Assembly (NCBI GenBank): GCA_965248435.1
Contig: OZ252100.1
Location: 5,344,001-5,408,000, forward strand
Origin: Candidatus Latescibacterota bacterium
Lineage (GTDB): Bacteria > Latescibacterota > UBA2968 > GCA-2709665
Direction: 5' to 3'
DNA: 64,000 nucleotides
This document shows, piece after piece, positions 1-64,000 of the stretch (positions are counted from its first letter, which is position 1; each line of letters opens with the position of its first letter). The notes beneath the pieces were generated by a model. It was not told the origin of the DNA. It ran no database searches and was given only the letters and a program-made list of their open reading frames with translations. Position numbers and translations under genes: made by a program.

Positions 1-219
1 GAATTTAATTGGACTTTGTCCGACTTGCTGAATCCGCTCTGCGAAGCAGGCTTAACGATAAGAAGGATTGTTGAGAGTCCTGCCGAAGATTCTGGCTTCT
101 GGGAGGGCAGTCACTACAAGGCAGGGACAGATGAAACTCTGGCAGACTGGAAATCGAACCCTCGTGCCGGTTTACCGGTGTGGCTAACCGTCGCCGCCTC
201 AAATGCAAAATGCAAATAG
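1..219 (+). CDS. C-terminal part of a probable class I SAM-dependent methyltransferase (truncated by window edge)
   Basis: Frame is open from base 1 (EFNWTLSDLLNPLCEAGLTIRRIVESP...), resembling the 'TLSDxxNxLxxAGFxIxxxxE' tail of methyltransferases. Confidence 0.5.
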   Translation, partial: EFNWTLSDLLNPLCEAGLTIRRIVESPAEDSGFWEGSHYKAGTDETLADWKSNPRAGLPVWLTVAASNAKCK

Positions 220-228
220 GATCACCTT

Positions 229-993
229 GTGTCGTATCGGCCTATCACACTCGACAAGAAGCCCGACCTCGAAGACCAGATCCACCGCCTAAGCATCGCT
301 TCGTGGCCCGAATTCCTTCGCCACACCAATATTCTCTACTGGCATCTCCTTTTCGAGCAATTTGCTGAGTTTCAGCTGGTCCTGTGCGACGCCTCGCAGG
401 ATGTGATTGCGGTCGGCCACACGTTGCCCCTCGTATGGGATGAGTCGCTCGCGGATTTGCCCCCTGACCTCCACACGATTTTCGTCCGCGCGAAAGAGGT
501 GGTGGAACGCCAACAGACCGCAACAGCGCTCTCGGCCTTGGCAGTGATGGTAGCACCCGCTCACCGACGAAAAGGGCACAGCAGAACGATGGTGCAGGCA
601 ATGGCAGACATGGCGGCCGAACGCGGATTGAGCGCGCTCATCGCCCCTGTGCGACCTACCTTGAAGGCCTCCTATCAGCTTACACCCTTCGAGACATATC
701 TAGGCTGGACTCGGGAAGATGGGTCGCCGTTTGATCCCTGGGTTCGGGTCCACTGGCGTCTGGGAGCTGAAAGGCTGAAGGTGATTCCCAAGGGAGTAGT
801 GGTTACTGGCACAATAGCCGAGTGGGAGGCGTGGACCGGGTTGCAGTTTCCAGAAAGTGGTTCTTACATTGTGTCAGGGGCGTTGCAGCCAGTAGAAATA
901 GATCGTGAACGGGATCGGGGATGCTATGCCGATCCTAATGTTTGGATGCGGCATCCTGTAGGCGAGGATCGTCAAATTCGTGTAGGTGATTGA
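229..993 (+). CDS. GNAT-family N-acetyltransferase-like protein
   Basis: Acetyl-CoA loop VAPAHRRKGHS; APVRP and DGSPFDPWVRVH motifs. Confidence 0.7.
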   Translation: MSYRPITLDKKPDLEDQIHRLSIASWPEFLRHTNILYWHLLFEQFAEFQLVLCDASQDVIAVGHTLPLVWDESLADLPPDLHTIFVRAKEVVERQQTATALSALAVMVAPAHRRKGHSRTMVQAMADMAAERGLSALIAPVRPTLKASYQLTPFETYLGWTREDGSPFDPWVRVHWRLGAERLKVIPKGVVVTGTIAEWEAWTGLQFPESGSYIVSGALQPVEIDRERDRGCYADPNVWMRHPVGEDRQIRVGD

Positions 994-1987
994 TGCGTGT
1001 GCTTCTGCTTGGTGGAACCGGGCTCAGTGGACCCTTTGTCGCGCGAGAATTACAGAACAGTGGCCATGAGGTAGTGGTCTATCATCGTGGGGAGCACGAG
1101 AGCCCGTATATGCCAGATTGTGAGCATATTCACGGTGACAGGAGAAATCGTGAAGCGTTCAGAGAAGAGCTGAAGAAGATCAAGGCAGATGCTGTCATTG
1201 ATATGCATAGGTATGATTGATGCCGACTCTGAGCCAGTGATTGAGGCTTTCAGAGGTCGAATCAAGGCATCTGTGCACATCAGTTCCGGTGATGTCTATG
1301 CAGAATTCGGGGAAACACAGATTTCAGAAGATGCTCCCCTTAGACAACCCCCATCTTACGAGGAGGAGCCTCGGGACTACGACAAGGTTTTGATGGAGAG
1401 GGCAGTGCTAGGGGCTTGTCAAGAAGGGGACTTTCCCGCAACGGTAATCCGGTATCCAGTAATTTACGGTCCAGGCAGATTAGGTGGGTATCGCGAATGG
1501 CCTCTGATTAAGCGGGTCCTCGATGGGAGAGACGCCTTACCCCTCCCAGGGAAGGCGTTTCGAATACCAGCTGCTCGAGGGTACCACAAGAATCTAGCAG
1601 CAGGTGTCGTATCAGCTCTGGAGTCGGATGTGGCTGTGGGTAAGGCCTACTAATCTCGCCGATGTGGAGTGTCAAACGCTTCCCGAGATAGCCGAGGGGA
1701 TAGCGAAGATCTTGGGTCACGAATGGGAGATCATCGAAATACCAGACGACGTTTGGGAGGGAAATATCTATAGCGGGCCGCTCGGTCAATACGATCTTTC
1801 TCGTGCTACAAGGGATCTGGGCCTCCGTGACGTTGTGGCCGTAGAAGAAGCACTCAAGGAAACCGTCCTCTGGCAGCTTGAGAACCCGCCGGAACCGAAC
1901 GAGACCTGGAAAATCACAGTAGATGAGGAGGCGTACCAGATAGAGGAAGGACTGTTTGCCAAGGTACCGCGGGCTGCCAAGAAGTGA
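990..1987 (+). pseudogene. NAD-dependent epimerase/dehydratase (extended SDR) broken by two +1 frameshifts
   Basis: GGTGLSG, ISSGDVY, YDK and VIYGP motifs are spread over ORFs 990-1220, 1189-1653 and 1604-1987; extra C near 1207 (gatatg-c-ataggt) and extra T near 1651 (gcctac-t-aatctc). Confidence 0.8.
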
Positions 1988-2011
1988 ATACGCTCCTATA
2001 AGACGGAGGTA

Positions 2012-2458
2012 TTGAAAATGCCTTTCGAACCCAGGATTAGCATCATTACGCTCGGTGTAAGTGATATGGCAACGTCGATCAGGTTCTATAGGGACGGGCT
2101 TGGCTTTCCGACATCTGCTAAAGACGACGCAGGATGGGCGCTCTTTGAAACCAGCGGTACTCGCTTTTCGCTTTATCCCTACGATCACCTGGCCAAGGAT
2201 ATTTCGCCAGCTACGGAGGGACTTAGGAGCGGATTCGGCGGAATCACTCTGGCTCACAACACAAGAATGCGTGAAGACGTAGATGAAGTCCTCAGCATCG
2301 CTGAGGGCGCCGGAGGGAAGATACTCAAGCCTCCGCGGGAATCATCCTGGGGCGGTTACAGCGGGTATTTTGCAGATCCCGACGGATACCCGTGGGAGGT
2401 GGCCTGGGGTCCAATGTTCGAAATCAGAGATGATGGCACACTCGTATTGAACCAATAG
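2012..2458 (+). CDS. VOC/glyoxalase family protein
   Basis: ISIITLGVSD...FYRDGLG and WGGYSGYFADPDGYPWEVAW; RBS ggagg. Confidence 0.9.
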   Translation: MKMPFEPRISIITLGVSDMATSIRFYRDGLGFPTSAKDDAGWALFETSGTRFSLYPYDHLAKDISPATEGLRSGFGGITLAHNTRMREDVDEVLSIAEGAGGKILKPPRESSWGGYSGYFADPDGYPWEVAWGPMFEIRDDGTLVLNQ

Positions 2459-2508
2459 TTCCGTGGGTCGGGCAGCAAAGTATGAATGGGATGAATCATT
2501 GACCAGCC

Positions 2509-3438
2509 ATGATGAAACCGACACTTACGTTCGCAGGAGATGAGGGGGACTCTTGGGTCTATAGATTTGGCGAACTCATTCTCAAGACGGACAAACTGGA
2601 TCGACCTGACCGCAACAGAGTCATCGCTTTGGGAGCGGCTTGTGGAATCCAGATGGAACACATGGTCCGTCACCCGGAACTGGTCCACGGCAAGAAAATC
2701 TTGGAGCCATTTTCGGGATCAGGCCCACTGGGGATTGTTGCTCTGTCGCTGGGCGCTGAGAAGGTCACCTTCGTAGACATCAATTCCAGGGCAATGGACC
2801 TTCTTTTGAGGAATGTTAAGAGAAACAACCTCCCCTCAGACAGAATTACCACGGCTATCACAGATTTCAGCAGCTTTCAGACTTCTGGTAGGTTTGATGC
2901 GATCTTCGCCAACCCACCTTTCGTCGCCACCCCTGAAGGTGTTGTTGGAGCCCTGCACTCCGAGGCTGGGGTGGATGGAAACGGTCCTGCTGAGCAACTA
3001 CTGAACAAGCTTCCAGCGTTGCTTGAGAAAGACGGTCAGGCATTCTTGTATCTGATTCAAATCGAGAGCGAGGGCATCCCGACAATCCTGACAACTGTCG
3101 AGTCGTGCTTGCCCCGGAGGCCTGTCGAGCTAACCAAAGGATTTCGAGAGTCAAAGGCATTCGAAGAGCTTGTCAGTACATACGAAGAGTCATTGTCACA
3201 CAAAACCGAGCAAATTGAAGCATGGGCGAGCAAGCTGAGAGACCGTTTCGGGCGCAATTTAACGATAAACCATTATATGATCCACATAGATGCTGAATCT
3301 CAGAGTAGCGGCTCCACAATCAGAGATTACGATGGCGCCAAATACGGGGAAGGTTATTTTCGACGATTCAACCTGAAAGCCACTGCACTTGAGAACTTCG
3401 TGCAATCAGATAAAGGCTCGGTTGAAGAGTTTGAATAG
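2509..3438 (+). CDS. class I SAM-dependent methyltransferase (HemK/PrmC-like, NPPF motif)
   Basis: ILEPFSGSG motif I, VDIN, FDAIFANPPF. Confidence 0.8.
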   Translation: MMKPTLTFAGDEGDSWVYRFGELILKTDKLDRPDRNRVIALGAACGIQMEHMVRHPELVHGKKILEPFSGSGPLGIVALSLGAEKVTFVDINSRAMDLLLRNVKRNNLPSDRITTAITDFSSFQTSGRFDAIFANPPFVATPEGVVGALHSEAGVDGNGPAEQLLNKLPALLEKDGQAFLYLIQIESEGIPTILTTVESCLPRRPVELTKGFRESKAFEELVSTYEESLSHKTEQIEAWASKLRDRFGRNLTINHYMIHIDAESQSSGSTIRDYDGAKYGEGYFRRFNLKATALENFVQSDKGSVEEFE

Positions 3439-3460
3439 GATGAGTTAAGGAAGCACTTAA

Positions 3461-4062
3461 ATGACAGATGATAAAATGGTGCTAGTTGGCGCGGCCTTTC
3501 CAAGGACAGGAACAATGTCTGTAAAGCAGTAGGCCGCTGCTACCACATGCACGAGGTGTTCCTCAACCCTGAGCATATTGAAATCTGGGATGCTACCTGC
3601 GATGGAAAAATGCCGGATTGGAGGGCACTTCTCTCCGGGTATGCGGCCACACTCGACGCGCCAGCCTGTTTGTACTGGAGGGAACTTGCTAATTGCTTTC
3701 CTAGCGCCAAGGCGCTCCTGATCAGACGCGATCCAGAGAGTTGGTATGAAAGCATGCTTTCCACGACATACCAAGTTGTGATGGGACCAAAGGGAGAGAC
3801 TGAGCGGGCATTGGCAATGGTGAAGCGCGTTCTTTTCAAAGGCTATTTCAAGGGTCGATTCGAGGATAAGGAATACGCGATATCAAAGTACCGCCAATAC
3901 TGCAAAGAGGTTAGGGAAAGCATCAGTGAGGAACGACTGCTCGACTACGAGGTTTCACAAGGATGGGACCCTCTATGCGAGTTACTAGATTACGGCGTTC
4001 CAGATGAGCCATTCCCAATGAAGAACACGAGAGAGAGGTTTCAGGCAAGAAATCGATTGTGA
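3461..4062 (+). pseudogene. sulfotransferase-family (P-loop, Sulfotransfer_4-like) protein with a 5' deletion/frameshift
   Basis: ATG 3461 gives MVLVGAAFPRTGTMSVKQ* and another frame resumes GRCYHMHEV...RDPESWYES...GWDPLC...PFP; the usual ALExLG segment is missing. Confidence 0.75.
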
Positions 4063-4075
4063 GGGCAAAACGACA

Positions 4076-4110
4076 TGTAACCAAATCCGCCCAGTCCGCA
4101 TCCTATATTG
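4076..4110 (+). promoter_or_regulatory. possible ECF-sigma-type promoter
   Basis: TGTAACC...CATCC directly upstream of an ECF sigma gene remnant. Confidence 0.3.
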
Positions 4111-4137
4111 TGAAGGCCTTCAACAAGCGGAGAGCTG

Positions 4138-4249
4138 ATGAACGACAAGGTTTTTGTGACTAGGTCGCTTGAGGGCGATACAGATGCCTTCGGCACCCTA
4201 GTGAAGCGCCACTATAGCACTGTGCGCGGGCTGGCAGCGGGGCGGAACG
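4138..4249 (+). pseudogene. N-terminal fragment of ECF sigma-70 factor, interrupted by an IS end
   Basis: MNDKVFVTRSLEGDTDAFGTLVKRHYSTVRGLA matches the region 1.2/2.1 pattern 'GDxxAFxxLVxRY'; followed by IS terminal sequence. Confidence 0.65.
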
Positions 4250-4562
4250 TGTCAATAAGAATGAGACACCTCGCGTGAAAGTTTAGTGTAGGGTGGGCTT
4301 GCACTCGGCGAGCACTCGATGATGTTGCTTGGTTGGTTGATCCAGACTTCCGTCGGGATCTTTGGGGCCTGGGGCGGATGGTTGACGAAGCGTTCAGGAT
4401 GTCGCAGGTAGGCATCGTCCAGAACCTGTTGCCTGGCCGTTTGAAGATCCCCGGCGCGGTTGTAGTGCACAGCTTCGGGCGTGAACAGGCCGAGTCCGCT
4501 GTGTCGGTGCTGGGTGTTGTACCAGGGGAAGAAGACTCGGAAGTATGACCGCGCCTCTTCCG
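4250..4562 (-). mobile_element. IS3-family 3' remnant (transposase C-terminus plus right end)
   Basis: FFPWYNTQHRHSGLGLFTP...HPERFV...VWINQP integrase-core tail; terminal tgtcaataagaatgagacac. Confidence 0.8.
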
Positions 4563-4636
4563 GTTTGGAACGGCTCGGCGCACGAGGCTCCTTCGCCAAA
4601 CCCCTACGGGGTTCGGGAGTGCTGGAAACGTTATAG
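4563..4636 (+). repeat. attC-like site, right half
   Basis: Hairpin aacccc-tac-ggggtt then GTTATAG at 4630-4636; left half replaced by the IS remnant. Confidence 0.35.
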
Positions 4637-4957
4637 GCCATGCCACGCAGTCACGTCGCTCAAGACAGCAGCAAGGGTGGCAGAATAACAAAACTTGGAA
4701 ACGCAAGCCTGAAGCAGGGCGAACGTAGCTCATTCGTGCGCGATTCAAGGGGGTTTCGAGTGTGCAAGTCCGAAACGCCGGCGCCTCCACATCGGTCTCA
4801 TCAGTGTAGGCGAAGCCGTCTGTGGTGGCGTGACTTTGGCGGATCCACGGTGTGCGTTTACTAAGGTTCGGAATCGCCACGAAATATGGGCGCCACCGCC
4901 TTTCCCACAGATGGGAAGCACGATTGCCGCGTCGATTGTCGCTTTTGGCGAGGCGTG

Positions 4958-5129
4958 GCCTTCCCCGAGGCGCTCTCTGCGATTTTGGGTGAGCATGCCG
5001 TCGGCCTGTCACCCGCCAACGTGGTTCGTCTCAAACAGATTTGGGAACAGGAATATCAGGCGTGGCGTCATCGGGATCTTTCGGATAAACACAACGTGTA
5101 TGTGTGGGCTGATGGCATCTATTTCCAGG
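4958..5129 (+). pseudogene. IS256-family transposase internal fragment
   Basis: FPEALSAILG..AVGLSPANVVRLKQIWEQEY..W..RDLS...YVWADGIYF; cut by IS3 at 5130. Confidence 0.8.
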
Positions 5130-5159
5130 TGATGTGGCCTTGAAAAAGTGGACGGTGAA

Positions 5160-6005
5160 CTAAGCCGCTTTTTGGTGTTCGAAGGCGGCTGGAGATACGT
5201 AATCCAAAGACGCGTGCAGCCGCTGGTTGTTGTAGAAGACCTCGATGTATTCGAAGAGTTCTGGCTCGGCGTGCTCGAGGTCGTCCAGGTCGATGTGGTA
5301 AGCCCACTCGGTCTTGAGGGACCGGAAAAGGGACTCGGACACTGCGTTGTCCCAGCAGTTCCCCTTTCGGCTCATGCTCTGGACGAACCCATATTCGGCG
5401 ATCTTTTCCCGGAACCCCTCGCAGCAGTATTGGATGCCGCGGTCGGAGTGGATCATCAGCCCCTTTGGCGGACGCCGGGCACGGATAGCACGCGAGAGCG
5501 CCTTGAGGACCATCTCGTGCCGCAGGCTGGTGCTCACGCACCACCCGACGATGCGCCGCGAGAACAGGTCGATGAAGACCGCCAGATACAACCAGCCAGC
5601 CTTGCTCGGCAGATACGTAATGTCGCTGGCCCACACCCTGTTCGGCGCGTCGATGTCAAAATTGCGATCCAGCAGGTTCGGCGCCGCAGCCAGATGGTGA
5701 TTCGAGTCCGTTGTGGCCCTGAACTTCCGTGCGACCTTCGACCGCAGGCCCTGCCGGCGCATTGATTGGGCAACTCGCGTGCGGCTGCACGGATGGCCCT
5801 GGCCGGTCAAATACCGGGCGATCTTCGTGCTGCCGTAGCGAGCTTTGTGCGCCTCGAACGCCGCTCTGACTCGGGCGTCCAGAAGCCGCCGGGCCCTCTT
5901 TCTGGCGCTCTCGGGCCGCAGCAGCCAGGCATAGAAACCGCTCTTGGATACCTCCAGGACCTTCGCCATCCTCTCCACCGAAAATTCCCAGCGGTGGTCC
6001 CTCAT
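5160..6005 (-). CDS. IS3 transposase OrfB (DDE)
   Basis: WASDITY, HSDRGIQY, SRKGNCWDNAVSES, YNNQRLH. Confidence 0.95.
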   Translation of the reverse strand: MRDHRWEFSVERMAKVLEVSKSGFYAWLLRPESARKRARRLLDARVRAAFEAHKARYGSTKIARYLTGQGHPCSRTRVAQSMRRQGLRSKVARKFRATTDSNHHLAAAPNLLDRNFDIDAPNRVWASDITYLPSKAGWLYLAVFIDLFSRRIVGWCVSTSLRHEMVLKALSRAIRARRPPKGLMIHSDRGIQYCCEGFREKIAEYGFVQSMSRKGNCWDNAVSESLFRSLKTEWAYHIDLDDLEHAEPELFEYIEVFYNNQRLHASLDYVSPAAFEHQKAA

Positions 6006-6316
6006 GAACCGGAACCGGCTTTCGGTGTCTTTGAAAAGATGGCGACTGCTTTTTTTAGGATGTCCCGTTCCTCACGAGCGATCTCCAGCTCGCGACGCAG
6101 ACGGCGGTTCTCCTCCTCCAGGGGCTTCTGGTGCCCCGTACCCGGGAAGGACTCTTCAGGGTCGGCTTCAAGTTCCTTGCGCCACGCGCGGATCGCTCCC
6201 TGGTACAGCCCCAGGTCTCGCTCTACCTGCCGATCCGTCACGTCGCCGGCATCCGCGATCCGGACTGCTTCACGCTTGAAATCGGAATCAAATGTCCGTT
6301 TCGGTTTCCCTTTCAT
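6002..6316 (-). CDS. IS3 transposase OrfA (HTH), A7G -1 frameshift site
   Basis: DFKREAV...ERDILKKA; RBS aggagg. Confidence 0.9.
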   Translation of the reverse strand: MKGKPKRTFDSDFKREAVRIADAGDVTDRQVERDLGLYQGAIRAWRKELEADPEESFPGTGHQKPLEEENRRLRRELEIAREERDILKKAVAIFSKTPKAGSGS

Positions 6317-6425
6317 AGACACACCTCCTGACGGAAGATACTTTGGTTCTCGGTGTGTCCACAATTTCAAAACGCCTCAATCCACTTGGTCTTTGAGTTC
6401 AAACAAAGCAACCCCTTATTTGCGC

Positions 6426-6481
6426 CCTTCGAACACCAAAAAGCGGCTTAGTTCACCGTCCACTTTTTCAAGGCCACATCA
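6426..6481 (+). mobile_element. isolated right-end fragment (~55 bp) of the same IS3
   Basis: ccttcgaacaccaaaaagcggcttagttcaccgtccactttttcaaggccacatca is identical to the end of copy 2. Confidence 0.9.
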
Positions 6482-6769
6482 TCGTGCCTTTGCTACTTAC
6501 ACTGCACGGACACACCCAGGCAAACTCACCTGGTTCTGAATTCAACACTTTAAACAACATTTTTTCACCCCCAATTGCAGAAAAGATGCAGACATCCTCC
6601 ATTGCCACTTCACCCTTAAAAGTGCTGCGGGTGTATGGCGGATTTGACGCTTGAAATTTCCCACTTAAAGAAGATAAGGGGCTTCAGAATTCAACTACGC
6701 TTTGGCTGGTATTGGTGCAGGGGAAATTGTGGGGGAGGTTTAAAAGCTGTGGAAAACTAAGAGAGAGAT

Positions 6770-6907
6770 ATGACAAAACGTCTTGAGAAAAAAGTGGATA
6801 TGCTTCTTGGAATAGCGAAGGATTTGGATCAGAAAGTGGACTATCTGATTGAGAGCAGGAAGGAATACTATCGCTTTGATGATTACCAGAGGCTGGAAGA
6901 TGGGTAG
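6770..6907 (+). CDS. small hypothetical protein (45 aa, coiled-coil-like)
   Basis: MTKRLEKKVDMLLGIAKDLDQKVDYLIESRKEYYRFDDYQRLEDG; protein-like composition. Confidence 0.4.
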   Translation: MTKRLEKKVDMLLGIAKDLDQKVDYLIESRKEYYRFDDYQRLEDG

Positions 6908-6923
6908 GAAGAAGAGCAGTCAG

Positions 6924-7028
6924 ATGAAGAATGTCTACGAGGATCTGATGAAGAAAGTAGCAGAGTTAACGAAGGAAGCTATAGAAGAGATGAGAAGGAT
7001 TGCCAGAGATGGTGAACCGAAAGTTTGA
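6924..7028 (+). CDS. small hypothetical protein (34 aa)
   Basis: MKNVYEDLMKKVAELTKEAIEEMRRIARDGEPKV; amphipathic helix. Confidence 0.3.
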   Translation: MKNVYEDLMKKVAELTKEAIEEMRRIARDGEPKV

Positions 7029-7353
7029 TACGCATCTGCTCTATAGCTGGATGTGGCAATGCCACATTCAGCCTTAGAAGTAATGCGTAGTCTCGCGCCT
7101 ATAGATCTATTTTAATGTCTCGGTCGAGATCCGGAGAGGCAACAGAGGGACCAAAGAATCTGATTCAAGTCCCGGTCGATGACCTGAGTTCAGGTTTCTA
7201 TTACCGAGTGTCTCTATAGAATGGGGTTTACGAACTGGTTCAGGTTATCTACATTTAAGTTAGGATTTGCGCATTTCGTCCTATTGCGGAGATTTGGGAC
7301 GAATGAGCGCTTCGCGGTGGCCGACTCCGGATTCTCAAAAGCATTGGAGATGT

Positions 7354-8466
7354 ATGATTCGGCTGACTCAAATAACCTCCGAGCAGTTGGAGTGGTATCA
7401 AAGAATCACCGGCGGTTTTTATGGAATGGATTTCACCTTTGGAGGACCACCGGGTTTATTCGGATTCTACGGCGAGTTTGATATTTCCAGCGAAGGGCAG
7501 GTTGACTTGGCAAACCTCCTGGTTGCCGATTCCTGTGAACACGGGAAGGACGAGATGATTGCCGAGATTAGTGCCCTGCGACGGACTATCATGGGTAGCC
7601 GGTGGTCTGTCACACTGCGCCAGGAAAACCGACTCGAAGCTGCCTGGGAGGAGTTCAAGATGGAGTTTTTCTCGGGCCCAACGCGTGATGGAACGGTCGC
7701 AACCCACCTATTGCTCTCGCACGACAATCCTGCTGTTTTTAGAGAGCCTTATTTCAATGATAACTTTGAACTGCGTTCTGACCGTGCCCGTCAGAAGTCT
7801 GTCCAGCGAAAGCCAGGGGACTACTATCCTGTAAGTCCAGAGCGAGCCCCTGAGCAGGTTGAGGAAGTTGATGTGACGGAACTTGCACATCGCATTCGGG
7901 ATAAGTCACTGGTGGCGTTCACGGGCGCCGGGTTATCCGCCACGGCAGGTATCCCCACGTTCGAAGGGAAAGGTGGGCTGCAGGAACAATTCCCTATCGA
8001 CAATTACCGTTTTCCTGGTGCTGTTGCCGATTGGATGATACACCGACCTCGTGAGACGGCTTTAATGCTTGGAAAATTCTATACCCGTTTCATGACAGCT
8101 TGTCCCACCCAGGCTCACGCAGCTTTCGCACGATTGGAGAAACACGGGATACTGAAACACATCATTACGGGCAACTTTGACATGCTGCACGAGCGGGCCG
8201 GTAGCCAAAGAGTGCATATCAATGAACCCAAGTACTTTAAGGGCTCAAATGAGGGGTGGGCTTGGATTCAGGAAGGTCAGGTAGTTTTGGTTACAGGCGT
8301 GTCGATGGATGCAAATAATGGTCTGCTGGACTATGCCCGTTACAACGGCCTCCAAATCGCCGTCATAGATCCAGAACGGCCGGACTTCATGCATGCACAA
8401 GACTGGTTTGTCGAGGGTCTCGCTGACGATATCTTGCCGGAACTGACAAGGCTACTCACAACCTGA
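7354..8466 (+). CDS. Sir2/sirtuin-domain protein with unknown N-terminal domain
   Basis: VAFTGAGLSATAGIPTF, PTQAH, IITGNFDMLHERAGS, VTGVS; start chosen at ATG 7354 after ggaga. Confidence 0.8.
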   Translation: MIRLTQITSEQLEWYQRITGGFYGMDFTFGGPPGLFGFYGEFDISSEGQVDLANLLVADSCEHGKDEMIAEISALRRTIMGSRWSVTLRQENRLEAAWEEFKMEFFSGPTRDGTVATHLLLSHDNPAVFREPYFNDNFELRSDRARQKSVQRKPGDYYPVSPERAPEQVEEVDVTELAHRIRDKSLVAFTGAGLSATAGIPTFEGKGGLQEQFPIDNYRFPGAVADWMIHRPRETALMLGKFYTRFMTACPTQAHAAFARLEKHGILKHIITGNFDMLHERAGSQRVHINEPKYFKGSNEGWAWIQEGQVVLVTGVSMDANNGLLDYARYNGLQIAVIDPERPDFMHAQDWFVEGLADDILPELTRLLTT

Positions 8467-8560
8467 TCATTCACTTCAGGGAATGCAAGTACGGGAGCAT
8501 GATTCCAAGATCTGACCAGTATGAAACTCTGAGATATAGATGGAGATCATGTCCCACGTC

Positions 8561-8650
8561 CTCTAACAACCGATCCCCGCTGCGGCACATTCGTGCCTTA
8601 GCCCTTCGGGCACCCCACTGCGTGAGTTCGTGGATCAAAGAACGTTATGC
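8561..8650 (+). repeat. attC-like site
   Basis: CTCTAAC...GATCC...GGATC...GTTATGC with internal hairpins ggcac/gtgcc and gccc/gggc; lies downstream of the Sir2 gene. Confidence 0.55.
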
Positions 8651-9676
8651 TGGATTCAATGACTAAGTGCAACACTTGGACTTGAAGACTTCAGCTGGTG
8701 TTTTGAAGTTAAGACATTTTCTTGGTCGGTTGTTGATCCGGTTCTGAATTTTCTTTAACTCGTGTTTGCTGACCTTTGAGAAGTCTGTCTTCTTGGGGAG
8801 GTATCTGCGGACCAGACCGATAGCGTTTTCCACAGCGCCTCGCTCCCAGCTGTGAAACGGTTTGCAGAAATAGGATTTGGTGCCAAGCACCTCGTTGACC
8901 CGTTGATGTTGGCCGTTTTCGGATCCGTTGTCATATGTGATGCTCTTCCTCATGTGGGGAGGATGTCGCCCAAGGCGTCGATTAATCGCTTCGGCGACCT
9001 CCGAGGGTCCGTTCTTTGCCAGCTTAGCCAGGTGTAGGTATCTCGACGATCGCTCAAGACAAGCGCCAAGGGCCTGTTTGCTCTCTCGAGAGATGATGGT
9101 GTCGGATTCCCAGTGGCCAGGTTGTTTCCGTTTTTCGATGTAACGGGGACGTCGATCGATCGAAATACGGTCTGGAATGTGGCTTTCCCGGTGTTTTCGG
9201 GTATGCCACCGCGGCTTTCGTTTTTTGTGAGCTCGGGATAAGCAAGCAACCAGATCCCGCTGCTTGCGCACCTTTGGATCGTAGATATACTGGTAGATGG
9301 CTTCGTGGCTGATACCCGCGCTCGGACGCTCCTCGGGAAGCCTCCCAGCGATCAACTCGGGAGACCATCCTTGCTTGAGTTTGGTCTCGACATATCGCCG
9401 GATAACCGGATTCTTCAGCCGTTTCCGCTTGCCGGCCTCCCGCTTACGTTTCTCAGCCCTTCTGTGAGCCTGGAGGCCCGAGTAACTCTCAGCTATCGGG
9501 GACGGATTACGTTTCAACTCTCTTGAAATCGTGCTGGCGCTCCGGTCAAGGGCCTTGGCAATATCTCTAAGGCTTGCACCAGCGGCTCGACAAAGCGCAA
9601 TCAGCTCGCGTTCGTCTATCGTAAGATGCTTGTAATTGTTTCCCATACACTTAGGATATGACAGTTGCCACCCTAA
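8649..9676 (-). mobile_element. IS30-family element; left IR disrupted by IS1380
   Basis: End gctggattcaatgactaagtgcaaca; the other end agttgccaccctaa is cut by the IS1380 IR. Confidence 0.85.
8663..9646 (-). CDS. IS30-family transposase
   Basis: YKHLTIDER, STISRELKRN, WSPELIAGRL, GHWESDT, SITYDNGSE, SWERGAVEN, NNRPRKCL. Confidence 0.95.
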   Translation of the reverse strand: MGNNYKHLTIDERELIALCRAAGASLRDIAKALDRSASTISRELKRNPSPIAESYSGLQAHRRAEKRKREAGKRKRLKNPVIRRYVETKLKQGWSPELIAGRLPEERPSAGISHEAIYQYIYDPKVRKQRDLVACLSRAHKKRKPRWHTRKHRESHIPDRISIDRRPRYIEKRKQPGHWESDTIISRESKQALGACLERSSRYLHLAKLAKNGPSEVAEAINRRLGRHPPHMRKSITYDNGSENGQHQRVNEVLGTKSYFCKPFHSWERGAVENAIGLVRRYLPKKTDFSKVSKHELKKIQNRINNRPRKCLNFKTPAEVFKSKCCT

Positions 9677-11373
9677 CCTGATTAATTCATGAATCATCAG
9701 ATAATGCAATTTAGGGAAGCAGAAAGAGCTTCCGAGTGAGACGAGAAACGAAAGAGCACGGGCTGAGACGGATTTGGCGTGTCCAGGCCGTGTCGGCGGC
9801 GCCTGCTGGCAGCACGTTTGCTCCGTGGCGTCAGGTTGCTCTGAATTCCGCTGTCAAGAGCACAGACGTCTCCGTGGCTGTTGGTCGTGTCGCTCCAAAC
9901 GTGAAGGCGGGGTCAGCACGTCGATGGGTTATGGAACATCCGTTGCCAGATTATAGAGGATCTTGCCGTAAAGGTGTTTGAGTGGAAACGCCGTTGGGAG
10001 ATGGAACTTGATCCTGGTTTTCAACTCACGAACGCGCCCGGCGACTTTCAAGAGACGGTTTTGCAGGGTATTGAACTGTGCGTTCGTCCACTTCGTGCCG
10101 CGCAACCCGGTTTGTGCCAAGGCGTGCATCAGGACATAGGCGGCGCTGTGGAGAAAGAGACGGAAGTGATTGGCCTGGAAGGTGTGACAAGAGGTGCGAT
10201 CGGAATGGAGAAAGGTCTTGTGATTCTTGATGAAGTTTTCCATCCTGCCGCGTGCGCAATAGGCGGTTTTGTAGATGAATGACGGTTGGGCGCGCTTTAG
10301 GTTGGTGACCACGAATCGGATATTGTCTCCTTGCGGGGTGACTTCCGCCTTGCAGATGATGCGTTGTGGACAAGCCCATGTTTTCGCCTGATAGTCCCAG
10401 CAGTGATAAAGGCGCGTGGTTGTTCCGGAATCGGCATACAGCGCTTTGGCCTGGTCCATCAAGGGCAGTGCCGAGCGCAGCAGTTTGGCGTTGCCGTTTT
10501 GTCCAAAGACAAAATACACATCTTCTTCCTCACACAACGTATGAACTTCGGGGCAAGAAAAATGCGCATCGCCGCGCAACAGGATCGCCACGTCGGGCCA
10601 GGCGCGGCGCAGGTAGGCGATCACCCGTTTGAGGATGGTGACGATCTCTTTACCCGTGGGCCGCCTGCCAGGACGCAAGACCGTCGTGATCAACTTGCCC
10701 GTCTGGCCTTCATAGATATGCAGGGGCTGGTAGCAATAGCCATTGAAATACGCATTGAACAACGACAACTGTTGAGACCCATACACCTTGTCTTCCGTGT
10801 CATCGATATCCAACAGAATGGCTTCGGGCGGTTCCTCATACGAGGCGACAAACACATCCGCAAAGGCCTTGGCGATCCGATACAAATCGGTTCTGCTGAT
10901 CCGGTTCTCGAACCGACTCATCGTGGGCTGACTGGCCAGATCCGCACCGGAAAGCGGCAACCGATCACAGGCCGCCTTGAAGCCGGGGTCCTCGCGCAAC
11001 GTATTGCAATCGTTCGCATCCTCATAGCCACAGGCCATCTGAAACACACGTTGTTTGATCAGGTCCGTCATCGAATGATGTACGTAACTTTGATGTCGGC
11101 GATCCGTGAGCGCCGCAACCATCCTATGCAAAATCCCGGTTCTGGCCTCCACCTCACGAAGCAGCAGCACCCCGCTGTCGCTGGTCAGGATGCCTCCGTC
11201 GAAGGTGGCTTCTACCGGCTTACCAGAAAGACTTGCGAAAGACACCCTGTGATGTGTATCTTGAACTCCCACGGTAGTTTCCTCCTGTTTCATTGTGTTA
11301 TGGTTATTTGCGTAACCACAATATAATACAATGACTTGGGTAAGGAAACTACCTTTTTTATGAATTATTCAGG
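9677..11373 (-). mobile_element. IS1380-family element (~1.7 kb)
   Basis: IRs cctgattaattcat / atgaattattcagg; flanks CTAA and CTAG. Confidence 0.9.
9929..11293 (-). CDS. IS1380 transposase (DDE_Tnp_1_4)
   Basis: FDGGILTSDSG, GYEDAND, ASQPTMSRFEN, LDIDDT, LRGDAHF, ARGRMENFIK. Confidence 0.95.
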   Translation of the reverse strand: MKQEETTVGVQDTHHRVSFASLSGKPVEATFDGGILTSDSGVLLLREVEARTGILHRMVAALTDRRHQSYVHHSMTDLIKQRVFQMACGYEDANDCNTLREDPGFKAACDRLPLSGADLASQPTMSRFENRISRTDLYRIAKAFADVFVASYEEPPEAILLDIDDTEDKVYGSQQLSLFNAYFNGYCYQPLHIYEGQTGKLITTVLRPGRRPTGKEIVTILKRVIAYLRRAWPDVAILLRGDAHFSCPEVHTLCEEEDVYFVFGQNGNAKLLRSALPLMDQAKALYADSGTTTRLYHCWDYQAKTWACPQRIICKAEVTPQGDNIRFVVTNLKRAQPSFIYKTAYCARGRMENFIKNHKTFLHSDRTSCHTFQANHFRLFLHSAAYVLMHALAQTGLRGTKWTNAQFNTLQNRLLKVAGRVRELKTRIKFHLPTAFPLKHLYGKILYNLATDVP

Positions 11374-11721
11374 CTAGAAACACCAGAACAGTAAGAATCG
11401 CGATGAGCACATTCGTTCTCGTCTGGAGCAGCTCCAGGCGACGCTGGATATAGATTCTCATTCCCCAAATATTCTGTTTATCTCTATCATACACATCTCG
11501 TCGACCAGACAGAGAATCGAACTGATAAGTGGTTATTGCTCGTGACTCATCATACGGCCTAAGCGAACAAGAAAGAAAAGCCGGACCATCGTTGAAGCTG
11601 GTAAGACGGACAATGTATATTTCAACTGAGTCGTTCGGATTTATCGGCTGAATTGAAAATTCACTATCACAGCTATAACCATGCCTGTCTTGATATTTAA
11701 TCCAAATGTCTGTGATTGTGG
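11374..11721 (-). pseudogene. fragment of hypothetical membrane protein trapped between two IS
   Basis: Open frame ending in hydrophobic TNVLIAILTVLVFL; both ends abut IS termini. Confidence 0.45.
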
Positions 11722-12945
11722 TGACCTGCCCCCACCTATGTATCCACATCCAGAGTTAGGATGCGGTTGCAACTAGCGGTCCTAAGACCGTTTCAGGCGC
11801 CGGCGGCCTATAGCCAAGCGAGCTGTGTGGGCGGACCCGATTGTACTGCCGTCGCCACACCTCGGTCAACACCTTTGCCTCCTGCAGCGTCGTGAAGATC
11901 TCACCGTTGAGGAGTTCATCCCTGAGTTTCCCGTTGAAGCTTTCGATGTAGCCGTTCTCCCACGGACTACCCGGCTCGATGAACAACGTCCCGACCTCCA
12001 ACCTCGAGAGCCACTCCCGGACGGCTTTGGCCACGAACTCGGGCCCGTTGTCCGATCTGATGTGTTTCGGGATGCCGTGCCTCAACATCAGCCCGGCCAA
12101 CATCCGTAGAACGTCCCGCGAGCTCTGCTTGCGGGCAACTTCTATCGCCAGGCACTCGCGGGTGAACTCGTCGACCACCGTCAGGAGCTTCAGGGGCCTC
12201 CCTTCCTGGGTCCGATCGAATAGGAAGTCGTAAGCCCAAACGTGGTTGCCGTGCTCCGGTCTGAGCCTGATGCAGGAACCGTCATTGAGCCACAGCCGAC
12301 CGCGCTTCGGCTGTCTGGCGGGCACCTTCAGCCCCTCCTGACGCCAGATCCGCTCCACCCGCTTGTGGTTCACCCGCCAGCCGTCACCCCTGAGCAGGGC
12401 CGTGATCCTACGGTAGCCATACCGCCCGTATTCGCTGGCCAGAGAGACGATGCTCGCGGTCAGAAGCTCCTCGTCGTCTCCCACCCTGGGCGTGTATCGC
12501 TGGGTGCGCCTCACCTGTCCCAGCACACGGCACGCCCGACGCTCGGAAACGGTCAGCACCTCACAGACGTGCCCGACCGTCTGACGCCGACGCGTCGGGC
12601 TTAGAAGTTTCCCCGGGAGGCTTCCTTCAGGATCGAGATGTCCAGAGCCTGGTCGGCGACCAGCCTCTTCAACCGTTGGTTTTCCTGATCGAGCTCTTTC
12701 AGGCGCCGGGCTTGATCGACTTCCATTCCGCCGTATTCACGGCGCCAACGGTAGTAGGTCTGCTCGCTGATGCCGAGATGGCGCGCAGCCTCACCGATGG
12801 TCTTGCCCTCGGAGATGAGGATCTCCGCTTGCCGGAGGTGCCCGATGATCTGCTCTGCGGTATAACGCTTTCTGGCCATAATGACCCCTTTCTGGTTACC
12901 CATATCCTAACTCTAGGAATGGGAACAATCCAGGGGGTCAGGTCA
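11722..12945 (-). mobile_element. IS3-family (IS407 group) element
   Basis: IRs tgacctgccccc / gggggtcaggtca; orfA 12601-12879 and orfB with GGGGAAAC frameshift window. Confidence 0.9.
11756..12879 (-). CDS. IS407-group transposase OrfAB (programmed -1 frameshift near 12605)
   Basis: OrfA MARKRYTAEQII...TYYRWRREYGG; OrfB YGYRRI, WAYDF, RSDNGPEF, PGSPWENGYIESFNG. Confidence 0.92.
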
Positions 12946-13220
12946 ATCTGGTCCGGCGGGAACTGGCCACCCCATAGGGATCGGTCCGTCCAAACCGGAC
13001 GGACACGCACAGAAAGGACCGTCCGGAACGCTTCCGGGGCAGAAAACACCCCCGGAAGCCCCCGAGATGACGCCGCTTTCAACATGAACATACTCTGAAA
13101 AACTCATATTATACCACGTGATCGAACAAATGGGTTGATCAGAGGTTTTCCCAAAGTGCCGGTTGTTGGACATTTTCCCGAGAGAAAGTCATAGTTTTTC
13201 CGTTGACCGGCTGAGGCTGT

Positions 13221-13259
13221 TTGTATATTTGTGACAGCTTGTATATTTGTGACAGCTTG
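13221..13259 (+). repeat. 18-bp direct tandem repeat (2 copies + 3 bp)
   Basis: TTGTATATTTGTGACAGC x2, about 80 bp upstream of the 13339 start. Confidence 0.9.
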
Positions 13260-13338
13260 GCGGCAACATTTTCGCCTGGGGAAGTGTAGCTTTTTTTGCG
13301 GCTGATTCTGGAAGCAGCTTGGCTTCAGGGAGTGCCTC

Positions 13339-14631
13339 GTGGATGGTCCTCAACACCACACGGTCATCATTGTAGGTGGAGGTCCTGCCGGGCTCGGATT
13401 CGCCGTGGCTTTGGGAGGATGGCATCCCTATTTCCGCGAAGGTCGTCTCATTCGACAGCGCCATCCTGAGCTTGCCTCCTTCCTGGCTGCCTTCAAACGA
13501 TCATTACTAGCACTCAACTTTGAAGAAGCCCTCGATATGGGCATAGCCCCTGTCAAGCTCTTCCGCAATTTGCATCATCCTCAGCGGGAGTTTTGCGGAA
13601 CAAGTGAGATTGCTCTCGAATTTCGGCAAGGAAGGCCGATAGACTACTTACTAATCTCGCAGGAAGAAGTTGGTGGGGTCTGGAATGGAGCTCCCCGAGA
13701 TCTTATATCCATTTCGCCGGGTCATTGGATGGAACTCGCATTCTACCCGCTTGCAGATCATGTACAGGACCTGAGAGTTGACGTAGATGATGTGGACGAG
13801 CCAATTTCGAGGAGAAACCTGGTCAACTATTACCGTTGCATTCCAGGGAAGTTTGGGCAGTCAGACCACATTCGGACGAGAGAAAGGGTTGAACAGATCG
13901 AGCCGCATCAGAGAGGGTTCCTCCTGCGTTCACGAGATCTGTGTACAGGGAACTCACGCCAATATACCTGCAAGTACGTTATCTACGCCGTGGGACAACG
14001 ATGTATTCTTCGTCGATTGAATGTACGAGGTGAGAATTTGAGTTTTGTTACGAATCGCTACAGCAGCCCGGAGGACTTTTCAGGATTTCGTTTCGCTGTT
14101 GTGGGCGGAGGAAGGTCGGGAGACTGGGTGGCAACAGAGCTACACGACGCAGGTCGCCAGGTCTTCTACATAATGCGGCAACCCTTCGCGCGCCACCATA
14201 GATCGGAGGACGATCGCCACTATGGGCGTATCACCGAAATAAAGCGGAGCCGTTCCCCTCGATTCGAGATTCTTTATGAAACTCAAGTAAAAGGATTCGA
14301 AAGGTTCTCCAACGCTGGGAGAGTCATTCTTAGCTCAAGAGGCAAAGAGCGTACTCTTAATGTCGACCACGTTGTTGTAGAAATCGGAGGCATCGCTGAC
14401 TACTCGATTTTCAAAGGGTTTCCTCCCCTAAATCTGTCCGAGATGTATGATCGGCATCGGCTTCAGGTACACCAGTTGTCTACCTATCCGCACAACTATG
14501 AATCAACGGAAATCCCCAACCTCTATCCCGGAGGCTATCTGGCTAAAGGGATCCTGCCCTTCGTTGGAGCAATGCACGGTAGTACGTATCCAATCGTTGG
14601 TGACATAGCGAAAAAGGAGGGAGCTTTGTAG
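13339..14631 (+). CDS. FAD/NAD(P)-dependent oxidoreductase (flavin monooxygenase-like, OSGIN/OKL38-like)
   Basis: Two Rossmann motifs IIVGGGPAG and VVGGGRSG; GGVW; PNLYPGG tail. Confidence 0.8.
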   Translation: MDGPQHHTVIIVGGGPAGLGFAVALGGWHPYFREGRLIRQRHPELASFLAAFKRSLLALNFEEALDMGIAPVKLFRNLHHPQREFCGTSEIALEFRQGRPIDYLLISQEEVGGVWNGAPRDLISISPGHWMELAFYPLADHVQDLRVDVDDVDEPISRRNLVNYYRCIPGKFGQSDHIRTRERVEQIEPHQRGFLLRSRDLCTGNSRQYTCKYVIYAVGQRCILRRLNVRGENLSFVTNRYSSPEDFSGFRFAVVGGGRSGDWVATELHDAGRQVFYIMRQPFARHHRSEDDRHYGRITEIKRSRSPRFEILYETQVKGFERFSNAGRVILSSRGKERTLNVDHVVVEIGGIADYSIFKGFPPLNLSEMYDRHRLQVHQLSTYPHNYESTEIPNLYPGGYLAKGILPFVGAMHGSTYPIVGDIAKKEGAL

Positions 14632-14763
14632 CCGCACCTATCCTCAGCCGCCCATTGATTACCCTCGTACTCGGGGGGGTGTACCACTGTATCCCCATTT
14701 AATTGTGCTGGTCAAACGCTGATTGCCACTCAAGTCTAAGCTAAATCAATCGGGGCTCGATTT

Positions 14764-15075
14764 ATGGAAAAAGTATTCTGTTTTCGCTTCGACTTTGAAA
14801 GCGTTTTCTTCGACAGTAGAGACCGTACAGTTCTCCTGGTACGTGATGAGCTTCAAGAATCGCGTGATGAGTCGTTGTCGAGAGATGCTGAATTTTCAGT
14901 TCTATCTTCACATTCATCCAAGGCAGTCCGCTCAATGCGAACTGCGAAGTCCGATCAAGAAAGCTTTCCAATGGAGATTCCCCTCACTTCGCTCGCAGAA
15001 GATCTTCTATTTCGAAGACAGAGAAGCGAACGATTAGGACTCGAATTGCTCAGCCAGTTGTGGAAGGCCAGTTAA
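14764..15075 (+). CDS. small hypothetical protein, possibly PqqD/RRE-like
   Basis: 103 aa with beta-rich N-terminus and three predicted helices ending ELLSQLWKAS; sits before an HprK-related kinase. Confidence 0.3.
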   Translation: MEKVFCFRFDFESVFFDSRDRTVLLVRDELQESRDESLSRDAEFSVLSSHSSKAVRSMRTAKSDQESFPMEIPLTSLAEDLLFRRQRSERLGLELLSQLWKAS

Positions 15076-15153
15076 TGAGAACCTAGCTATGTGCATCATA
15101 CCTGGCAGGACACTCGTCGGGGCTCAATCATTTCCGGCGCAGGAGGAGAGTGA

Positions 15154-16212
15154 ATGTACGATGTATCCGTTGACACGTGCGGAGTTAGAATACAGTTCTT
15201 GATAGAGTGCTCATCACTGCGAGACCTGATTGCGCCTGCTTTTCTTCACCCGGGGCGACATTTCAGAAACAGGGAGGTGACTACCACCATATGGATTTGT
15301 CCTCGGAGTTCGTCATCAAACCTTGAAGGGCAAATGCCTAATAAGCTGAGAAAAGCGTTTGCTGATTTTGGATCTTGGCTCATGAGATACTGCAGGGACG
15401 AAAAAGCATATGAAAGAAGCGATGCGCGAGTGTTCTACAAGGATCAATATGCCGGGTGGTGTTTCCAAGGCCAACAGAATCAGTTCTGCATAGTAGACTT
15501 GGAATCATGGAATGAAACAGGATATGATCATGCGTATTTCTACTATATGATCCTTCGCCCATTAATGTACGAGGCTCTTTGGAAGGAAGGGAGATTCTTC
15601 TTACATGGAGCAGGGCTCCGAAGCGCCGATGACAAGACCATGCTGTTGATTGGGGACAGAAATCACGGAAAGACAACCCTTGGGATAGCTGGATGCTTAT
15701 GCGGGTATAAACTGCTCACTGATGACACCTTGATCTGTCAGTATCGAAGCGAAAATGGTCAGATTCTATTTGATACCATTCAGAGGGAAGTTCACATCGA
15801 TCCTGAGCTTCGACACAGGCTTCCAGGTCTCTCCGCACTCGAGGGTTTAAAGCCTTACGCATCCGAGGAAAAGGAGGTTGGTATACGTCTGTCTGATCTA
15901 TTCCCTCACTCAATAGCTACTGAGCTTTGCAATGTCAATGTACTCGCCTTCCCTCTTATATCTGATGTACCCAACTCCTCACTGCAGGCAATGAACGCAA
16001 GTCATGCGTTTGGCCATCTGGTACTGAACAGCTATACGGGCCTTATCGACAACTCAGCTGATTCGACGCTCCACCAGCTATCGGCTTTTGCGGAGATATG
16101 TAGGAGGGCGAAGTCAGTGATACTTGTATGTGGTAGGGACTCTTACGATGATCCCCGTAAGGCGATCAGGCTGCTAGAAGGTGCGTTTAGCGAGAGTCTG
16201 AAAGTAGCATGA
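15154..16212 (+). CDS. HPr-kinase-related (HprK/PEPCK-fold) kinase
   Basis: FLHGAGL...LLIGDRNHGKTTL (Walker A)...LLTDD; RBS aggagg. Confidence 0.8.
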   Translation: MYDVSVDTCGVRIQFLIECSSLRDLIAPAFLHPGRHFRNREVTTTIWICPRSSSSNLEGQMPNKLRKAFADFGSWLMRYCRDEKAYERSDARVFYKDQYAGWCFQGQQNQFCIVDLESWNETGYDHAYFYYMILRPLMYEALWKEGRFFLHGAGLRSADDKTMLLIGDRNHGKTTLGIAGCLCGYKLLTDDTLICQYRSENGQILFDTIQREVHIDPELRHRLPGLSALEGLKPYASEEKEVGIRLSDLFPHSIATELCNVNVLAFPLISDVPNSSLQAMNASHAFGHLVLNSYTGLIDNSADSTLHQLSAFAEICRRAKSVILVCGRDSYDDPRKAIRLLEGAFSESLKVA

Positions 16213-16279
16213 GACTCGATTCCAAGGCCGTCTCTGTAAAGCAGAGTGGGCATGCTACGGCCAGTGAAAGGGATGAGAG

Positions 16280-17887
16280 ATGAAAACAGTGTTAGTCAGC
16301 GAAACACTTCGGTATAGAGGCTTCAATGGGATGAACAAAGCTCTGCCGGTCTTGGCTTCAAGTCTGTGCAACGCTGGTTTCACCAATGTTGTACAACTTG
16401 ATCTCGAGAGACCAGAGCTCAGTATAACGGATGTCTGCTCAGAAGCCAGAGATGCCGATCTTGTTGCCTTTGCTGGATGTATGACCCCGCAGTGGCCAGA
16501 GCTCGATGTAAGCACAAAGTATGTTGCGGACTACTTGGAAGGCCTCGGAAAGAGGATCCCCATCATCGTGGGCGGGCACGCGGCTAAGAGCGTTGAAAGT
16601 ATAGCTGCCGTGACGCCTTGGATAACAGCTTTTTTCGACGGCGATGGAGAGAAGGCGATTGTTGATATTGTAAAACTCATTGCCGAAGGATGCTTCCGCC
16701 AACGGAAACATGAGGTCACTGGACTTTGTTTCGTTGACGAGTTTGGTCAATTTCACAAATCCATCAGCGATAGGGTGATGGACCTGAATGAGTATGATCA
16801 GAACTACAGGGCGGTCCATATACCACAAGTTCATGATATGAAAATTTTCACTGACAGTCGAGGGAGACAGCTCAAGACTGGCCAACTCTTCACACAGAGG
16901 GGGTGCCCTTGGAATTGCTCATATTGCAGCAAGAGCACGGAGAATAACCTCGTGCCCAGATTGAACGAAGAGGCGATAAGGAGAAACCTCAGGAGTCTAA
17001 AAGCGGAGGGCTATGAGGCTGTCTATCTCGACGTAGATACTTTCACTGTGAACAAGCCTGTTGCGAGAATGGAAGCCGAGATTTTGAAGGAAGAGGGCTT
17101 CTTCTGGGGGTCTAACACGAGAGTAGACATGGTAGACTTGGATTTGATCCAACACCTAGCTAGCAACAACTGTATCTACATGTTCTACGGCGTGGAGCAC
17201 ACGCAGCCAGAGGTTTTGCTAGCGCTGAATAAGTTTAATGGACCCATCAGAAGCCAGACTAGGCAGATAGACTACTACCGTAAAGCGATTCGGAGGGTGT
17301 TCACTTGGATGAACGAAGCCGGCATTCCGAGCGCCTACTTCGTGATTTTTGGACTCCCGAAGGTGCGGCTGGATGACGCTGGGACAGGCAATGAGGGTTA
17401 TGAGCCAACGACACTTGAAGACGATGTTGAGGCGGTTAAATTCGGATTAGACTACTGTAATCCATCCTACTTAAACTTCAATGTACTAAGATTCATGCCC
17501 GGCAGTGCGTCTGCGGATCTCCCGAACCATTCCGCCTTTTCTTGTGTAAGGCCCTCGGGAGACGCTCCAATTGATGCTGGCTACTTTTTGCCTCGCCTTG
17601 TGAGGGCTAATGGATATAAGCTTCAGGAGAATCATCCGGTATACAGACTCTGTGAGTCTGTTGCGGCAAATCAACCAACGACGACGGCGGTTAATCCGCA
17701 GAGAGTTTACGAGTGTGTTCGGAGAGTCATGAATCACATCAATCATAGGATCGATTCATCGAAGAAACCTACAACGTTGTTTATCGATAGGGACATCCTC
17801 TCCCAAGGCCTCGTAAGAAGGGACGAAGAAGGAAGGTACAGTATTGCTCCCCTTAAGGAATTCGATGACCTACCCGCACCACAGTGA
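16280..17887 (+). CDS. B12-binding radical SAM enzyme
   Basis: N-terminal cobalamin domain (IIVGGHA, GDGE); RGCPWNCSYC CxxxCxxC; DTFT, TRVD, YGVE, IFGLP. Confidence 0.9.
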   Translation: MKTVLVSETLRYRGFNGMNKALPVLASSLCNAGFTNVVQLDLERPELSITDVCSEARDADLVAFAGCMTPQWPELDVSTKYVADYLEGLGKRIPIIVGGHAAKSVESIAAVTPWITAFFDGDGEKAIVDIVKLIAEGCFRQRKHEVTGLCFVDEFGQFHKSISDRVMDLNEYDQNYRAVHIPQVHDMKIFTDSRGRQLKTGQLFTQRGCPWNCSYCSKSTENNLVPRLNEEAIRRNLRSLKAEGYEAVYLDVDTFTVNKPVARMEAEILKEEGFFWGSNTRVDMVDLDLIQHLASNNCIYMFYGVEHTQPEVLLALNKFNGPIRSQTRQIDYYRKAIRRVFTWMNEAGIPSAYFVIFGLPKVRLDDAGTGNEGYEPTTLEDDVEAVKFGLDYCNPSYLNFNVLRFMPGSASADLPNHSAFSCVRPSGDAPIDAGYFLPRLVRANGYKLQENHPVYRLCESVAANQPTTTAVNPQRVYECVRRVMNHINHRIDSSKKPTTLFIDRDILSQGLVRRDEEGRYSIAPLKEFDDLPAPQ

Positions 17888-18019
17888 TCTGATGTGGACA
17901 GGATTACAGCTTGCAAGACATTCCAACAGCGTTCAGTAGTCCAGAATTCAGATTGCAGCGGCCAGATACAAACTTGCAGTGAGTGGCGAAGACCAGTACA
18001 TAGAGTTATAGATGTTCTA

Positions 18020-18994
18020 ATGACAAAGCTTGTCGTAACTCTTTGGGGCTCAATGAGTCTCTCCGACCTTGAATTTCTGGTAGATAACGGCGTCCAGTGT
18101 TATAGGCTGAACTGTGCCAGATTGTCCAATAGCACGGTGAGGAAACTGATTCAAACGGTGAGGGAGTTACACGCAAGAGTAGGAATTGAGCCCAAGATCT
18201 TTGTCGATCTCCCGGGAAACAAAGCCAGGTTGTGGGCCGATGGAATGGACATTTCAGAAGGATCTAGACTATCGGTGAAGTTGGGAAGTAGTAAAACGAA
18301 TGAGGTTTATATCACTGGGAGCGATCTGATACATGTGATAGAAGTAGGAGATGTTCTCGTTGTCCGCGGGAGAAAGAGAATAGAGTTGCTTGTGGAGCAT
18401 CAAGGAGCTGAGGACATTGTACTGAAAGCGCTTTGTGACGGGAGAATCGGCGGCGGATATCATGTTGTGATAAAGGACAGATACTTCCCATGTCTTCACT
18501 TGACAGAGGAAGACAAGAGCCTGCTTCCTTCGGTGTTCGGCATGCAGCCGGACTTCATTGCTGCGTCATTTGCTGACTCCCCGGGAGTTATGAGTGAACT
18601 TGCACTGCAAGGCGCGAGATCTGGGACTTCTGCCAAGCTTCTGGCGAAGCTTGAATCTCCATCGGCCTTATCCAACATGGAGGCAATCCTGGCTGAATCT
18701 GATGGTGCAGTACTGGGAAGAGATGATCTCTCAGCGTGGATGAGCAGCGATCAAATACGCACACAAGTCGAAAGGACAATTTCGTACTGCAAGAGGAATA
18801 AGATAGTTTCTGTTCCCGCATCGAGCTACTTCAGAAGCCTACTCTCTAACGACTGTTTTTCCGATGATGAAGCAGAAGAATTGGCCAACGTTCTTACTAT
18901 GACCCCCGACTATCTCTACTGCAACGAAACCTCGATTTCCGATCGTTGGCCTATCGTAATCAAGAAAGCAAGAAGCCTCGGTATGCTCGAATAG
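18020..18994 (+). CDS. divergent pyruvate-kinase-like protein (barrel + B domain, no C domain)
   Basis: TKLVVTL, RLNCA, VDLPGNKAR, LTEEDK, ASF, AKLES, SDGAVLGRDDL, NETS. Confidence 0.75.
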   Translation: MTKLVVTLWGSMSLSDLEFLVDNGVQCYRLNCARLSNSTVRKLIQTVRELHARVGIEPKIFVDLPGNKARLWADGMDISEGSRLSVKLGSSKTNEVYITGSDLIHVIEVGDVLVVRGRKRIELLVEHQGAEDIVLKALCDGRIGGGYHVVIKDRYFPCLHLTEEDKSLLPSVFGMQPDFIAASFADSPGVMSELALQGARSGTSAKLLAKLESPSALSNMEAILAESDGAVLGRDDLSAWMSSDQIRTQVERTISYCKRNKIVSVPASSYFRSLLSNDCFSDDEAEELANVLTMTPDYLYCNETSISDRWPIVIKKARSLGMLE

Positions 18995-19093
18995 TGTTAA
19001 GATATCCTCTCGTCCCTTCTGATCCAAGAAATGTAACTTCCGGCATCTGTCTTTGTGAAGAAAGCTCACTATTCACATGGGAGAGGTGATAGT

Positions 19094-21016
19094 ATGACTA
19101 TAAGGCATGGTGATTTGCCCGAAACCTTTGGCACGAGATTCTGCCAAGAAGGAATACCCTTACCGGAACTATCCCCAGAAGAGGTCTTATTGGTTCACTT
19201 TTCGAGGTCATTATTGCTTCCCGCCGTTTTGAAGGCTATGAATAAGATTCTCAGAGGTGAAGTTGATTGGAAGGTGTTTCTGGATGGCTCGAAGAGACAT
19301 CGTCTGCACAGTCGGATTTACCATCATTGTGTAAAACACGGCCTGCAGATTCCCTCGCAAGTTACGAGAAGCTTGGAGGACGCTGCTAAGACTGCAAAGG
19401 AGACGACATCTCAGTGTTTCCATGAAATTGAGCAGATCCGAAGAGCTTTGCTAAATGTCGATGCTCCAGTTGTGCTCCAGAAGGGCCCTGCGTTGATCCA
19501 CCAGGTATACGATTCGCAATTTGTCCGACCGTTCAGAGATATTGATCTCTTAACGCCTACGTGTTTCGTCCCAGAGGTTGAGGGATGTCTTAGGAACATG
19601 GGGTATGAGCCCGAGTTCAAGTATTCGGTGACGCGTATCATAAGGCCCGCAACCCCACTGGAAATCCAAAGGAATAAGTACAACTACCACTTGAGGCCTA
19701 TGAGAAAGTTCGAGAACGATATACCAGGAAGTATACCAGTGGAACTTCATTACACAGGATTCTCGAAGGGGAAATTCGACTTTGATAGTATTGTTAAGAA
19801 TAGTGAGAACCTTGAAGCAATTGGGTCTGGATTGAAAGTACCATCTCTAGCCGATCAGGTTATTCTTACCAGCATACACCTCCATCAGCATGTCGGCCTT
19901 GGCCTGCTTATTCAGGAATCTACGTCTGGCTGGGTAGGAATACTTAAGTATCTCTCAGATGTTTACGCTTGTTTGCGTATATACCTAGCGTTTGTAGGTG
20001 ATTGGGCGCAACTAACTGAGCGAAGTATCGACATTCACGCAAATGAAATGCTGGGATATGCACTCTATTATCTCAATATCTTCTATGGGAGGGGGACAGT
20101 TCCAGAGGGGATGGTAAGTTACTTGATTTCCCCAGGTGAGTTAGAAGTTCCACTGTCTGGGAATATCTGCGTTACCGTAGATTCCATCGATCACTTCCTC
20201 CAGCCCGACATCAAGACCGCCACTAGCACGTACGGCCCAGCCCTATGGATGCTTAATCTGCCGAATGTGATCAAGAGGCTTCGCAATGAGTTTGATAGTT
20301 GGAATGCACAGGATGGACATATGCTGGCCGCGCGTTGTCATCGCGTGGCTACCGATTCTCTTGTTGACGGTATGCCCGATGACGAGACCTGGAGGCTGGC
20401 TGAAGAGCAATCTATTGACGAGGATAATCCTAATCGTAGAGGGTTTTTCAGAACGCACTTGGCGCAAGGATTATGGCCTAGTCAAGGTGGAGTAAAAGGG
20501 TATTTGCGTCTTTTGTGGAACGATCAGCATTTGTTCATAAGAACCAGGGTGACAGCAGATTGTATCCATTATGTGTCTTCCGATAGCATCAGGCCAGGCG
20601 AGATGGTGACTTTTCATGTCTCCAACCTATTGGATAAAGAAATGACCGTGAACAAGGTAAGCGTCCAAATTCGAGAGGGTGGATATGGAGAGTTAAACCG
20701 TTCAATGCTCGGCGAAAAATTGTTGGAAAATGTCGTGCGTCTTGAAGACGTACGTCTCCTTGTTTGCACATCAAGCGATGAATACTGTCTCGTTGTTGGC
20801 ATTCCATGGGATGCAATGAGTATGATTCCATATCCTGGATTTTCTTTCGGATTCGATTCAGAAATACGGCACTGCTATCTAGTTCGCCGTCCGTTTAATG
20901 AATTTCCACAACCGAAAACAGTTATCAGATGGTCAGGCGGGCCGTTTCCAATGTCACACTACCCAGAATTCTATGGTACCGGAATTCTGTGGGACAGATC
21001 TGCAATGAGTAGGTAA
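19094..21016 (+). CDS. nucleotidyltransferase (NTP_transf_5-like) fused to a CBM9/DOMON-like domain
   Basis: VLQKGPAL..VY....RPFRDIDLL and PVELH; C-terminal VDGMPDDETW, LLWNDQHLFI, IPW, FGFD. Confidence 0.75.
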   Translation: MTIRHGDLPETFGTRFCQEGIPLPELSPEEVLLVHFSRSLLLPAVLKAMNKILRGEVDWKVFLDGSKRHRLHSRIYHHCVKHGLQIPSQVTRSLEDAAKTAKETTSQCFHEIEQIRRALLNVDAPVVLQKGPALIHQVYDSQFVRPFRDIDLLTPTCFVPEVEGCLRNMGYEPEFKYSVTRIIRPATPLEIQRNKYNYHLRPMRKFENDIPGSIPVELHYTGFSKGKFDFDSIVKNSENLEAIGSGLKVPSLADQVILTSIHLHQHVGLGLLIQESTSGWVGILKYLSDVYACLRIYLAFVGDWAQLTERSIDIHANEMLGYALYYLNIFYGRGTVPEGMVSYLISPGELEVPLSGNICVTVDSIDHFLQPDIKTATSTYGPALWMLNLPNVIKRLRNEFDSWNAQDGHMLAARCHRVATDSLVDGMPDDETWRLAEEQSIDEDNPNRRGFFRTHLAQGLWPSQGGVKGYLRLLWNDQHLFIRTRVTADCIHYVSSDSIRPGEMVTFHVSNLLDKEMTVNKVSVQIREGGYGELNRSMLGEKLLENVVRLEDVRLLVCTSSDEYCLVVGIPWDAMSMIPYPGFSFGFDSEIRHCYLVRRPFNEFPQPKTVIRWSGGPFPMSHYPEFYGTGILWDRSAMSR

Positions 21017-21131
21017 CTCTTCGTTTCCCTTCGTAGGAACAATCTTCGTGACAGAAAGATGAGTGTCCAATGAGAACTTATGGGAGTATCACTACTAAGA
21101 ACCAAGCTTCGATTTCAAATCGGTGTCGAAT

Positions 21132-21938
21132 ATGAGACGCGGTCACCTGGGGCAAGTGGACCTTGTCGAAGTAGGACCAGGTGTGCGCGTCATCCGAAAG
21201 AAGATGAAAGCGAAGTGCTACTTGGAGCGCCATCTCTTTGCCCTACAGAAGCTAAAGAATACAGGAGTCGTTCCGCGGCTAGATGTCTATCCGGAGGAGC
21301 TTACAATAGACTATGAGTACGTAGACGGAGCACATCTCGAGGACCTGAATCCCGAGACGTATGGTGACTGCCTCGAGAGTGCGGGAGCAGCAATGGCATT
21401 GATTCACTCCTTTCCCTTTAATACCTATGGTTTCGTTGACAGCCTTTCAGCAACGCGGAACGATTGGTGGTCTATTCAGGATGAACGATTCGATCAAATG
21501 CTCAAGGTGTGCCGTGAACATGGGGCAATCGGAGAAGATCTGAACATGAAAATAGACAGGGCATACAAAGAGCTTCGGTCTGGACTACCACTCGAGTACG
21601 ATTCCTGTCTTTCGCACTGTGACTTCAGTTCAGATAACCTGCTTTTCTGGCGTAAGGGCGACTTTTGGAAGTGTACTGTTATTGATTTCGACCATGCGCA
21701 GGCGTGTCCCCCGCACTATGACTTCGGGCGGGTTCAATTTGACTTGTTTGATAAGTGGCCTATGTACAAGCATTCCTTTTGCGATGGCTATAAAGCAATA
21801 AGAGTTCTTCCGGACCTAGAAAGGCTAATGCCCATCTATAGGGTATTGTGGCCACTGGACCTGATGGCTTGGGGATGTCGAAACGGAGCTAGTGGTCTTG
21901 TAAGGGAAAATGTCCAGATCCTTCAAGAGATAGATTAG
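21132..21938 (+). CDS. aminoglycoside-phosphotransferase/choline-kinase family protein
   Basis: YEYVDG, LSHCDFSSDNLL, VIDFD. Confidence 0.85.
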   Translation: MRRGHLGQVDLVEVGPGVRVIRKKMKAKCYLERHLFALQKLKNTGVVPRLDVYPEELTIDYEYVDGAHLEDLNPETYGDCLESAGAAMALIHSFPFNTYGFVDSLSATRNDWWSIQDERFDQMLKVCREHGAIGEDLNMKIDRAYKELRSGLPLEYDSCLSHCDFSSDNLLFWRKGDFWKCTVIDFDHAQACPPHYDFGRVQFDLFDKWPMYKHSFCDGYKAIRVLPDLERLMPIYRVLWPLDLMAWGCRNGASGLVRENVQILQEID

Positions 21939-22006
21939 GCACCCGATTCTTGAAATCGTTTCTATTCTGTCATAGCTATTGCCTCATCCTCCTCTAGGGG
22001 AAAGAA

Positions 22007-22413
22007 TGCGCGTAGACTCACGCAAAGACCATCAGAAACTTTACCCATGGTTTCCAACCTGCTGTTAACGTCACCCCGCTCAATCTGACCTCGATACTTC
22101 CCCGGAGGATTTTGCTCAACTGCTTAGGCGATTTGGAATCGAAGACGCTGTTCTCTGGGTTCTTGAGCATATGGATCGGACACTGAATACTGGTATAGTT
22201 CCCTCACTTAATTTGCATTCATGTCTAAGTGAGTCTTGGCTAGCCAGTGCGTATGCCCTAGCGGTAAACTGCGCGGTTGGAACGGGACAATGCGTAAGCG
22301 ACTTCATTACAAGAAGCGTCGAGAGATTCTCGTGGAATCGTCTCCAAACAGTGGGGCTCCCCCCGGCCCTGTATCTGAGTAAGGAAGTCATAATAATCTG
22401 GCCAACGTCTTAA
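22007..22413 (+). pseudogene. degraded ORF (in-frame stop and probable frameshift), function unknown
   Basis: Same frame continues after TAA with protein-like FAQLLRRFGIEDAVLWVLEHMDRTLNTGIVP. Confidence 0.3.
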
Positions 22414-22633
22414 TCAAGATTGTGGAGAAGAATCCAGTATATGCATTGTTAATTCGCCGCTAGATCGCCCCTTTGGCTTTGCTTGGTTACGGACCCAGGG
22501 GTCCGAATTCCTTTGGAGCAACCCTACCGCCGTTCACATCTCTTCAAACTGAGGAGTTAAGGTTTTCACCTCCCTTTCGGCTCTGGACACCGCAGGGGGA
22601 GCGACACTGAAGAAATCTCGGGCTCACACTCAA

Positions 22634-22854
22634 ATGGCCGCAAGAACCCATTCGGAACTGTTGAAGCGCTATCTGGGCTCCCAGAAACAGAAAGTAGCTA
22701 TACTGCTTGTATTACTGCTGGGAAACGCCACGCTCTTGCTTATTTATCCCCAAATTATCCGCACTTTCATCGACACTGCCAAAAGTGGTGGGTCACTGTC
22801 GACGCTAACTCAACTTTCCATTTTGTTTATTGTTCTAGTCATCGTGCGACAAGG
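22634..22854 (+). pseudogene. N-terminus of ABC exporter (permease/ATP-binding) truncated by IS3
   Basis: LLKRYL...TM...YPQIIRTFIDTA...TM; no continuation after 24104. Confidence 0.75.
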
Positions 22855-24104
22855 TGAGGCGTTTTGAAATTGTGGACACACCGAGAACCAAAGTATCTTC
22901 CGTCAGGAGGTGTGTCTATGAAAGGGAAACCGAAACGGACATTTGATTCCGATTTCAAGCGTGAAGCAGTCCGGATCGCGGATGCCGGCGACGTGACGGA
23001 TCGGCAGGTAGAGCGAGACCTGGGGCTGTACCAGGGAGCGATCCGCACGTGGCGCAAGGAACTTGAAGCCGACCCTGAAGAGTCCTTCCCGGGTACGGGG
23101 CACCAGAAGCCCCTGGAGGAGGAGAACCGCCGTCTGCGTCGCGAGCTGGAGATCGCTCGTGAGGAACGGGACATCCTAAAAAAAGCAGTCGCCATCTTTT
23201 CAAAGACACCGAAAGCCGGTTCCGGTTCATGAGGGACCACCGCTGGGAATTTTCGGTGGAGAGGATGGCGAAGGTCCTGGAGGTATCCAAGAGCGGTTTC
23301 TATGCCTGGCTGCTGCGGCCCGAGAGCGCCAGAAAGAGGGCCCGGCGGCTTCTGGACGCCCGAGTCAGAGCGGCGTTCGAGGCGCACAAAGCTCGCTACG
23401 GCAGCACGAAGATCGCCCGGTATTTGACCGGCCAGTGCCATCCGTGCAGCCGCACGCGAGTTGCCCAATCAATGCGCCGGCAGGGCCTGCGGTCGAAGGT
23501 CGCACGGAAGTTCAGGGCCACAACGGACTCGAATCACCATCTGGCTGCGGCGCCGAACCTGCTGGATCGCAATTTTGACATCGACGCGCCGAACAGGGTG
23601 TGGGCCAGCGACATTACGTATCTGCCGAGCAAGGCTGGCTGGTTGTATCTGGCGGTCTTCATCGACCTGTTCTCGCGGCGCATCGTCGGGTGGTGCGTGA
23701 GCACCAGCCTGCGGCACGAGATGGTCCTCAAGGCGCTCTCGCGTGCTATCCGTGCCCGGCGTCCGCCAAAGGGGCTGATGATCCACTCCGACCGCGGCAT
23801 CCAATACTGCTGCGAGGGGTTCCGGGAAAAGATCGCCGAATATGGGTTCGTCCAGAGCATGAGCCGAAAGGGGAACTGCTGGGACAACGCAGTGTCCGAG
23901 TCCCTTTTCCGGTCCCTCAAGACCGAGTGGGCTTACCACATCGACCTGGACGACCTCGAGCACGCCGAGCCAGAACTCTTCGAATACATCGAGGTCTTCT
24001 ACAACAACCAGCGGCTGCACGCGTCTTTGGATTACGTATCTCCAGCCGCCTTCGAACACCAAAAAGCGGCTTAGTTCACCGTCCACTTTTTCAAGGCCAC
24101 ATCA
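22855..24104 (+). mobile_element. IS3-family element, copy 2 (orfA 22918-23232, orfB 23229-24074)
   Basis: Same IRs and proteins as copy 1; proteins differ at two positions (A/T in OrfA, G/C in OrfB). Confidence 0.95.
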
Positions 24105-24329
24105 CAATTCGTCGGATCGCTAATCGTAGACAGAGATTTCAAATGCTGTCAGGATGGATTTGGGCAAGATACACCGGATGCTGGCAGGCCTTGCTGCACG
24201 TTTTGGAGACCGAGTTACACGCAAACGGCAAGAAACTAAATGGGCACAAAATTCTCCTTGCTTCAAGGTCACGCCCTCCATGTATGCCCTTTAATCTTGA
24301 ATTAACCCCGCAGCCACAGGGGAGGAAGT

Positions 24330-24995
24330 ATGCAGGAACTCAATATTGAAGCTTTTTTTTCAGTTCCGAAAATCGATTCTCCGCCTGCGCGATATTATAA
24401 AGACACACATAGAGACGAATTCCAGTTCTGCAAAGACGAGACCGGTGTAGAAGGGCTTGTAATGGAGTTCGGGGTCTTCGAAGGTAAAAGCATCAACGAT
24501 ATCGCACGCGTTTGGACCGATCAGCAAGTTTACGGTTTTGACAGTTTTGAGGGGCTACCTGAAGATTGGGATATGGGAGATGGCGTAGTATTTACAAAGG
24601 ACAGGTTTTTTAACGCAGGGGGCGTTTTGCCCGACGTACCCGATCATGTGACGTTAATAAAAGGCTTCTTTGACGCAAGCTTGCCGGGTTGGTGGAACGC
24701 AAATAAAAACCCAATTTCATTTTTAAATATTGATTCCGACCTTTATTCTTCTGCAATCTTCATTTTAGAGACACTAAATGACTACCTGTTACCTGGTGCG
24801 ATTGTGCGGTTCGACGAACTATGTGATTGGCGACTTTTCGATCCCCGGGAAACGCGCCCGCCAAAACATAAATATTACACTTGGGCTGAAAATGAATGGA
24901 AAGCCCTAAACGAATGGATTTCCAAATACGACCGGGAAGTCGCACCTTTAGCTCGCAACTACGCATTTTCGAGTATCGTACGAATCATAAAATGA
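24330..24995 (+). CDS. TylF/MycF-like class I SAM O-methyltransferase
   Basis: MEFGVFEG, YGFDSFEGLPEDW, IKGFF, IDSDLYSS, FDE; RBS ggagg. Confidence 0.85.
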   Translation: MQELNIEAFFSVPKIDSPPARYYKDTHRDEFQFCKDETGVEGLVMEFGVFEGKSINDIARVWTDQQVYGFDSFEGLPEDWDMGDGVVFTKDRFFNAGGVLPDVPDHVTLIKGFFDASLPGWWNANKNPISFLNIDSDLYSSAIFILETLNDYLLPGAIVRFDELCDWRLFDPRETRPPKHKYYTWAENEWKALNEWISKYDREVAPLARNYAFSSIVRIIK

Positions 24996-25021
24996 CTTAT
25001 GGTGTGCCAGGGGCAGTCAGC

Positions 25022-25142
25022 GCGTAACAGGCAGTTTGTACGTCAGTCGCTTCGCTTCTTCGGCATGGCGGAAACCCCGGCTCCACACAACAATCCTAAC
25101 CCCACTCACGCCGGAGTCACAAACTGCCCAGACGCGTTACAC
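25022..25142 (+). repeat. attC-like site (121 bp)
   Basis: R'' GCGTAAC ... R' GTTACAC with inner inverted boxes GGCAGTTTGT / ACAAACTGCC, between a stop codon and the next RBS. Confidence 0.7.
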
Positions 25143-25199
25143 GCAAGCACCCCACGGAACCACAGAACCAAGAAGCTGCCATTTCTGGGAGGTACTGAA

Positions 25200-26018
25200 A
25201 TGAAGCGCGGGCAATTGGCGAAGGTCCACAGAATCAGATCCGAATCCGGGTACGAGGTCATCCGTAAGGAAATGACTTCGATCGATTTCCTGAAGAGGCA
25301 CCTGAAGGTGATGGACCAACTCAAGGAGACTGGCATAGTCCCAGTACTGGTCAGCGTCGATGAGGCGAAGATTGCCCTTGAATACGAATTTGTAGATGGC
25401 AGGCATATCGATGAAATAGAAGAAGCCGAGCATGATCAAGTCTTCCGCATGGCAGGAGTCGTTCTGGCTCAGATGCACACCCATCATCTAGACGGCTTTG
25501 GAGTAGTTGACAACCTTAAGAAGGCAGAATCAGACTGGTGGTCTATCCAAGATGAGCGAATTGATCGGAAGCTATCGGTTTGCCTGGAATTCAAGACCCT
25601 GGAACAGCGGGAAGCAGACCGACTACGCGACATCTACTTCGAGCTTAGATCGTCTCTATCCGAGGAACACGAGTCTTGTCTAAGTCATTGCGACTACCGA
25701 TCGGACAATCTTCTTTTCATGAAGATGAAAGGCAATTGGAAGTGCATCGTCATAGATTTCGATCACGCTCAAGGAGCTCCTGCGCACTTCGACTTCGGTA
25801 GAATACAACTTGACCTGTTCGACCGTTGGCCAACACACAGAGACTCTTTCTGCCTAGGATACGAGAGCGTAAGACCATTGCCCAATCTGGCTGGAACACT
25901 ACCCGTCTACAGGATCCTATGGCCGCTCGACCTGTTGGCGTGGGGTTCCATCAATAAGGCTGAAGGTCTCACAAGTCGCATGAAACGACTGCTGGAAACA
26001 GAAAACGATCTGATTTAA
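25200..26018 (+). CDS. APH/choline-kinase family phosphotransferase, paralog of 21132-21938
   Basis: LSHCDYRSDNLL, VIDFDHAQ; N-terminus MKRGQL aligns with MRRGHL; RBS ggaggt. Confidence 0.85.
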   Translation: MKRGQLAKVHRIRSESGYEVIRKEMTSIDFLKRHLKVMDQLKETGIVPVLVSVDEAKIALEYEFVDGRHIDEIEEAEHDQVFRMAGVVLAQMHTHHLDGFGVVDNLKKAESDWWSIQDERIDRKLSVCLEFKTLEQREADRLRDIYFELRSSLSEEHESCLSHCDYRSDNLLFMKMKGNWKCIVIDFDHAQGAPAHFDFGRIQLDLFDRWPTHRDSFCLGYESVRPLPNLAGTLPVYRILWPLDLLAWGSINKAEGLTSRMKRLLETENDLI

Positions 26019-26085
26019 GGCGTGGGCAACCGGCGAATAAAACAAGAGGGCGCGCACAACCATCGCCTGCATTCAGGACGAGAGG

Positions 26086-26512
26086 TTGGTGCGCAATCGA
26101 GTCCCTTACCTAGCTTACAAGGCCTTTCAGTTCAATACTTGGAAGTCGGGAGTCCGGTGTTGGGAAGAAATGTCGCGCATCTTGGTAAAGAACGGTTTGT
26201 TCCTGCTCGTGATACTGTCAACAAGCCGAGACATCCCTCAGGGGAGCAAAGATGATCCCAGACATTGGCACAACTTTCCTCTCGCCAATTGAACATAAGA
26301 GAGGTATCACCTACCACCACTACTCGAAAGGAGAAGTTGAAGAGCTAAGAGTCAGGAACGTGTTGAGGATAATCGACGCACACGAGTCTACGGCGATTAG
26401 GACGGATGAACTAGATGGTCACAGGGTATGTGGAATTGAAGTTACTTTTATGCCACCTATGATTCTCGAAATGCCCAAGGAGGTGCCATACACTTATGAA
26501 ACTGATTACTGA
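26086..26512 (+). pseudogene. C-terminal remnant of a probable SAM methyltransferase (frameshifted)
   Basis: EEMSRILVKNGLFLL (post-motif II) in one frame, HHYSKGEVEEL in another. Confidence 0.45.
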
Positions 26513-27461
26513 ACGTGTACCCGAAGAACTAACTCCCAAACATGGCATGAAGTTAACCCCTGAACAAAGCGAGTTACTACCATCTGAGGAGGAGATAGCC
26601 CACTATAATGAGCATGGCTGGTACATATCGAAAGAGATTCTATCTGACGCTGAGATTGAAGATGCTTTTGCTGGTAGCGAACGTCATTACTCAGGTGAGC
26701 GTGACTATAGTCTTCCTATTCAAATTAGGAGTTTCTTAGATTGGACACCTGAGAAAGGAGAGGGACTACGGCTTAATGATTACATTGTAATACAGAATTT
26801 GCAAATACAAAAATTGGCATTTAATGCGCTAATAGGGGCGATTGCGTCACGCCTTTCCGGCAGTGATCGAATAAGGCTTTGGAATAGCCAGCTTATTTAT
26901 AAACCCTCCCAAGTTCAAGATGACAGGGTGAAGATTGGATGGCATGTCGATCGCGCTTACTGGAGGACTTGCACATCCGATCGAATGCTAACTGCCTGGA
27001 TTCCCTTACATGATTGTGATGAGACCACGGGAACCATGATAATGCTTGACGGTAGCCATCGGTGGCCTAGTAATGCGTCAGTGGATGAATTGAGAAGGGG
27101 GAAGACTTTCCTTATTCACGCGATTCCCGAGAGCTCTATATGTTCAGATGCATCCGAATTAGAAGCCAGGATTAGTTCATGTGGAATGCCGATCAACAAA
27201 GTGCCCATGAATCTTCATGCTGGACAAGTATGTTTTCATAATTGTCTTACATTTCATGGTAGTGGCCTGAATCGGAGTACAACAGACCGTCGTGTGGTTG
27301 TTATTCATCTGCAAGATGGAGAGAACAGATATAGAGTCTCTAAAGATGAGTCTGGCGAAGTCCATAGATATAACAACGATCTGATGTGTAGAAAATTGTC
27401 GGACGGCAGTCCGGATTATTCAGATCCTATCATATGTCCACTGTTGTGGGAGAATAAATGA
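26496..27461 (+). CDS. phytanoyl-CoA dioxygenase (PhyH) family Fe/2OG oxygenase
   Basis: GWHVD (HxD), TAWIPL, GSH, FH..TFHGSG.N.S. Confidence 0.9.
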   Translation: MKLITERVPEELTPKHGMKLTPEQSELLPSEEEIAHYNEHGWYISKEILSDAEIEDAFAGSERHYSGERDYSLPIQIRSFLDWTPEKGEGLRLNDYIVIQNLQIQKLAFNALIGAIASRLSGSDRIRLWNSQLIYKPSQVQDDRVKIGWHVDRAYWRTCTSDRMLTAWIPLHDCDETTGTMIMLDGSHRWPSNASVDELRRGKTFLIHAIPESSICSDASELEARISSCGMPINKVPMNLHAGQVCFHNCLTFHGSGLNRSTTDRRVVVIHLQDGENRYRVSKDESGEVHRYNNDLMCRKLSDGSPDYSDPIICPLLWENK

Positions 27462-28136
27462 CGCCGGGCAATTTTGGTGCCTTGGCAAAGTCTGGGGTTT
27501 GATTGGACACTCAGCGAGCAGTAAGAATGTTAGATATTTCTTTTCTAAAGGGCTGTCTAATTTCCATATTTGGACCAACTCCTAACGAGTCCGTTTTCGA
27601 AGTGGATGTAGAATAGGGTTCGCCGCTTCATTGCGCCTGTATACCCACTGTTCAGTCGTGGCCCAGGCGCCCGTCGTCTCGTTTATGGTTGTAGGAGTAC
27701 CCCAGCAAGCTCTTGCCTCCCTCTTTTGACATGCCCCCTCTAGCTGGCCGATCGCGAGCACGCGCCGTCGACACTCCAGATTTGTCGGAGGGTTTCCCGT
27801 TCGGTTTGTCGGGTTGATTGACGGACGTGACGATCTGGTTGGTACGAAAGATTGCAACTCCATGCCCCGAACTTAGAGGAATTGAGAAGTACTGACGCCC
27901 GGATGATTTTGGAGCATGTCGTTCCTGAAGAAGAAGAGAAGAGAGCGATCCTTCGAGGTATGAGCCAAGCTGAGGTCCACCTGACAAATCCGAAAGTCTT
28001 CTGTAATTGATTTCACGCGGTTACCCGCTCTGGACTCACCTGAATGGGCCAAATTTCCGGAAGCTTATGAGGTCAGGCAATTTACCATAAGAGATCTCAA
28101 TGGTCATAGGTTTCATTTTCACAACAGTGTTGAACT

Positions 28137-28727
28137 GTGAGGGAAGTCATTTATAGAATCAGTGAGCCAGGTGACATGATCGACAAACTAGATAAGAGAG
28201 AGGGAGCCCTGCTCCCACACGTCTCTCTAAGCCGTCCTGTGACGGTCACGATGTGTTTGGTGGCCCTCATGGTAGTCGGGGTGTTGGCGCTTAAACGAAT
28301 TCCGATTCAGGATTTTCCTTTTGGACTTGAGGCCAGGACAATTTCGGTATGGGTTCCTGTGCAGAGGAATACGCCAACGATAGAAAAGGATCAGTACATC
28401 GCACAGCCTATGATAGAGTACCTGAAGGCCGTAAAAGGGTTGCGGAGGCTGTGGACGAGCAGTGAAACCTGGGGCGTCCATACTCGCCTCGAGTTTCGGA
28501 ACGACATGGACATGGCCCTAGCATATGGCAAGGTAACGGAGGCAGTTGAGCTGATGAGGCCTTTGCTGCCTGAGGAGGTTCGCCAAGACATCAGAATTTG
28601 GAAATACGACAAGGATGCAGATGAGGAGATTCTCTGGATCGGCATCTCCATGCCGGATCACGTTGAAAATTACCACGATTACATACATACTACGGTGCAG
28701 CGGCCCTTGGAGCGAATTGATGGGGCT
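28137..28727 (+). pseudogene. N-terminal fragment of AcrB/RND efflux permease
   Basis: SLSRPVTVTM..TM..IPIQDFP...LPEEV...LERIDG, then abrupt loss of similarity. Confidence 0.8.
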
Positions 28728-29988
28728 TGCTGCTGCAGAATCGGAAGTCGTTCCCGATACAGAGCAGAAGGAAGAAGCTGATGCTGACACCAGTGGGATC
28801 CAGGACCAACTCCAGCCATCCTTGAAAGATTGGAACAAGGAATTCCAGGTCCACAAATACAAAGTTCAGTTCAAGCCCGAGATTTTTTCTGCGAACGCGG
28901 GGTTCGACACATTCTACGGTGTTAGCAGTCTGGTCTCGCTCTCTTTGAGTGATGTGCTGGGCGACCACCGTTTGATCATACAGACCGGCCTGAGCTTTTC
29001 GCTCAAAGACAGCGACTTATTCGTAACGTATGCGAATCTGAAGCGGCAGACGAATTACTATGCGCAGGTCTTTCATACGAGACTCTTCTTCTTCAGCAAC
29101 AACGTCCTGAATGCGGACCGATACTATGGCCTGGTGTTGGGGATTGAAAAACCCTTTAACCGGTTTAGCCGTTTCGAGGGGGGTGCACGATTCATCACCA
29201 TCTCAAGAGAGCGGCTGGACACCTTTAACAACCAATTCGTGCGCGGTGGTTTCGTGGGCGGGACGACTCGAGGCCTTGATGGGACGCCAATCGCGACGGA
29301 GCGGGCCTTCATCTCGGAGGTGGCATTGGTGGACGACAGTACGATGTGGGGACTCTACGGTCCGGTCGACGGACGCAGGGCTCGGATCTCTTTCGAGGGG
29401 AGTGCTGCCGGGATGAAGTTCGGCACGGCTCGCATGGATGTGCGTAAATATTTCCGGGTGCTCAAGGAGTATACGTTCGCACTACGACTCGCAGGCGGGA
29501 CGAGTTTCGGACGAAACAAAGAGGTCTTCTACGTCGGAGGGGTGAACAACCCGGTCAATCCGAGGTTCTCCACCGCGAGTACTAATGTGGATCCCAACAG
29601 GGTCGGTTTCTCCAGTTTCGTTTGGCCGCTGAGGGGCGTAGAGCTGTTTGACCTGGCCGGAGATAGCTTTGTCCTGGCGAATGTCGCGTTTCGATTTCCT
29701 TTGCTCCACCAGTTGGCGATGGGATGGCCGTTGCCCTTCTTTTTCCAGAACGTCCAGGGCGAGCTCTTCCTCGACGTCGGGAGCGCCTTCAATCGGGATG
29801 GCTTTAATCCCTGGGAATATCGGGACGGAGGTTTCGAACTTCGGGACCTCAAGGCGGGCTACGGACTGGGTGCACGGGTGAATCTGGGCATTTTCCTCTT
29901 CCGATACGATCTGGCCTGGCCGACCGATTTCGCTCAGACCTTCAGTCCCTTGCAGTACTTCTCTGTCGATGTGACCGGTCTGTTTTAA
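28728..29988 (+). pseudogene. C-terminal Omp85/BamA-TamA-like beta-barrel lacking its 5' part
   Basis: SDVLGDH, GPVDGRR, FYVGG, PLRG, LFLDVGSA, AGYGLGAR, RYDLAW, terminal Phe; no signal peptide or credible start. Confidence 0.75.
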
Positions 29989-30013
29989 CGTGTAACCTCA
30001 ACACGGTGGCGGC

Positions 30014-30244
30014 GTGGTAGCAGCATCTGGTCTTCAGCCGGGACAGAAATCCAGAATTTGTTCTCATTGCGGGTGTGAGATTCCCGCAAAGGTATCAACC
30101 TGCGACTTCTGTGGTGGGAGTCTGGATCCAGTTACGTCGAAAGGTGAGGGAGTATGCTGGAGTTGTCGTATCGTGGCGGGAATCTCTGGTCTGATTCTCC
30201 TGGTCGGGCTGGCGATATTTCTGTTTCAGGCCAGCCAGCCCTGA
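30014..30244 (+). CDS. small zinc-ribbon membrane protein
   Basis: CSHC...CDFC plus C-terminal TM helix. Confidence 0.55.
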   Translation: MVAASGLQPGQKSRICSHCGCEIPAKVSTCDFCGGSLDPVTSKGEGVCWSCRIVAGISGLILLVGLAIFLFQASQP

Positions 30245-30290
30245 GGGTGAGGATGCTTGAAAGATTGGGTTGGCCTGTGGGATTCAGTAA

Positions 30291-30605
30291 ATGGGAGTAA
30301 AAGAGTTCTATATTGATGGCGTGATGTTGATCGCTGCTGGAGACTTCAACGGGGCGATCGGGTCGTTTCACAAGGCCCTTGAAGCGGATTCGCGGTTCTA
30401 CATGGCGCACCTGGGCTTGTCCCAGGCCCTGGACAAGCAGGGCAAGGTAGACGAGGCGATAACTCAAGCTAGAAGAGCGATAGAAATTGCGCCTGAAGAG
30501 CCGCTGGCCCACGCAAGTCTCTCCCGGTTACTGCAACAGAAGGGGCTGATCCCCGAGGCAGAAGAGGAGATGGCCGAATCTATGCGACTTCAGGGCGAGA
30601 TCTAA
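30291..30605 (+). CDS. tetratricopeptide repeat protein
   Basis: Three TPR-like helical repeats. Confidence 0.85.
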   Translation: MGVKEFYIDGVMLIAAGDFNGAIGSFHKALEADSRFYMAHLGLSQALDKQGKVDEAITQARRAIEIAPEEPLAHASLSRLLQQKGLIPEAEEEMAESMRLQGEI

Positions 30606-30626
30606 AAGCTAAGATCGGTTGGTTAG

Positions 30627-30660
30627 AAAAGGGGGACGTGAAAACGTCCCCCTTTTTTTG
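30627..30660 (+). terminator. rho-independent terminator
   Basis: aaaagggggacgt-gaaa-acgtcccccttttttt. Confidence 0.85.
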
Positions 30661-30695
30661 TTTTCTTGGATTTAAAAAGGGTTTAGTTTCAGAAA

Positions 30696-31637
30696 ATGGG
30701 AGAAGATATGACGGATGATTTCGAGGGCGTTTTTCCGATCCTGGCCACCCCCTTTGACGAGGGGGGAAACATCGATCTGGAATCATTGGAACGAACTGTC
30801 CGGTTCATGGTAGACATCGAAGTGGATGGACTCACGGTTCTGGGCGTGGCGGGTGAGGCCAACCGGATGGTGGATGGGGAACGGGAACGAGTCATTCGGA
30901 CGGTCATCGAGGTCGCCGCTGGGCGAATACCCATCATCGTCGGAACGAGCTACAGCGGGACCGCGCCCACGCGGGCGCTGAGCCAAATGGCGGAATCGCT
31001 GGGTGCGGATGGGGTAATGGTCGCCCCCTCGCGCGAGCCTGTACCGAACGAGGGGCGTATCTTTGAGTTCTTTCAGCAGGTCGCTGAGGGAATTTCGATC
31101 TCGATCGTGGTTCAGGACCATCCGGCTTCGACTCAGGTACATATGTCGGTCCCCCTCATGCTCAAATTGATCAAGGAGATTCCCCAGGTCGCATGCATCA
31201 AGGAAGAGGATGTTCCGACAGCGCCGAAGATTTCCGCGCTCTTGGCAGGTATGTCGGAGCGGAAGATCCCCATTTTGACCGGGTTGGGCGCGCTCTATGG
31301 GTACTTTGATCTGTCAAGGGGGTCGAAAGGATTCATGACGGGGTTTGGGTTCCCCGAGGTGATGCAGGCCATAGTCCACGCTGCACGCCAAGAACGGTTT
31401 GACAAGGTGCGGGAGGTCTATCATCGGTTCCTGCCCCTGATCGTATACGAGCAGCAGCCTGGCGTCGCGATTCGAAAGGAAGTGCTGAGGCTGCGTGGGC
31501 TGATCGCCCACAACAAGGTTCGGCACCCCGGAGCCTCGATCGATGAAGCAACGTCCCTCCAACTGAGGGGCCTGTTGGATGACGTACTTGGGGATGTCGA
31601 CATTACGAAACCTGTCGAAGTAGACGGCGAAACCTAA
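30696..31637 (+). CDS. dihydrodipicolinate synthase/class I aldolase family protein
   Basis: GVFPILATPF, LGVAGEA, GRIPIIVG, IKEE Schiff-base Lys. Confidence 0.9.
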   Translation: MGEDMTDDFEGVFPILATPFDEGGNIDLESLERTVRFMVDIEVDGLTVLGVAGEANRMVDGERERVIRTVIEVAAGRIPIIVGTSYSGTAPTRALSQMAESLGADGVMVAPSREPVPNEGRIFEFFQQVAEGISISIVVQDHPASTQVHMSVPLMLKLIKEIPQVACIKEEDVPTAPKISALLAGMSERKIPILTGLGALYGYFDLSRGSKGFMTGFGFPEVMQAIVHAARQERFDKVREVYHRFLPLIVYEQQPGVAIRKEVLRLRGLIAHNKVRHPGASIDEATSLQLRGLLDDVLGDVDITKPVEVDGET

Positions 31638-31638
31638 A

Positions 31639-33729
31639 ATGCCATGCCTCCTCGCTACAGCGCGTAGGCCCGACCTGACAAGAGGGGGTCTCGCCTTCAA
31701 GCTGGCTTTCTGGGCGGCGCTTTGCCTTCCATCCCTGGACGCATCCGGATCGGTGACGGCGGACTCCTTGTTCGTGGAGGCAACCTCTCGTTCCACACGT
31801 CGTCTGGAGGACCGAATTTCCCTCTTGAAGCGGGCGGCGAAGCTGGACAGGGGACAATCAAAGGTCTATCACGCGCTGGGTCGCCTATCCATGGAGCAGA
31901 ACACGATCTCCTCTCGGGCGGCGGCACGCAAATGGTTGAAGAAAGCGATGGTGCTGGACCCTGAAAATATTACTTATCACGAATCTTATGCCGCCCTATT
32001 ACGCCGCCAGGGATTCGGATACAATTCGATGAGACACTTCAGAAAGATTCTGGCGATGGATCCAGAGAGGCCGGAGGCGGCTTGCGAGGTGGGAGAGTAC
32101 TTTCTTCAGGATATGCTCAAGTATATCGATCACCGAAGATTCGACGGCGGTGGGAGTCTCCGCTCTTTCGGAATGGAAAGCCTGGACCAGGCTATCTCCT
32201 ACTTCAAGTATGCGCTCAGGCGGGATTCTTACTGCAGGCGCGCCTATTATCGGCTCGGGTTCCTCAACCTTGAAGCGGGACATCTTGATGGGTTGGTTGA
32301 GGTCTCGAATGAGCTGACAAAACGGTTTCCGAACGATCCGAACGGGTTCTTTTTCCTGGGTCTGGGCTACCAGGTTATGGGAGACTTGGAGCGTGCAGCC
32401 GGGTCCTACAGCAAGGCTGTGGAGCGAATGAGCCAATCGCAACGTGAAATGATCGAGTCTCCTGAGTTGATCGGATTGGTCTCCACTCGTGGAGAAACAG
32501 CCGCCCTCGCGTCTCTCAAGGGCAAGTTTGAAGAACAGGATTTGGTCCGTTTTTGGACCCGTCGAGATCCGCTCTATTTGACCCCGTATAACGAGAGGCG
32601 AATGGAGCATTTTGGCCGCGTCGCCTACGTCAATCTGAGATTCTCCAGGCCAGATAGAGGAGTGGAAGGCTGGGAGACGGATATGGGCAAGACGTTCATC
32701 CGCTTCGGCCGATACGTGACACGGGAACGCAGGATCGAACCCTTTCGAGAGACCTGGCGTTACGAGGACTTTCAGGTCTCTTTCATCTCCTACGATTCCT
32801 TCCACTGGAGGATGGAACTGCTGAGGGATGAAAACTGGAGAGTCGGGGGATATGGCCGGTCTGATTTTTATGGGCGTGGGTTTAAGCTCAACGAGCGCTA
32901 TTTAGATCCCTACCGAACTCAGAAATATCCCTTGGCGTGCCAGGTGGCAATCTTCAAAGCCCCCGAGGACCGCCTTCAGGTACGGTTGTCGTGGGCGCTT
33001 CCAAAGAATCGGCTGGAGTACTTGAAGCTTTATGATGCCTACCACGTGGACTTGCAGCAAGGCGTCTTTCTGTTCGATGATGATGGAGACCTCGCGGTCG
33101 AGGAATCACGACGCACTAGCGTGCTGACCGATTCCTGGCAGGATACACTCAGGTCGAACTATATTCTCGAGCAGGCGGAGATATTCGTGGATCCAGGATC
33201 CTACCGTCTGGTTCTCGAGTCCAGGGATAGCGGCAGTGAAACGATCGGGACGTTTAGTGATTCCGTAGATCTGAGGCCTTTCGGGTCAACGAATCTGGGA
33301 ATGAGCAGCGTTCTCCTGGCAACGGACATTGTTCGCGGAGAGAATGATTCGCTTGTCGTTACACCCAATCCGATCCTAGTTTATAAGCGATCAGAGATCA
33401 TGTATGTCTACTTCGAAGCCTACAACCTGGCGAAGGACAGTTATGGACGGACGCGGTATCAGGTCGAGTACAGAATCGGGCGCCCGGAACCGGACCGGTT
33501 GCCGATAAAGCTGGGAAAGCAGGCCCTGAAATGGCTTGGCCTGCAAGAGGAGAGTTGGAGCGTCTCGGTTGCAGCAGAGTATGCCGGAGAGAAGTCTGAC
33601 GAACCTGTCTATTTGGGTGTAGACCTGGAGGAGCTAAAACCCGGGCTTCAACTCTTGACCCTGGTGTTGAGAGATCAGGTGACGAGTCGGATGGCCTGGC
33701 GAGAAACCCTTTTCCGAATCGCGGAATGA
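31639..33729 (+). CDS. GWxTD-domain protein with TPR repeats
   Basis: FWTRRDP...NER..EH..RVAY...GWETDMGKTFIRFG; N-terminal signal-like segment and TPRs. Confidence 0.85.
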   Translation: MPCLLATARRPDLTRGGLAFKLAFWAALCLPSLDASGSVTADSLFVEATSRSTRRLEDRISLLKRAAKLDRGQSKVYHALGRLSMEQNTISSRAAARKWLKKAMVLDPENITYHESYAALLRRQGFGYNSMRHFRKILAMDPERPEAACEVGEYFLQDMLKYIDHRRFDGGGSLRSFGMESLDQAISYFKYALRRDSYCRRAYYRLGFLNLEAGHLDGLVEVSNELTKRFPNDPNGFFFLGLGYQVMGDLERAAGSYSKAVERMSQSQREMIESPELIGLVSTRGETAALASLKGKFEEQDLVRFWTRRDPLYLTPYNERRMEHFGRVAYVNLRFSRPDRGVEGWETDMGKTFIRFGRYVTRERRIEPFRETWRYEDFQVSFISYDSFHWRMELLRDENWRVGGYGRSDFYGRGFKLNERYLDPYRTQKYPLACQVAIFKAPEDRLQVRLSWALPKNRLEYLKLYDAYHVDLQQGVFLFDDDGDLAVEESRRTSVLTDSWQDTLRSNYILEQAEIFVDPGSYRLVLESRDSGSETIGTFSDSVDLRPFGSTNLGMSSVLLATDIVRGENDSLVVTPNPILVYKRSEIMYVYFEAYNLAKDSYGRTRYQVEYRIGRPEPDRLPIKLGKQALKWLGLQEESWSVSVAAEYAGEKSDEPVYLGVDLEELKPGLQLLTLVLRDQVTSRMAWRETLFRIAE

Positions 33730-33819
33730 ACCAGAACATCTCCCCGCGTACGAGGCGTCTCGATGGCGTCTTCTGGCCTCGGGGTGGGCGATCAGAACCT
33801 TAAAAAAGCCGGAAAGATG

Positions 33820-33848
33820 TTGACAATAGACGAATGAGATATTATAAT
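33820..33848 (+). promoter_or_regulatory. consensus sigma70 promoter for the cold-shock gene
   Basis: TTGACA-17 bp-TATAAT. Confidence 0.85.
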
Positions 33849-33991
33849 CGGGCGTTGTGATAGGATGTGGTTTCTGTTTCCTGTGCATACTGAAGTCTAG
33901 AGAAGACCACGGGGCAAGGATCAGAAGGTACGATCTTGCCCCTTTTCTTAACGATCGATTCAGTACTAGAGTTGAAAGGTGGTGAATACAG

Positions 33992-34204
33992 TTGGCAGCA
34001 GGCAGGATAAAGTGGTTTAATGACGCTAAAGGCTACGGCTTTATAGAGCAGGAAGGAGGCGAGGACGTGTTCGTCCACTTTTCTGTGATCCAGGGTGAAG
34101 GCTTCAAGTCGTTGGCCGAAGGCGAGGAAGTTGAGTTTGACATCACGCAAGGGCCCAAAGGGCTCCAGGCGGCCAATGTCATCAAGGTATCGGGAGGCCA
34201 ATGA
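33992..34204 (+). CDS. csp: cold-shock protein (CspA family)
   Basis: [29 protein letters not shown]; TTG start. Confidence 0.97.
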
Positions 34205-34232
34205 TCGAAGGTCTTCGTAAGCATTCAATTAC

Positions 34233-34266
34233 ATGCCGACCTCAAAAAGGGGTCGGCATTTTTTTT
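34233..34266 (+). terminator. rho-independent terminator
   Basis: atgccgacc...ggtcggcat followed by a T run. Confidence 0.8.
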
Positions 34267-35296
34267 ACGAGTTTGTGTCAGCTTCGGCTTCGGCGGGAGG
34301 GCGATTCGGGGCGATGAGGAGGGCCAGGAGACCCGGGCCCCCAATCAGGATGAAGGTGAAATAGGCGATTCCGTGGACGACGGTTGCAAATGCCAGTGCT
34401 TCAGGAAGTGAGACGCCGTAGAGATGGTGTAGCGTCTGGCTGCAGAAATAGTGATAGGTGCCCGCGCCGCCTGGCGTGGGGAGGATGATGCCGATCGTCG
34501 CCATAACGGTTACAACCAGAGCTGCGGAAAAGCCCAATCCGTATCTGCTGTCAAAATCGAAACTTAAGAACGGAAGATAGACAATCAGGACATAACCTGC
34601 GTATAAGATGACGGTCGTAACGGTGATTTCAACGTAACCCGTCCTGGTCTTGACGGCGCCCATCCCCCGGAAAAAGGCCCTCAAGGTCCCGACCACTCTG
34701 GTGGCCAGGGATCGGGAGATCACCCCCAACCCTCGGTCAAGTCTGGCGAGGGCGCGGTCTCCGTGGACCGACAGGACGGCAAAGATGACTAGTAGGAGCA
34801 ATGATGCAAAAAACACTAACAGACCAGCGTCCTCGATCCAGGGGAAGAGGACGGATATCTCTTCCTGAAACGCGACAAGAACTCCGGCCAGCAAGATCAT
34901 CAAGGCGAGCATGTCGACGATGCGTTCCACGACAACCGTCGCCAGCAAGGCGCTCACCGACAGGTCTTTCCCCCGCTTCAAGGCCAGAACCCGAAGGAAT
35001 TCGCCCGCCCTCGGAAGAAGATTGTTGCCCGCGTAGCCGATCATGATGGCCATCCATCCGCGCCAGATTGAGATCTCCTTTGAAACCGGTACGATAAGGA
35101 CCTGCCAGCGTCTGGCGCGGACCAGGTTGAGAAGAACGAGGATGACTGTGGAAACGATCAGCCAAAACGGCTTCACCTGCTCGACGGAGCTCTGGAGCTC
35201 GCTGAGGCTGACCTGGCGGAACGATGCCCACAGGAACACGCCGGCCAGGGCCAGGCCGATGAACAGTTTCAGAAGGATCTTCGCGTAGTGCGCCAA
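34265..35296 (-). CDS. lysylphosphatidylglycerol synthase TM / flippase-like protein (UPF0104)
   Basis: RARRW, NNLLPRAGEFLR, ERIVD, PTPGGAG. Confidence 0.88.
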   Translation of the reverse strand: MAHYAKILLKLFIGLALAGVFLWASFRQVSLSELQSSVEQVKPFWLIVSTVILVLLNLVRARRWQVLIVPVSKEISIWRGWMAIMIGYAGNNLLPRAGEFLRVLALKRGKDLSVSALLATVVVERIVDMLALMILLAGVLVAFQEEISVLFPWIEDAGLLVFFASLLLLVIFAVLSVHGDRALARLDRGLGVISRSLATRVVGTLRAFFRGMGAVKTRTGYVEITVTTVILYAGYVLIVYLPFLSFDFDSRYGLGFSAALVVTVMATIGIILPTPGGAGTYHYFCSQTLHHLYGVSLPEALAFATVVHGIAYFTFILIGGPGLLALLIAPNRPPAEAEADTNS

Positions 35297-35338
35297 TGCC
35301 GCGTTCTCAAGAGTTAGAGTGATGACAAGATGGGGTCA

Positions 35339-36250
35339 TCAGGAAAGATAGCCAAAGCCACGAAGCGCATAGTCCTTCTTTCGCCAGTTCTCGAGCACTT
35401 TGACGTGAAGATCGAGATAGACGGGACGGTTCAAAAACGCTTCAATCTTTTTCCTCGCGTTCTGGCCGATCGACTTCAGCGTCTTACCACGTGATCCGAT
35501 GACGATTCCCTTTTGCGAGGAGCGCTCTACGATGATCTCCGATTGAATGTAGACCTTTTCTCTATCTTCCTTGAACTGTTCAACCGTAACGGCAATCGCA
35601 TAGGGAACCTCCTGACGGAGCTGACAGAAAATTTCTTCCCGAACGAGCTCGGCTACGAAAAATCGCTCGGGCTGTTCTGTCATCATATCCTCAGGATAGA
35701 ACTTCGGACCCACGGGTAGATTTGCCTCGATGAGAGACCGAAGCTCCAGCAGGTTGCTTCCCAAAAGGCCCGATATTGGTAGGATTTTGTGGTCAGGGAG
35801 TTCTGCCCGGATGCCATTCAGGTGCTGTTCGACCTGATCAGCGTTTACGAGGTCGGTCTTGTTGAGGGCAACAATAGTGGGGCCCTTGGCATTCTTGAAG
35901 ACCTTCTTAACCTCATCATCAAAACTGGATTCGAACTCCTTGGCGTCCAGGATTCCAAGGAGAACATCTGCATCGTCTAAAGCCTCTTCAATATGCCTTC
36001 GCATGATCTCTTGAAGTCTATAGCGGGGGTCCAAAAGCCCTGGCGTGTCCAGAAATAACATCTGTGACTTGTCCGTGGTGACGATACCGAGGACATTCTG
36101 ACGCGTCGTTTGGGGCTTTTCCGTGACGATTGAAATTCGTTCTCCCACAAGCGCATTGAAAAGGGTGGACTTGCCAACGTTGGGTCTGCCCAGTAGGACG
36201 ATATGGCCTGACCGAAATTTCTGCGATTCTTGTGAATTCGGAGTTTGCAT
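35339..36250 (-). CDS. era: GTPase Era
   Basis: GRPNVGKST, KPQTTR, DTPG, NKTD, KH domain SQKGIVIG. Confidence 0.97.
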   Translation of the reverse strand: MQTPNSQESQKFRSGHIVLLGRPNVGKSTLFNALVGERISIVTEKPQTTRQNVLGIVTTDKSQMLFLDTPGLLDPRYRLQEIMRRHIEEALDDADVLLGILDAKEFESSFDDEVKKVFKNAKGPTIVALNKTDLVNADQVEQHLNGIRAELPDHKILPISGLLGSNLLELRSLIEANLPVGPKFYPEDMMTEQPERFFVAELVREEIFCQLRQEVPYAIAVTVEQFKEDREKVYIQSEIIVERSSQKGIVIGSRGKTLKSIGQNARKKIEAFLNRPVYLDLHVKVLENWRKKDYALRGFGYLS

Positions 36251-36257
36251 TACCACG

Positions 36258-37256
36258 CTAAAAGAAGAAAGAGGCTGAAATCTGGTAGGTGTTGTCGAGT
36301 TGGCTGTTTTCCACGAAGGCCAGGTCAAATGCGAGGCGGCCGTACAGGTAGATTCCCGTTCCCGCGGTGAAGTGATTTCCCTTTGCCCCTATTCGGAATG
36401 CAAGTCTCTCCCTGTAGAAATATTCTGCCCCCAACTGTACGCTTTCGAGGTCTTCCAGTCCGGATTCCTCCTCGAAGATGTGGACACTCCCGGCAAAGAT
36501 AAGCCGACCGCGCAAGGCCCTGGATCCCCTGGTGTAGGCTCCGCCGATGATGATGCTCGGCTGAATTCGATCCGTCGTCGCAGAATCGAATGTTATCCGT
36601 GTACGCGTGAGGTTCCTGACGCTGGCGCCCAGGGTCAAGGCCGGAACCGGAACATAGAGAACGCCGACGTCTAGTCCGTAACCGGAGCCGTTTCCAGCCG
36701 CCAGGTTGCGCCAGATCAGCTTTAGGGCGGCGCCTAGATAGAGGTTGGGCCGAGCCGCTCTTCCGTAGGCGAGGTGGAGGTTGTAGTCGGATGTTGCCAC
36801 TTCTCGAGACACGATAGGTCGGTTTTCCGGGCCCAGTGGCTGAGAAGGGTCTTCAAGGGTCGTCAACCTTACACCGTCTACTCCGAGGCGCAGAAGGCCG
36901 ATCCCAAATCCTCCAATCCTCGACGGGCGTGCGAGCGTGATGACGTCGTGGTTGACGGTTCCTCCGAACCGCTCGGCGTGCTGAACTTGCGCCTCGCTTC
37001 TGCTCAGTCCGGCAAGTCCAGCCGGGTTCCAGTATACAGCAGTCGCATCGTCACTGACTGGCACGAAGGCGTTTCCCATGCCCAGCGCACGTGCTCCAGC
37101 GCCCAACAGCAGGGGATCACCCGCAAAGCGCGGCTCCGATTGAGCGGATCCTGGTGAATGACTCAGATGCGCAAGGACGAACGGACCCACAATGACAATC
37201 AGGATCTTGAGTCTGGGTTGAGTTATTGGGAGAGATTTGAGGCGCGCGATGCTCAC
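36258..37256 (-). CDS. PorV/PorQ-like (UPF0164) outer-membrane beta-barrel
   Basis: GARALGMGNAF...DDATAVYWNPAGL; terminal FFF; GTG start overlaps upstream TGA. Confidence 0.8.
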   Translation of the reverse strand: MSIARLKSLPITQPRLKILIVIVGPFVLAHLSHSPGSAQSEPRFAGDPLLLGAGARALGMGNAFVPVSDDATAVYWNPAGLAGLSRSEAQVQHAERFGGTVNHDVITLARPSRIGGFGIGLLRLGVDGVRLTTLEDPSQPLGPENRPIVSREVATSDYNLHLAYGRAARPNLYLGAALKLIWRNLAAGNGSGYGLDVGVLYVPVPALTLGASVRNLTRTRITFDSATTDRIQPSIIIGGAYTRGSRALRGRLIFAGSVHIFEEESGLEDLESVQLGAEYFYRERLAFRIGAKGNHFTAGTGIYLYGRLAFDLAFVENSQLDNTYQISASFFF

Positions 37257-37815
37257 CGAGGGGATCCCGCGGGAGGGATGAGGATCGCCACGTCTCCTGG
37301 TCGCATCGCAGAACCCAGGGCCTTCAGGTCCCATCCTTCGAGTTCTACGATGTTGAAGTGAGAGGGCGCAGGGAGACCGTCGGGTTGGAGGAGCGTCGCA
37401 GGGGCAAAGTAGAGCATCGACATTTCTCGGGGCCCTTCGATCAGTCGTCCGACGAAGTCAAGCGGCAACGATCTACCGCGTAGCCGGAGGCCCTTATTTC
37501 CAAATTCGGGGGTAACCGGATCGATTCTGGTCCTCAGCCGGCAGAGTTGTGTCTGCAAAGAAGGCTGAACGTGGAAGTCGCGTATTTGGGAGGTTCTTAA
37601 AAGGCGCCCTCCGGATTTTAGGTGGACCACCCCTGAGGCAAGGTCGATGACCAGGTAGAAGGTGTCTGAATCTGTATCGATCTGGCGAAGTTCCAGGTCC
37701 AGAGCGGATTTCTTATGCTTGAGCTCGTGGCCCTCGAACGATTCAGCCGATCTCGCGGGCCCGTTGAGGGCCAGCAGACTCAGGATGACAAATAGCGCGG
37801 GGATCTGTTTTCCAG
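37253..37815 (-). CDS. secreted YkuD-like protein without catalytic His/Cys (start uncertain)
   Basis: Frame extends upstream of the listed ORF with signal-like LFVILSLLAL and FYLVIDLASGVVHLKSGGRLLR, paralleling the neighbouring L,D-transpeptidase. Confidence 0.5.
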
Positions 37816-38430
37816 TTAGTAGATGTATATCGGACTTCCCGTTTTCACCGTGTTAAAGGTCTTCTCAAGGTCTTCGTCGTTCAAGCGGATGCAGCCGTGT
37901 GTAATATGGCGCCCGAGCAGGTGCGGATAGAGGGTCCCGTGGATTTCATAACCATCTCCAAGCTCAAGTGCAAATTCCCCGAGCGCTACCGCATCCAACC
38001 GCTTAAAGTCCCAGGGCAATACAGGAACTGCCTGACCCCGTTCTACGAAGGCCCATTCAGGCTTTGCCCACACAGGATCTCGCACCTTTCGTAACACGCG
38101 AAACTTCCCCTTGGGGGTCGCAAAGCGCCAGTCTCCCTTCTTATGACTCAGCAGCACCTTCCCGCTTCCAGTTGCACAGATGGCTTTTCTGAGGATCCGA
38201 TTTCGCCGCCGTAATTGAAGCGAATTATGAATGGTATCGATTACGATATAAGGTTCATCGTCTGTGTGTTGGTCGAGCGCATCCTCAAGTGCGCGGATCT
38301 CTCGTTCCAATTGGGTTACGTCTGGTGTTTCGATGTGCTCAGCTTTGGAAGGGTCGCGGGCAGAGATTGTATTGGGGATGCATACAATTGCGATTGCAAA
38401 CAGGAGGGATAGGAGAAGGGATCGGGCCAT
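37816..38430 (-). CDS. L,D-transpeptidase (YkuD family)
   Basis: YIVID, TPKG, IHGT...THGCIRL; signal peptide. Confidence 0.92.
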   Translation of the reverse strand: MARSLLLSLLFAIAIVCIPNTISARDPSKAEHIETPDVTQLEREIRALEDALDQHTDDEPYIVIDTIHNSLQLRRRNRILRKAICATGSGKVLLSHKKGDWRFATPKGKFRVLRKVRDPVWAKPEWAFVERGQAVPVLPWDFKRLDAVALGEFALELGDGYEIHGTLYPHLLGRHITHGCIRLNDEDLEKTFNTVKTGSPIYIY

Positions 38431-38453
38431 CGCGAGTCTCGGCCTAAAATCGG

Positions 38454-38488
38454 AAAACCGAGAAGTTCGGCAACTTCTCGGTTTTCGG
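38454..38488. terminator. strong hairpin, probable terminator/attenuator
   Basis: gaaaaccgagaagtt-cggc-aacttctcggttttc. Confidence 0.7.
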
Positions 38489-38522
38489 AGGAATTCAGCT
38501 ATGCGTCAGGATGAGAGCCTGT

Positions 38523-39125
38523 TCAAAGCTCGTACCAGGGACGATTTTTCTCTTTCCATGTTTCGATTTTCTGCATGGCCGTCTGCATCGCGCCTTGAAC
38601 CTGACCCAACCTTGACTCGGCGTTTCGTGCCTGGTCCACAGCGTCTTTGAACCTGCCTGAATTCAGATTTCCCCTGGCATCGCTCAAGCCTGTTTCGACC
38701 TGGCCTAAATCGGAACGAAGCTGATCTATATCATCATCGGCTCCTTTTCCGCGCGGCGCACCGTTGATGGCCGTTCTGGCATCCGTTAGCCCTGTAGAAG
38801 TACGGTTAACGATCGCTTGAGCTTCGTCTCTAGACCTTTGTTTGTTCGCTTCTCCCTCGGACCTTGCTTGATCGGCGAGATCCTTTGCCCTTATGGCAGA
38901 TGCCTTTGCAGTTTCATAATCCTTCTCCCCTACCTTTGCATTGGCCTCATCCAGGGCAGTCCTTGCGGATCGGTAGGTATCGGAAGCATAGATGTCAGCT
39001 TCCGCATTCTTCGCCTCATTCAGAGACGCTTGAGCCGCGTCCAGTTCTTGCTGAGGCGGCTGCGCACAACTCATCAAAGTGATAGCCAAACTGAGAACTA
39101 GACCCACACTAAGGACAGATCTCAT
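38523..39125 (-). CDS. DUF4398-like coiled-coil lipoprotein
   Basis: Lipobox LMSC; PPQQELDAAQASLNEAKNAEADIYA. Confidence 0.75.
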   Translation of the reverse strand: MRSVLSVGLVLSLAITLMSCAQPPQQELDAAQASLNEAKNAEADIYASDTYRSARTALDEANAKVGEKDYETAKASAIRAKDLADQARSEGEANKQRSRDEAQAIVNRTSTGLTDARTAINGAPRGKGADDDIDQLRSDLGQVETGLSDARGNLNSGRFKDAVDQARNAESRLGQVQGAMQTAMQKIETWKEKNRPWYEL

Positions 39126-39211
39126 CCTCCCCTCCTTTAGTGGGAAACATGAAGGCGGTAGCACGATCAGGGATAGACCCGAAAAAGCGCGTATCTACAA
39201 GCATTGGCAAG

Positions 39212-39240
39212 AAGATAAAACTAATACGGGGGATTGTCAA
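39212..39240 (-). promoter_or_regulatory. sigma70-like promoter
   Basis: TTGACA-17 bp-TATCTT on the minus strand upstream of the lipoprotein gene. Confidence 0.6.
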
Positions 39241-39261
39241 TACAAAAAATGGAGGCAATTG

Positions 39262-39909
39262 TCACTGGACAATATCGCCGTCATCCAGGGTAATAAAGGC
39301 GGTCTTTTCTCCGTAGTCTTTTATCCTCCCCCGGTAGCGAATTTCATCTCCGACCCGCAGATCTTGAAGGACATCCTGCTTTCTCTTATTGAACCGGACG
39401 AGGACATCAGATGTCTGGGTAGATGCCAGGTGGCGAATGCTGACGTAGGGTTCGACCCCTCCGCCACGATTGATGTAAACGACCGTTCCCTGCCAGATCA
39501 CCCACTTTCCATTGTAGTTGGCGAATTCGGTCGCCTTCTCCTCCCGAGAGAGTGTGCTCTCTGGCCCAAATATGGCATTAAACGCATCGAACGTGATTTC
39601 TGACCGCGTGGGTGACTGGGCAGTCCTCGCCCTGTGCAGTCTATTCCAATTGTAGCTGTAAAAGAGGATCGCGCCGATAATGACCAGATACAAGATCCCC
39701 TTCGCCTTTCGGGTCGTGTCCGCTCGTGTGGGCTGACCGCTGGCGATGCGCTGGAGTCTGTGAATCTCTGCGAGTTTCGCCTGTTCAGTTGGGGTGGGCT
39801 CCACCTGGCCTTGCATAACCCCCAACTGACGGTCCAAAAACTCACCGCAGAAACGGCACTTCACGGCGTCGTCCTGAATGAGTTCTGCGCAGAAAGGGCA
39901 CTTTTTCAT
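39262..39909 (-). CDS. zinc-ribbon membrane protein with C-terminal OB-fold-like domain
   Basis: MKKCPFCAE..AVKCRFCGE, one TM, YNGKWVIWQGTV...GDEIRYRGRI. Confidence 0.7.
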   Translation of the reverse strand: MKKCPFCAELIQDDAVKCRFCGEFLDRQLGVMQGQVEPTPTEQAKLAEIHRLQRIASGQPTRADTTRKAKGILYLVIIGAILFYSYNWNRLHRARTAQSPTRSEITFDAFNAIFGPESTLSREEKATEFANYNGKWVIWQGTVVYINRGGGVEPYVSIRHLASTQTSDVLVRFNKRKQDVLQDLRVGDEIRYRGRIKDYGEKTAFITLDDGDIVQ

Positions 39910-40238
39910 GCTGCTCCAATGAGGTGATGGGAGGTCGGCTCAAAACAAAATATAGGACACCTGCTTTCCCTTGTGCAACACGAATTGGTTTCAACCCCAA
40001 GAAGATCCGCCATCGATTTAACAGTTGACTCAAATAAAGGCGCCCCTCTCCCTTTGTTCGGTCGCCCGCCAGCACGGCTCCTACTCGGGAGAAGGGCGTG
40101 TGCCCCGGCTCACCCCGAACCGAGGCTCCTGAGTAAAATTGTAGGAAAGATCGGGGGCCTAAAATGTGTCAGCGATCACACTTTCGTCGGTTGGGATGCA
40201 CACCCTCCGGCAGTCGCCCTAGAAACCTCGGGCAAACG

Positions 40239-40277
40239 AAAAGTGGGCGGCAGGTTTTGACCTGTCGCCCACTCTTT
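40239..40277. terminator. hairpin, probable terminator for the 40297 gene
   Basis: aaaagtgggcggcagg-tttt-gacctgtcgcccactcttt. Confidence 0.65.
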
Positions 40278-40296
40278 GAATGGAATGTTTAGCTGT

Positions 40297-41121
40297 TTAG
40301 TCCTTTTCGAGGAGCTTGTTAAGCGGCCGTCGTGGATTCTTCAGATATATGACATCTTTGTGGGTCAGCATCTTGTCAAAAATTGCGATTTCGTCCAGCT
40401 TGCCCGCATAACGGTGGTGGTTAAACCTGACAGTGCGAGCGGAAATATTCCAAGAGATATTCTGCTGCAGGTTCGTCTTCCGATCTATTTCTGCCCCGTC
40501 CACGAAGAGGGCCCATTGCCCGTCGGCCTTGCCGCTGTTAAAATTGGACCAGGTAATGACGATGTGATGCCATTCATCCGAATTCCAGTTGATGTCCTCC
40601 AAGCGAATGACACGTTCCCGAAGGATCTGGTCAGTTATCTCCTGGGTCTTATCGGGGTAACAGCCGAAACGAAGGGCATACGGGGTTCTCTTTTTGTCGA
40701 AGTCCACGAAAATGACCGCGTCGTCCCATCTCTTTCCAACGTGAAAAGGTTCGGGGAAATCCGTCTCTAACCCGGCAGGATCGACTGCCAGCCAAAAAGA
40801 AACACCCCCGGACCAGGACTGGCTTTCGTCGTAGGGGAAGTTTCCCATTGCGGTGTAACTCAGTGCCCCAGCCTCACTTTGGAAGGCGACATAGCCATCC
40901 ACCCGTCCACCGGTTTGAAGATGTTGCGTATGCGCGCCATCGAGCTCGGCGAGCTCCGAGCCCGTCGCGGTAAGCGCATCAACGCCCTTTTCGAAGTTCG
41001 AGAAGAACAGGACGTGCGCGCCGAGGCCTTTTTCTATTTCTCTCTCTGGCCCACCGCACGCCCAAATCAGGGCCAATGAGGCTACGATAAGGCATCCTGT
41101 GTCTACTCTACGTCCCAGCAT
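40297..41121 (-). CDS. LamG/concanavalin-A-like lipoprotein
   Basis: Lipobox IWAC; VSFW, WHHIVITW, LFVDG, GKLDEIAIF. Confidence 0.8.
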   Translation of the reverse strand: MLGRRVDTGCLIVASLALIWACGGPEREIEKGLGAHVLFFSNFEKGVDALTATGSELAELDGAHTQHLQTGGRVDGYVAFQSEAGALSYTAMGNFPYDESQSWSGGVSFWLAVDPAGLETDFPEPFHVGKRWDDAVIFVDFDKKRTPYALRFGCYPDKTQEITDQILRERVIRLEDINWNSDEWHHIVITWSNFNSGKADGQWALFVDGAEIDRKTNLQQNISWNISARTVRFNHHRYAGKLDEIAIFDKMLTHKDVIYLKNPRRPLNKLLEKD

Positions 41122-41214
41122 TTCGAATCTCCTCGTTTGCTGGCCGGGTCTCAAATGTCGAAGATCATCAATATGTATATATACAAATCAGACAAACCAT
41201 CCCGCAAGGAGTTT

Positions 41215-42999
41215 CTAGAAGAAATTGAAATCGGTACGGATCGCCCACGTGTGTTCTCTGGTGTTCCCTCTCTCCCCGCTCGGGAGGGCGAGGTTGTCTC
41301 CCAACATGGATTCGTAGGAGACCCGCAGAAGAAGATCTCGGATCGGTTCATAAGTAAGCGAAAATCCCAGTCGAGTGCGCTTTTCCAGTATGCCATCCAG
41401 GAAGCGTTTACTCGGAGGATCCGAGGGCCTTCTTCCTGCCTCGGCATCGCCCCCCACATTCTCCAACAAAACCCCCTCCGAACCGATGACATTTTCGCCC
41501 TGCCTCTCCCTGTCCAAGGAGAACGCGAACAAGAGTGAAGGCGAAAAGTGATGGATAACGCGTCCGAATATGCGGTCGGCGTTGGGGCCGACAGGGTAAC
41601 CCAGCAGAGCATCGAAATGTTCATAGGTGTTGATGGCGAACTTGTGGGAGTATACAAAGGGCTCCAATCGGACGTATTCCAGGGACAATTCTGTGTCGTG
41701 GAGACCGAACGGGTCAACCCATTGGAGTCCGAACTGCAGAGCGTATTTATTTGCGAATGCCCCGGGGGTGAACTTTTTCAGATCATCGAACAGCACAGCA
41801 AAGTAGAGCCAAAGATTTTGTCTTGGATTGCCGCTGAGGTCGAGGCCAACGAGCATATTGTCATTGTCGCCCAAGTAGGTCTGCGCGGCGGTTAACACGG
41901 TCGCTGGGTTGGCGTATAAAAATTCGAGTGACCTGTCGCCGTAAACGACGGATTCCTGAAGTCCCAGGAGCACTCCTCTGGGGAACGAGACCTCGAACCG
42001 ATGCGCTGCCAGGTGCTTGGAGCGGCGAAAGGTGCGCAAGTGGCCGTTGTCGAGTCTGGTTCGAGAGGTATCGATCAGCCCTTCACGCGCACGGGGGAAC
42101 CCCACGACGTGGATAAACCGAAATCGACCGTGTTCGGCTCTCATGCGAACGATCGCGTAGGACGAAGCCTTGTCCGAGAGCAAAAGGTTTCCTGTCCTTC
42201 CCGGGCCCCAATCCAGGCTTGTTTTGCCTATGTCAATGTCGAACCAGGGCGTTGCCAGGATGAATTGAAACTCGGCCTGGCGGAAGTCGACGGATTTCCC
42301 TTTCAACTGGATGTCCTCAATGGGTTTGGCGATCACGTCTCCACGGGATAGGCGGACTCGCGTACTCTGTTCCCTGGCTTCGTAATGCCGAACTCGAAAC
42401 CCAAAGCGATTATGGTAGGTGCCGCGAACGATCGCGCCGAGATAGGTTTGAGAAACGATTTCCCGGGCGCGTGCGCCGCCCCGTATCACGAGTACTTGCT
42501 CGCGAATCAGCGGGTCCAAAACAAACGCTGCTGAGGAATCCTGCCAGGCAAAAAGGTTGTTTCCAGACGATATGCGTTCGATAAGGCCGCTCTGATGCGA
42601 ATCATGAGCCCCCGCCTTACCGAGCGTGGTCAGTTCCCACCTGAATTCGGCGCGGTGCCTCTCGAGGATACCCCGTTCGGTTTTCGAGAGGCGGCCCCCT
42701 GATTCTGCCGTTTGAAGGATATCCAGAAGAAGAAGGGCCGCACGATTTCTTGTGAACGGTCGGTGGCCGGGAACGGACTGCTTGAGCCAGCCACGGGCCT
42801 GAAATCGGTCGACCGTTCGATAGATGCGATGTGAGAGGGGAACGTCCGGGCTTGGATCTTCACCAAAGGCGGGAACTGTGGACAGCGCCAAGCAGGTAAG
42901 AACGGTGAAGAGCGATTTCACGGAAAAGTGGACCGTTCGATTCGGGGAAAGGGGAGAAATTGACCGGATCGAACGAAAATATGAGCACACAACGTACAA
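41215..42999 (-). CDS. capsule assembly Wzi-like outer-membrane protein
   Basis: RPFTR, WGPG..GNLLLS, AAHRFE, ESVVYG, LGYPVGPNAD; terminal FF (true start probably downstream). Confidence 0.75.
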   Translation of the reverse strand: MYVVCSYFRSIRSISPLSPNRTVHFSVKSLFTVLTCLALSTVPAFGEDPSPDVPLSHRIYRTVDRFQARGWLKQSVPGHRPFTRNRAALLLLDILQTAESGGRLSKTERGILERHRAEFRWELTTLGKAGAHDSHQSGLIERISSGNNLFAWQDSSAAFVLDPLIREQVLVIRGGARAREIVSQTYLGAIVRGTYHNRFGFRVRHYEAREQSTRVRLSRGDVIAKPIEDIQLKGKSVDFRQAEFQFILATPWFDIDIGKTSLDWGPGRTGNLLLSDKASSYAIVRMRAEHGRFRFIHVVGFPRAREGLIDTSRTRLDNGHLRTFRRSKHLAAHRFEVSFPRGVLLGLQESVVYGDRSLEFLYANPATVLTAAQTYLGDNDNMLVGLDLSGNPRQNLWLYFAVLFDDLKKFTPGAFANKYALQFGLQWVDPFGLHDTELSLEYVRLEPFVYSHKFAINTYEHFDALLGYPVGPNADRIFGRVIHHFSPSLLFAFSLDRERQGENVIGSEGVLLENVGGDAEAGRRPSDPPSKRFLDGILEKRTRLGFSLTYEPIRDLLLRVSYESMLGDNLALPSGERGNTREHTWAIRTDFNFF

Positions 43000-43178
43000 G
43001 TCAAGAAAAACCCGGGGTCTGAGACAGCGGCCTAGAACGTCGAAGCCTAAGTTTTATTAACACTTAGTGCATTCAGCCCGCCGCTTGAATTGTCTTGACA
43101 GCTTTGGGGCATTTTGTTATTTACTAGCACCGTATTGCGCTTTCGAAGGCGCCTAGATCCCAAAGTTGGAGTCCAACG

Positions 43179-46100
43179 ATGATGCGAAGAATTGGAAGCG
43201 CTGTTCTGTGGATCATCGCGCTTTTCATGCTTTCATCGGTGACCGTTTTCAATCCTGGACAGGTCACCGATTGGTTTATCAAGCTGTTCGGCATTCAGCC
43301 GAGCAAGCCAGAACTGAGGCCAGTGATCGTCTCGGAGAGAGATCGGGAGATCAAAGAGATCGCCGAATCGATCACTGCATCACACCTGCGCGAGACCGTC
43401 GGAGCCCTATCCAGTCTTGGGTCAAGGGTCCCTGGGTATCCCGGACATCGACAGGCCTTTGAGCACATAAAACGTGAGTTTGAGCAAATCGGGCTTCAGG
43501 GGATTACTGTAGAGAACGCCGAGGTAACCGTGCCCGTGGATAAAGGTGCCTCCCTTGTCTTGGCCCTGACCGGCGAAGAGATCCGTCTTTTCGGTCTCTG
43601 GCCGAATCATGTCCGGACCCCTTCGCTGCCCGAAGAAGGCGCAAGCGGGACGCTGATCTATGGCGGACGGGGCAGCTTTAAAGAATTGAACGGAAAACCC
43701 GTGAAGGGCGGCATTGTCCTCATGGAGTTCGATTCCGATCAGAGCTACCTGAACCCACGGATGCTTGGGGCGGCGGCTGTTGTCTTTTACGACAATGGGC
43801 GAGTAACCCAGGGGCAGGCGACGCAGAAATTTTTGCAGGTCCCGGTGGACGTCCCGCGATTCTGGGTAGAAGGGAAAGATGCAGACCGTTTACTGGCTCT
43901 GGCTAAAACGAGCGAGCACCAGGTCATCATCAGGTCCAGGATGGACTGGGAAAGGGTGCCGGCCCCGAACATTTATGGAATCATACCTGGCACGGATGAA
44001 TACATTTCCGACCGTCGGGAGCGGAAGTGGAAGGACGAGATGATTCTCGTCAGCGCCTTCTACGACGCGATCTCCGTCGTGCCGGGGGTCGCGCCTGGCG
44101 CCGAAAGCGCTGCCAATGTCGCTGCCCTGTTGGAGACGGCAAAGGCCTTGAAGAGGAATCCACCGAAATATTCCGTGATGTTCTTGGCCAATGGCTCACA
44201 CTTCCAGGGTCTTGCGGGCATCAACGACTTTCTCTACAAACACTCGCGAGAGAGCGAGCACTTTCGCGAGCTCATTCCTGAACACGAGAAGATCGATTTT
44301 CGGCTCTTTATCGGATTCGACCTGTCGAGCGAGATCGACAAGGTCGCGACATTTTCGCACGCGACCTTCTACAATCCGACCTGGAGGACGAACAACTATG
44401 AGAACAACCTCCTGGCCCCTTACGCCAAGAAGTTCGATCAGTATGATGCCAGGATTTTTCCAGGGGAAGCGCGCCACATCGATGCGGTCACACCCCCCAA
44501 GCGGACCTGGAAGAACTTCATGCCGATTCGTCTGGCTTTCGACAGCGAAGCGGTGAAGTTCGTCGGGAAGGAGGGCATCACCTTAGCAACTCCGTCCACG
44601 ATCCGGGAGCGCGTGGATACCCCTGTAGACAGGGTTGAATTCGTCAATTTTTCGAACCTGACGCGCCAAGTGCAGGCCTCGGTTGGTCTGCTGCTCAAGG
44701 CCGTCGAGGATCCAGAATTTTTCAGAGTATCAAAGTTGAAACTTGAAGACCTTGGTCACAGCCTAGAGGGCCGAATCCTGTGGTTCGAGCGCGACGTAGA
44801 TTTCGCCATTCCCAGAGTGCCGGTGCCGGGTGCGATCGTGACCTACGAACAAATCGGACCCGTGGCGAGCTGCGGAGGCGTGAGAACACTTGTCGTAGAG
44901 AAGACTGCGGAAGGGCCGATTTACCAGGGTGATCCTTCGAAGGGGCCGTCCTACGGGTCGAAGGATGAGGTCGAGGGGACGGGCCGTTTCAGATTTGATA
45001 TCATGCGCAATCGATTCGACAACAAGATCCTGGCTTATCAGATGGACGAAGATGGCCGGATTGTTTCAGCGCCCGACATGGGAACGGAAGGCGACAAAAA
45101 GTTCCCCATTCTCCAACGGTACGGCTGGTGGGAAAACGAAATGATGGAGGTACTGTTCAAGTGTCGCGCCATCAGTGTGTTCGAGATCATCGATTCGAGC
45201 TATCTCTCGGCTCTGGACTATATGACCGTGTTAAACGAAGGGGACACCAGACCTATCGAGTATGGTTACCACTACATTGAAAACCAGAGCATGAAAGAGG
45301 GAAATGTAACACGCGCGGCCGTGGCGTTTGCCGGTGTGGACTTCATGACCGGCGAGATAGAGCCTTTGAAGATTCTGATGAGCACGGGTCTATTCGGCGT
45401 AAAGTATCTGCTGATCAATGCGCCCCAGGAGTTCCTGGATTCTCCGGTATCCAAGTGGGATGTGAACCCGGAGATGTTGGAAACGTCTCGAGGCGTCGGA
45501 TATCCACCGGGCGTCATATTCAACCCTTCCTACCACGCGGCGAAGGACATGTGGGTCATCGACGATATCCGCATGAAACAGTTAGCTCAGTACGGAATAG
45601 AGAACGCCCGGCTTTCTCTTCTGCACGACGCGGCACGTGAGGCCCTCCTGGAAGCAAATGACCACCTGGAAGCTCAGGAGTACGAGGCATTCATGGCCGC
45701 TTCTCGACGGGCATGGGGGCTCGAAGCGAGGGGATATCCGGAAGTGATGTCCACGGCGAACGACACGGTTCGGGGAATCATCTTTTACTTTATGCTGTTG
45801 CTCCCGTTCTCATACTTCTGTGAACGCCTCGTCTTCGGCTTTTCGGACATCACGCGGCGATTGTTGGGATTCTCGGGTATCTTCCTTGCTTTCTTTATCG
45901 TCCTCCGGATGGTGCATCCTGCATTCCAATTGAGCAGCTCACCCTATATCATCTTTCTTGCGTTTGTGATCATGGCCCTTGGCGGGGTGGCCATGATCAT
46001 CGTGGTCTCCAAGTTCGGAGAAGAGGTCCGGAAGATGAAGCAGGCCGCGGCCGGCACCTACGAGGCCGATGTGGGTCGGCTGAGCGCGACAAGTGCAGCG

Positions 46101-47930
46101 ATTGTTCTGGGCATCTCCAATCTTAGAAAGCGCCCGCTAAGGACGGGTCTCACCGCCGCCACACTGACCCTTCTCACATTTACCGCGCTTTCCTTCACAT
46201 CCGTTCAGACGTCGATCAAGTTTTACCGTTTGCCCAGAGATAACAAGCCTGATTACCAGGGGGGACTGGTTCGAGACCGGGCGTGGAAGGGCCTGCAGGA
46301 GTCAACGCTGCATTACCTTGAGAGTGCGTTTGGAGAACGTGCGTTGATCCAGCCACGCGCCTGGTACCTATCCCAGGTCAAAGGGGAAAGGGCCTACCTG
46401 GGCTTCGAGCGTATCACTGAGAAATCAGCGGATATGGGGTCGCGCGACACCTATATCGATTTCGATGTGGGCATCACTACAGGTAAAGACAGCTTCGTTA
46501 ATGGGCTTTTAGGGCTCACCGATCGGGAGCCCGAAATCACCGGTGTTGACCGATTCCTGCTGAGTGGGCGGTGGTTCCTCCCGGGCGAGCGGTATGTCTG
46601 TATACTGCCAAACGACCTGGCAGAGCTGGTCGGGATCTTTCCTGAAGACGCCGGGAAGGCGGAGGTCGAGTTGCTGGGGAACGTGTTCACGGTGATCGGG
46701 ATCGTTGATTCGGAGGCTTTCAACAAATACAAAGACCTGGATGACGAACGCCTGACACCCGTGGACATGGTCGCAGAGAGAGACGACCTGGACGATGCGC
46801 AGGACCAGGATCCCCGGATCGTGGCATCGGCGCCCATCGAATCTTTCAATCATTTGGAGTCCACGAATGTCATGATTTTGCCGTATCAGTACGTTCGGGA
46901 CATGGGCGGTCCACTGAGTTCGATCGCGATCGCCCATTTCGTGGACGAGCGTGGGCAGTCGAAGGACAATTTCATCCCCGATATCGAGGAGTTCATGACC
47001 CGCGTCTCGCTCACGATGTTTGTCGGGCACGCTGAAGGGGTCACGGTCTATAGTTCCATCGGGAGCACCTCGCTGGGAGGATTAGCGGGACTGTTTGTTC
47101 CGATCCTCATCGCCGCTCTTATCGTGCTGAACACCATGATGGGGGCCGTCTACGAGCGGTTCCGGGAGATCGGGATCTACTCTGCAGTGGGCCTGGCGCC
47201 CAACCACATCGCGGCGCTCTTCCTGGCAGAAGCTGCCGTTTTCGCGACGATTGGTGCCGTGTTCGGCTATCTCATCGGTCAAGTCATGGTGATGCTGCTT
47301 TACGAACGGGGTGCACTCGGAGGATTGGAGCTGAACTACTCGTCGCTTTCCGCGATTTCAGCCACCCTGATCGTGATGGCCACCGTGTTTCTCTCTACGC
47401 TCTATCCGGCGAAGAAGGCTGCCGATATGGCCGTCCCGGACGTAACGCGAAAATGGGAGTTCCCGGAGCCGGATGGTGACAGGTGGGTCTTCGACTTTCC
47501 GTTTACGGTCGGTGGCGGAGAGATCCTGGGTATGTACACCTATCTCACGAGGGTATTCGAGTCCTACGGCGAGGGTTCTGTCGGGGATTTCGTGGCTGAC
47601 AAGGTCCGGTTTACATCCAGAGACCTGCACGGAGAACCACAGTATGAGATTCACCTTACAGCCTGGCTTGCCCCCTACGACCTGGGGATCAGCCAGCAGG
47701 TCGAACTCCAAGCGATTCCGACGGGCGAATACAACATCTACAAAATCGAGGTTGTTATTCATCGTCTGAGCGGGGATGTGGCTTCCTGGAAGCGGATCAA
47801 TCGGGGATTCTTGAACGTGCTTCGCAAAAGATTCCTCGTTTGGCGAACCATTCCACTTGATGTCAAGCATCAGTATGCCCAGGAAGGGGATCAGGTACTC
47901 CGGGGTGAAGCCCAAGAAACAAGCACCTGA
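43179..47930 (+). CDS. giant membrane protein: PA/M28-peptidase-like ectodomain + FtsX/MacB-type permease
   Basis: SRVPGYPG, SAFYDA, APGAES, then TM bundle, SNLRKRPLRT, VYERFREIGIYSAVGLAP, LYPAKKAA. Confidence 0.8.
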   Translation: MMRRIGSAVLWIIALFMLSSVTVFNPGQVTDWFIKLFGIQPSKPELRPVIVSERDREIKEIAESITASHLRETVGALSSLGSRVPGYPGHRQAFEHIKREFEQIGLQGITVENAEVTVPVDKGASLVLALTGEEIRLFGLWPNHVRTPSLPEEGASGTLIYGGRGSFKELNGKPVKGGIVLMEFDSDQSYLNPRMLGAAAVVFYDNGRVTQGQATQKFLQVPVDVPRFWVEGKDADRLLALAKTSEHQVIIRSRMDWERVPAPNIYGIIPGTDEYISDRRERKWKDEMILVSAFYDAISVVPGVAPGAESAANVAALLETAKALKRNPPKYSVMFLANGSHFQGLAGINDFLYKHSRESEHFRELIPEHEKIDFRLFIGFDLSSEIDKVATFSHATFYNPTWRTNNYENNLLAPYAKKFDQYDARIFPGEARHIDAVTPPKRTWKNFMPIRLAFDSEAVKFVGKEGITLATPSTIRERVDTPVDRVEFVNFSNLTRQVQASVGLLLKAVEDPEFFRVSKLKLEDLGHSLEGRILWFERDVDFAIPRVPVPGAIVTYEQIGPVASCGGVRTLVVEKTAEGPIYQGDPSKGPSYGSKDEVEGTGRFRFDIMRNRFDNKILAYQMDEDGRIVSAPDMGTEGDKKFPILQRYGWWENEMMEVLFKCRAISVFEIIDSSYLSALDYMTVLNEGDTRPIEYGYHYIENQSMKEGNVTRAAVAFAGVDFMTGEIEPLKILMSTGLFGVKYLLINAPQEFLDSPVSKWDVNPEMLETSRGVGYPPGVIFNPSYHAAKDMWVIDDIRMKQLAQYGIENARLSLLHDAAREALLEANDHLEAQEYEAFMAASRRAWGLEARGYPEVMSTANDTVRGIIFYFMLLLPFSYFCERLVFGFSDITRRLLGFSGIFLAFFIVLRMVHPAFQLSSSPYIIFLAFVIMALGGVAMIIVVSKFGEEVRKMKQAAAGTYEADVGRLSATSAAIVLGISNLRKRPLRTGLTAATLTLLTFTALSFTSVQTSIKFYRLPRDNKPDYQGGLVRDRAWKGLQESTLHYLESAFGERALIQPRAWYLSQVKGERAYLGFERITEKSADMGSRDTYIDFDVGITTGKDSFVNGLLGLTDREPEITGVDRFLLSGRWFLPGERYVCILPNDLAELVGIFPEDAGKAEVELLGNVFTVIGIVDSEAFNKYKDLDDERLTPVDMVAERDDLDDAQDQDPRIVASAPIESFNHLESTNVMILPYQYVRDMGGPLSSIAIAHFVDERGQSKDNFIPDIEEFMTRVSLTMFVGHAEGVTVYSSIGSTSLGGLAGLFVPILIAALIVLNTMMGAVYERFREIGIYSAVGLAPNHIAALFLAEAAVFATIGAVFGYLIGQVMVMLLYERGALGGLELNYSSLSAISATLIVMATVFLSTLYPAKKAADMAVPDVTRKWEFPEPDGDRWVFDFPFTVGGGEILGMYTYLTRVFESYGEGSVGDFVADKVRFTSRDLHGEPQYEIHLTAWLAPYDLGISQQVELQAIPTGEYNIYKIEVVIHRLSGDVASWKRINRGFLNVLRKRFLVWRTIPLDVKHQYAQEGDQVLRGEAQETST

Positions 47931-47959
47931 GTTTTAGCTACTAACGTTAAGGGGAAAAG

Positions 47960-49999
47960 TTGGCGACAGAACCGAGGTCAGGGCGTGAGGATGTAAGTCA
48001 GTACGAATCGATCATGCCGGATGAGGCGCCCTTCGAAGAGGGGTTCAACCTGAAGACCGTCTGGGCTATGCTGTTCGTCGGGTTGATCATGCTTCCCGGG
48101 GCGATCTATCTGGGTCTCGTCACGGGCCAGAGCATGGCCGGCGCTTCGGAATGGGTGACGATCATCCTCTTCCTGGAGATCGCGAAGCGATCGTTCGTGA
48201 GGCTCAAGACCCAGGAGCTGATCATAATCTACTGGGTGGCCGCCGGTCTGGTTGGAATCGGCGTCAGATTAGGGATCTCCGGGCACCTCTACGGAGGCCC
48301 TTTTGGCAACCTGGTCTGGGACCAGTACCTAATTCAAGCTCCGGCCGCCAAGGGGTTGGCAGAGTACATTCCCGACTGGGTCGTACCTCCGCTGGAATCG
48401 TCGGTCTACGCAGACCGCACGTTCCTGCACACTGTCTGGATCAAGCCGGTCCTCGTTCTTTTTCTCGTGATGCTCGTCACCAACACCGCTCAGCTTTCGT
48501 TCGCCTACGTGATGTTCCGCGTGACCAACGACGTGGAGCGGCTGCCCTTTCCGATGGAGGCCGTGCACGCCCGCGGCGCCACAGCCCTGGCAGAAACTTC
48601 CGCAAAGCAGGAGGGGTGGCGATGGCGCGTGTTCAGCACAGGGACGTGTATCGGTCTGATCTGGGGGCTTATCTATGTCGTCGTCCCGACACTGTCGAGC
48701 ATCTTTCTGACAGATACGGTCCAGATTCTGCCCATTCCTTTCATTGACTTCACTGCAGAGATAAAGACGATCCTGCCCGCGGCCATTTTCGGGATCGGGA
48801 CCGACCTGGGCCACCTGTTCATCGGGATGGTGCTTCCGTTCTATGTCGTCGTAGGACAGTTCTTCGGCTCCGTTCTGGCAAATCTTGTGATTAATCCCAT
48901 GCTCTACGATTACGGCATCTTGCAGCGCTGGTCTCCCGGAATGACCTCGGTCCCGGCCCGGATCTCCAACACCTTCGACTTCTGGCTGAGCTTCTCGATC
49001 GGGACCTCCCTGGTGGTCGCGTTCACCGGGTTCTACATGGTGGGCAAGATGCTCCTGGAACAACGACGGACCCGGGGTGCAGGCCCTCGGGCGAAAGGCG
49101 TTCCCCAGAGCGATGTTCCGAAAGGGAGAGGGGATGTGAAGTTGATTTATCCGATCGTGCTATGGGTCATGGCAACGTTTGGGTTCGTCGCAATGTGTCA
49201 GATCCTGGTGCCGGAATTCCACTGGGGATGGGTCGTCTTCTTCGGATTCATTTACTCTCCGATTTCATCTTACATTGGGGCCAGGATGATCGGGCTGACC
49301 GGCAGTCCCTATGGGTCCAGCGTCCCTTTTCTCAGGGAGGCCGCGATCTTCCTTTCCGGCTATCAGGGGGCCGCGGTCTGGTTCGCCCCGCTCCCGCTGC
49401 ACGATTACGGAAAGATGGTGCGCCCCTTCAAGCAGATGGAGCTGACCAAGACCAAATTCGGGAGCTACATCAAGATGGTGGCCGCCACGATGGTTGTGAT
49501 CTTCATTTGCAGCTTCGTTTTCTACGAATTCATCTGGAGGCTGGGTCCGATCCCCTCATCGACCTATCCCTATGCGGAAACGATCTGGCCCTTCGACGCA
49601 ACCCTGCAGACGATGTGGATCAAGTCGACGCTTCCTGCTGGAGAGTTCGGGGGTGCAGCGGGCATGCAGCTGCTGCGCGAGATCATCAAGCCTGAATATA
49701 TCGGCGCCGGCCTGATCGGCGGTGGCGCTACTTACATTCTCATGACTGTCCTCAAACTCCCGACGCTGGCCTTCTTCGGGTTTGTAGGCGGATTGGCCGA
49801 GTGGCCGCATTTTGTCCTGTTGATGTTTGTAGGTGCACTGCTGGGCCGTTTTCACTTCGCGAAACGGTTTGGTGAGGCGAAGTGGAAGGCGTACGCACCG
49901 ATCCTTCTGGCAGGCTATTCCTGCGGGATGGGGTTAATCGCCATGACGTCGATCGCGATCGCCCTGATTTCGAAGGCCGTATCGCAAGTCATATTTTGA
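47960..49999 (+). CDS. polytopic membrane protein, OPT/YSL-like peptide transporter
   Basis: Many TM segments; QEL, ERLPFP, PIPSSTYP motifs. Confidence 0.65.
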   Translation: MATEPRSGREDVSQYESIMPDEAPFEEGFNLKTVWAMLFVGLIMLPGAIYLGLVTGQSMAGASEWVTIILFLEIAKRSFVRLKTQELIIIYWVAAGLVGIGVRLGISGHLYGGPFGNLVWDQYLIQAPAAKGLAEYIPDWVVPPLESSVYADRTFLHTVWIKPVLVLFLVMLVTNTAQLSFAYVMFRVTNDVERLPFPMEAVHARGATALAETSAKQEGWRWRVFSTGTCIGLIWGLIYVVVPTLSSIFLTDTVQILPIPFIDFTAEIKTILPAAIFGIGTDLGHLFIGMVLPFYVVVGQFFGSVLANLVINPMLYDYGILQRWSPGMTSVPARISNTFDFWLSFSIGTSLVVAFTGFYMVGKMLLEQRRTRGAGPRAKGVPQSDVPKGRGDVKLIYPIVLWVMATFGFVAMCQILVPEFHWGWVVFFGFIYSPISSYIGARMIGLTGSPYGSSVPFLREAAIFLSGYQGAAVWFAPLPLHDYGKMVRPFKQMELTKTKFGSYIKMVAATMVVIFICSFVFYEFIWRLGPIPSSTYPYAETIWPFDATLQTMWIKSTLPAGEFGGAAGMQLLREIIKPEYIGAGLIGGGATYILMTVLKLPTLAFFGFVGGLAEWPHFVLLMFVGALLGRFHFAKRFGEAKWKAYAPILLAGYSCGMGLIAMTSIAIALISKAVSQVIF

Positions 50000-50105
50000 A
50001 ATTCGAGAACATCGTAATCTGATCAATCCATCGCCCGGGTGAATCGTTTGCCCGGGCAATTGCATATTGTGGCTTTTGCCCTTAAGGGGTTCGACAGGAG
50101 CTTGG

Positions 50106-51491
50106 ATGAACTTCGGCACGGCCCTGAGCAGGATAGAGCGCCCCTTTACGTTCGCAGTTGTTGGGGATACGCACTTCACAAAAGCAGAGTTTCGCACGAA
50201 TGCGGGCGACCCGGCACATCACAGCTACGACCTGACCCCTGAAGGTTACATTGAGAATGTGAGTCTGGTGCTCGCGCCGATGAGGGAGACGCTCAAATCG
50301 CTGTCCCCTGAATTCATTGTGATGACGGGAGATCTCGTAGAGGGGGGGCTCGCGGGCGGGTTTGCCCGGGCAGAGATGTCGGCGTGCCTCAGATTCCTCG
50401 ATGGCTTTGAAATCCCACTGCTTTTGGCAAGAGGTGACCACGATGAATCGGATGTCTTCGGCGACGTCGTGCTTCCTTATTTGTCGAAGCGAATGGGTTG
50501 GGAGTTCGCGACTCCCTACTATTTCACGGATGTTGCGGGCTGCCGTCTTGTCGTCTTCGATACCGGCTCCTGGACGAGCGGATGCGGCCAGTTGGGATGG
50601 TTCCAGAAGTTGATGAGAGAGTGTAAGGAGGCCCAGATAGATCGTGTTTTCGTATTTGGTCACCATCCGATCTGGCCTGTCGCACGTGCCTTTTACACGA
50701 AGTATGACTTTCATCGCGAGATTTCTGATGTGTTGGAGAAACGCTCTGTGGACGCCTATTTCTGCGGTCATACACACAACCAGAGTCTCATCGTTCGGCG
50801 TAGCGGCAGCCGGATGACACCTCAAATGATGGCTGCGCCGATCGGTTTGCCCGAAGAGGTGCCGACGCCGCTGGATCGCGTCCAGGCGCTCCTCGAGGAG
50901 CGGGGAGACAAGCCGATCTACTGGCCAGGATACCTTGCCCATACCGTGGCAGGTTGGTTTCTGGTTCACGTAAACACAGATTCCGTCCAGGTCGAATGGC
51001 ATCACGTGAATCGGGGACCCGAGGCCTCGGTTGAATGGCGACGGGCAGGCGAGATCACCTCATTCTGGCACATGAGTCATCCCCCCGACGCACGAATGAT
51101 TTCTGCCGACCTGACACGTATTCGTCGAGGGTTCCTTAGATTCTGTGCTTGGGACGCGACACAGTCTGGAAAGCGCGTTACTCTGAATGGCAGAGAAATC
51201 GGGGATTTACCTGAGTCCAACAACTTTACACCCACGAAAATGGAGCTCCCGTCCTGGGCGCTTGATGAGCTTCGCTTGGAGAATCGATTAGAGATTCATT
51301 CACCGGGTTACGAAGCGAGTACCGTAGGCAACCTCGTGCTGGAGGTCATACTCAGAGGAGGACGAGTGTTACGTACTGGACCTACAGGGGAACTCTTCAC
51401 CTGGTCGAACAGGTGGGACGAATGGCGGAACCCCAAACTCCAGAAGCTACGATCAGGCCGTCCCATCATCACTTCGCTTTCATTCCGTTGA
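50106..51491 (+). CDS. calcineurin-like metallophosphoesterase with C-terminal beta domain
   Basis: GDTH, TGDLV, GDHD, GHHP, CGHTH; RBS aggag. Confidence 0.85.
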   Translation: MNFGTALSRIERPFTFAVVGDTHFTKAEFRTNAGDPAHHSYDLTPEGYIENVSLVLAPMRETLKSLSPEFIVMTGDLVEGGLAGGFARAEMSACLRFLDGFEIPLLLARGDHDESDVFGDVVLPYLSKRMGWEFATPYYFTDVAGCRLVVFDTGSWTSGCGQLGWFQKLMRECKEAQIDRVFVFGHHPIWPVARAFYTKYDFHREISDVLEKRSVDAYFCGHTHNQSLIVRRSGSRMTPQMMAAPIGLPEEVPTPLDRVQALLEERGDKPIYWPGYLAHTVAGWFLVHVNTDSVQVEWHHVNRGPEASVEWRRAGEITSFWHMSHPPDARMISADLTRIRRGFLRFCAWDATQSGKRVTLNGREIGDLPESNNFTPTKMELPSWALDELRLENRLEIHSPGYEASTVGNLVLEVILRGGRVLRTGPTGELFTWSNRWDEWRNPKLQKLRSGRPIITSLSFR

Positions 51492-51521
51492 GCTTTCTAC
51501 AATAGGGAGTTACTCCGACGC

Positions 51522-53594
51522 ATGGCCGACCATCGATTCACGAACCGCTTGGTCCACGAGACAAGCCCATACCTTCTACAGCACGCGCACAACCCGGTGG
51601 ACTGGTTTCCTTGGGGTGAAGAAGCCCTCGCGAAGGCACGTGAGGAAGACAAACCGATTTTTCTGAGCATCGGATACTCGGCCTGCCACTGGTGTCACGT
51701 GATGGAACACGAATCTTTCGAGGATGAAGAGATCGCGCGCGTGCTGAACGAACATTTTGTTAGCATCAAACTTGATCGCGAAGAACGCCCAGACCTGGAT
51801 GAGATCTACATGAACGCCGTGCAGATGATGACGGGATCAGGGGGCTGGCCGATGAGCATGTTTCTTCGTCCTGACTGCCTTCCGTTTTACGGAGGCACCT
51901 ACTTTCCTCCGGAGAGCCGATACGGCCGTCCTGGGTTTCGCGAAATCATTGAGGCCGTCGCGCGGCAGTACAAAGAAAACCCAGAGAAGATCGAAGAGGC
52001 TTCCTCGAACCTGGTTGCGGGGCTGAAGCGGCTCACCCACTTGAAGTCGGCAGAAGGGGATTTGAACCCCGATATGCTGGAGGAGGCCTTCTCGAAGATC
52101 GCTGGAAATTTCGATCCGAAAAATGGGGGGTTTGGCACACAGCCCAAGTTCCCGAATACGATGAACCTGTCAGTGTTTTTGAGGGAATACGCAAGAACAG
52201 GGAACAAACGTGCAATTGAAATGGTCAGGCTGACGCTTGAAAAGATGTTCCAGGGTGGGATCTACGATCAACTTGGAGGTGGGTTTCATCGTTATTCCGT
52301 GGACGATCACTGGCTGGTGCCCCATTTCGAAAAGATGCTTTATGACAACGCACTCCTTGCGAGGCTGTTTCTGGAAGCCTATCAGGCAACCGGAGAGGCC
52401 GATATGGCGCGCGTCGTGCGGGAGACACTCGCGTATGTGATGCGTGAGATGACACATCCTGAAGGGGGATTCTATTCTACACAGGATGCCGACAGCGAAG
52501 GTGAAGAAGGCAGGTTCTTCGTTTGGGATCGGGAGGAGGTGATCCGACTTCTGGGTGAGGAGGATGGAACGCTTTTCTGTCGGGTTTTCGACGTTCAGGA
52601 GGGAGGGAACTTTGAGCAAGGGAAGAGCATTCTTAACATTCCTGTGGACTTGGAGACCCTGGCCCGGTTTCTCAACGAGGACGTTGGTAGATTAGAGGAG
52701 GTTGCGAATCGCGGAAGGAGAGTCTTGTTCGACGCACGAAAGAAGCGCTTCGCACCGTTCAGAGACGAAAAAGTTCAGACCAACTGGAACGGGCTGATGA
52801 TATCTGCCTTTGCACTGGCGCATCAGGTCTTTCACGAGCAGCCGTATTTGGATGCAGCCGAAAAGGCAGCGAACTTCATCCTGGACCGGATGCGAGACGA
52901 GGATGGGACCCTGCTCCACACATTCAAGGACGGGCAGGCAAAGCTGAGGGCGTACCAGGACGACTACGCCAGTTTTATATGCGCACTTATCGATCTTTAT
53001 GAGACGACGTTTGAAGCACGATGGCTGGAGGTCGCCCTCGAGCTGACGGAGAACATGCTCGATTCATATTGGGACGATGCTGAAGGGGGGTTTTTCTTCG
53101 TTGGAGAGGATCACGAGGCCCTGATCGTGCGGTCCAAAAATCCTTATGACAACGCACTCCCGTCTGGAAACGCATTGGGGGTCATGGCCCTTCTCCGACT
53201 AGGTAGCCTTTTGGGCCGCGAGGATTTCTGGGATAGGGCGGAGCGGAATCTGAAGCTTTTCGAGCGCAATCTCCAGGAAGTACCATCCGGGTTCGGACAT
53301 ATGCTGTGCGCGCTCTACTACTTCCTGGAGCGTCCCGTAGAGATCGCCGTGATCGGGGCGCCGGAACGGAAAGAAACGAAGGCGCTTCTTGAAATTGCAT
53401 TCAAACGGTGGATCCCCAACCGGGTGATTGCCCTGCTCAACCCAGGGGATGGGATGCAGGACCTCATTCCATCGGTGCTCGACAAGGCCCAAGTCGATGG
53501 GCGACCCACGGTCTATGTCTGCAAAGATTTTGCCTGTTCCGCGCCCGTCACCCAGCCTGACGATCTGGATGGTCTGCTCGGGGGCAGTCCCTGA
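51522..53594 (+). CDS. YyaL/SSP411 thioredoxin-domain protein (DUF255)
   Basis: [40 protein letters not shown]. Confidence 0.95.
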
Positions 53595-53666
53595 GCGCAC
53601 GCGCCCCAAAACAGGTCAATGGAAGGGAGGCTCTGCTGAGAAAAAGGCAGGGCCTTTTGAATTTGA

Positions 53667-54251
53667 CTACAGTGCCTTGTACTTCAGCTTTCGAGGCTCG
53701 ATGGAAACGGACTCGATGACGACCCTGGAGACCGGATTGTCGTTTTCGTCTCGGGCTACCTTTGAGATTTCTTCTGCGACATCCATGCCCTCGATCACGT
53801 AGCCAAAAACCGTGTAGCTGTGGTCGAGGGCCGGCTGAGGTTCGAGGCATATGTAGAACTGGCTGCCGCTGGATTCCCACTTTGGGTTTACCTCATCCGG
53901 TAGCCTTGCAGCAGCTACCGCCCCGCGAGTGTGCTGATGTCGGACCTCCGCCGGAAGCGTATATCCCGGGCCCCCAAGCCCATCATTGGAGCGCTCGGTG
54001 TCTTTCGTGTTGGGGTCCCCCCCCTGGACGACGAAGCCCGGTATCACACGGTGAAAGGCAAGATTGTTGTAGAAGCCATCGCTCGCCAGTTTCTTGAAGT
54101 TCGTTGTCGTCCTTGGCGCATCCTTATGGAACGCGATGACGATACGACCCATACCGGTTTTGATCACGCCAACTTCGTCGACGACGTCTGCCTCACAGGC
54201 CGCCAGGGCAAGACATGGCAACACACACGAAAAGAATCTCGATCTCGTCAT
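53667..54251 (-). CDS. cyclophilin-type peptidyl-prolyl isomerase (lipoprotein)
   Basis: FHRVIPGFVVQGGDP, SQFYI, YTVFG; lipobox LAAC. Confidence 0.93.
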   Translation of the reverse strand: MTRSRFFSCVLPCLALAACEADVVDEVGVIKTGMGRIVIAFHKDAPRTTTNFKKLASDGFYNNLAFHRVIPGFVVQGGDPNTKDTERSNDGLGGPGYTLPAEVRHQHTRGAVAAARLPDEVNPKWESSGSQFYICLEPQPALDHSYTVFGYVIEGMDVAEEISKVARDENDNPVSRVVIESVSIEPRKLKYKAL

Positions 54252-54289
54252 TCTCTCTCCTTAGGTCCGTGTAGTGAATGAAGTCCAGA

Positions 54290-54877
54290 TCAATAGAAGG
54301 ATTTAGGTCCCTTCCTTGGACGCTTGACCGGCGCGGGTTCCTCTCCATCGGAGATGGCATTCTCATCCAGGATCTTTCTGGACACATAAATAGGGATATC
54401 CATTCGCACGGCGAGGGCCATCGCGTCGCTCGGCCTGGAATCGACCTGTAGGCGCAGATCATCGTCCCGCTGCAAGTTTAGGACGGCAAAGAATGTAGCG
54501 CCCTCTCTTTGCGGATCCGTGGGCCGCAATTCGTCTACCAGGATAGAGGTGATTCGAATGTCGGTGGCCTCCAAAACCGTATGAAAGAGGTCGTGCGTCA
54601 GCGGACGCGGGAATTCCTTGTTGTAGAACCTTCGCCAGATTGCCTGACCCTCACAAGGCCCGATCCAGATACGGAGAAACCGCTTCCCGAGCGGATCGTG
54701 GAGCCTCACGATGTACTGGTTCTGATGGTCCCGTTTGACGTCGTAAACCTCTGTCCTTACCGCTTCCGAAGGGGTCTCCTGGACCTGGTTTGGAGCCGAC
54801 CGCGCCCGGCCAGCGAAGCAGGTCGCAAGAGTGATAAGCGGTAGATATAACCTCACGAACCGAAAGCCAAAATTCAT
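54290..54877 (-). CDS. bifunctional nuclease family protein (DUF151)
   Basis: IWIGPCEG, RPLTHDL, DSRPSDAMALA. Confidence 0.9.
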   Translation of the reverse strand: MNFGFRFVRLYLPLITLATCFAGRARSAPNQVQETPSEAVRTEVYDVKRDHQNQYIVRLHDPLGKRFLRIWIGPCEGQAIWRRFYNKEFPRPLTHDLFHTVLEATDIRITSILVDELRPTDPQREGATFFAVLNLQRDDDLRLQVDSRPSDAMALAVRMDIPIYVSRKILDENAISDGEEPAPVKRPRKGPKSFY

Positions 54878-54976
54878 ACCAAGTCTCCCGTAGAAGGCCA
54901 ATCGTCCAGCAAAATATAAGGGGGGGCCTTTTACGAAGCAACTTGAAATCCAGGAAATTTGCGTTCGGTTTGTTTA

Positions 54977-55005
54977 TTGACAAGCAGTTATGAATATCCT
55001 ATGTT
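54977..55005 (+). promoter_or_regulatory. sigma70 promoter of the yicC-gmk operon
   Basis: TTGACA-17 bp-TATGTT. Confidence 0.65.
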
Positions 55006-55077
55006 TAGAGGCTTTGGAAATTTCCTTGTGCTCTGGCGGTTTTTTTGCGATTTCACGTGCGGTTTGTGGGTGAGACG

Positions 55078-55956
55078 ATGGTAACAAGCATGACCGGATT
55101 CGGGAGGGGGGATGCGGAGTCTGATGGCCTTTGGGCATCCGTCGAAATCCGAGCAGTCAACGGCCGATATGGCGACGTCTCGGTGCGCCTTCCAAGGAGT
55201 CTTGCAGAACTGGAGCCCAGGATCAAGGAGATCGTCCTCTCAACGATTTCTCGGGGCCACGTAGAGGTTTCGGTGTTCTTGAAGGGGGGTGAGGTGGAGC
55301 ACGGCATGCCAGTATTAAACGTCGACATCCTCCAGGCGTATCGAGAAGGCATCGAGCAGATCAAGGCCAGAATGGGCTCCTCCTCAGAAGTCGACCCGCT
55401 GAAGATGGCTCTCCTACCCAACATCTTTGATTATGAACCTGCTTCACCCGATCTAGAGGTCGTTTGGACCCTGGTCGAGCCGGCCTGCAAGAAGGCTTTG
55501 GCAGGATGTCAGCTTATGCGAGTCGAGGAAGGCCAAAAACTCAGGTTGGAGTTTCTTGGTAGAGTTGAGATCCTGGAGTCGCTCCTTACTCGAGCTGAGG
55601 AACTTGCTCCCGCACGCATCGGATCGATCCGCCAGAAGATTGAGGAAAAACTCAGAGAGTATTTGGCACCAGAGGAGTTTGATAAGAATCGCGTCCTGAT
55701 GGAGGTCGCCATACTCGCAGAGCGAAGTGATATGACAGAGGAGTTCGTCCGCTTTCACAGTCACAATACACAGTTTCTCGAGACGCTGGAGCGAGATGAG
55801 GCCGTGGGGCGACGTCTGAACTTTCTGCTTCAGGAGATTCTCCGGGAGGCGAACACGATTGGGTCCAAAGCCGGGGATGCGGACATCGCTCACCTGGTCG
55901 TTGAGATGAAAGAGGAGATCGAGAAACTCAAGGAGCAGGTACAGAACGTCGAATGA
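55078..55956 (+). CDS. yicC: YicC/YloC family endoribonuclease
   Basis: SMTGFG, VNGRY, GRRLNFLLQE..REANTIGSK, EQVQNVE. Confidence 0.95.
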   Translation: MVTSMTGFGRGDAESDGLWASVEIRAVNGRYGDVSVRLPRSLAELEPRIKEIVLSTISRGHVEVSVFLKGGEVEHGMPVLNVDILQAYREGIEQIKARMGSSSEVDPLKMALLPNIFDYEPASPDLEVVWTLVEPACKKALAGCQLMRVEEGQKLRLEFLGRVEILESLLTRAEELAPARIGSIRQKIEEKLREYLAPEEFDKNRVLMEVAILAERSDMTEEFVRFHSHNTQFLETLERDEAVGRRLNFLLQEILREANTIGSKAGDADIAHLVVEMKEEIEKLKEQVQNVE

Positions 55957-56633
55957 GTGCTCGGATTGAAGAGAACAGATTTGTTATGACAAAGTCCTTC
56001 GATCAGGCTCCACCCGTCGCTTTGGATACACGTTCATTTGCCCTCATCGTGGCAGGACCCTCTGGTGTCGGAAAGACTTCGATCTGTCAAGGGATCATTG
56101 ACAAAGACCGTTTGGTACAAGCCTGTGTGACCACGACGACACGCCCCAAAAGGTCTGCTGAAGTCGATGGTGTAGATTATCAGTTCGTGTCTGAGGATGC
56201 TTTCAATCGTATCGTAGAAGCAGGAGAATTTGTCGAGTGGGCGGAAGTGCACGGCTACCTTTATGGGGCCACTTCCGAAGCTGTGGCCAAAGCACTTTCC
56301 GGCGGCCAGGTGATGCTCCTGGATGTGGATGTCCAGGGAATGAAAACGTGGAAAGCGGCGCTGGAGGATAGATGTGTAACCGCCTTCGTTGTTCCTCCTT
56401 CTATCGAAGTGCTCAAGAAACAGTTGGAGGAAAGAAAAACCGAAGACGAGGCCTCGTTCAAGACGCGCATGGAGGGTGCTCAAAGGGAATTGAGTGAAGC
56501 AGATGGATTCGACTATTTGATCGTTAATCATGACCTTCAACAGGCCATTTCTGATTTGGAGGCGATCATCAGCGCTGAGCGATGTCGCCCCCGCAGAATG
56601 CGCAACGCCCTCTCAAGGCTATTGGATCATTGA
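55953..56633 (+). CDS. gmk: guanylate kinase
   Basis: GPSGVGKT, TTRPKR..EVDGVDYQF, EWAEVHG..YG. Confidence 0.95.
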   Translation: MSARIEENRFVMTKSFDQAPPVALDTRSFALIVAGPSGVGKTSICQGIIDKDRLVQACVTTTTRPKRSAEVDGVDYQFVSEDAFNRIVEAGEFVEWAEVHGYLYGATSEAVAKALSGGQVMLLDVDVQGMKTWKAALEDRCVTAFVVPPSIEVLKKQLEERKTEDEASFKTRMEGAQRELSEADGFDYLIVNHDLQQAISDLEAIISAERCRPRRMRNALSRLLDH

Positions 56634-56696
56634 AGATTGATGGAGGTTTCTTCAGGTGCAAGCTCAAGGATCCTAGATCCAGGAGGTGTGTGGTTC

Positions 56697-56969
56697 ATGG
56701 CAGACATTTTTTTCATAGAGGATATCAGCGGTGATGACATGAATCCTTATGAGGCGGTGACGCTCGCCTCTCGAGAAGCCAGGCGTGTCAACCAACTACG
56801 CTTGATCGGGGACCTGCCGGAAGAGACTGAAAAACCGACGACCTTTGGATTGAGTCGCCTGGCAAATAAGGAGATTGGCCTTAGCTATGTTGAAGAGGCC
56901 TCCGACCAGGAAATAGGAGAGCAGGAGGATGCCACTTCTCAGGAAAAGCCGGATACTTCTGGGGATTAG
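56697..56969 (+). CDS. rpoZ: RNA polymerase omega subunit
   Basis: NPYEAV..ASREARRVN...KPTT; lies between gmk and coaBC; RBS aggagg. Confidence 0.8.
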   Translation: MADIFFIEDISGDDMNPYEAVTLASREARRVNQLRLIGDLPEETEKPTTFGLSRLANKEIGLSYVEEASDQEIGEQEDATSQEKPDTSGD

Positions 56970-58128
56970 CGGGGGAATTGCGGCATATAAGAGTGTAGAG
57001 GTCTTGCGCCGCCTTCTGCGAATCGGTGCAGAGGTGCGGGTGGTGATGACCCCATCTGCACGCCAGTTTATTCAACCGCTGACCTTTGAAGTCCTCTCCC
57101 GTCACCGGGTCTACACGGAACTCTTTCCCGAACGAGAAAATACCGAAGTTGCGCACGTCACCCTGGCAAACTGGCCGGACCTGATCCTTGTGGCTCCGGC
57201 GACGGCTCATCTGATCGGCAGGATGGCCAACGGGTTGGCAGACGATCTGTTGACGTGTATTCTTCTGGCCACGCGTGCCCCGGTGGTGCTGGCGCCCTCG
57301 ATGGAGAGCGCAATGTACGAGCACGCCGCGGTGCAGAATAACATTCAAAGGCTGCACCGAGCGGGTTACCAACTCTTGGAACCGGAAAGCGGTGAGCTCG
57401 CCTCCGGGGAGGTGGGTGTGGGCAGGCTGCCGCACCCCGATCGGATCGTTTCCGCCGTCGAGGAGAGATTGGAGAAGAGCGATGCATTCGCGGGCAGGAA
57501 GATCGTGGTGACTGCATCGCGCACTGAGGAAGATATCGACCCGGTTCGATTTATCACGAATAGATCTTCTGGAAAGATGGGATATGCAGTTGCAAGTCAG
57601 GCCCACCGGAGAGGGGCGGAGGTGGTCCTTGTCAGCGGACCGACGGCCCTGGATGCACCGTCCGGAGTCGAAGTGGTCCCGGTGCGGACCGTCTCAGAGA
57701 TGCGCAACGCCACAACGGCCGCGTTTCAAGATGCCGACGTGCTGATCATGGCCGCTGCCGTGCTGGATTTTAGACCTAAGCGCGTTGCGCATTCAAAGAT
57801 CAAGAAGGGAGGCAACGGCTTACGCCTGGATCTCGAACCCACTGAAGACATCCTTTTGGATCTGGGACCGGAAAAAGGGAGCCGGATGCTCGTCGGATTC
57901 GCAATGGAAACTGAAAATGGCCTGGCCAACGCCAGGAAGAAGCTGAAAGCCAAAAATCTTGATCTGATCGTATTGAATGACATTACCGTGGAGGGGTCGG
58001 GTTTTGGTGGCGACACAAACCAGGTGACCCTGGTTGATCGGTCAGAGTCCGTCGAAAAATTGCCCAAGATGACGAAGGCCGAAGCGGCTGAACGAATTCT
58101 AAACTGGATCGGCGCGCGATGGCAATAG
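56929..58128 (+). CDS. coaBC: phosphopantothenoylcysteine decarboxylase/ligase
   Basis: GGIAAYK, APATA, IDPVRFITNRSSGKMG, GFAME. Confidence 0.97.
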   Translation: MPLLRKSRILLGISGGIAAYKSVEVLRRLLRIGAEVRVVMTPSARQFIQPLTFEVLSRHRVYTELFPERENTEVAHVTLANWPDLILVAPATAHLIGRMANGLADDLLTCILLATRAPVVLAPSMESAMYEHAAVQNNIQRLHRAGYQLLEPESGELASGEVGVGRLPHPDRIVSAVEERLEKSDAFAGRKIVVTASRTEEDIDPVRFITNRSSGKMGYAVASQAHRRGAEVVLVSGPTALDAPSGVEVVPVRTVSEMRNATTAAFQDADVLIMAAAVLDFRPKRVAHSKIKKGGNGLRLDLEPTEDILLDLGPEKGSRMLVGFAMETENGLANARKKLKAKNLDLIVLNDITVEGSGFGGDTNQVTLVDRSESVEKLPKMTKAEAAERILNWIGARWQ

Positions 58129-58811
58129 ATGTGGGAGAAACCCCGGCGAGCGTCGAAGGCCTGGATGCCTTTCGCCTCGCCAGGGAGTATCTAAAGCAGC
58201 AAACCGAACTCGGGCTCACCCATCTGCCCGCGGCCAGTGCCAATGCATCCGCCGAGCATCGGCTTGCCACATTCCACGATTCCATCCGGAATTGCCAGGC
58301 TTGCCGGCTTTCCAAGGGACGCCGCGTGGTGGTGTTCGGAAGCGGGTGTCCAACCGCAGACGTCCTCTTCGTCGGGGAAGCACCCGGAAAGGACGAAGAC
58401 CTGCAGGGACTGCCTTTTGTGGGCGCGGCGGGGGCGCTGTTGACTCGGATGATCGAATCGATTGGGCTTAGACGAGATGATGTCTATATTGCCAACGTCA
58501 TCAAATGCCGTCCCCCGAATAACCGGGATCCTGAACCCGATGAAATCTCAAAGTGTGAGCCCTACCTTCATCGACAGGTCGAAATCATAAGCCCGATCGT
58601 GATCTGTTCACTCGGCCGGTTCGCCGCCCAGGTACTCCTGCAGACGAACGAGTCCATGGGGAAGCTTCGGGGTCGCCTGTTTGCTTACAGGGGCATTAAG
58701 TTGATTCCGACATACCACCCCGCCGCCCTCCTCCGAAATGCACATTGGAAGCGGCCAGCATGGAATGATCTCAATCTGCTTCGGAGTGAATATGATAGGT
58801 TGCGGCAGTAG
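58119..58811 (+). CDS. family 4 uracil-DNA glycosylase
   Basis: CQACRL, GEAPG, PFVG, KCRPPNNRDP, YHPAALL. Confidence 0.93.
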   Translation: MAIDVGETPASVEGLDAFRLAREYLKQQTELGLTHLPAASANASAEHRLATFHDSIRNCQACRLSKGRRVVVFGSGCPTADVLFVGEAPGKDEDLQGLPFVGAAGALLTRMIESIGLRRDDVYIANVIKCRPPNNRDPEPDEISKCEPYLHRQVEIISPIVICSLGRFAAQVLLQTNESMGKLRGRLFAYRGIKLIPTYHPAALLRNAHWKRPAWNDLNLLRSEYDRLRQ

Positions 58812-58838
58812 CCGTTTTGATTGACAACACCCTTTTGA

Positions 58839-60257
58839 ATGCCTGGCACACACACAATGACGACCGAGCAACTCAAAGCGCCATCACAATCGCAATCTGC
58901 GGACCGGATTCAGCCTAGAGCGGTAGAGGTGGAAAGAGCCGTACTGGGTGCAATGTTGATTGATAAAGGCTCTATCGGACGCGTCCTGGAGGTCGTCGGG
59001 GACGAAACCGCATTCTACCACTCCGCACATCGAAAGATCTACTCAGCGATCGTTGGCCTCTACGACAGGGGCGAACCGGCGGATCAGATTACCGTAACGG
59101 AGGAACTCAACCGAAGGGGAGAGCTCGAGAGGGCAGGAGGTGCCGTCGAGATCGCCGGATTGGCAGGGGAAATGGCGACGGCGGTCAACGCGGAATATCA
59201 CGCGAAGATCATTCTGGATCGGGCGCTCCGAAGGCGGCTGATCGAAGCCGCGACTCAGACGGCAGCCGAATGTTATGAGGAAAGCGAGGAAATTCGCGAG
59301 GTCATCGACCGAGCGGAGCAGCGCGTGTTCGGGATCGCCGAGCGTGAGTTTGGTAAGGGTATCGTAGCTCTTCAGCCTGTGCTGCACGAGGCCGTGGCGA
59401 TCATTCAGAAAGCACAGGAACGTTCTGGGGCGCTCTCTGGTGTCACGACCGGGTATAAAGATCTTGATGAGATTACGGCGGGCCTCCAATCCTCAGACCT
59501 TATCATCATTGCGGGCAGACCGTCCATGGGAAAGACGGCGCTTTCCCTTTGTGTTGCCAGGAATGCGGCCGTTAAAGAGAACACTCCGGTGCTTATTTTC
59601 TCTTTGGAAATGTCTCTACAGCAACTGGCGCAGAGGCTGCTTTGTTCCGAAGCACGCGTGAATTCTCATCGCCTGAGGACCGGGAGGCTGTCGGAAGAGG
59701 AGTGGCAGCGTCTGGCTCACTGGATCGGGAAGCTTGAAAAGGCCCCGATCTTTATCGATGACACACCCGGTCTCACCGTGCTGGAGATAAGGGCCAAGGC
59801 CCGAAGGGCAAAGGCCGAGCACAACATCGGCATGGTCATCGTGGACTACCTGCAGCTCGTGAGTGTCAATGAGCGTTCGGACAATCGTGAGCAGGAGATC
59901 GCCCGGGTTTCCCGTTCCCTGAAATCGCTCGCGAAGGAACTCGATCTTCCTGTCATCGCCTGCGCACAGCTTTCCCGTGCCGTAGAGGCGAGGGAAAAGA
60001 GGCGGCCGCAATTGTCAGATTTGAGGGAAAGTGGGAGCCTTGAGCAGGACGCCGACGTTGTGATGTTTCTCTATAGACCGGAAGTGTATGACCTTCCTGA
60101 TGAGGAGGGCAACAGTCAGGAGGGGGTCACGGAGGTGATTATCGGGAAGCAGCGCAACGGTCCAACCGGGAGTGTTTATCTCACTTGGTTAGGTGAATAC
60201 GGGCGTTTTGAAGAGCCTGAAATGTATCGGGACCCGATATCTTCGGGGCAGATTTAA
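58839..60257 (+). CDS. dnaB: replicative DNA helicase
   Basis: GRPSMGKT, FSLEM, VDYLQL, AQLSR, DLRESGSLEQDAD, KQRNGP; no intein. Confidence 0.98.
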   Translation: MPGTHTMTTEQLKAPSQSQSADRIQPRAVEVERAVLGAMLIDKGSIGRVLEVVGDETAFYHSAHRKIYSAIVGLYDRGEPADQITVTEELNRRGELERAGGAVEIAGLAGEMATAVNAEYHAKIILDRALRRRLIEAATQTAAECYEESEEIREVIDRAEQRVFGIAEREFGKGIVALQPVLHEAVAIIQKAQERSGALSGVTTGYKDLDEITAGLQSSDLIIIAGRPSMGKTALSLCVARNAAVKENTPVLIFSLEMSLQQLAQRLLCSEARVNSHRLRTGRLSEEEWQRLAHWIGKLEKAPIFIDDTPGLTVLEIRAKARRAKAEHNIGMVIVDYLQLVSVNERSDNREQEIARVSRSLKSLAKELDLPVIACAQLSRAVEAREKRRPQLSDLRESGSLEQDADVVMFLYRPEVYDLPDEEGNSQEGVTEVIIGKQRNGPTGSVYLTWLGEYGRFEEPEMYRDPISSGQI

Positions 60258-60281
60258 AACGCCTTCATTAATGAGGTTAAG

Positions 60282-60923
60282 ATGGATTCGGCGAAAAGAT
60301 CACACGTCTGGCTTTCGAAACTGCTTTCGCTCATGTTGAGACACAGACCTGATGAGTTTGGGGTCACGCTGGACGCTAAAGGGTTTGGTGATCTGGAGGA
60401 GGTCCTCCAGGCGCTGCAGGACAGGGATCAGGGCGTGGGGATCGAGGATATCGAATCGGTGGTATACAAGTCTGAGAAGCAACGATTCGAGATCGCGGAA
60501 GGACGCATACGCGCTCGTTATGGTCACAGCATTCCCATCGAGCTGGATGCAGATCCGATAGAGCCTCCAGAATACTTGTATAAAGGGATCGATCTGGAGG
60601 ATGTAGAACAGGTGCTAAAGGAGGGGCTAAGTCCCACCGACCGTCGTTACGTGCACCTTTCCTTTGACTCGAACGTTGCCTCACGTCTTGGCGGGAATCG
60701 GAGTAGGCCAGGGGCTGTTGTTCGCGTGGATGCACTTCGTGCCCACCAGGAAGGCATTCCCTTTTACGACTGTGGTCCAACGATCCTCACTCCCGAGGTA
60801 TCGCCGGAATTTATCACGCTCGAGGAACAGGTCGAAGCGCGGCATGTTTCGGGGAGTGAAGAGGCCGAGAAACAGGGGCCGGTCTCCTATGGCCGAAAGC
60901 GCAGGTTTGGGGGAAGGAAGTAG
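60282..60923 (+). CDS. kptA: RNA 2'-phosphotransferase (Tpt1/KptA)
   Basis: LSLMLRH, KQRFE, IRARYGHS, RRYVHLS. Confidence 0.9.
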   Translation: MDSAKRSHVWLSKLLSLMLRHRPDEFGVTLDAKGFGDLEEVLQALQDRDQGVGIEDIESVVYKSEKQRFEIAEGRIRARYGHSIPIELDADPIEPPEYLYKGIDLEDVEQVLKEGLSPTDRRYVHLSFDSNVASRLGGNRSRPGAVVRVDALRAHQEGIPFYDCGPTILTPEVSPEFITLEEQVEARHVSGSEEAEKQGPVSYGRKRRFGGRK

Positions 60924-61024
60924 CTGCCCACATCGTGTGGGGGTAGAACGATTTCCAATCCGATGGGGACCATTCGATAAGGGATGGTCTTTTTAGACTC
61001 TCGATCGTCTAAGAGTTATCGTCG

Positions 61025-61918
61025 ATGAGTAGAAAGAAGCCCAATTCTGTTGCCATTTTGGAGATGGCCGGGGACCTTGCCCAGCAGACGTCAGCGGATG
61101 TGATCGTTCTGATTGCCGACTCCGGAGTGAAACGGGCCTCGCTGGAAGTCTTGAACGATGTCTGCCAGACGCTTGTCGTGACTCGGAACAAGCGCTTCCT
61201 GAGGGGAATCGAAGAGAGCGGCGTGTGGCGCGTGCAGTTCGAATTCGAACTCGATGATGTGGCACGGTTTGAACGGGTACGGCAGGGCATTATTCTGGGT
61301 GTGGAGGCAGGATACATTCCTAAAGGGAGCCGGCTCGTCTGCCTGACCGGTGTGATGGGGAGCAGTGGCGTAGATACACTCCTGCTCACAGACGCGAGTT
61401 TAGGTTTTGAGGACTTCCATCCAGATAGCGTGGCAGCCCTGGCAGGTGACCTGCCTGTTGAGGTGGTAAAGGCGGTGCTCGACCTGGCGCTGGACATCGG
61501 CCAGGAGGGTCGAGAGGGGGAGCCGGTTGGGACACTCTTTGTCGTCGGGGATTCTGAGCAGGTCATGGGCCATTCAAAAGAGATGACGTTCGACCCGTTC
61601 CGGGGCTATTCCGAGAGAGAAAAGAACATCTGCAGTCCAGACATCGGGGAAGGGATCAGGGAGGTCGCCCTGATGGATGGCGCATTTATTGTTCAGGACG
61701 ATGGTGTTATTCTAGCGGGTGGGCGATACATTACGGCTGATGTGAAGGGGCTGAGCCTGCCCAAGGGACTCGGGGCGAGACACGTCGCGGCAGCGGCCAT
61801 TACGAAACACACAAACGCGATTGCCGTGGCCGTTTCGGAGTCCTCGGGCACGCTGCGTGCCTTTAGAGATGGCGAGATCGTCCTTCGCCGAGTGCCTTCA
61901 CGGAGAGCGAAGGGTTAG
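61025..61918 (+). CDS. diadenylate cyclase (DisA_N/DAC domain, DacZ-like)
   Basis: EGREGEPVGTLFVVGD, DGAF, GLGARH, VSES; no TM segments. Confidence 0.88.
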   Translation: MSRKKPNSVAILEMAGDLAQQTSADVIVLIADSGVKRASLEVLNDVCQTLVVTRNKRFLRGIEESGVWRVQFEFELDDVARFERVRQGIILGVEAGYIPKGSRLVCLTGVMGSSGVDTLLLTDASLGFEDFHPDSVAALAGDLPVEVVKAVLDLALDIGQEGREGEPVGTLFVVGDSEQVMGHSKEMTFDPFRGYSEREKNICSPDIGEGIREVALMDGAFIVQDDGVILAGGRYITADVKGLSLPKGLGARHVAAAAITKHTNAIAVAVSESSGTLRAFRDGEIVLRRVPSRRAKG

Positions 61919-61929
61919 GATTGTAGAGA

Positions 61930-62457
61930 ATGGTACTCGATCCTGAAGAGATCAGCCTGATCAAGGACGGCAAAGGTGTCGAGCTCATCCGGCGTGGGGT
62001 TCGACAGGGGATTGCGAAGATCGTCAAGGCGTTCCCGAATAGCAGTCCGCACGGCCACGTTGGACTGTTGGACGAAGATGGGTGCGAGATCGGAATGATC
62101 CGGTCTCTCGAAAAGCTGGATGCCGCGTCACGGGACCTTCTGGATGAAGCTCTGAGGGCCGCCTACTACGTTCCTCCAATCCTTGAGGTTCTTTCCGTAG
62201 AATCTCAAGGCGGCGGTTACGTCTGGCAAGTGTCGATGGAGAGCGGGGAGCTGTCTTTCCGAACACAGGGGGCCCACACCTTGAATACTTCACAGTTTCC
62301 AAAAATTGTCGTCACAGATGAGAACGGGAGGCGATATCGCATCGAAGATTACCCGGCCCTGGATGCCTACAGCAAGGAGGCCCTGCGGGACCTGCTCCCC
62401 GACTACGTCAGGCGGGCCCAGATGGGTCTTTCGAGTCGCGTGAGACGCAAGCCTTGA
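61930..62457 (+). CDS. DUF1854-like protein
   Basis: KAFP.S, LLDEDGCEIG, YYVPPI..V, W.V, VTDENGRRYRI. Confidence 0.7.
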   Translation: MVLDPEEISLIKDGKGVELIRRGVRQGIAKIVKAFPNSSPHGHVGLLDEDGCEIGMIRSLEKLDAASRDLLDEALRAAYYVPPILEVLSVESQGGGYVWQVSMESGELSFRTQGAHTLNTSQFPKIVVTDENGRRYRIEDYPALDAYSKEALRDLLPDYVRRAQMGLSSRVRRKP

Positions 62458-62495
62458 GTGCGACAGGGACCTGGCGTTGATCCAGTTTTAGGCCT

Positions 62496-63851
62496 GTGAT
62501 CGGAATGAGCAGAGCGCCGTTGGTAGTGGCGGGGATCCTCATTGAAATCTGTTTGATCGGCATGCTGATCCTGGGAGATCTTTCCCGGAACGTGCCGATT
62601 TTTTTTGTTCTTTTCTTCTCCGCTTTCGGCATCTACCTGGCTGCCGTATGGAGGGCCAGAGCGGCCCACCTCAAACTTGCCTTCTTGTTCGGATTGATCT
62701 TCCGCGCCACCCTCCTTCCTTCCACACCCAGCTTGTCCGACGACATCTACCGCTATCTTTGGGATGCCCGAGTACAGTCAGAGACAATCAATCCCTATAA
62801 ATATGCACCAGGCGCGCCGGAGTTGGCCCACCTCAGGGAAGACACGATCTACCCCCGAGTCAATCACCCGGACGTGCCAACGATCTATCCGCCCCTCGCG
62901 CAGATCACCTTTCTGGCCTCTACGCTCCTCTCGCCCACGGTGTGGGCGTTGAAGCTTTTTCTTGTCGGACTGGATCTACTCACCGCGTGGCTCTTGATCG
63001 GGCTGCTCCGAACCTACGATTTGCATACCGGACGCATCCTGATCTATCTGTGGAACCCCCTGCTGATCCTCGAGGTCGCAGGCAATGGACACATGGACAT
63101 CCTTGGCGTGACCTTCCTGATCCTTTCATTCCTCTACGTATCAGTTGGAGGCACCGGTCGGGCAGCTTGTGCCCTCGGACTTTCCGTGCTTGGGAAGGGG
63201 TTCGCGATCTGTCTGTTGCCCATGTTCCTGCGGTGGGCGCACGCCAGAAGTCATTCGGAAGAACGGCCAGCTCCCAAGGCCTGGCCGTTCGTTCTGTTTG
63301 GCGGGACGGTGTCGGCGGGAGTGTTGCCCTACGCTGACGTTGGATGGGGCCTGTTTGCAGGTTTGTGGATCTACGCAAAACACTGGGAATTCAACGCCAG
63401 CGTATACGGTCTCCTGAATGGGGTATTAGAACTGGGAGACCTTTCTCGCGTTGCAGTGGGCGTGCTTTTTCTGGGTGCCGTCCTTGCCCTAACATTCAAG
63501 AATGTGCATCCCATCCGGTCCGGATACCTTCTTGCAGGGCTTTTCGTTTTGCTGACCCCGACGCTTCACCCGTGGTACCTGATTTGGATCATCCCCTTCC
63601 TGGTGTTCTACGCGAGCCCGGCGTGGTTGGTGTTCACAGGGTTGGTCGCGCTTTCCTACCACGTTTTGATTCAGTTCCGATCCGCGGGTATTTGGGAGGA
63701 GGCGGGTTGGGTCAAGGCGGTAGAGTATGGTGGCTTCATTGCGGTCTGGATTGCAGAACGAATGTGGCGGGAGTTGAGAAAAGAAAAGGGCCCCCCGGTT
63801 GGAGAGGGCCCTTTGCCAAGCCGTGCGTCGGCTGGTGAGAATGGACTCTAG
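62496..63851 (+). CDS. GT-C glycosyltransferase (GT87/DUF2029-like)
   Basis: LSDDIYRYLWD, NPY, TIYPP, WNPL, GHMD, HPWY; multiple TMs. Confidence 0.85.
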   Translation: MIGMSRAPLVVAGILIEICLIGMLILGDLSRNVPIFFVLFFSAFGIYLAAVWRARAAHLKLAFLFGLIFRATLLPSTPSLSDDIYRYLWDARVQSETINPYKYAPGAPELAHLREDTIYPRVNHPDVPTIYPPLAQITFLASTLLSPTVWALKLFLVGLDLLTAWLLIGLLRTYDLHTGRILIYLWNPLLILEVAGNGHMDILGVTFLILSFLYVSVGGTGRAACALGLSVLGKGFAICLLPMFLRWAHARSHSEERPAPKAWPFVLFGGTVSAGVLPYADVGWGLFAGLWIYAKHWEFNASVYGLLNGVLELGDLSRVAVGVLFLGAVLALTFKNVHPIRSGYLLAGLFVLLTPTLHPWYLIWIIPFLVFYASPAWLVFTGLVALSYHVLIQFRSAGIWEEAGWVKAVEYGGFIAVWIAERMWRELRKEKGPPVGEGPLPSRASAGENGL

Positions 63852-64000
63852 CGACTCAGCTTTGCGCCTTCGACCGTCCTGTCCCCTGGCGACGGAAGGG
63901 GCTTTTTAGGCCCATCGTTATTGGAAGGTGGCCTAAGCTCCTTCGAGGTCGGCCCGTTTCCTTCTTCCCTGGACTTAACCAGGTTGCTCAGTTCGTGCAC
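63848..64000 (-). CDS. 3' end of an unidentified gene running off the window
   Basis: Open minus-strand frame (..HELSNLVKSREE...KLSR*) converging on the GT gene. Confidence 0.3.
   Translation of the reverse strand: MHELSNLVKSREEGNGPTSKELRPPSNNDGPKKPLPSPGDRTVEGAKLSR

Follow-up and report, generated by a model that had tools for sequence, protein, structure and literature searches.

Known type VII ABC systems team with periplasmic hydrolases or with activators of such enzymes, as passages of PMC12646458 describe for FtsEX-EnvC and YbbAP-TesA; these combine a four-helix membrane module of the MacB/FtsX type, a periplasmic domain between transmembrane helices (TM) 1 and 2, and a hydrolase-shaped periplasmic partner. 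The OPT family (TC 2.A.67, PF03169), of which barley Yellow Stripe 1 (YS1; 7wsr/7wst) is a solved example, comprises secondary carriers. Its characterised members are cation-coupled uptake carriers, and from gene context peptide uptake is predicted for prokaryotic members and oligosaccharide uptake for one subcluster (excerpts of PMC3061005). In the transferrin receptor and nicalin a membrane anchor bears an ectodomain made of PA and an M28-like part, in which other residues stand in for the zinc ligands. Nicastrin also has a non-catalytic PA/M28-like ectodomain, and in proteins of the transferrin receptor/nicalin type the fold serves binding, not catalysis. We know of no OPT member with an accessory membrane protein and found none in the literature.

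The window analysed here is a stretch of 64,000 nucleotides from the genome of an uncultured bacterium (Candidatus Latescibacterota). It contains the gene of a giant protein followed, after a gap of 29 bp, by the gene of an OPT-like carrier that starts with TTG preceded by AAGGGG (Table 1). An earlier note, made from the sequence alone, had described this pair with its spacing and lengths and knew of no characterised example; nothing on the combination was found in the published literature. The metallophosphoesterase gene that the same note placed next is present. Its position is conserved only in close orthologues (23/80 related loci, in each of which the giant is 69% identical or more) and it probably lies outside the module core. 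The DUF255 gene is likewise kept only by close orthologues (22/80), and the Wzi-like gene is found upstream of the giant in 4 of the 80 loci.

Table 1. Coordinates of the genes and protein regions of the locus (positions in the window).
Feature	Position	Strand	Details
Wzi-like outer-membrane protein	41215..42999	-	divergent from giant; Pfam
Giant gene	43179..47930	+	1583 aa; PA/M28-like head, 3 extra TM helices, MacB/FtsX-type permease module, cytoplasmic tail domain
N-terminal hydrophobic signal-anchor	43191..43247	+	residues 5-23 after MMRR; hydropathy
PA + M28-like head	43350..44738	+	residues ~58-520; site F294, D296, E309, H341, F342, D381, R476, D480
Periplasmic region	44739..45776	+	residues 521-866; ends in helical stretch before membrane
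Three extra TM helices	45777..46004	+	residues 867-942
MacB/LolC/FtsX-type module	46065..47450	+	residues 963-1424; N-helix, TM1, periplasmic domain, TM2-4, ERFREIG stretch
Cytoplasmic alpha+beta tail domain	47463..47855	+	residues 1429-1559; predicted secondary structure, many invariant residues
OPT-fold multi-TM carrier	47960..49999	+	679 aa; divergent OPT-superfamily clade
Metallophosphoesterase	50067..51491	+	directly after carrier gene; Metallophos, Pfam
DUF255 thioredoxin-like + six-hairpin-like protein	51522..53594	+	Pfam

The signal-anchor at the amino-terminus of the giant would place its head in the periplasm. Pfam recognises Peptidase_M28 at residues 283–419 (31.1 bits, cut-off 21.3) and a PA domain at residues 171–238 slightly below threshold (22.2 bits, cut-off 23.9). 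The head profile matches the PA-M28 aminopeptidase 2ek8 (E 5e-14) and, more weakly, nicalin (E 1.4e-4) and the transferrin receptor (E 6e-4). The altered metal and catalytic positions reported in the earlier note lie where it put them (AFYD 293, GAESA 307, GSHFQ 339, DTPVD 480). They were mapped by a HMMER alignment to the Vibrio aminopeptidase and YwaD and by an hhalign comparison (97.4%, E 1e-11) with three M28 proteins of canonical type that this genome also encodes. In these alignments a ligand His is replaced by F294, the bridging Asp by E309 (with one residue deleted), the catalytic Glu by H341 and the ligand Glu/Asp by F342, while the ligand Asp is retained as D381. The last M28 His corresponds to D480 by motif register (RIHTTQD versus RERVDTPVD), where the computed alignment is not confident, and to T481 in a forced hhalign alignment of low confidence; under either placement no His occupies this position. 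The replacements are nearly invariant among 120 relatives: H341, D381, R476 and D480 are found in all of them, E309 in 119 and F342 in 118. This conservation gives the site the appearance of having been rebuilt rather than of having decayed. It also sets the giant apart from the transferrin receptor and nicalin, since the nearly invariant replacements include a Glu, a His and a pair of Asp where ligands used to be, which suits a rebuilt rather than a lost metal site. The earlier description of the site as degenerate holds as far as it is non-canonical; a dead site and a rebuilt one, possibly binding a single metal, are equally likely. The region between head and membrane (residues 521–866) has no Pfam or PDB sequence match, and its Atlas matches are all below 0.9.

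The extra TM helices and the MacB/FtsX permease that the note had read in the giant are confirmed by hydropathy, Foldseek, VIA and Pfam. The former carry the invariant residues E882, R883 and H913-P914-A915-F916. In the module that follows, FtsX is recognised at residues 1306–1416 (53.7 bits, cut-off 25.5), and a Porter/Sabre-like periplasmic domain (~1019–1288) separates TM1 from TM2. MacB, LolC/LolE, YtrF and HrtB (PF02687, PF12704) are its best fold and sequence matches: Foldseek aligns it to MacB 5gko (E 6.6e-12), and VIA to YtrF (Z 17.3) and to the MacB periplasmic domain 3ftj (Z 12.1, rmsd 3.6, 180 residues aligned), the model of this carboxy-terminal half being of moderate quality (pLDDT 72, pTM 0.45; global TM-scores to MacB ~0.2). 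BceAB-type permeases are also among the Foldseek matches of the membrane base. The E-R-x-x-E-I-G stretch after TM2, common to MacB and YtrF (HMMER), is invariant among giants. We take it to be the helix contacting the ATPase, and its retention argues for docking of an ATPase or an equivalent partner. The protein ends in a cytoplasmic tail of 165 amino acids whose domain weakly resembles helix-grip/KA1/START/Aha1 folds (VIA, borderline Z of 8–9) and has no usable Atlas match. The fold is not that of an ABC ATPase.

The giant departs in several respects from FtsEX-EnvC and YbbAP-TesA, as passages of PMC12646458 present them. A single polypeptide joins the hydrolase-like part, whose site is non-canonical, to the permease, and it also contains three additional TM helices and a cytoplasmic domain of a novel kind. 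An ATPase is neither part of this protein nor encoded in cis, and what constantly accompanies the gene in the genome is a secondary carrier of the OPT fold. Unlike MacB, LolC/LolE, YtrF and HrtB, it has no adjacent genes for a cognate ATPase, a membrane-fusion protein or a lipoprotein partner, and its amino-terminal 960 residues have no counterpart in those proteins.

The 679-residue carrier matches no Pfam or NCBIfam model, including Pfam OPT and DUF6785/DUF6784, and neither the NPG nor the KIPPR motif is present in it. Despite this, the OPT-like character proposed for it is borne out by chained homology and by the predicted fold, which place it in the OPT superfamily. The AlphaFold2 model (pLDDT 86.6) has YS1 as its best Foldseek matches (7wst/7wsr, E 1e-10, TM 0.60–0.69; next-best E 3e-3). 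Of its full-length relatives at ~30% identity, 4 of the 13 scanned exceed the Pfam OPT cut-off, and hhalign connects the carrier clade to these relatives (100%, E 2e-125). DUF6785 is a further clade of the OPT superfamily (hhalign 97.9%, E 5e-13, 569 columns), and DUF6785/DUF6784 (PF20581/PF20580) form a distant sister clade of the carrier (94.6%, E 7e-8, 572 columns). The carrier thus differs from the OPT family as modelled in Pfam and forms a clade of its own, obligately linked to the giant.

Neighbourhood and phylogenetic profiling found the two genes conserved together. An OPT-clade or DUF6785 gene lies beside the giant in 75/80 related loci as far as the flanks are covered, in 63/63 of those whose flanks reach 5 kb or more to either side, and in 57/80 it is co-oriented with the giant at a distance of no more than 1 kb; some related loci show gene overlaps of 4 nt. 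The pairing proposed in the earlier note stands in so far as a partner from the OPT superfamily is constant, whereas its clade is not: DUF6785 is the alternative or second partner in 43/80 loci. The conserved unit is the giant with one or two OPT-superfamily genes (carrier clade and/or DUF6785/DUF6784) in variable order. With G for the giant, O for the OPT clade and D for DUF6785, the orders found include G-O, D-G-D, G-D-O and O-D-G, and the linkage persists through these changes in families down to ~40–50% identity. In this genome all three giant paralogues adjoin an OPT-clade gene and all three OPT-clade genes are so placed. A giant lies within 15 kb of at least 46/52 OPT-clade matches in near-complete genomes, a lower bound as 534 giant matches lie outside those listed. 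Giant and carrier were detected together in 137 of 151 Latescibacterota genomes, and neither was found in the other 14; the genomes are related rather than independent samples, with an absence pattern that is essentially that of one clade. The more alike two giants are, the more alike are the carriers linked to them: the correlation of their pairwise identities (r 0.92, 53 pairs) was reached in none of 999 permutations.

Our tentative explanation is that giant and carrier together make up the core of a hitherto undescribed uptake and processing module in the inner membrane of Latescibacterota, in which the head captures and the carrier imports. The giant, probably anchored with its amino-terminus inside, holds a PA/M28-type periplasmic head of ~840 residues above a MacB-type (type VII ABC) module, with a small alpha+beta domain on the cytoplasmic side in place of a fused ATPase. 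The head may capture the free end of an oligomer in the periplasm, the likeliest ligands being a peptide or a fragment that carries an amino sugar. Possibly it also trims this oligomer, using a rebuilt site with a single metal (E309, H341, D381, D480). The MacB-type module would then be a platform presenting the product to the OPT-fold carrier(s) for import by the proton gradient, a reading on which no dedicated ATPase is needed. The earlier idea of a peptide-binding receptor feeding an OPT-like carrier is only partly supported. As to the ligand, 21 of about 23 DUF6785 genes of this genome are not beside a giant, and those elsewhere mostly neighbour glycan-catabolism genes (5 sulfatases, GH127, BNR, 4 GFO/IDH/MocA, 2 DHDPS, 2 PIG-L), peptide-related neighbours being few (gamma-glutamyltranspeptidase, M81); the substrate of the module may thus not be a peptide.

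A somewhat unlikely alternative is an ATP-driven type VII machine with an ATPase gene at another locus. Hydrolysis of ATP would set the periplasmic domains in motion, in the manner of FtsEX-EnvC, LolCDE or YbbAP-TesA, controlling the head or extracting an envelope component, and the carrier would recycle the released product. The invariant stretch after TM2 and the hydrolase partners of known type VII systems (passages of PMC12646458) favour it. Against it, the absence of an adjacent ABC ATPase noted earlier extends to the whole window, both among the ORFs scanned and among genome-wide ABC_tran matches (the nearest, C1:5414281, is ~22 kb downstream, beyond the window), and no ATPase lies closer than 4.3 kb in any of the 80 related loci. 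One is found within 10 kb at 10/80; in the one group inspected its ORF overlaps that of a BPD_transp_1 permease (binding-protein-dependent importer) and was taken as the ATPase of that system. ATPases encoded elsewhere are candidate partners. This genome has two MacB-type ATPases without an adjacent permease, and one of them (C1:2242846-2243649) has relatives 70–91% identical, among the matches listed, in f1 and f2, both of the window's own order, and in families f4, f6, f11 and f13. However, its best match in f3 is only ~57–58% identical, and f3 genomes have 2–10 giant matches each (matches, not copy numbers). In the small genomes of f9 and f12 a small FtsX + ATPase pair lies 2.2–2.5 kb downstream of the carrier gene, and f10, the sole family in which giants and carriers were not found, also lacks a close relative of this ATPase (best match 44–51% identical in 5/5 genomes, versus 76–78% where it is adjacent). 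That ATPase has its own small FtsX, though; in this genome the pair maps to 4.50 Mb, next to an S41 peptidase and a long way from each of the three giants, and the f10 absence is that of a single clade. The conserved non-ATPase domain after TM4 could moreover occupy the cytoplasmic face.

This domain, whose fold looks non-enzymatic, is also one reason for regarding the giant as a sensor or regulator, which we consider improbable. A ligand on the head would signal through the MacB-type helices to the tail, gating the carriers or reporting nutrients somewhat as BceAB does to its kinase. The lack of a motor in cis, the non-canonical peptidase site and the BceAB-type fold matches are consistent with this, but the tail match is borderline, the near-invariance of the site residues fits binding no better than chemistry, and an ORF/BLAST survey with few reference families found no kinase, transcription factor or signalling gene as a conserved neighbour.

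More improbable still is a role in export or envelope assembly, with the OPT-fold protein moving a compound outward or flipping it, the head processing cargo and the module expelling or inserting it in the manner of MacB or LolCDE. The base finds its closest structural counterparts in MacB and LolC/E, and a Wzi-like gene lies upstream here and in a few relatives; nevertheless, characterised OPT members are uptake carriers (excerpts of PMC3061005), sister DUF6785 genes sit in catabolic clusters, and the survey, not aimed at these families, saw no membrane-fusion protein, TolC-like gene or ATPase as a conserved neighbour. That giant and carrier are merely syntenic and independent in function is hardly credible: close relatives do keep unrelated neighbours (the metallophosphoesterase and DUF255 genes), but the linkage outlasts changes of order and partner clade, the presence/absence patterns are identical and all three paralogous pairs of one genome are linked.

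The pairing of giant and carrier is conserved across Latescibacterota and apparently represents an undescribed envelope module of this phylum.

The genome that includes the window measures 5.67 Mb and is distributed over two contigs. The two genes studied here code for a large protein with a PA/M28-like head and a MacB/FtsX-type base (the giant) and for an OPT-fold protein (the carrier). They are separated by 29 bp and an AAGGGG sequence precedes the TTG initiation codon of the carrier. A scan for promoters and terminators in window 42800-54400 gave matches at chance level and the operon bounds are therefore not set by it.

Features of the giant-carrier locus (window positions) and segments and site residues of the giant (residue numbers)
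Feature	Position	Strand	Basis and remarks
Giant gene	43179..47930	+	ORF, ATG start, 1583 aa
Carrier gene	47960..49999	+	ORF, TTG start, 679 aa
Metallophosphoesterase ORF	50067..51491		Downstream of carrier; Pfam
DUF255/six-hairpin-like protein ORF	51522..53594		Downstream of metallophosphoesterase; Pfam
Wzi-like gene	Upstream of giant	Opposite to giant	Pfam
Signal anchor	5-23		Hydropathy
M28 first ligand His	F294		Both alignments
M28 bridging Asp	E309		One-residue deletion; both alignments
M28 general-base Glu	H341		Both alignments
M28 ligand Glu/Asp	F342		Both alignments
M28 next ligand Asp	D381		Kept; both alignments
Three extra TM helices	867-942		Invariant E882, R883 and H913-PAF
Amphipathic helix, TM1, mixed alpha/beta periplasmic domain, TM2-4	After the extra TM helices		Hydropathy and AF2 model
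Cytoplasmic tail domain	After TM4		beta-alpha-beta4-alpha; AF2 model

Elsewhere in the window, several integrase-core (rve) and DDE transposase ORFs were found at 5160-6005, 9929-11293, 11756-12559 and 23229-24074. The rve ORFs at 5160-6005 (-) and 23229-24074 (+) have near-identical Pfam profiles, as for copies of one insertion sequence. The segment 15154-27461, by its appearance a cluster for modifying glycans or small molecules, codes for a radical SAM protein, a pyruvate-kinase-barrel-like protein, an uncharacterised NTP_transf_5 nucleotidyltransferase, two APH-type phosphotransferases, a TylF-like methyltransferase and a PhyH dioxygenase. At 61025-62457, DUF1854 comes next after a gene for a DAC-domain (c-di-AMP cyclase-like) protein with a DacZ_P sensor domain; the mention of DUF1854 in the earlier note probably stems from here. 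This DUF1854 gene (61930-62457) was discarded as a related gene because it lies 14 kb downstream of the giant, behind housekeeping genes.

In the head of the giant, Pfam recognized a PA domain slightly below its cut-off (residues 171-238; 22.2 bits) and Peptidase_M28 (PF04389, MEROPS M28; residues 283-419) with 31.1 bits for a cut-off of 21.3. A profile built from 35 family members and compared with solved structures matched the PA+M28 aminopeptidase 2ek8 over profile positions 58-353 (E 5e-14), as well as YwaD (E 1.9e-8), the Vibrio aminopeptidase (E 1e-5 to 3e-4), nicalin (E 1.4e-4) and the transferrin receptor (E 6e-4). Comparison of the head by hhalign with three canonical M28 proteins encoded in the same genome gave 97.4% with E 1e-11. 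The active site was mapped by HMMER against the Vibrio enzyme and YwaD, and by hhalign against the same three proteins, with concordant results (see the table). The last ligand His falls on D480 by motif register alone (RIHTTQD in the Vibrio enzyme, RERVDTPVD in the giant) and on T481, one position off, in a forced low-confidence hhalign; no His is present at this position under either placement. The four motifs quoted in the earlier note as signs of an altered site were all found where it had located them, and its view of the M28 site as non-canonical holds: the giant does not match the two-zinc ligand set (His, Asp, Glu, Asp, His) with its general-base Glu. Canonical site and base are judged absent because the computed alignments show replaced positions.

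The replacements were followed in 120 family members, namely 118 database relatives longer than 1400 aa and the two paralogues from the same genome. H341, D381, D480, D296 and R476 are each found in all 120, E309 in 119 and F342 in 118. Position 294 is the sole variable one (Y in 59 members, F in 32, H in 28 and N in one). Since the replacements are fixed while decay would mean drift, the head site looks rebuilt rather than decayed, as far as the alignments tell. The Glu/His/Asp/Asp set of the predicted site would be suited to a single metal. Residues 521-866, C-terminal to the head, had no match in Pfam or in profile comparison with the PDB, and a search of the ESM Atlas with residues 505-870 yielded no usable match.

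The layout of the base was drawn from hydropathy and from an AF2 model of residues 860-1583 (pLDDT 72, pTM 0.45; ~90 for the periplasmic domain). Pfam FtsX matches residues 1306-1416 with 53.7 bits (cut-off 25.5). The top structural matches found by Foldseek were MacB, LolC/E, the pneumococcal MacB-like transporter, HrtB, YbbP, BceB and FtsX, with E values from 6.6e-12 (MacB), a probability of 1.0 and global TM-scores of ~0.2, so that the placement of domains relative to each other is unreliable in this model. VIA-align superimposed the base on YtrF (Z 17.3) and MacB (Z 16.1), with Z 14-17 overall for the FtsX region with TM2-TM4, and the periplasmic domain on the isolated MacB domain 3ftj (Z 12.1, rmsd 3.6, 180/214 aligned). 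The model thus predicts a periplasmic domain of the Porter/Sabre type between TM1 and TM2. Pfam MacB_PCD was detected weakly in a paralogue of the giant, below cut-off (E 0.0017). The stretch following TM2, VYERFREIGIYSAVGLAP, is invariant across the family of the giant and aligns with the E-R-x-x-E-I-G of MacB and YtrF, which we take to be the ATPase-contacting helix. The tail domain (residues 1429-1559) is not an ABC ATPase; it gave borderline helix-grip/KA1/START/Aha1-like matches with Z 8-9, a level deemed common by VIA-align, and no usable match in the ESM Atlas.

No Pfam or NCBIfam model matched the carrier, even at E 10, and a PDB sequence search with its profile returned just a chance-level match to aquaporin. 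Among 8000 scored candidates, 1739 relatives were found at E 1e-3; some are named "peptide transporter" by NCBI and a few close ones bear a precomputed OPT (PF03169) label. The carrier also matched 919 clusters of a 50%-identity library. Four of the 13 representatives scanned pass the Pfam OPT cut-off across nearly the full model; these proteins of ~630 aa align end to end with the carrier at ~30% identity. Proteins passing this cut-off are matched by the carrier in phmmer with E 1e-43 to 1e-65, and hhalign of the close clade of the carrier with the OPT-positive relatives gave 100%, E 2e-125 over 619 columns. The AF2 model of the carrier (pLDDT 86.6, pTM 0.87) has barley Yellow Stripe 1 (YS1; 7wst/7wsr) as its sole real structural match (E ~1e-10, TM 0.60-0.69), the runner-up scoring E 3e-3 and TM 0.11. 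The earlier description of this neighbour as OPT-like is borne out by full-length homology to OPT proteins and by the YS1 fold, though the protein fails the Pfam OPT cut-off. NPG and KIPPR motifs occur in many OPT members according to PMC3061005. Both strings are absent from the carrier, which speaks against its membership; a single N312-P313 pair is conserved (among 59 sequences, N in 52 and P in 39) and is at most a putative equivalent. We file the carrier as a divergent OPT-superfamily clade (OPT-clade) and not as a PF03169 member.

Two further giants, 41% identical to the one in the window, bring the total in this genome to three. Each is accompanied by an OPT-clade gene (41% identical), which lies immediately 3' of the giant in one locus and behind a PhyH gene in the other. 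Upstream of each of these giants lies a 688-aa gene matching DUF6785 (PF20581; 322.9 bits) and DUF6784 (PF20580; 71.1 bits). The carrier in the window matches neither of these two Pfam models, and BLASTP between it and a DUF6785 protein is not significant (E 2.9). Kinship emerged through profiles alone: hhalign of DUF6785 with the OPT-positive group gave 97.9%, E 5e-13 over 569 columns, and with the clade of the carrier 94.6%, E 7e-8. By this profile evidence, DUF6785 proteins are remote OPT relatives. About 23 DUF6785 genes are found in the genome, none of them in the window and six in a tandem array at C1:3992906-4005873 (C1 is the contig of the window). Their neighbours belong chiefly to glycan catabolism (sulfatases, GH127, BNR, GFO/IDH/MocA, DHDPS, PIG-L), with a few peptide-related genes, which suggests importers of oligosaccharides or sugar acids.

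The two paralogous loci, L012 (C1:3066486-3076102) and L013 (3629626-3641228), are near-identical DUF6785-giant-OPT-clade clusters. The second has transposase/integrase-like ORFs on its flanks and an inserted PhyH dioxygenase gene that separates giant from carrier; insertion sequences seem to have duplicated the cluster recently. The carrier paralogue at L012:13610-16102 is 830 aa long, has an acidic/Pro-rich insertion of ~150 residues near its C-terminal end and a weak EF-hand-like match far below cut-off (E 0.22). ORFs of ~470-565 aa without Pfam match at E 1e-8 are found in runs directly 3' of many DUF6785 genes (for instance at loci L106:7832-12780, L107:10100-13702 and L109:10203-13484) and possibly form a paralogous family of these loci that has gone unrecognised.

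Relatives of the giant in public genomes are nearly all from MAGs labelled Candidatus Latescibacterota. With each species represented by one genome, a scan identified 547 of them; 80 loci were kept, in which ORFs were called and neighbours assigned by BLASTP to reference proteins of this genome. An OPT-clade gene is found in 56 loci, DUF6785 in 43 and both in 24, at least one of the two being present in 75 of the 80. Of the five remaining loci, four have a flank shorter than 2 kb, and L059 has 4.3 kb on one side and 5.0 kb on the other; where each flank reaches 5 kb or more, such a gene is present without exception (63 of 63 loci). It is on the same strand as the giant and within 1 kb in 57/80 loci. 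Gene order depends on the clade (giant-OPT, DUF-giant-DUF, giant-DUF-OPT, OPT-DUF-giant), with 4-nt overlaps in some loci. The metallophosphoesterase and DUF255 genes recur in 23/80 and 22/80 loci, respectively, confined to giants at least 69% identical, and are read as synteny. Queries with the carrier and with giant residues 430-900 in a sample of 151 genomes of the phylum each found matches in 137, the same 14 genomes lacking both. These are the 13 of 13 genomes of one family (f10) and a genome 57% complete; the absences thus come essentially from one clade and count as one event, not 14. The 137 genomes have 1-12 module matches each, a number of matches that does not equal copy number. Among the giants listed, at least 46 of 52 OPT-clade entries in near-complete genomes lie within 15 kb of a giant. 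Pairwise identities of giants and of their linked carriers correlate with r 0.92 over 53 pairs, a value reached by none of 999 permutations and to which the species history shared by both proteins contributes; r is 0.58 among pairs below 60% identity. The pair is conserved together: the giant is linked to an OPT-clade or DUF6785 gene in 75/80 loci, and giant and carrier are present in the same 137/151 genomes. No giant-carrier fusion was detected at E 1e-20 among longer homologues (4426 candidates; weak evidence), and a complex prediction of the carrier with giant residues 860-1019 alone (score 0.01, mark 0.32) was counted neither way.

Nine FtsX and 50 ABC_tran matches were mapped in the genome. 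The statement of the earlier note that no ABC ATPase is adjacent proved correct: none is encoded in the window and none of the 50 ABC_tran matches is near any of the three giants. In all 80 loci, no ABC ATPase was found less than 4.3 kb from the giant. Our tentative preference, held at somewhat less than even confidence, goes to a module working as a periplasmic platform for capture or processing, which would hand its product on to proton-driven OPT-fold carriers. A peptide substrate is proposed because of the ancestry of the head and of genome-context predictions for prokaryotic OPT proteins: PMC3061005 predicts peptide uptake for these proteins and, for one subcluster, uptake of oligosaccharides. 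This latter prediction is also where the DUF6785 neighbourhoods point. The proposal that a degenerate M28 head is a peptide receptor feeding an OPT-like carrier survives in part. The altered site, the lack of an ATPase in cis and the OPT-superfamily neighbour agree with it; the replacements are fixed, not degenerate, and the DUF6785 neighbours are mainly of glycan catabolism.

The main rival, which we consider rather unlikely, has the giant working as a genuine type VII machine driven by ATP: its ATPase would be encoded in trans and the carrier would recycle the product, comparable to FtsEX-EnvC or YbbAP-TesA as presented in PMC12646458. Several results weigh against a module that works entirely without ATPase. 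Two MacB-type ATPases of this genome lack an adjacent permease, one solitary (C1:2242846-2243649) and the other beside lysS, and could serve such a machine. Further support comes from families f9 and f12 of the sampled genomes, in which the pair is directly followed by a 294-aa gene (no Pfam match), a PqqD-like gene, a small FtsX (228 aa) and a MacB-type ATPase (for example L118:11235-14366, likewise L119-L121). This ATPase is 76-78% identical to one found here at 4.50 Mb, of which the f10 genomes, devoid of giants, have just 44-51% identical relatives (5/5). The distribution fits supply in trans but is drawn from one clade. The homologues of these neighbours are dispersed in the genome studied here: the small FtsX and its ATPase have an S41 peptidase gene as neighbour at 4.50 Mb, while the 294-aa and PqqD-like genes, found at 0.608 Mb and remote from both the giants and the FtsX/ATPase pair, were rejected as core components. 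Nine loci with an ABC ATPase ~8 kb downstream of the giant form one group; this ATPase was dismissed as a partner because in L066, the single locus looked at, its ORF overlaps one for a binding-protein-dependent importer permease (BPD_transp_1) and unrelated genes lie between. In the small-genome families f9 and f12, the gene of a TPR protein separates DUF6785 from the giant.

In type VII ABC proteins, the defining trait is that ATP drives the periplasmic domains to move. In a bolder proposal, which we regard as improbable, the module would belong to a hybrid class: a MacB-type "mechanotransmission" permease that has lost its ATPase and is instead in physical and energetic coupling with proton-driven OPT-fold carriers, whose conformational cycling, or ligand capture by a rebuilt single-metal peptidase-like head, would move the periplasmic domains. 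If true, OPT-superfamily carriers would gain their first known accessory or receptor subunit, and the type VII ABC fold its first use independent of an ATPase. To our knowledge, prokaryotic carriers of this superfamily are essentially uncharacterised and none has a known accessory subunit. Readings of the module as a sensor, as an exporter or as mere synteny rank lower.

Literature outside subscription journals yielded nothing on DUF6785 or on an FtsX/MacB-type permease with an M28 peptidase, and nothing relevant on Latescibacter and OPT. We rate the module, for which capture or processing in the periplasm ahead of the OPT-fold carriers stays our preferred role, as a new version of things already known, in which a type VII ABC permease and its hydrolase-like partner are combined with OPT-superfamily carriers. 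A phylum-wide family without ATPase in cis and tied to secondary carriers would either widen the definition of type VII proteins or reveal a shared ATPase in trans, and the rebuilt M28 site offers a clean test case to distinguish a dead from a re-tooled enzyme. Latescibacterota are uncultured degraders of sediment and water column. With matches in 137/151 genomes and three copies in the genome studied here, the module is therefore likely to be one of the chief ways by which this phylum captures nutrients or turns over its envelope.
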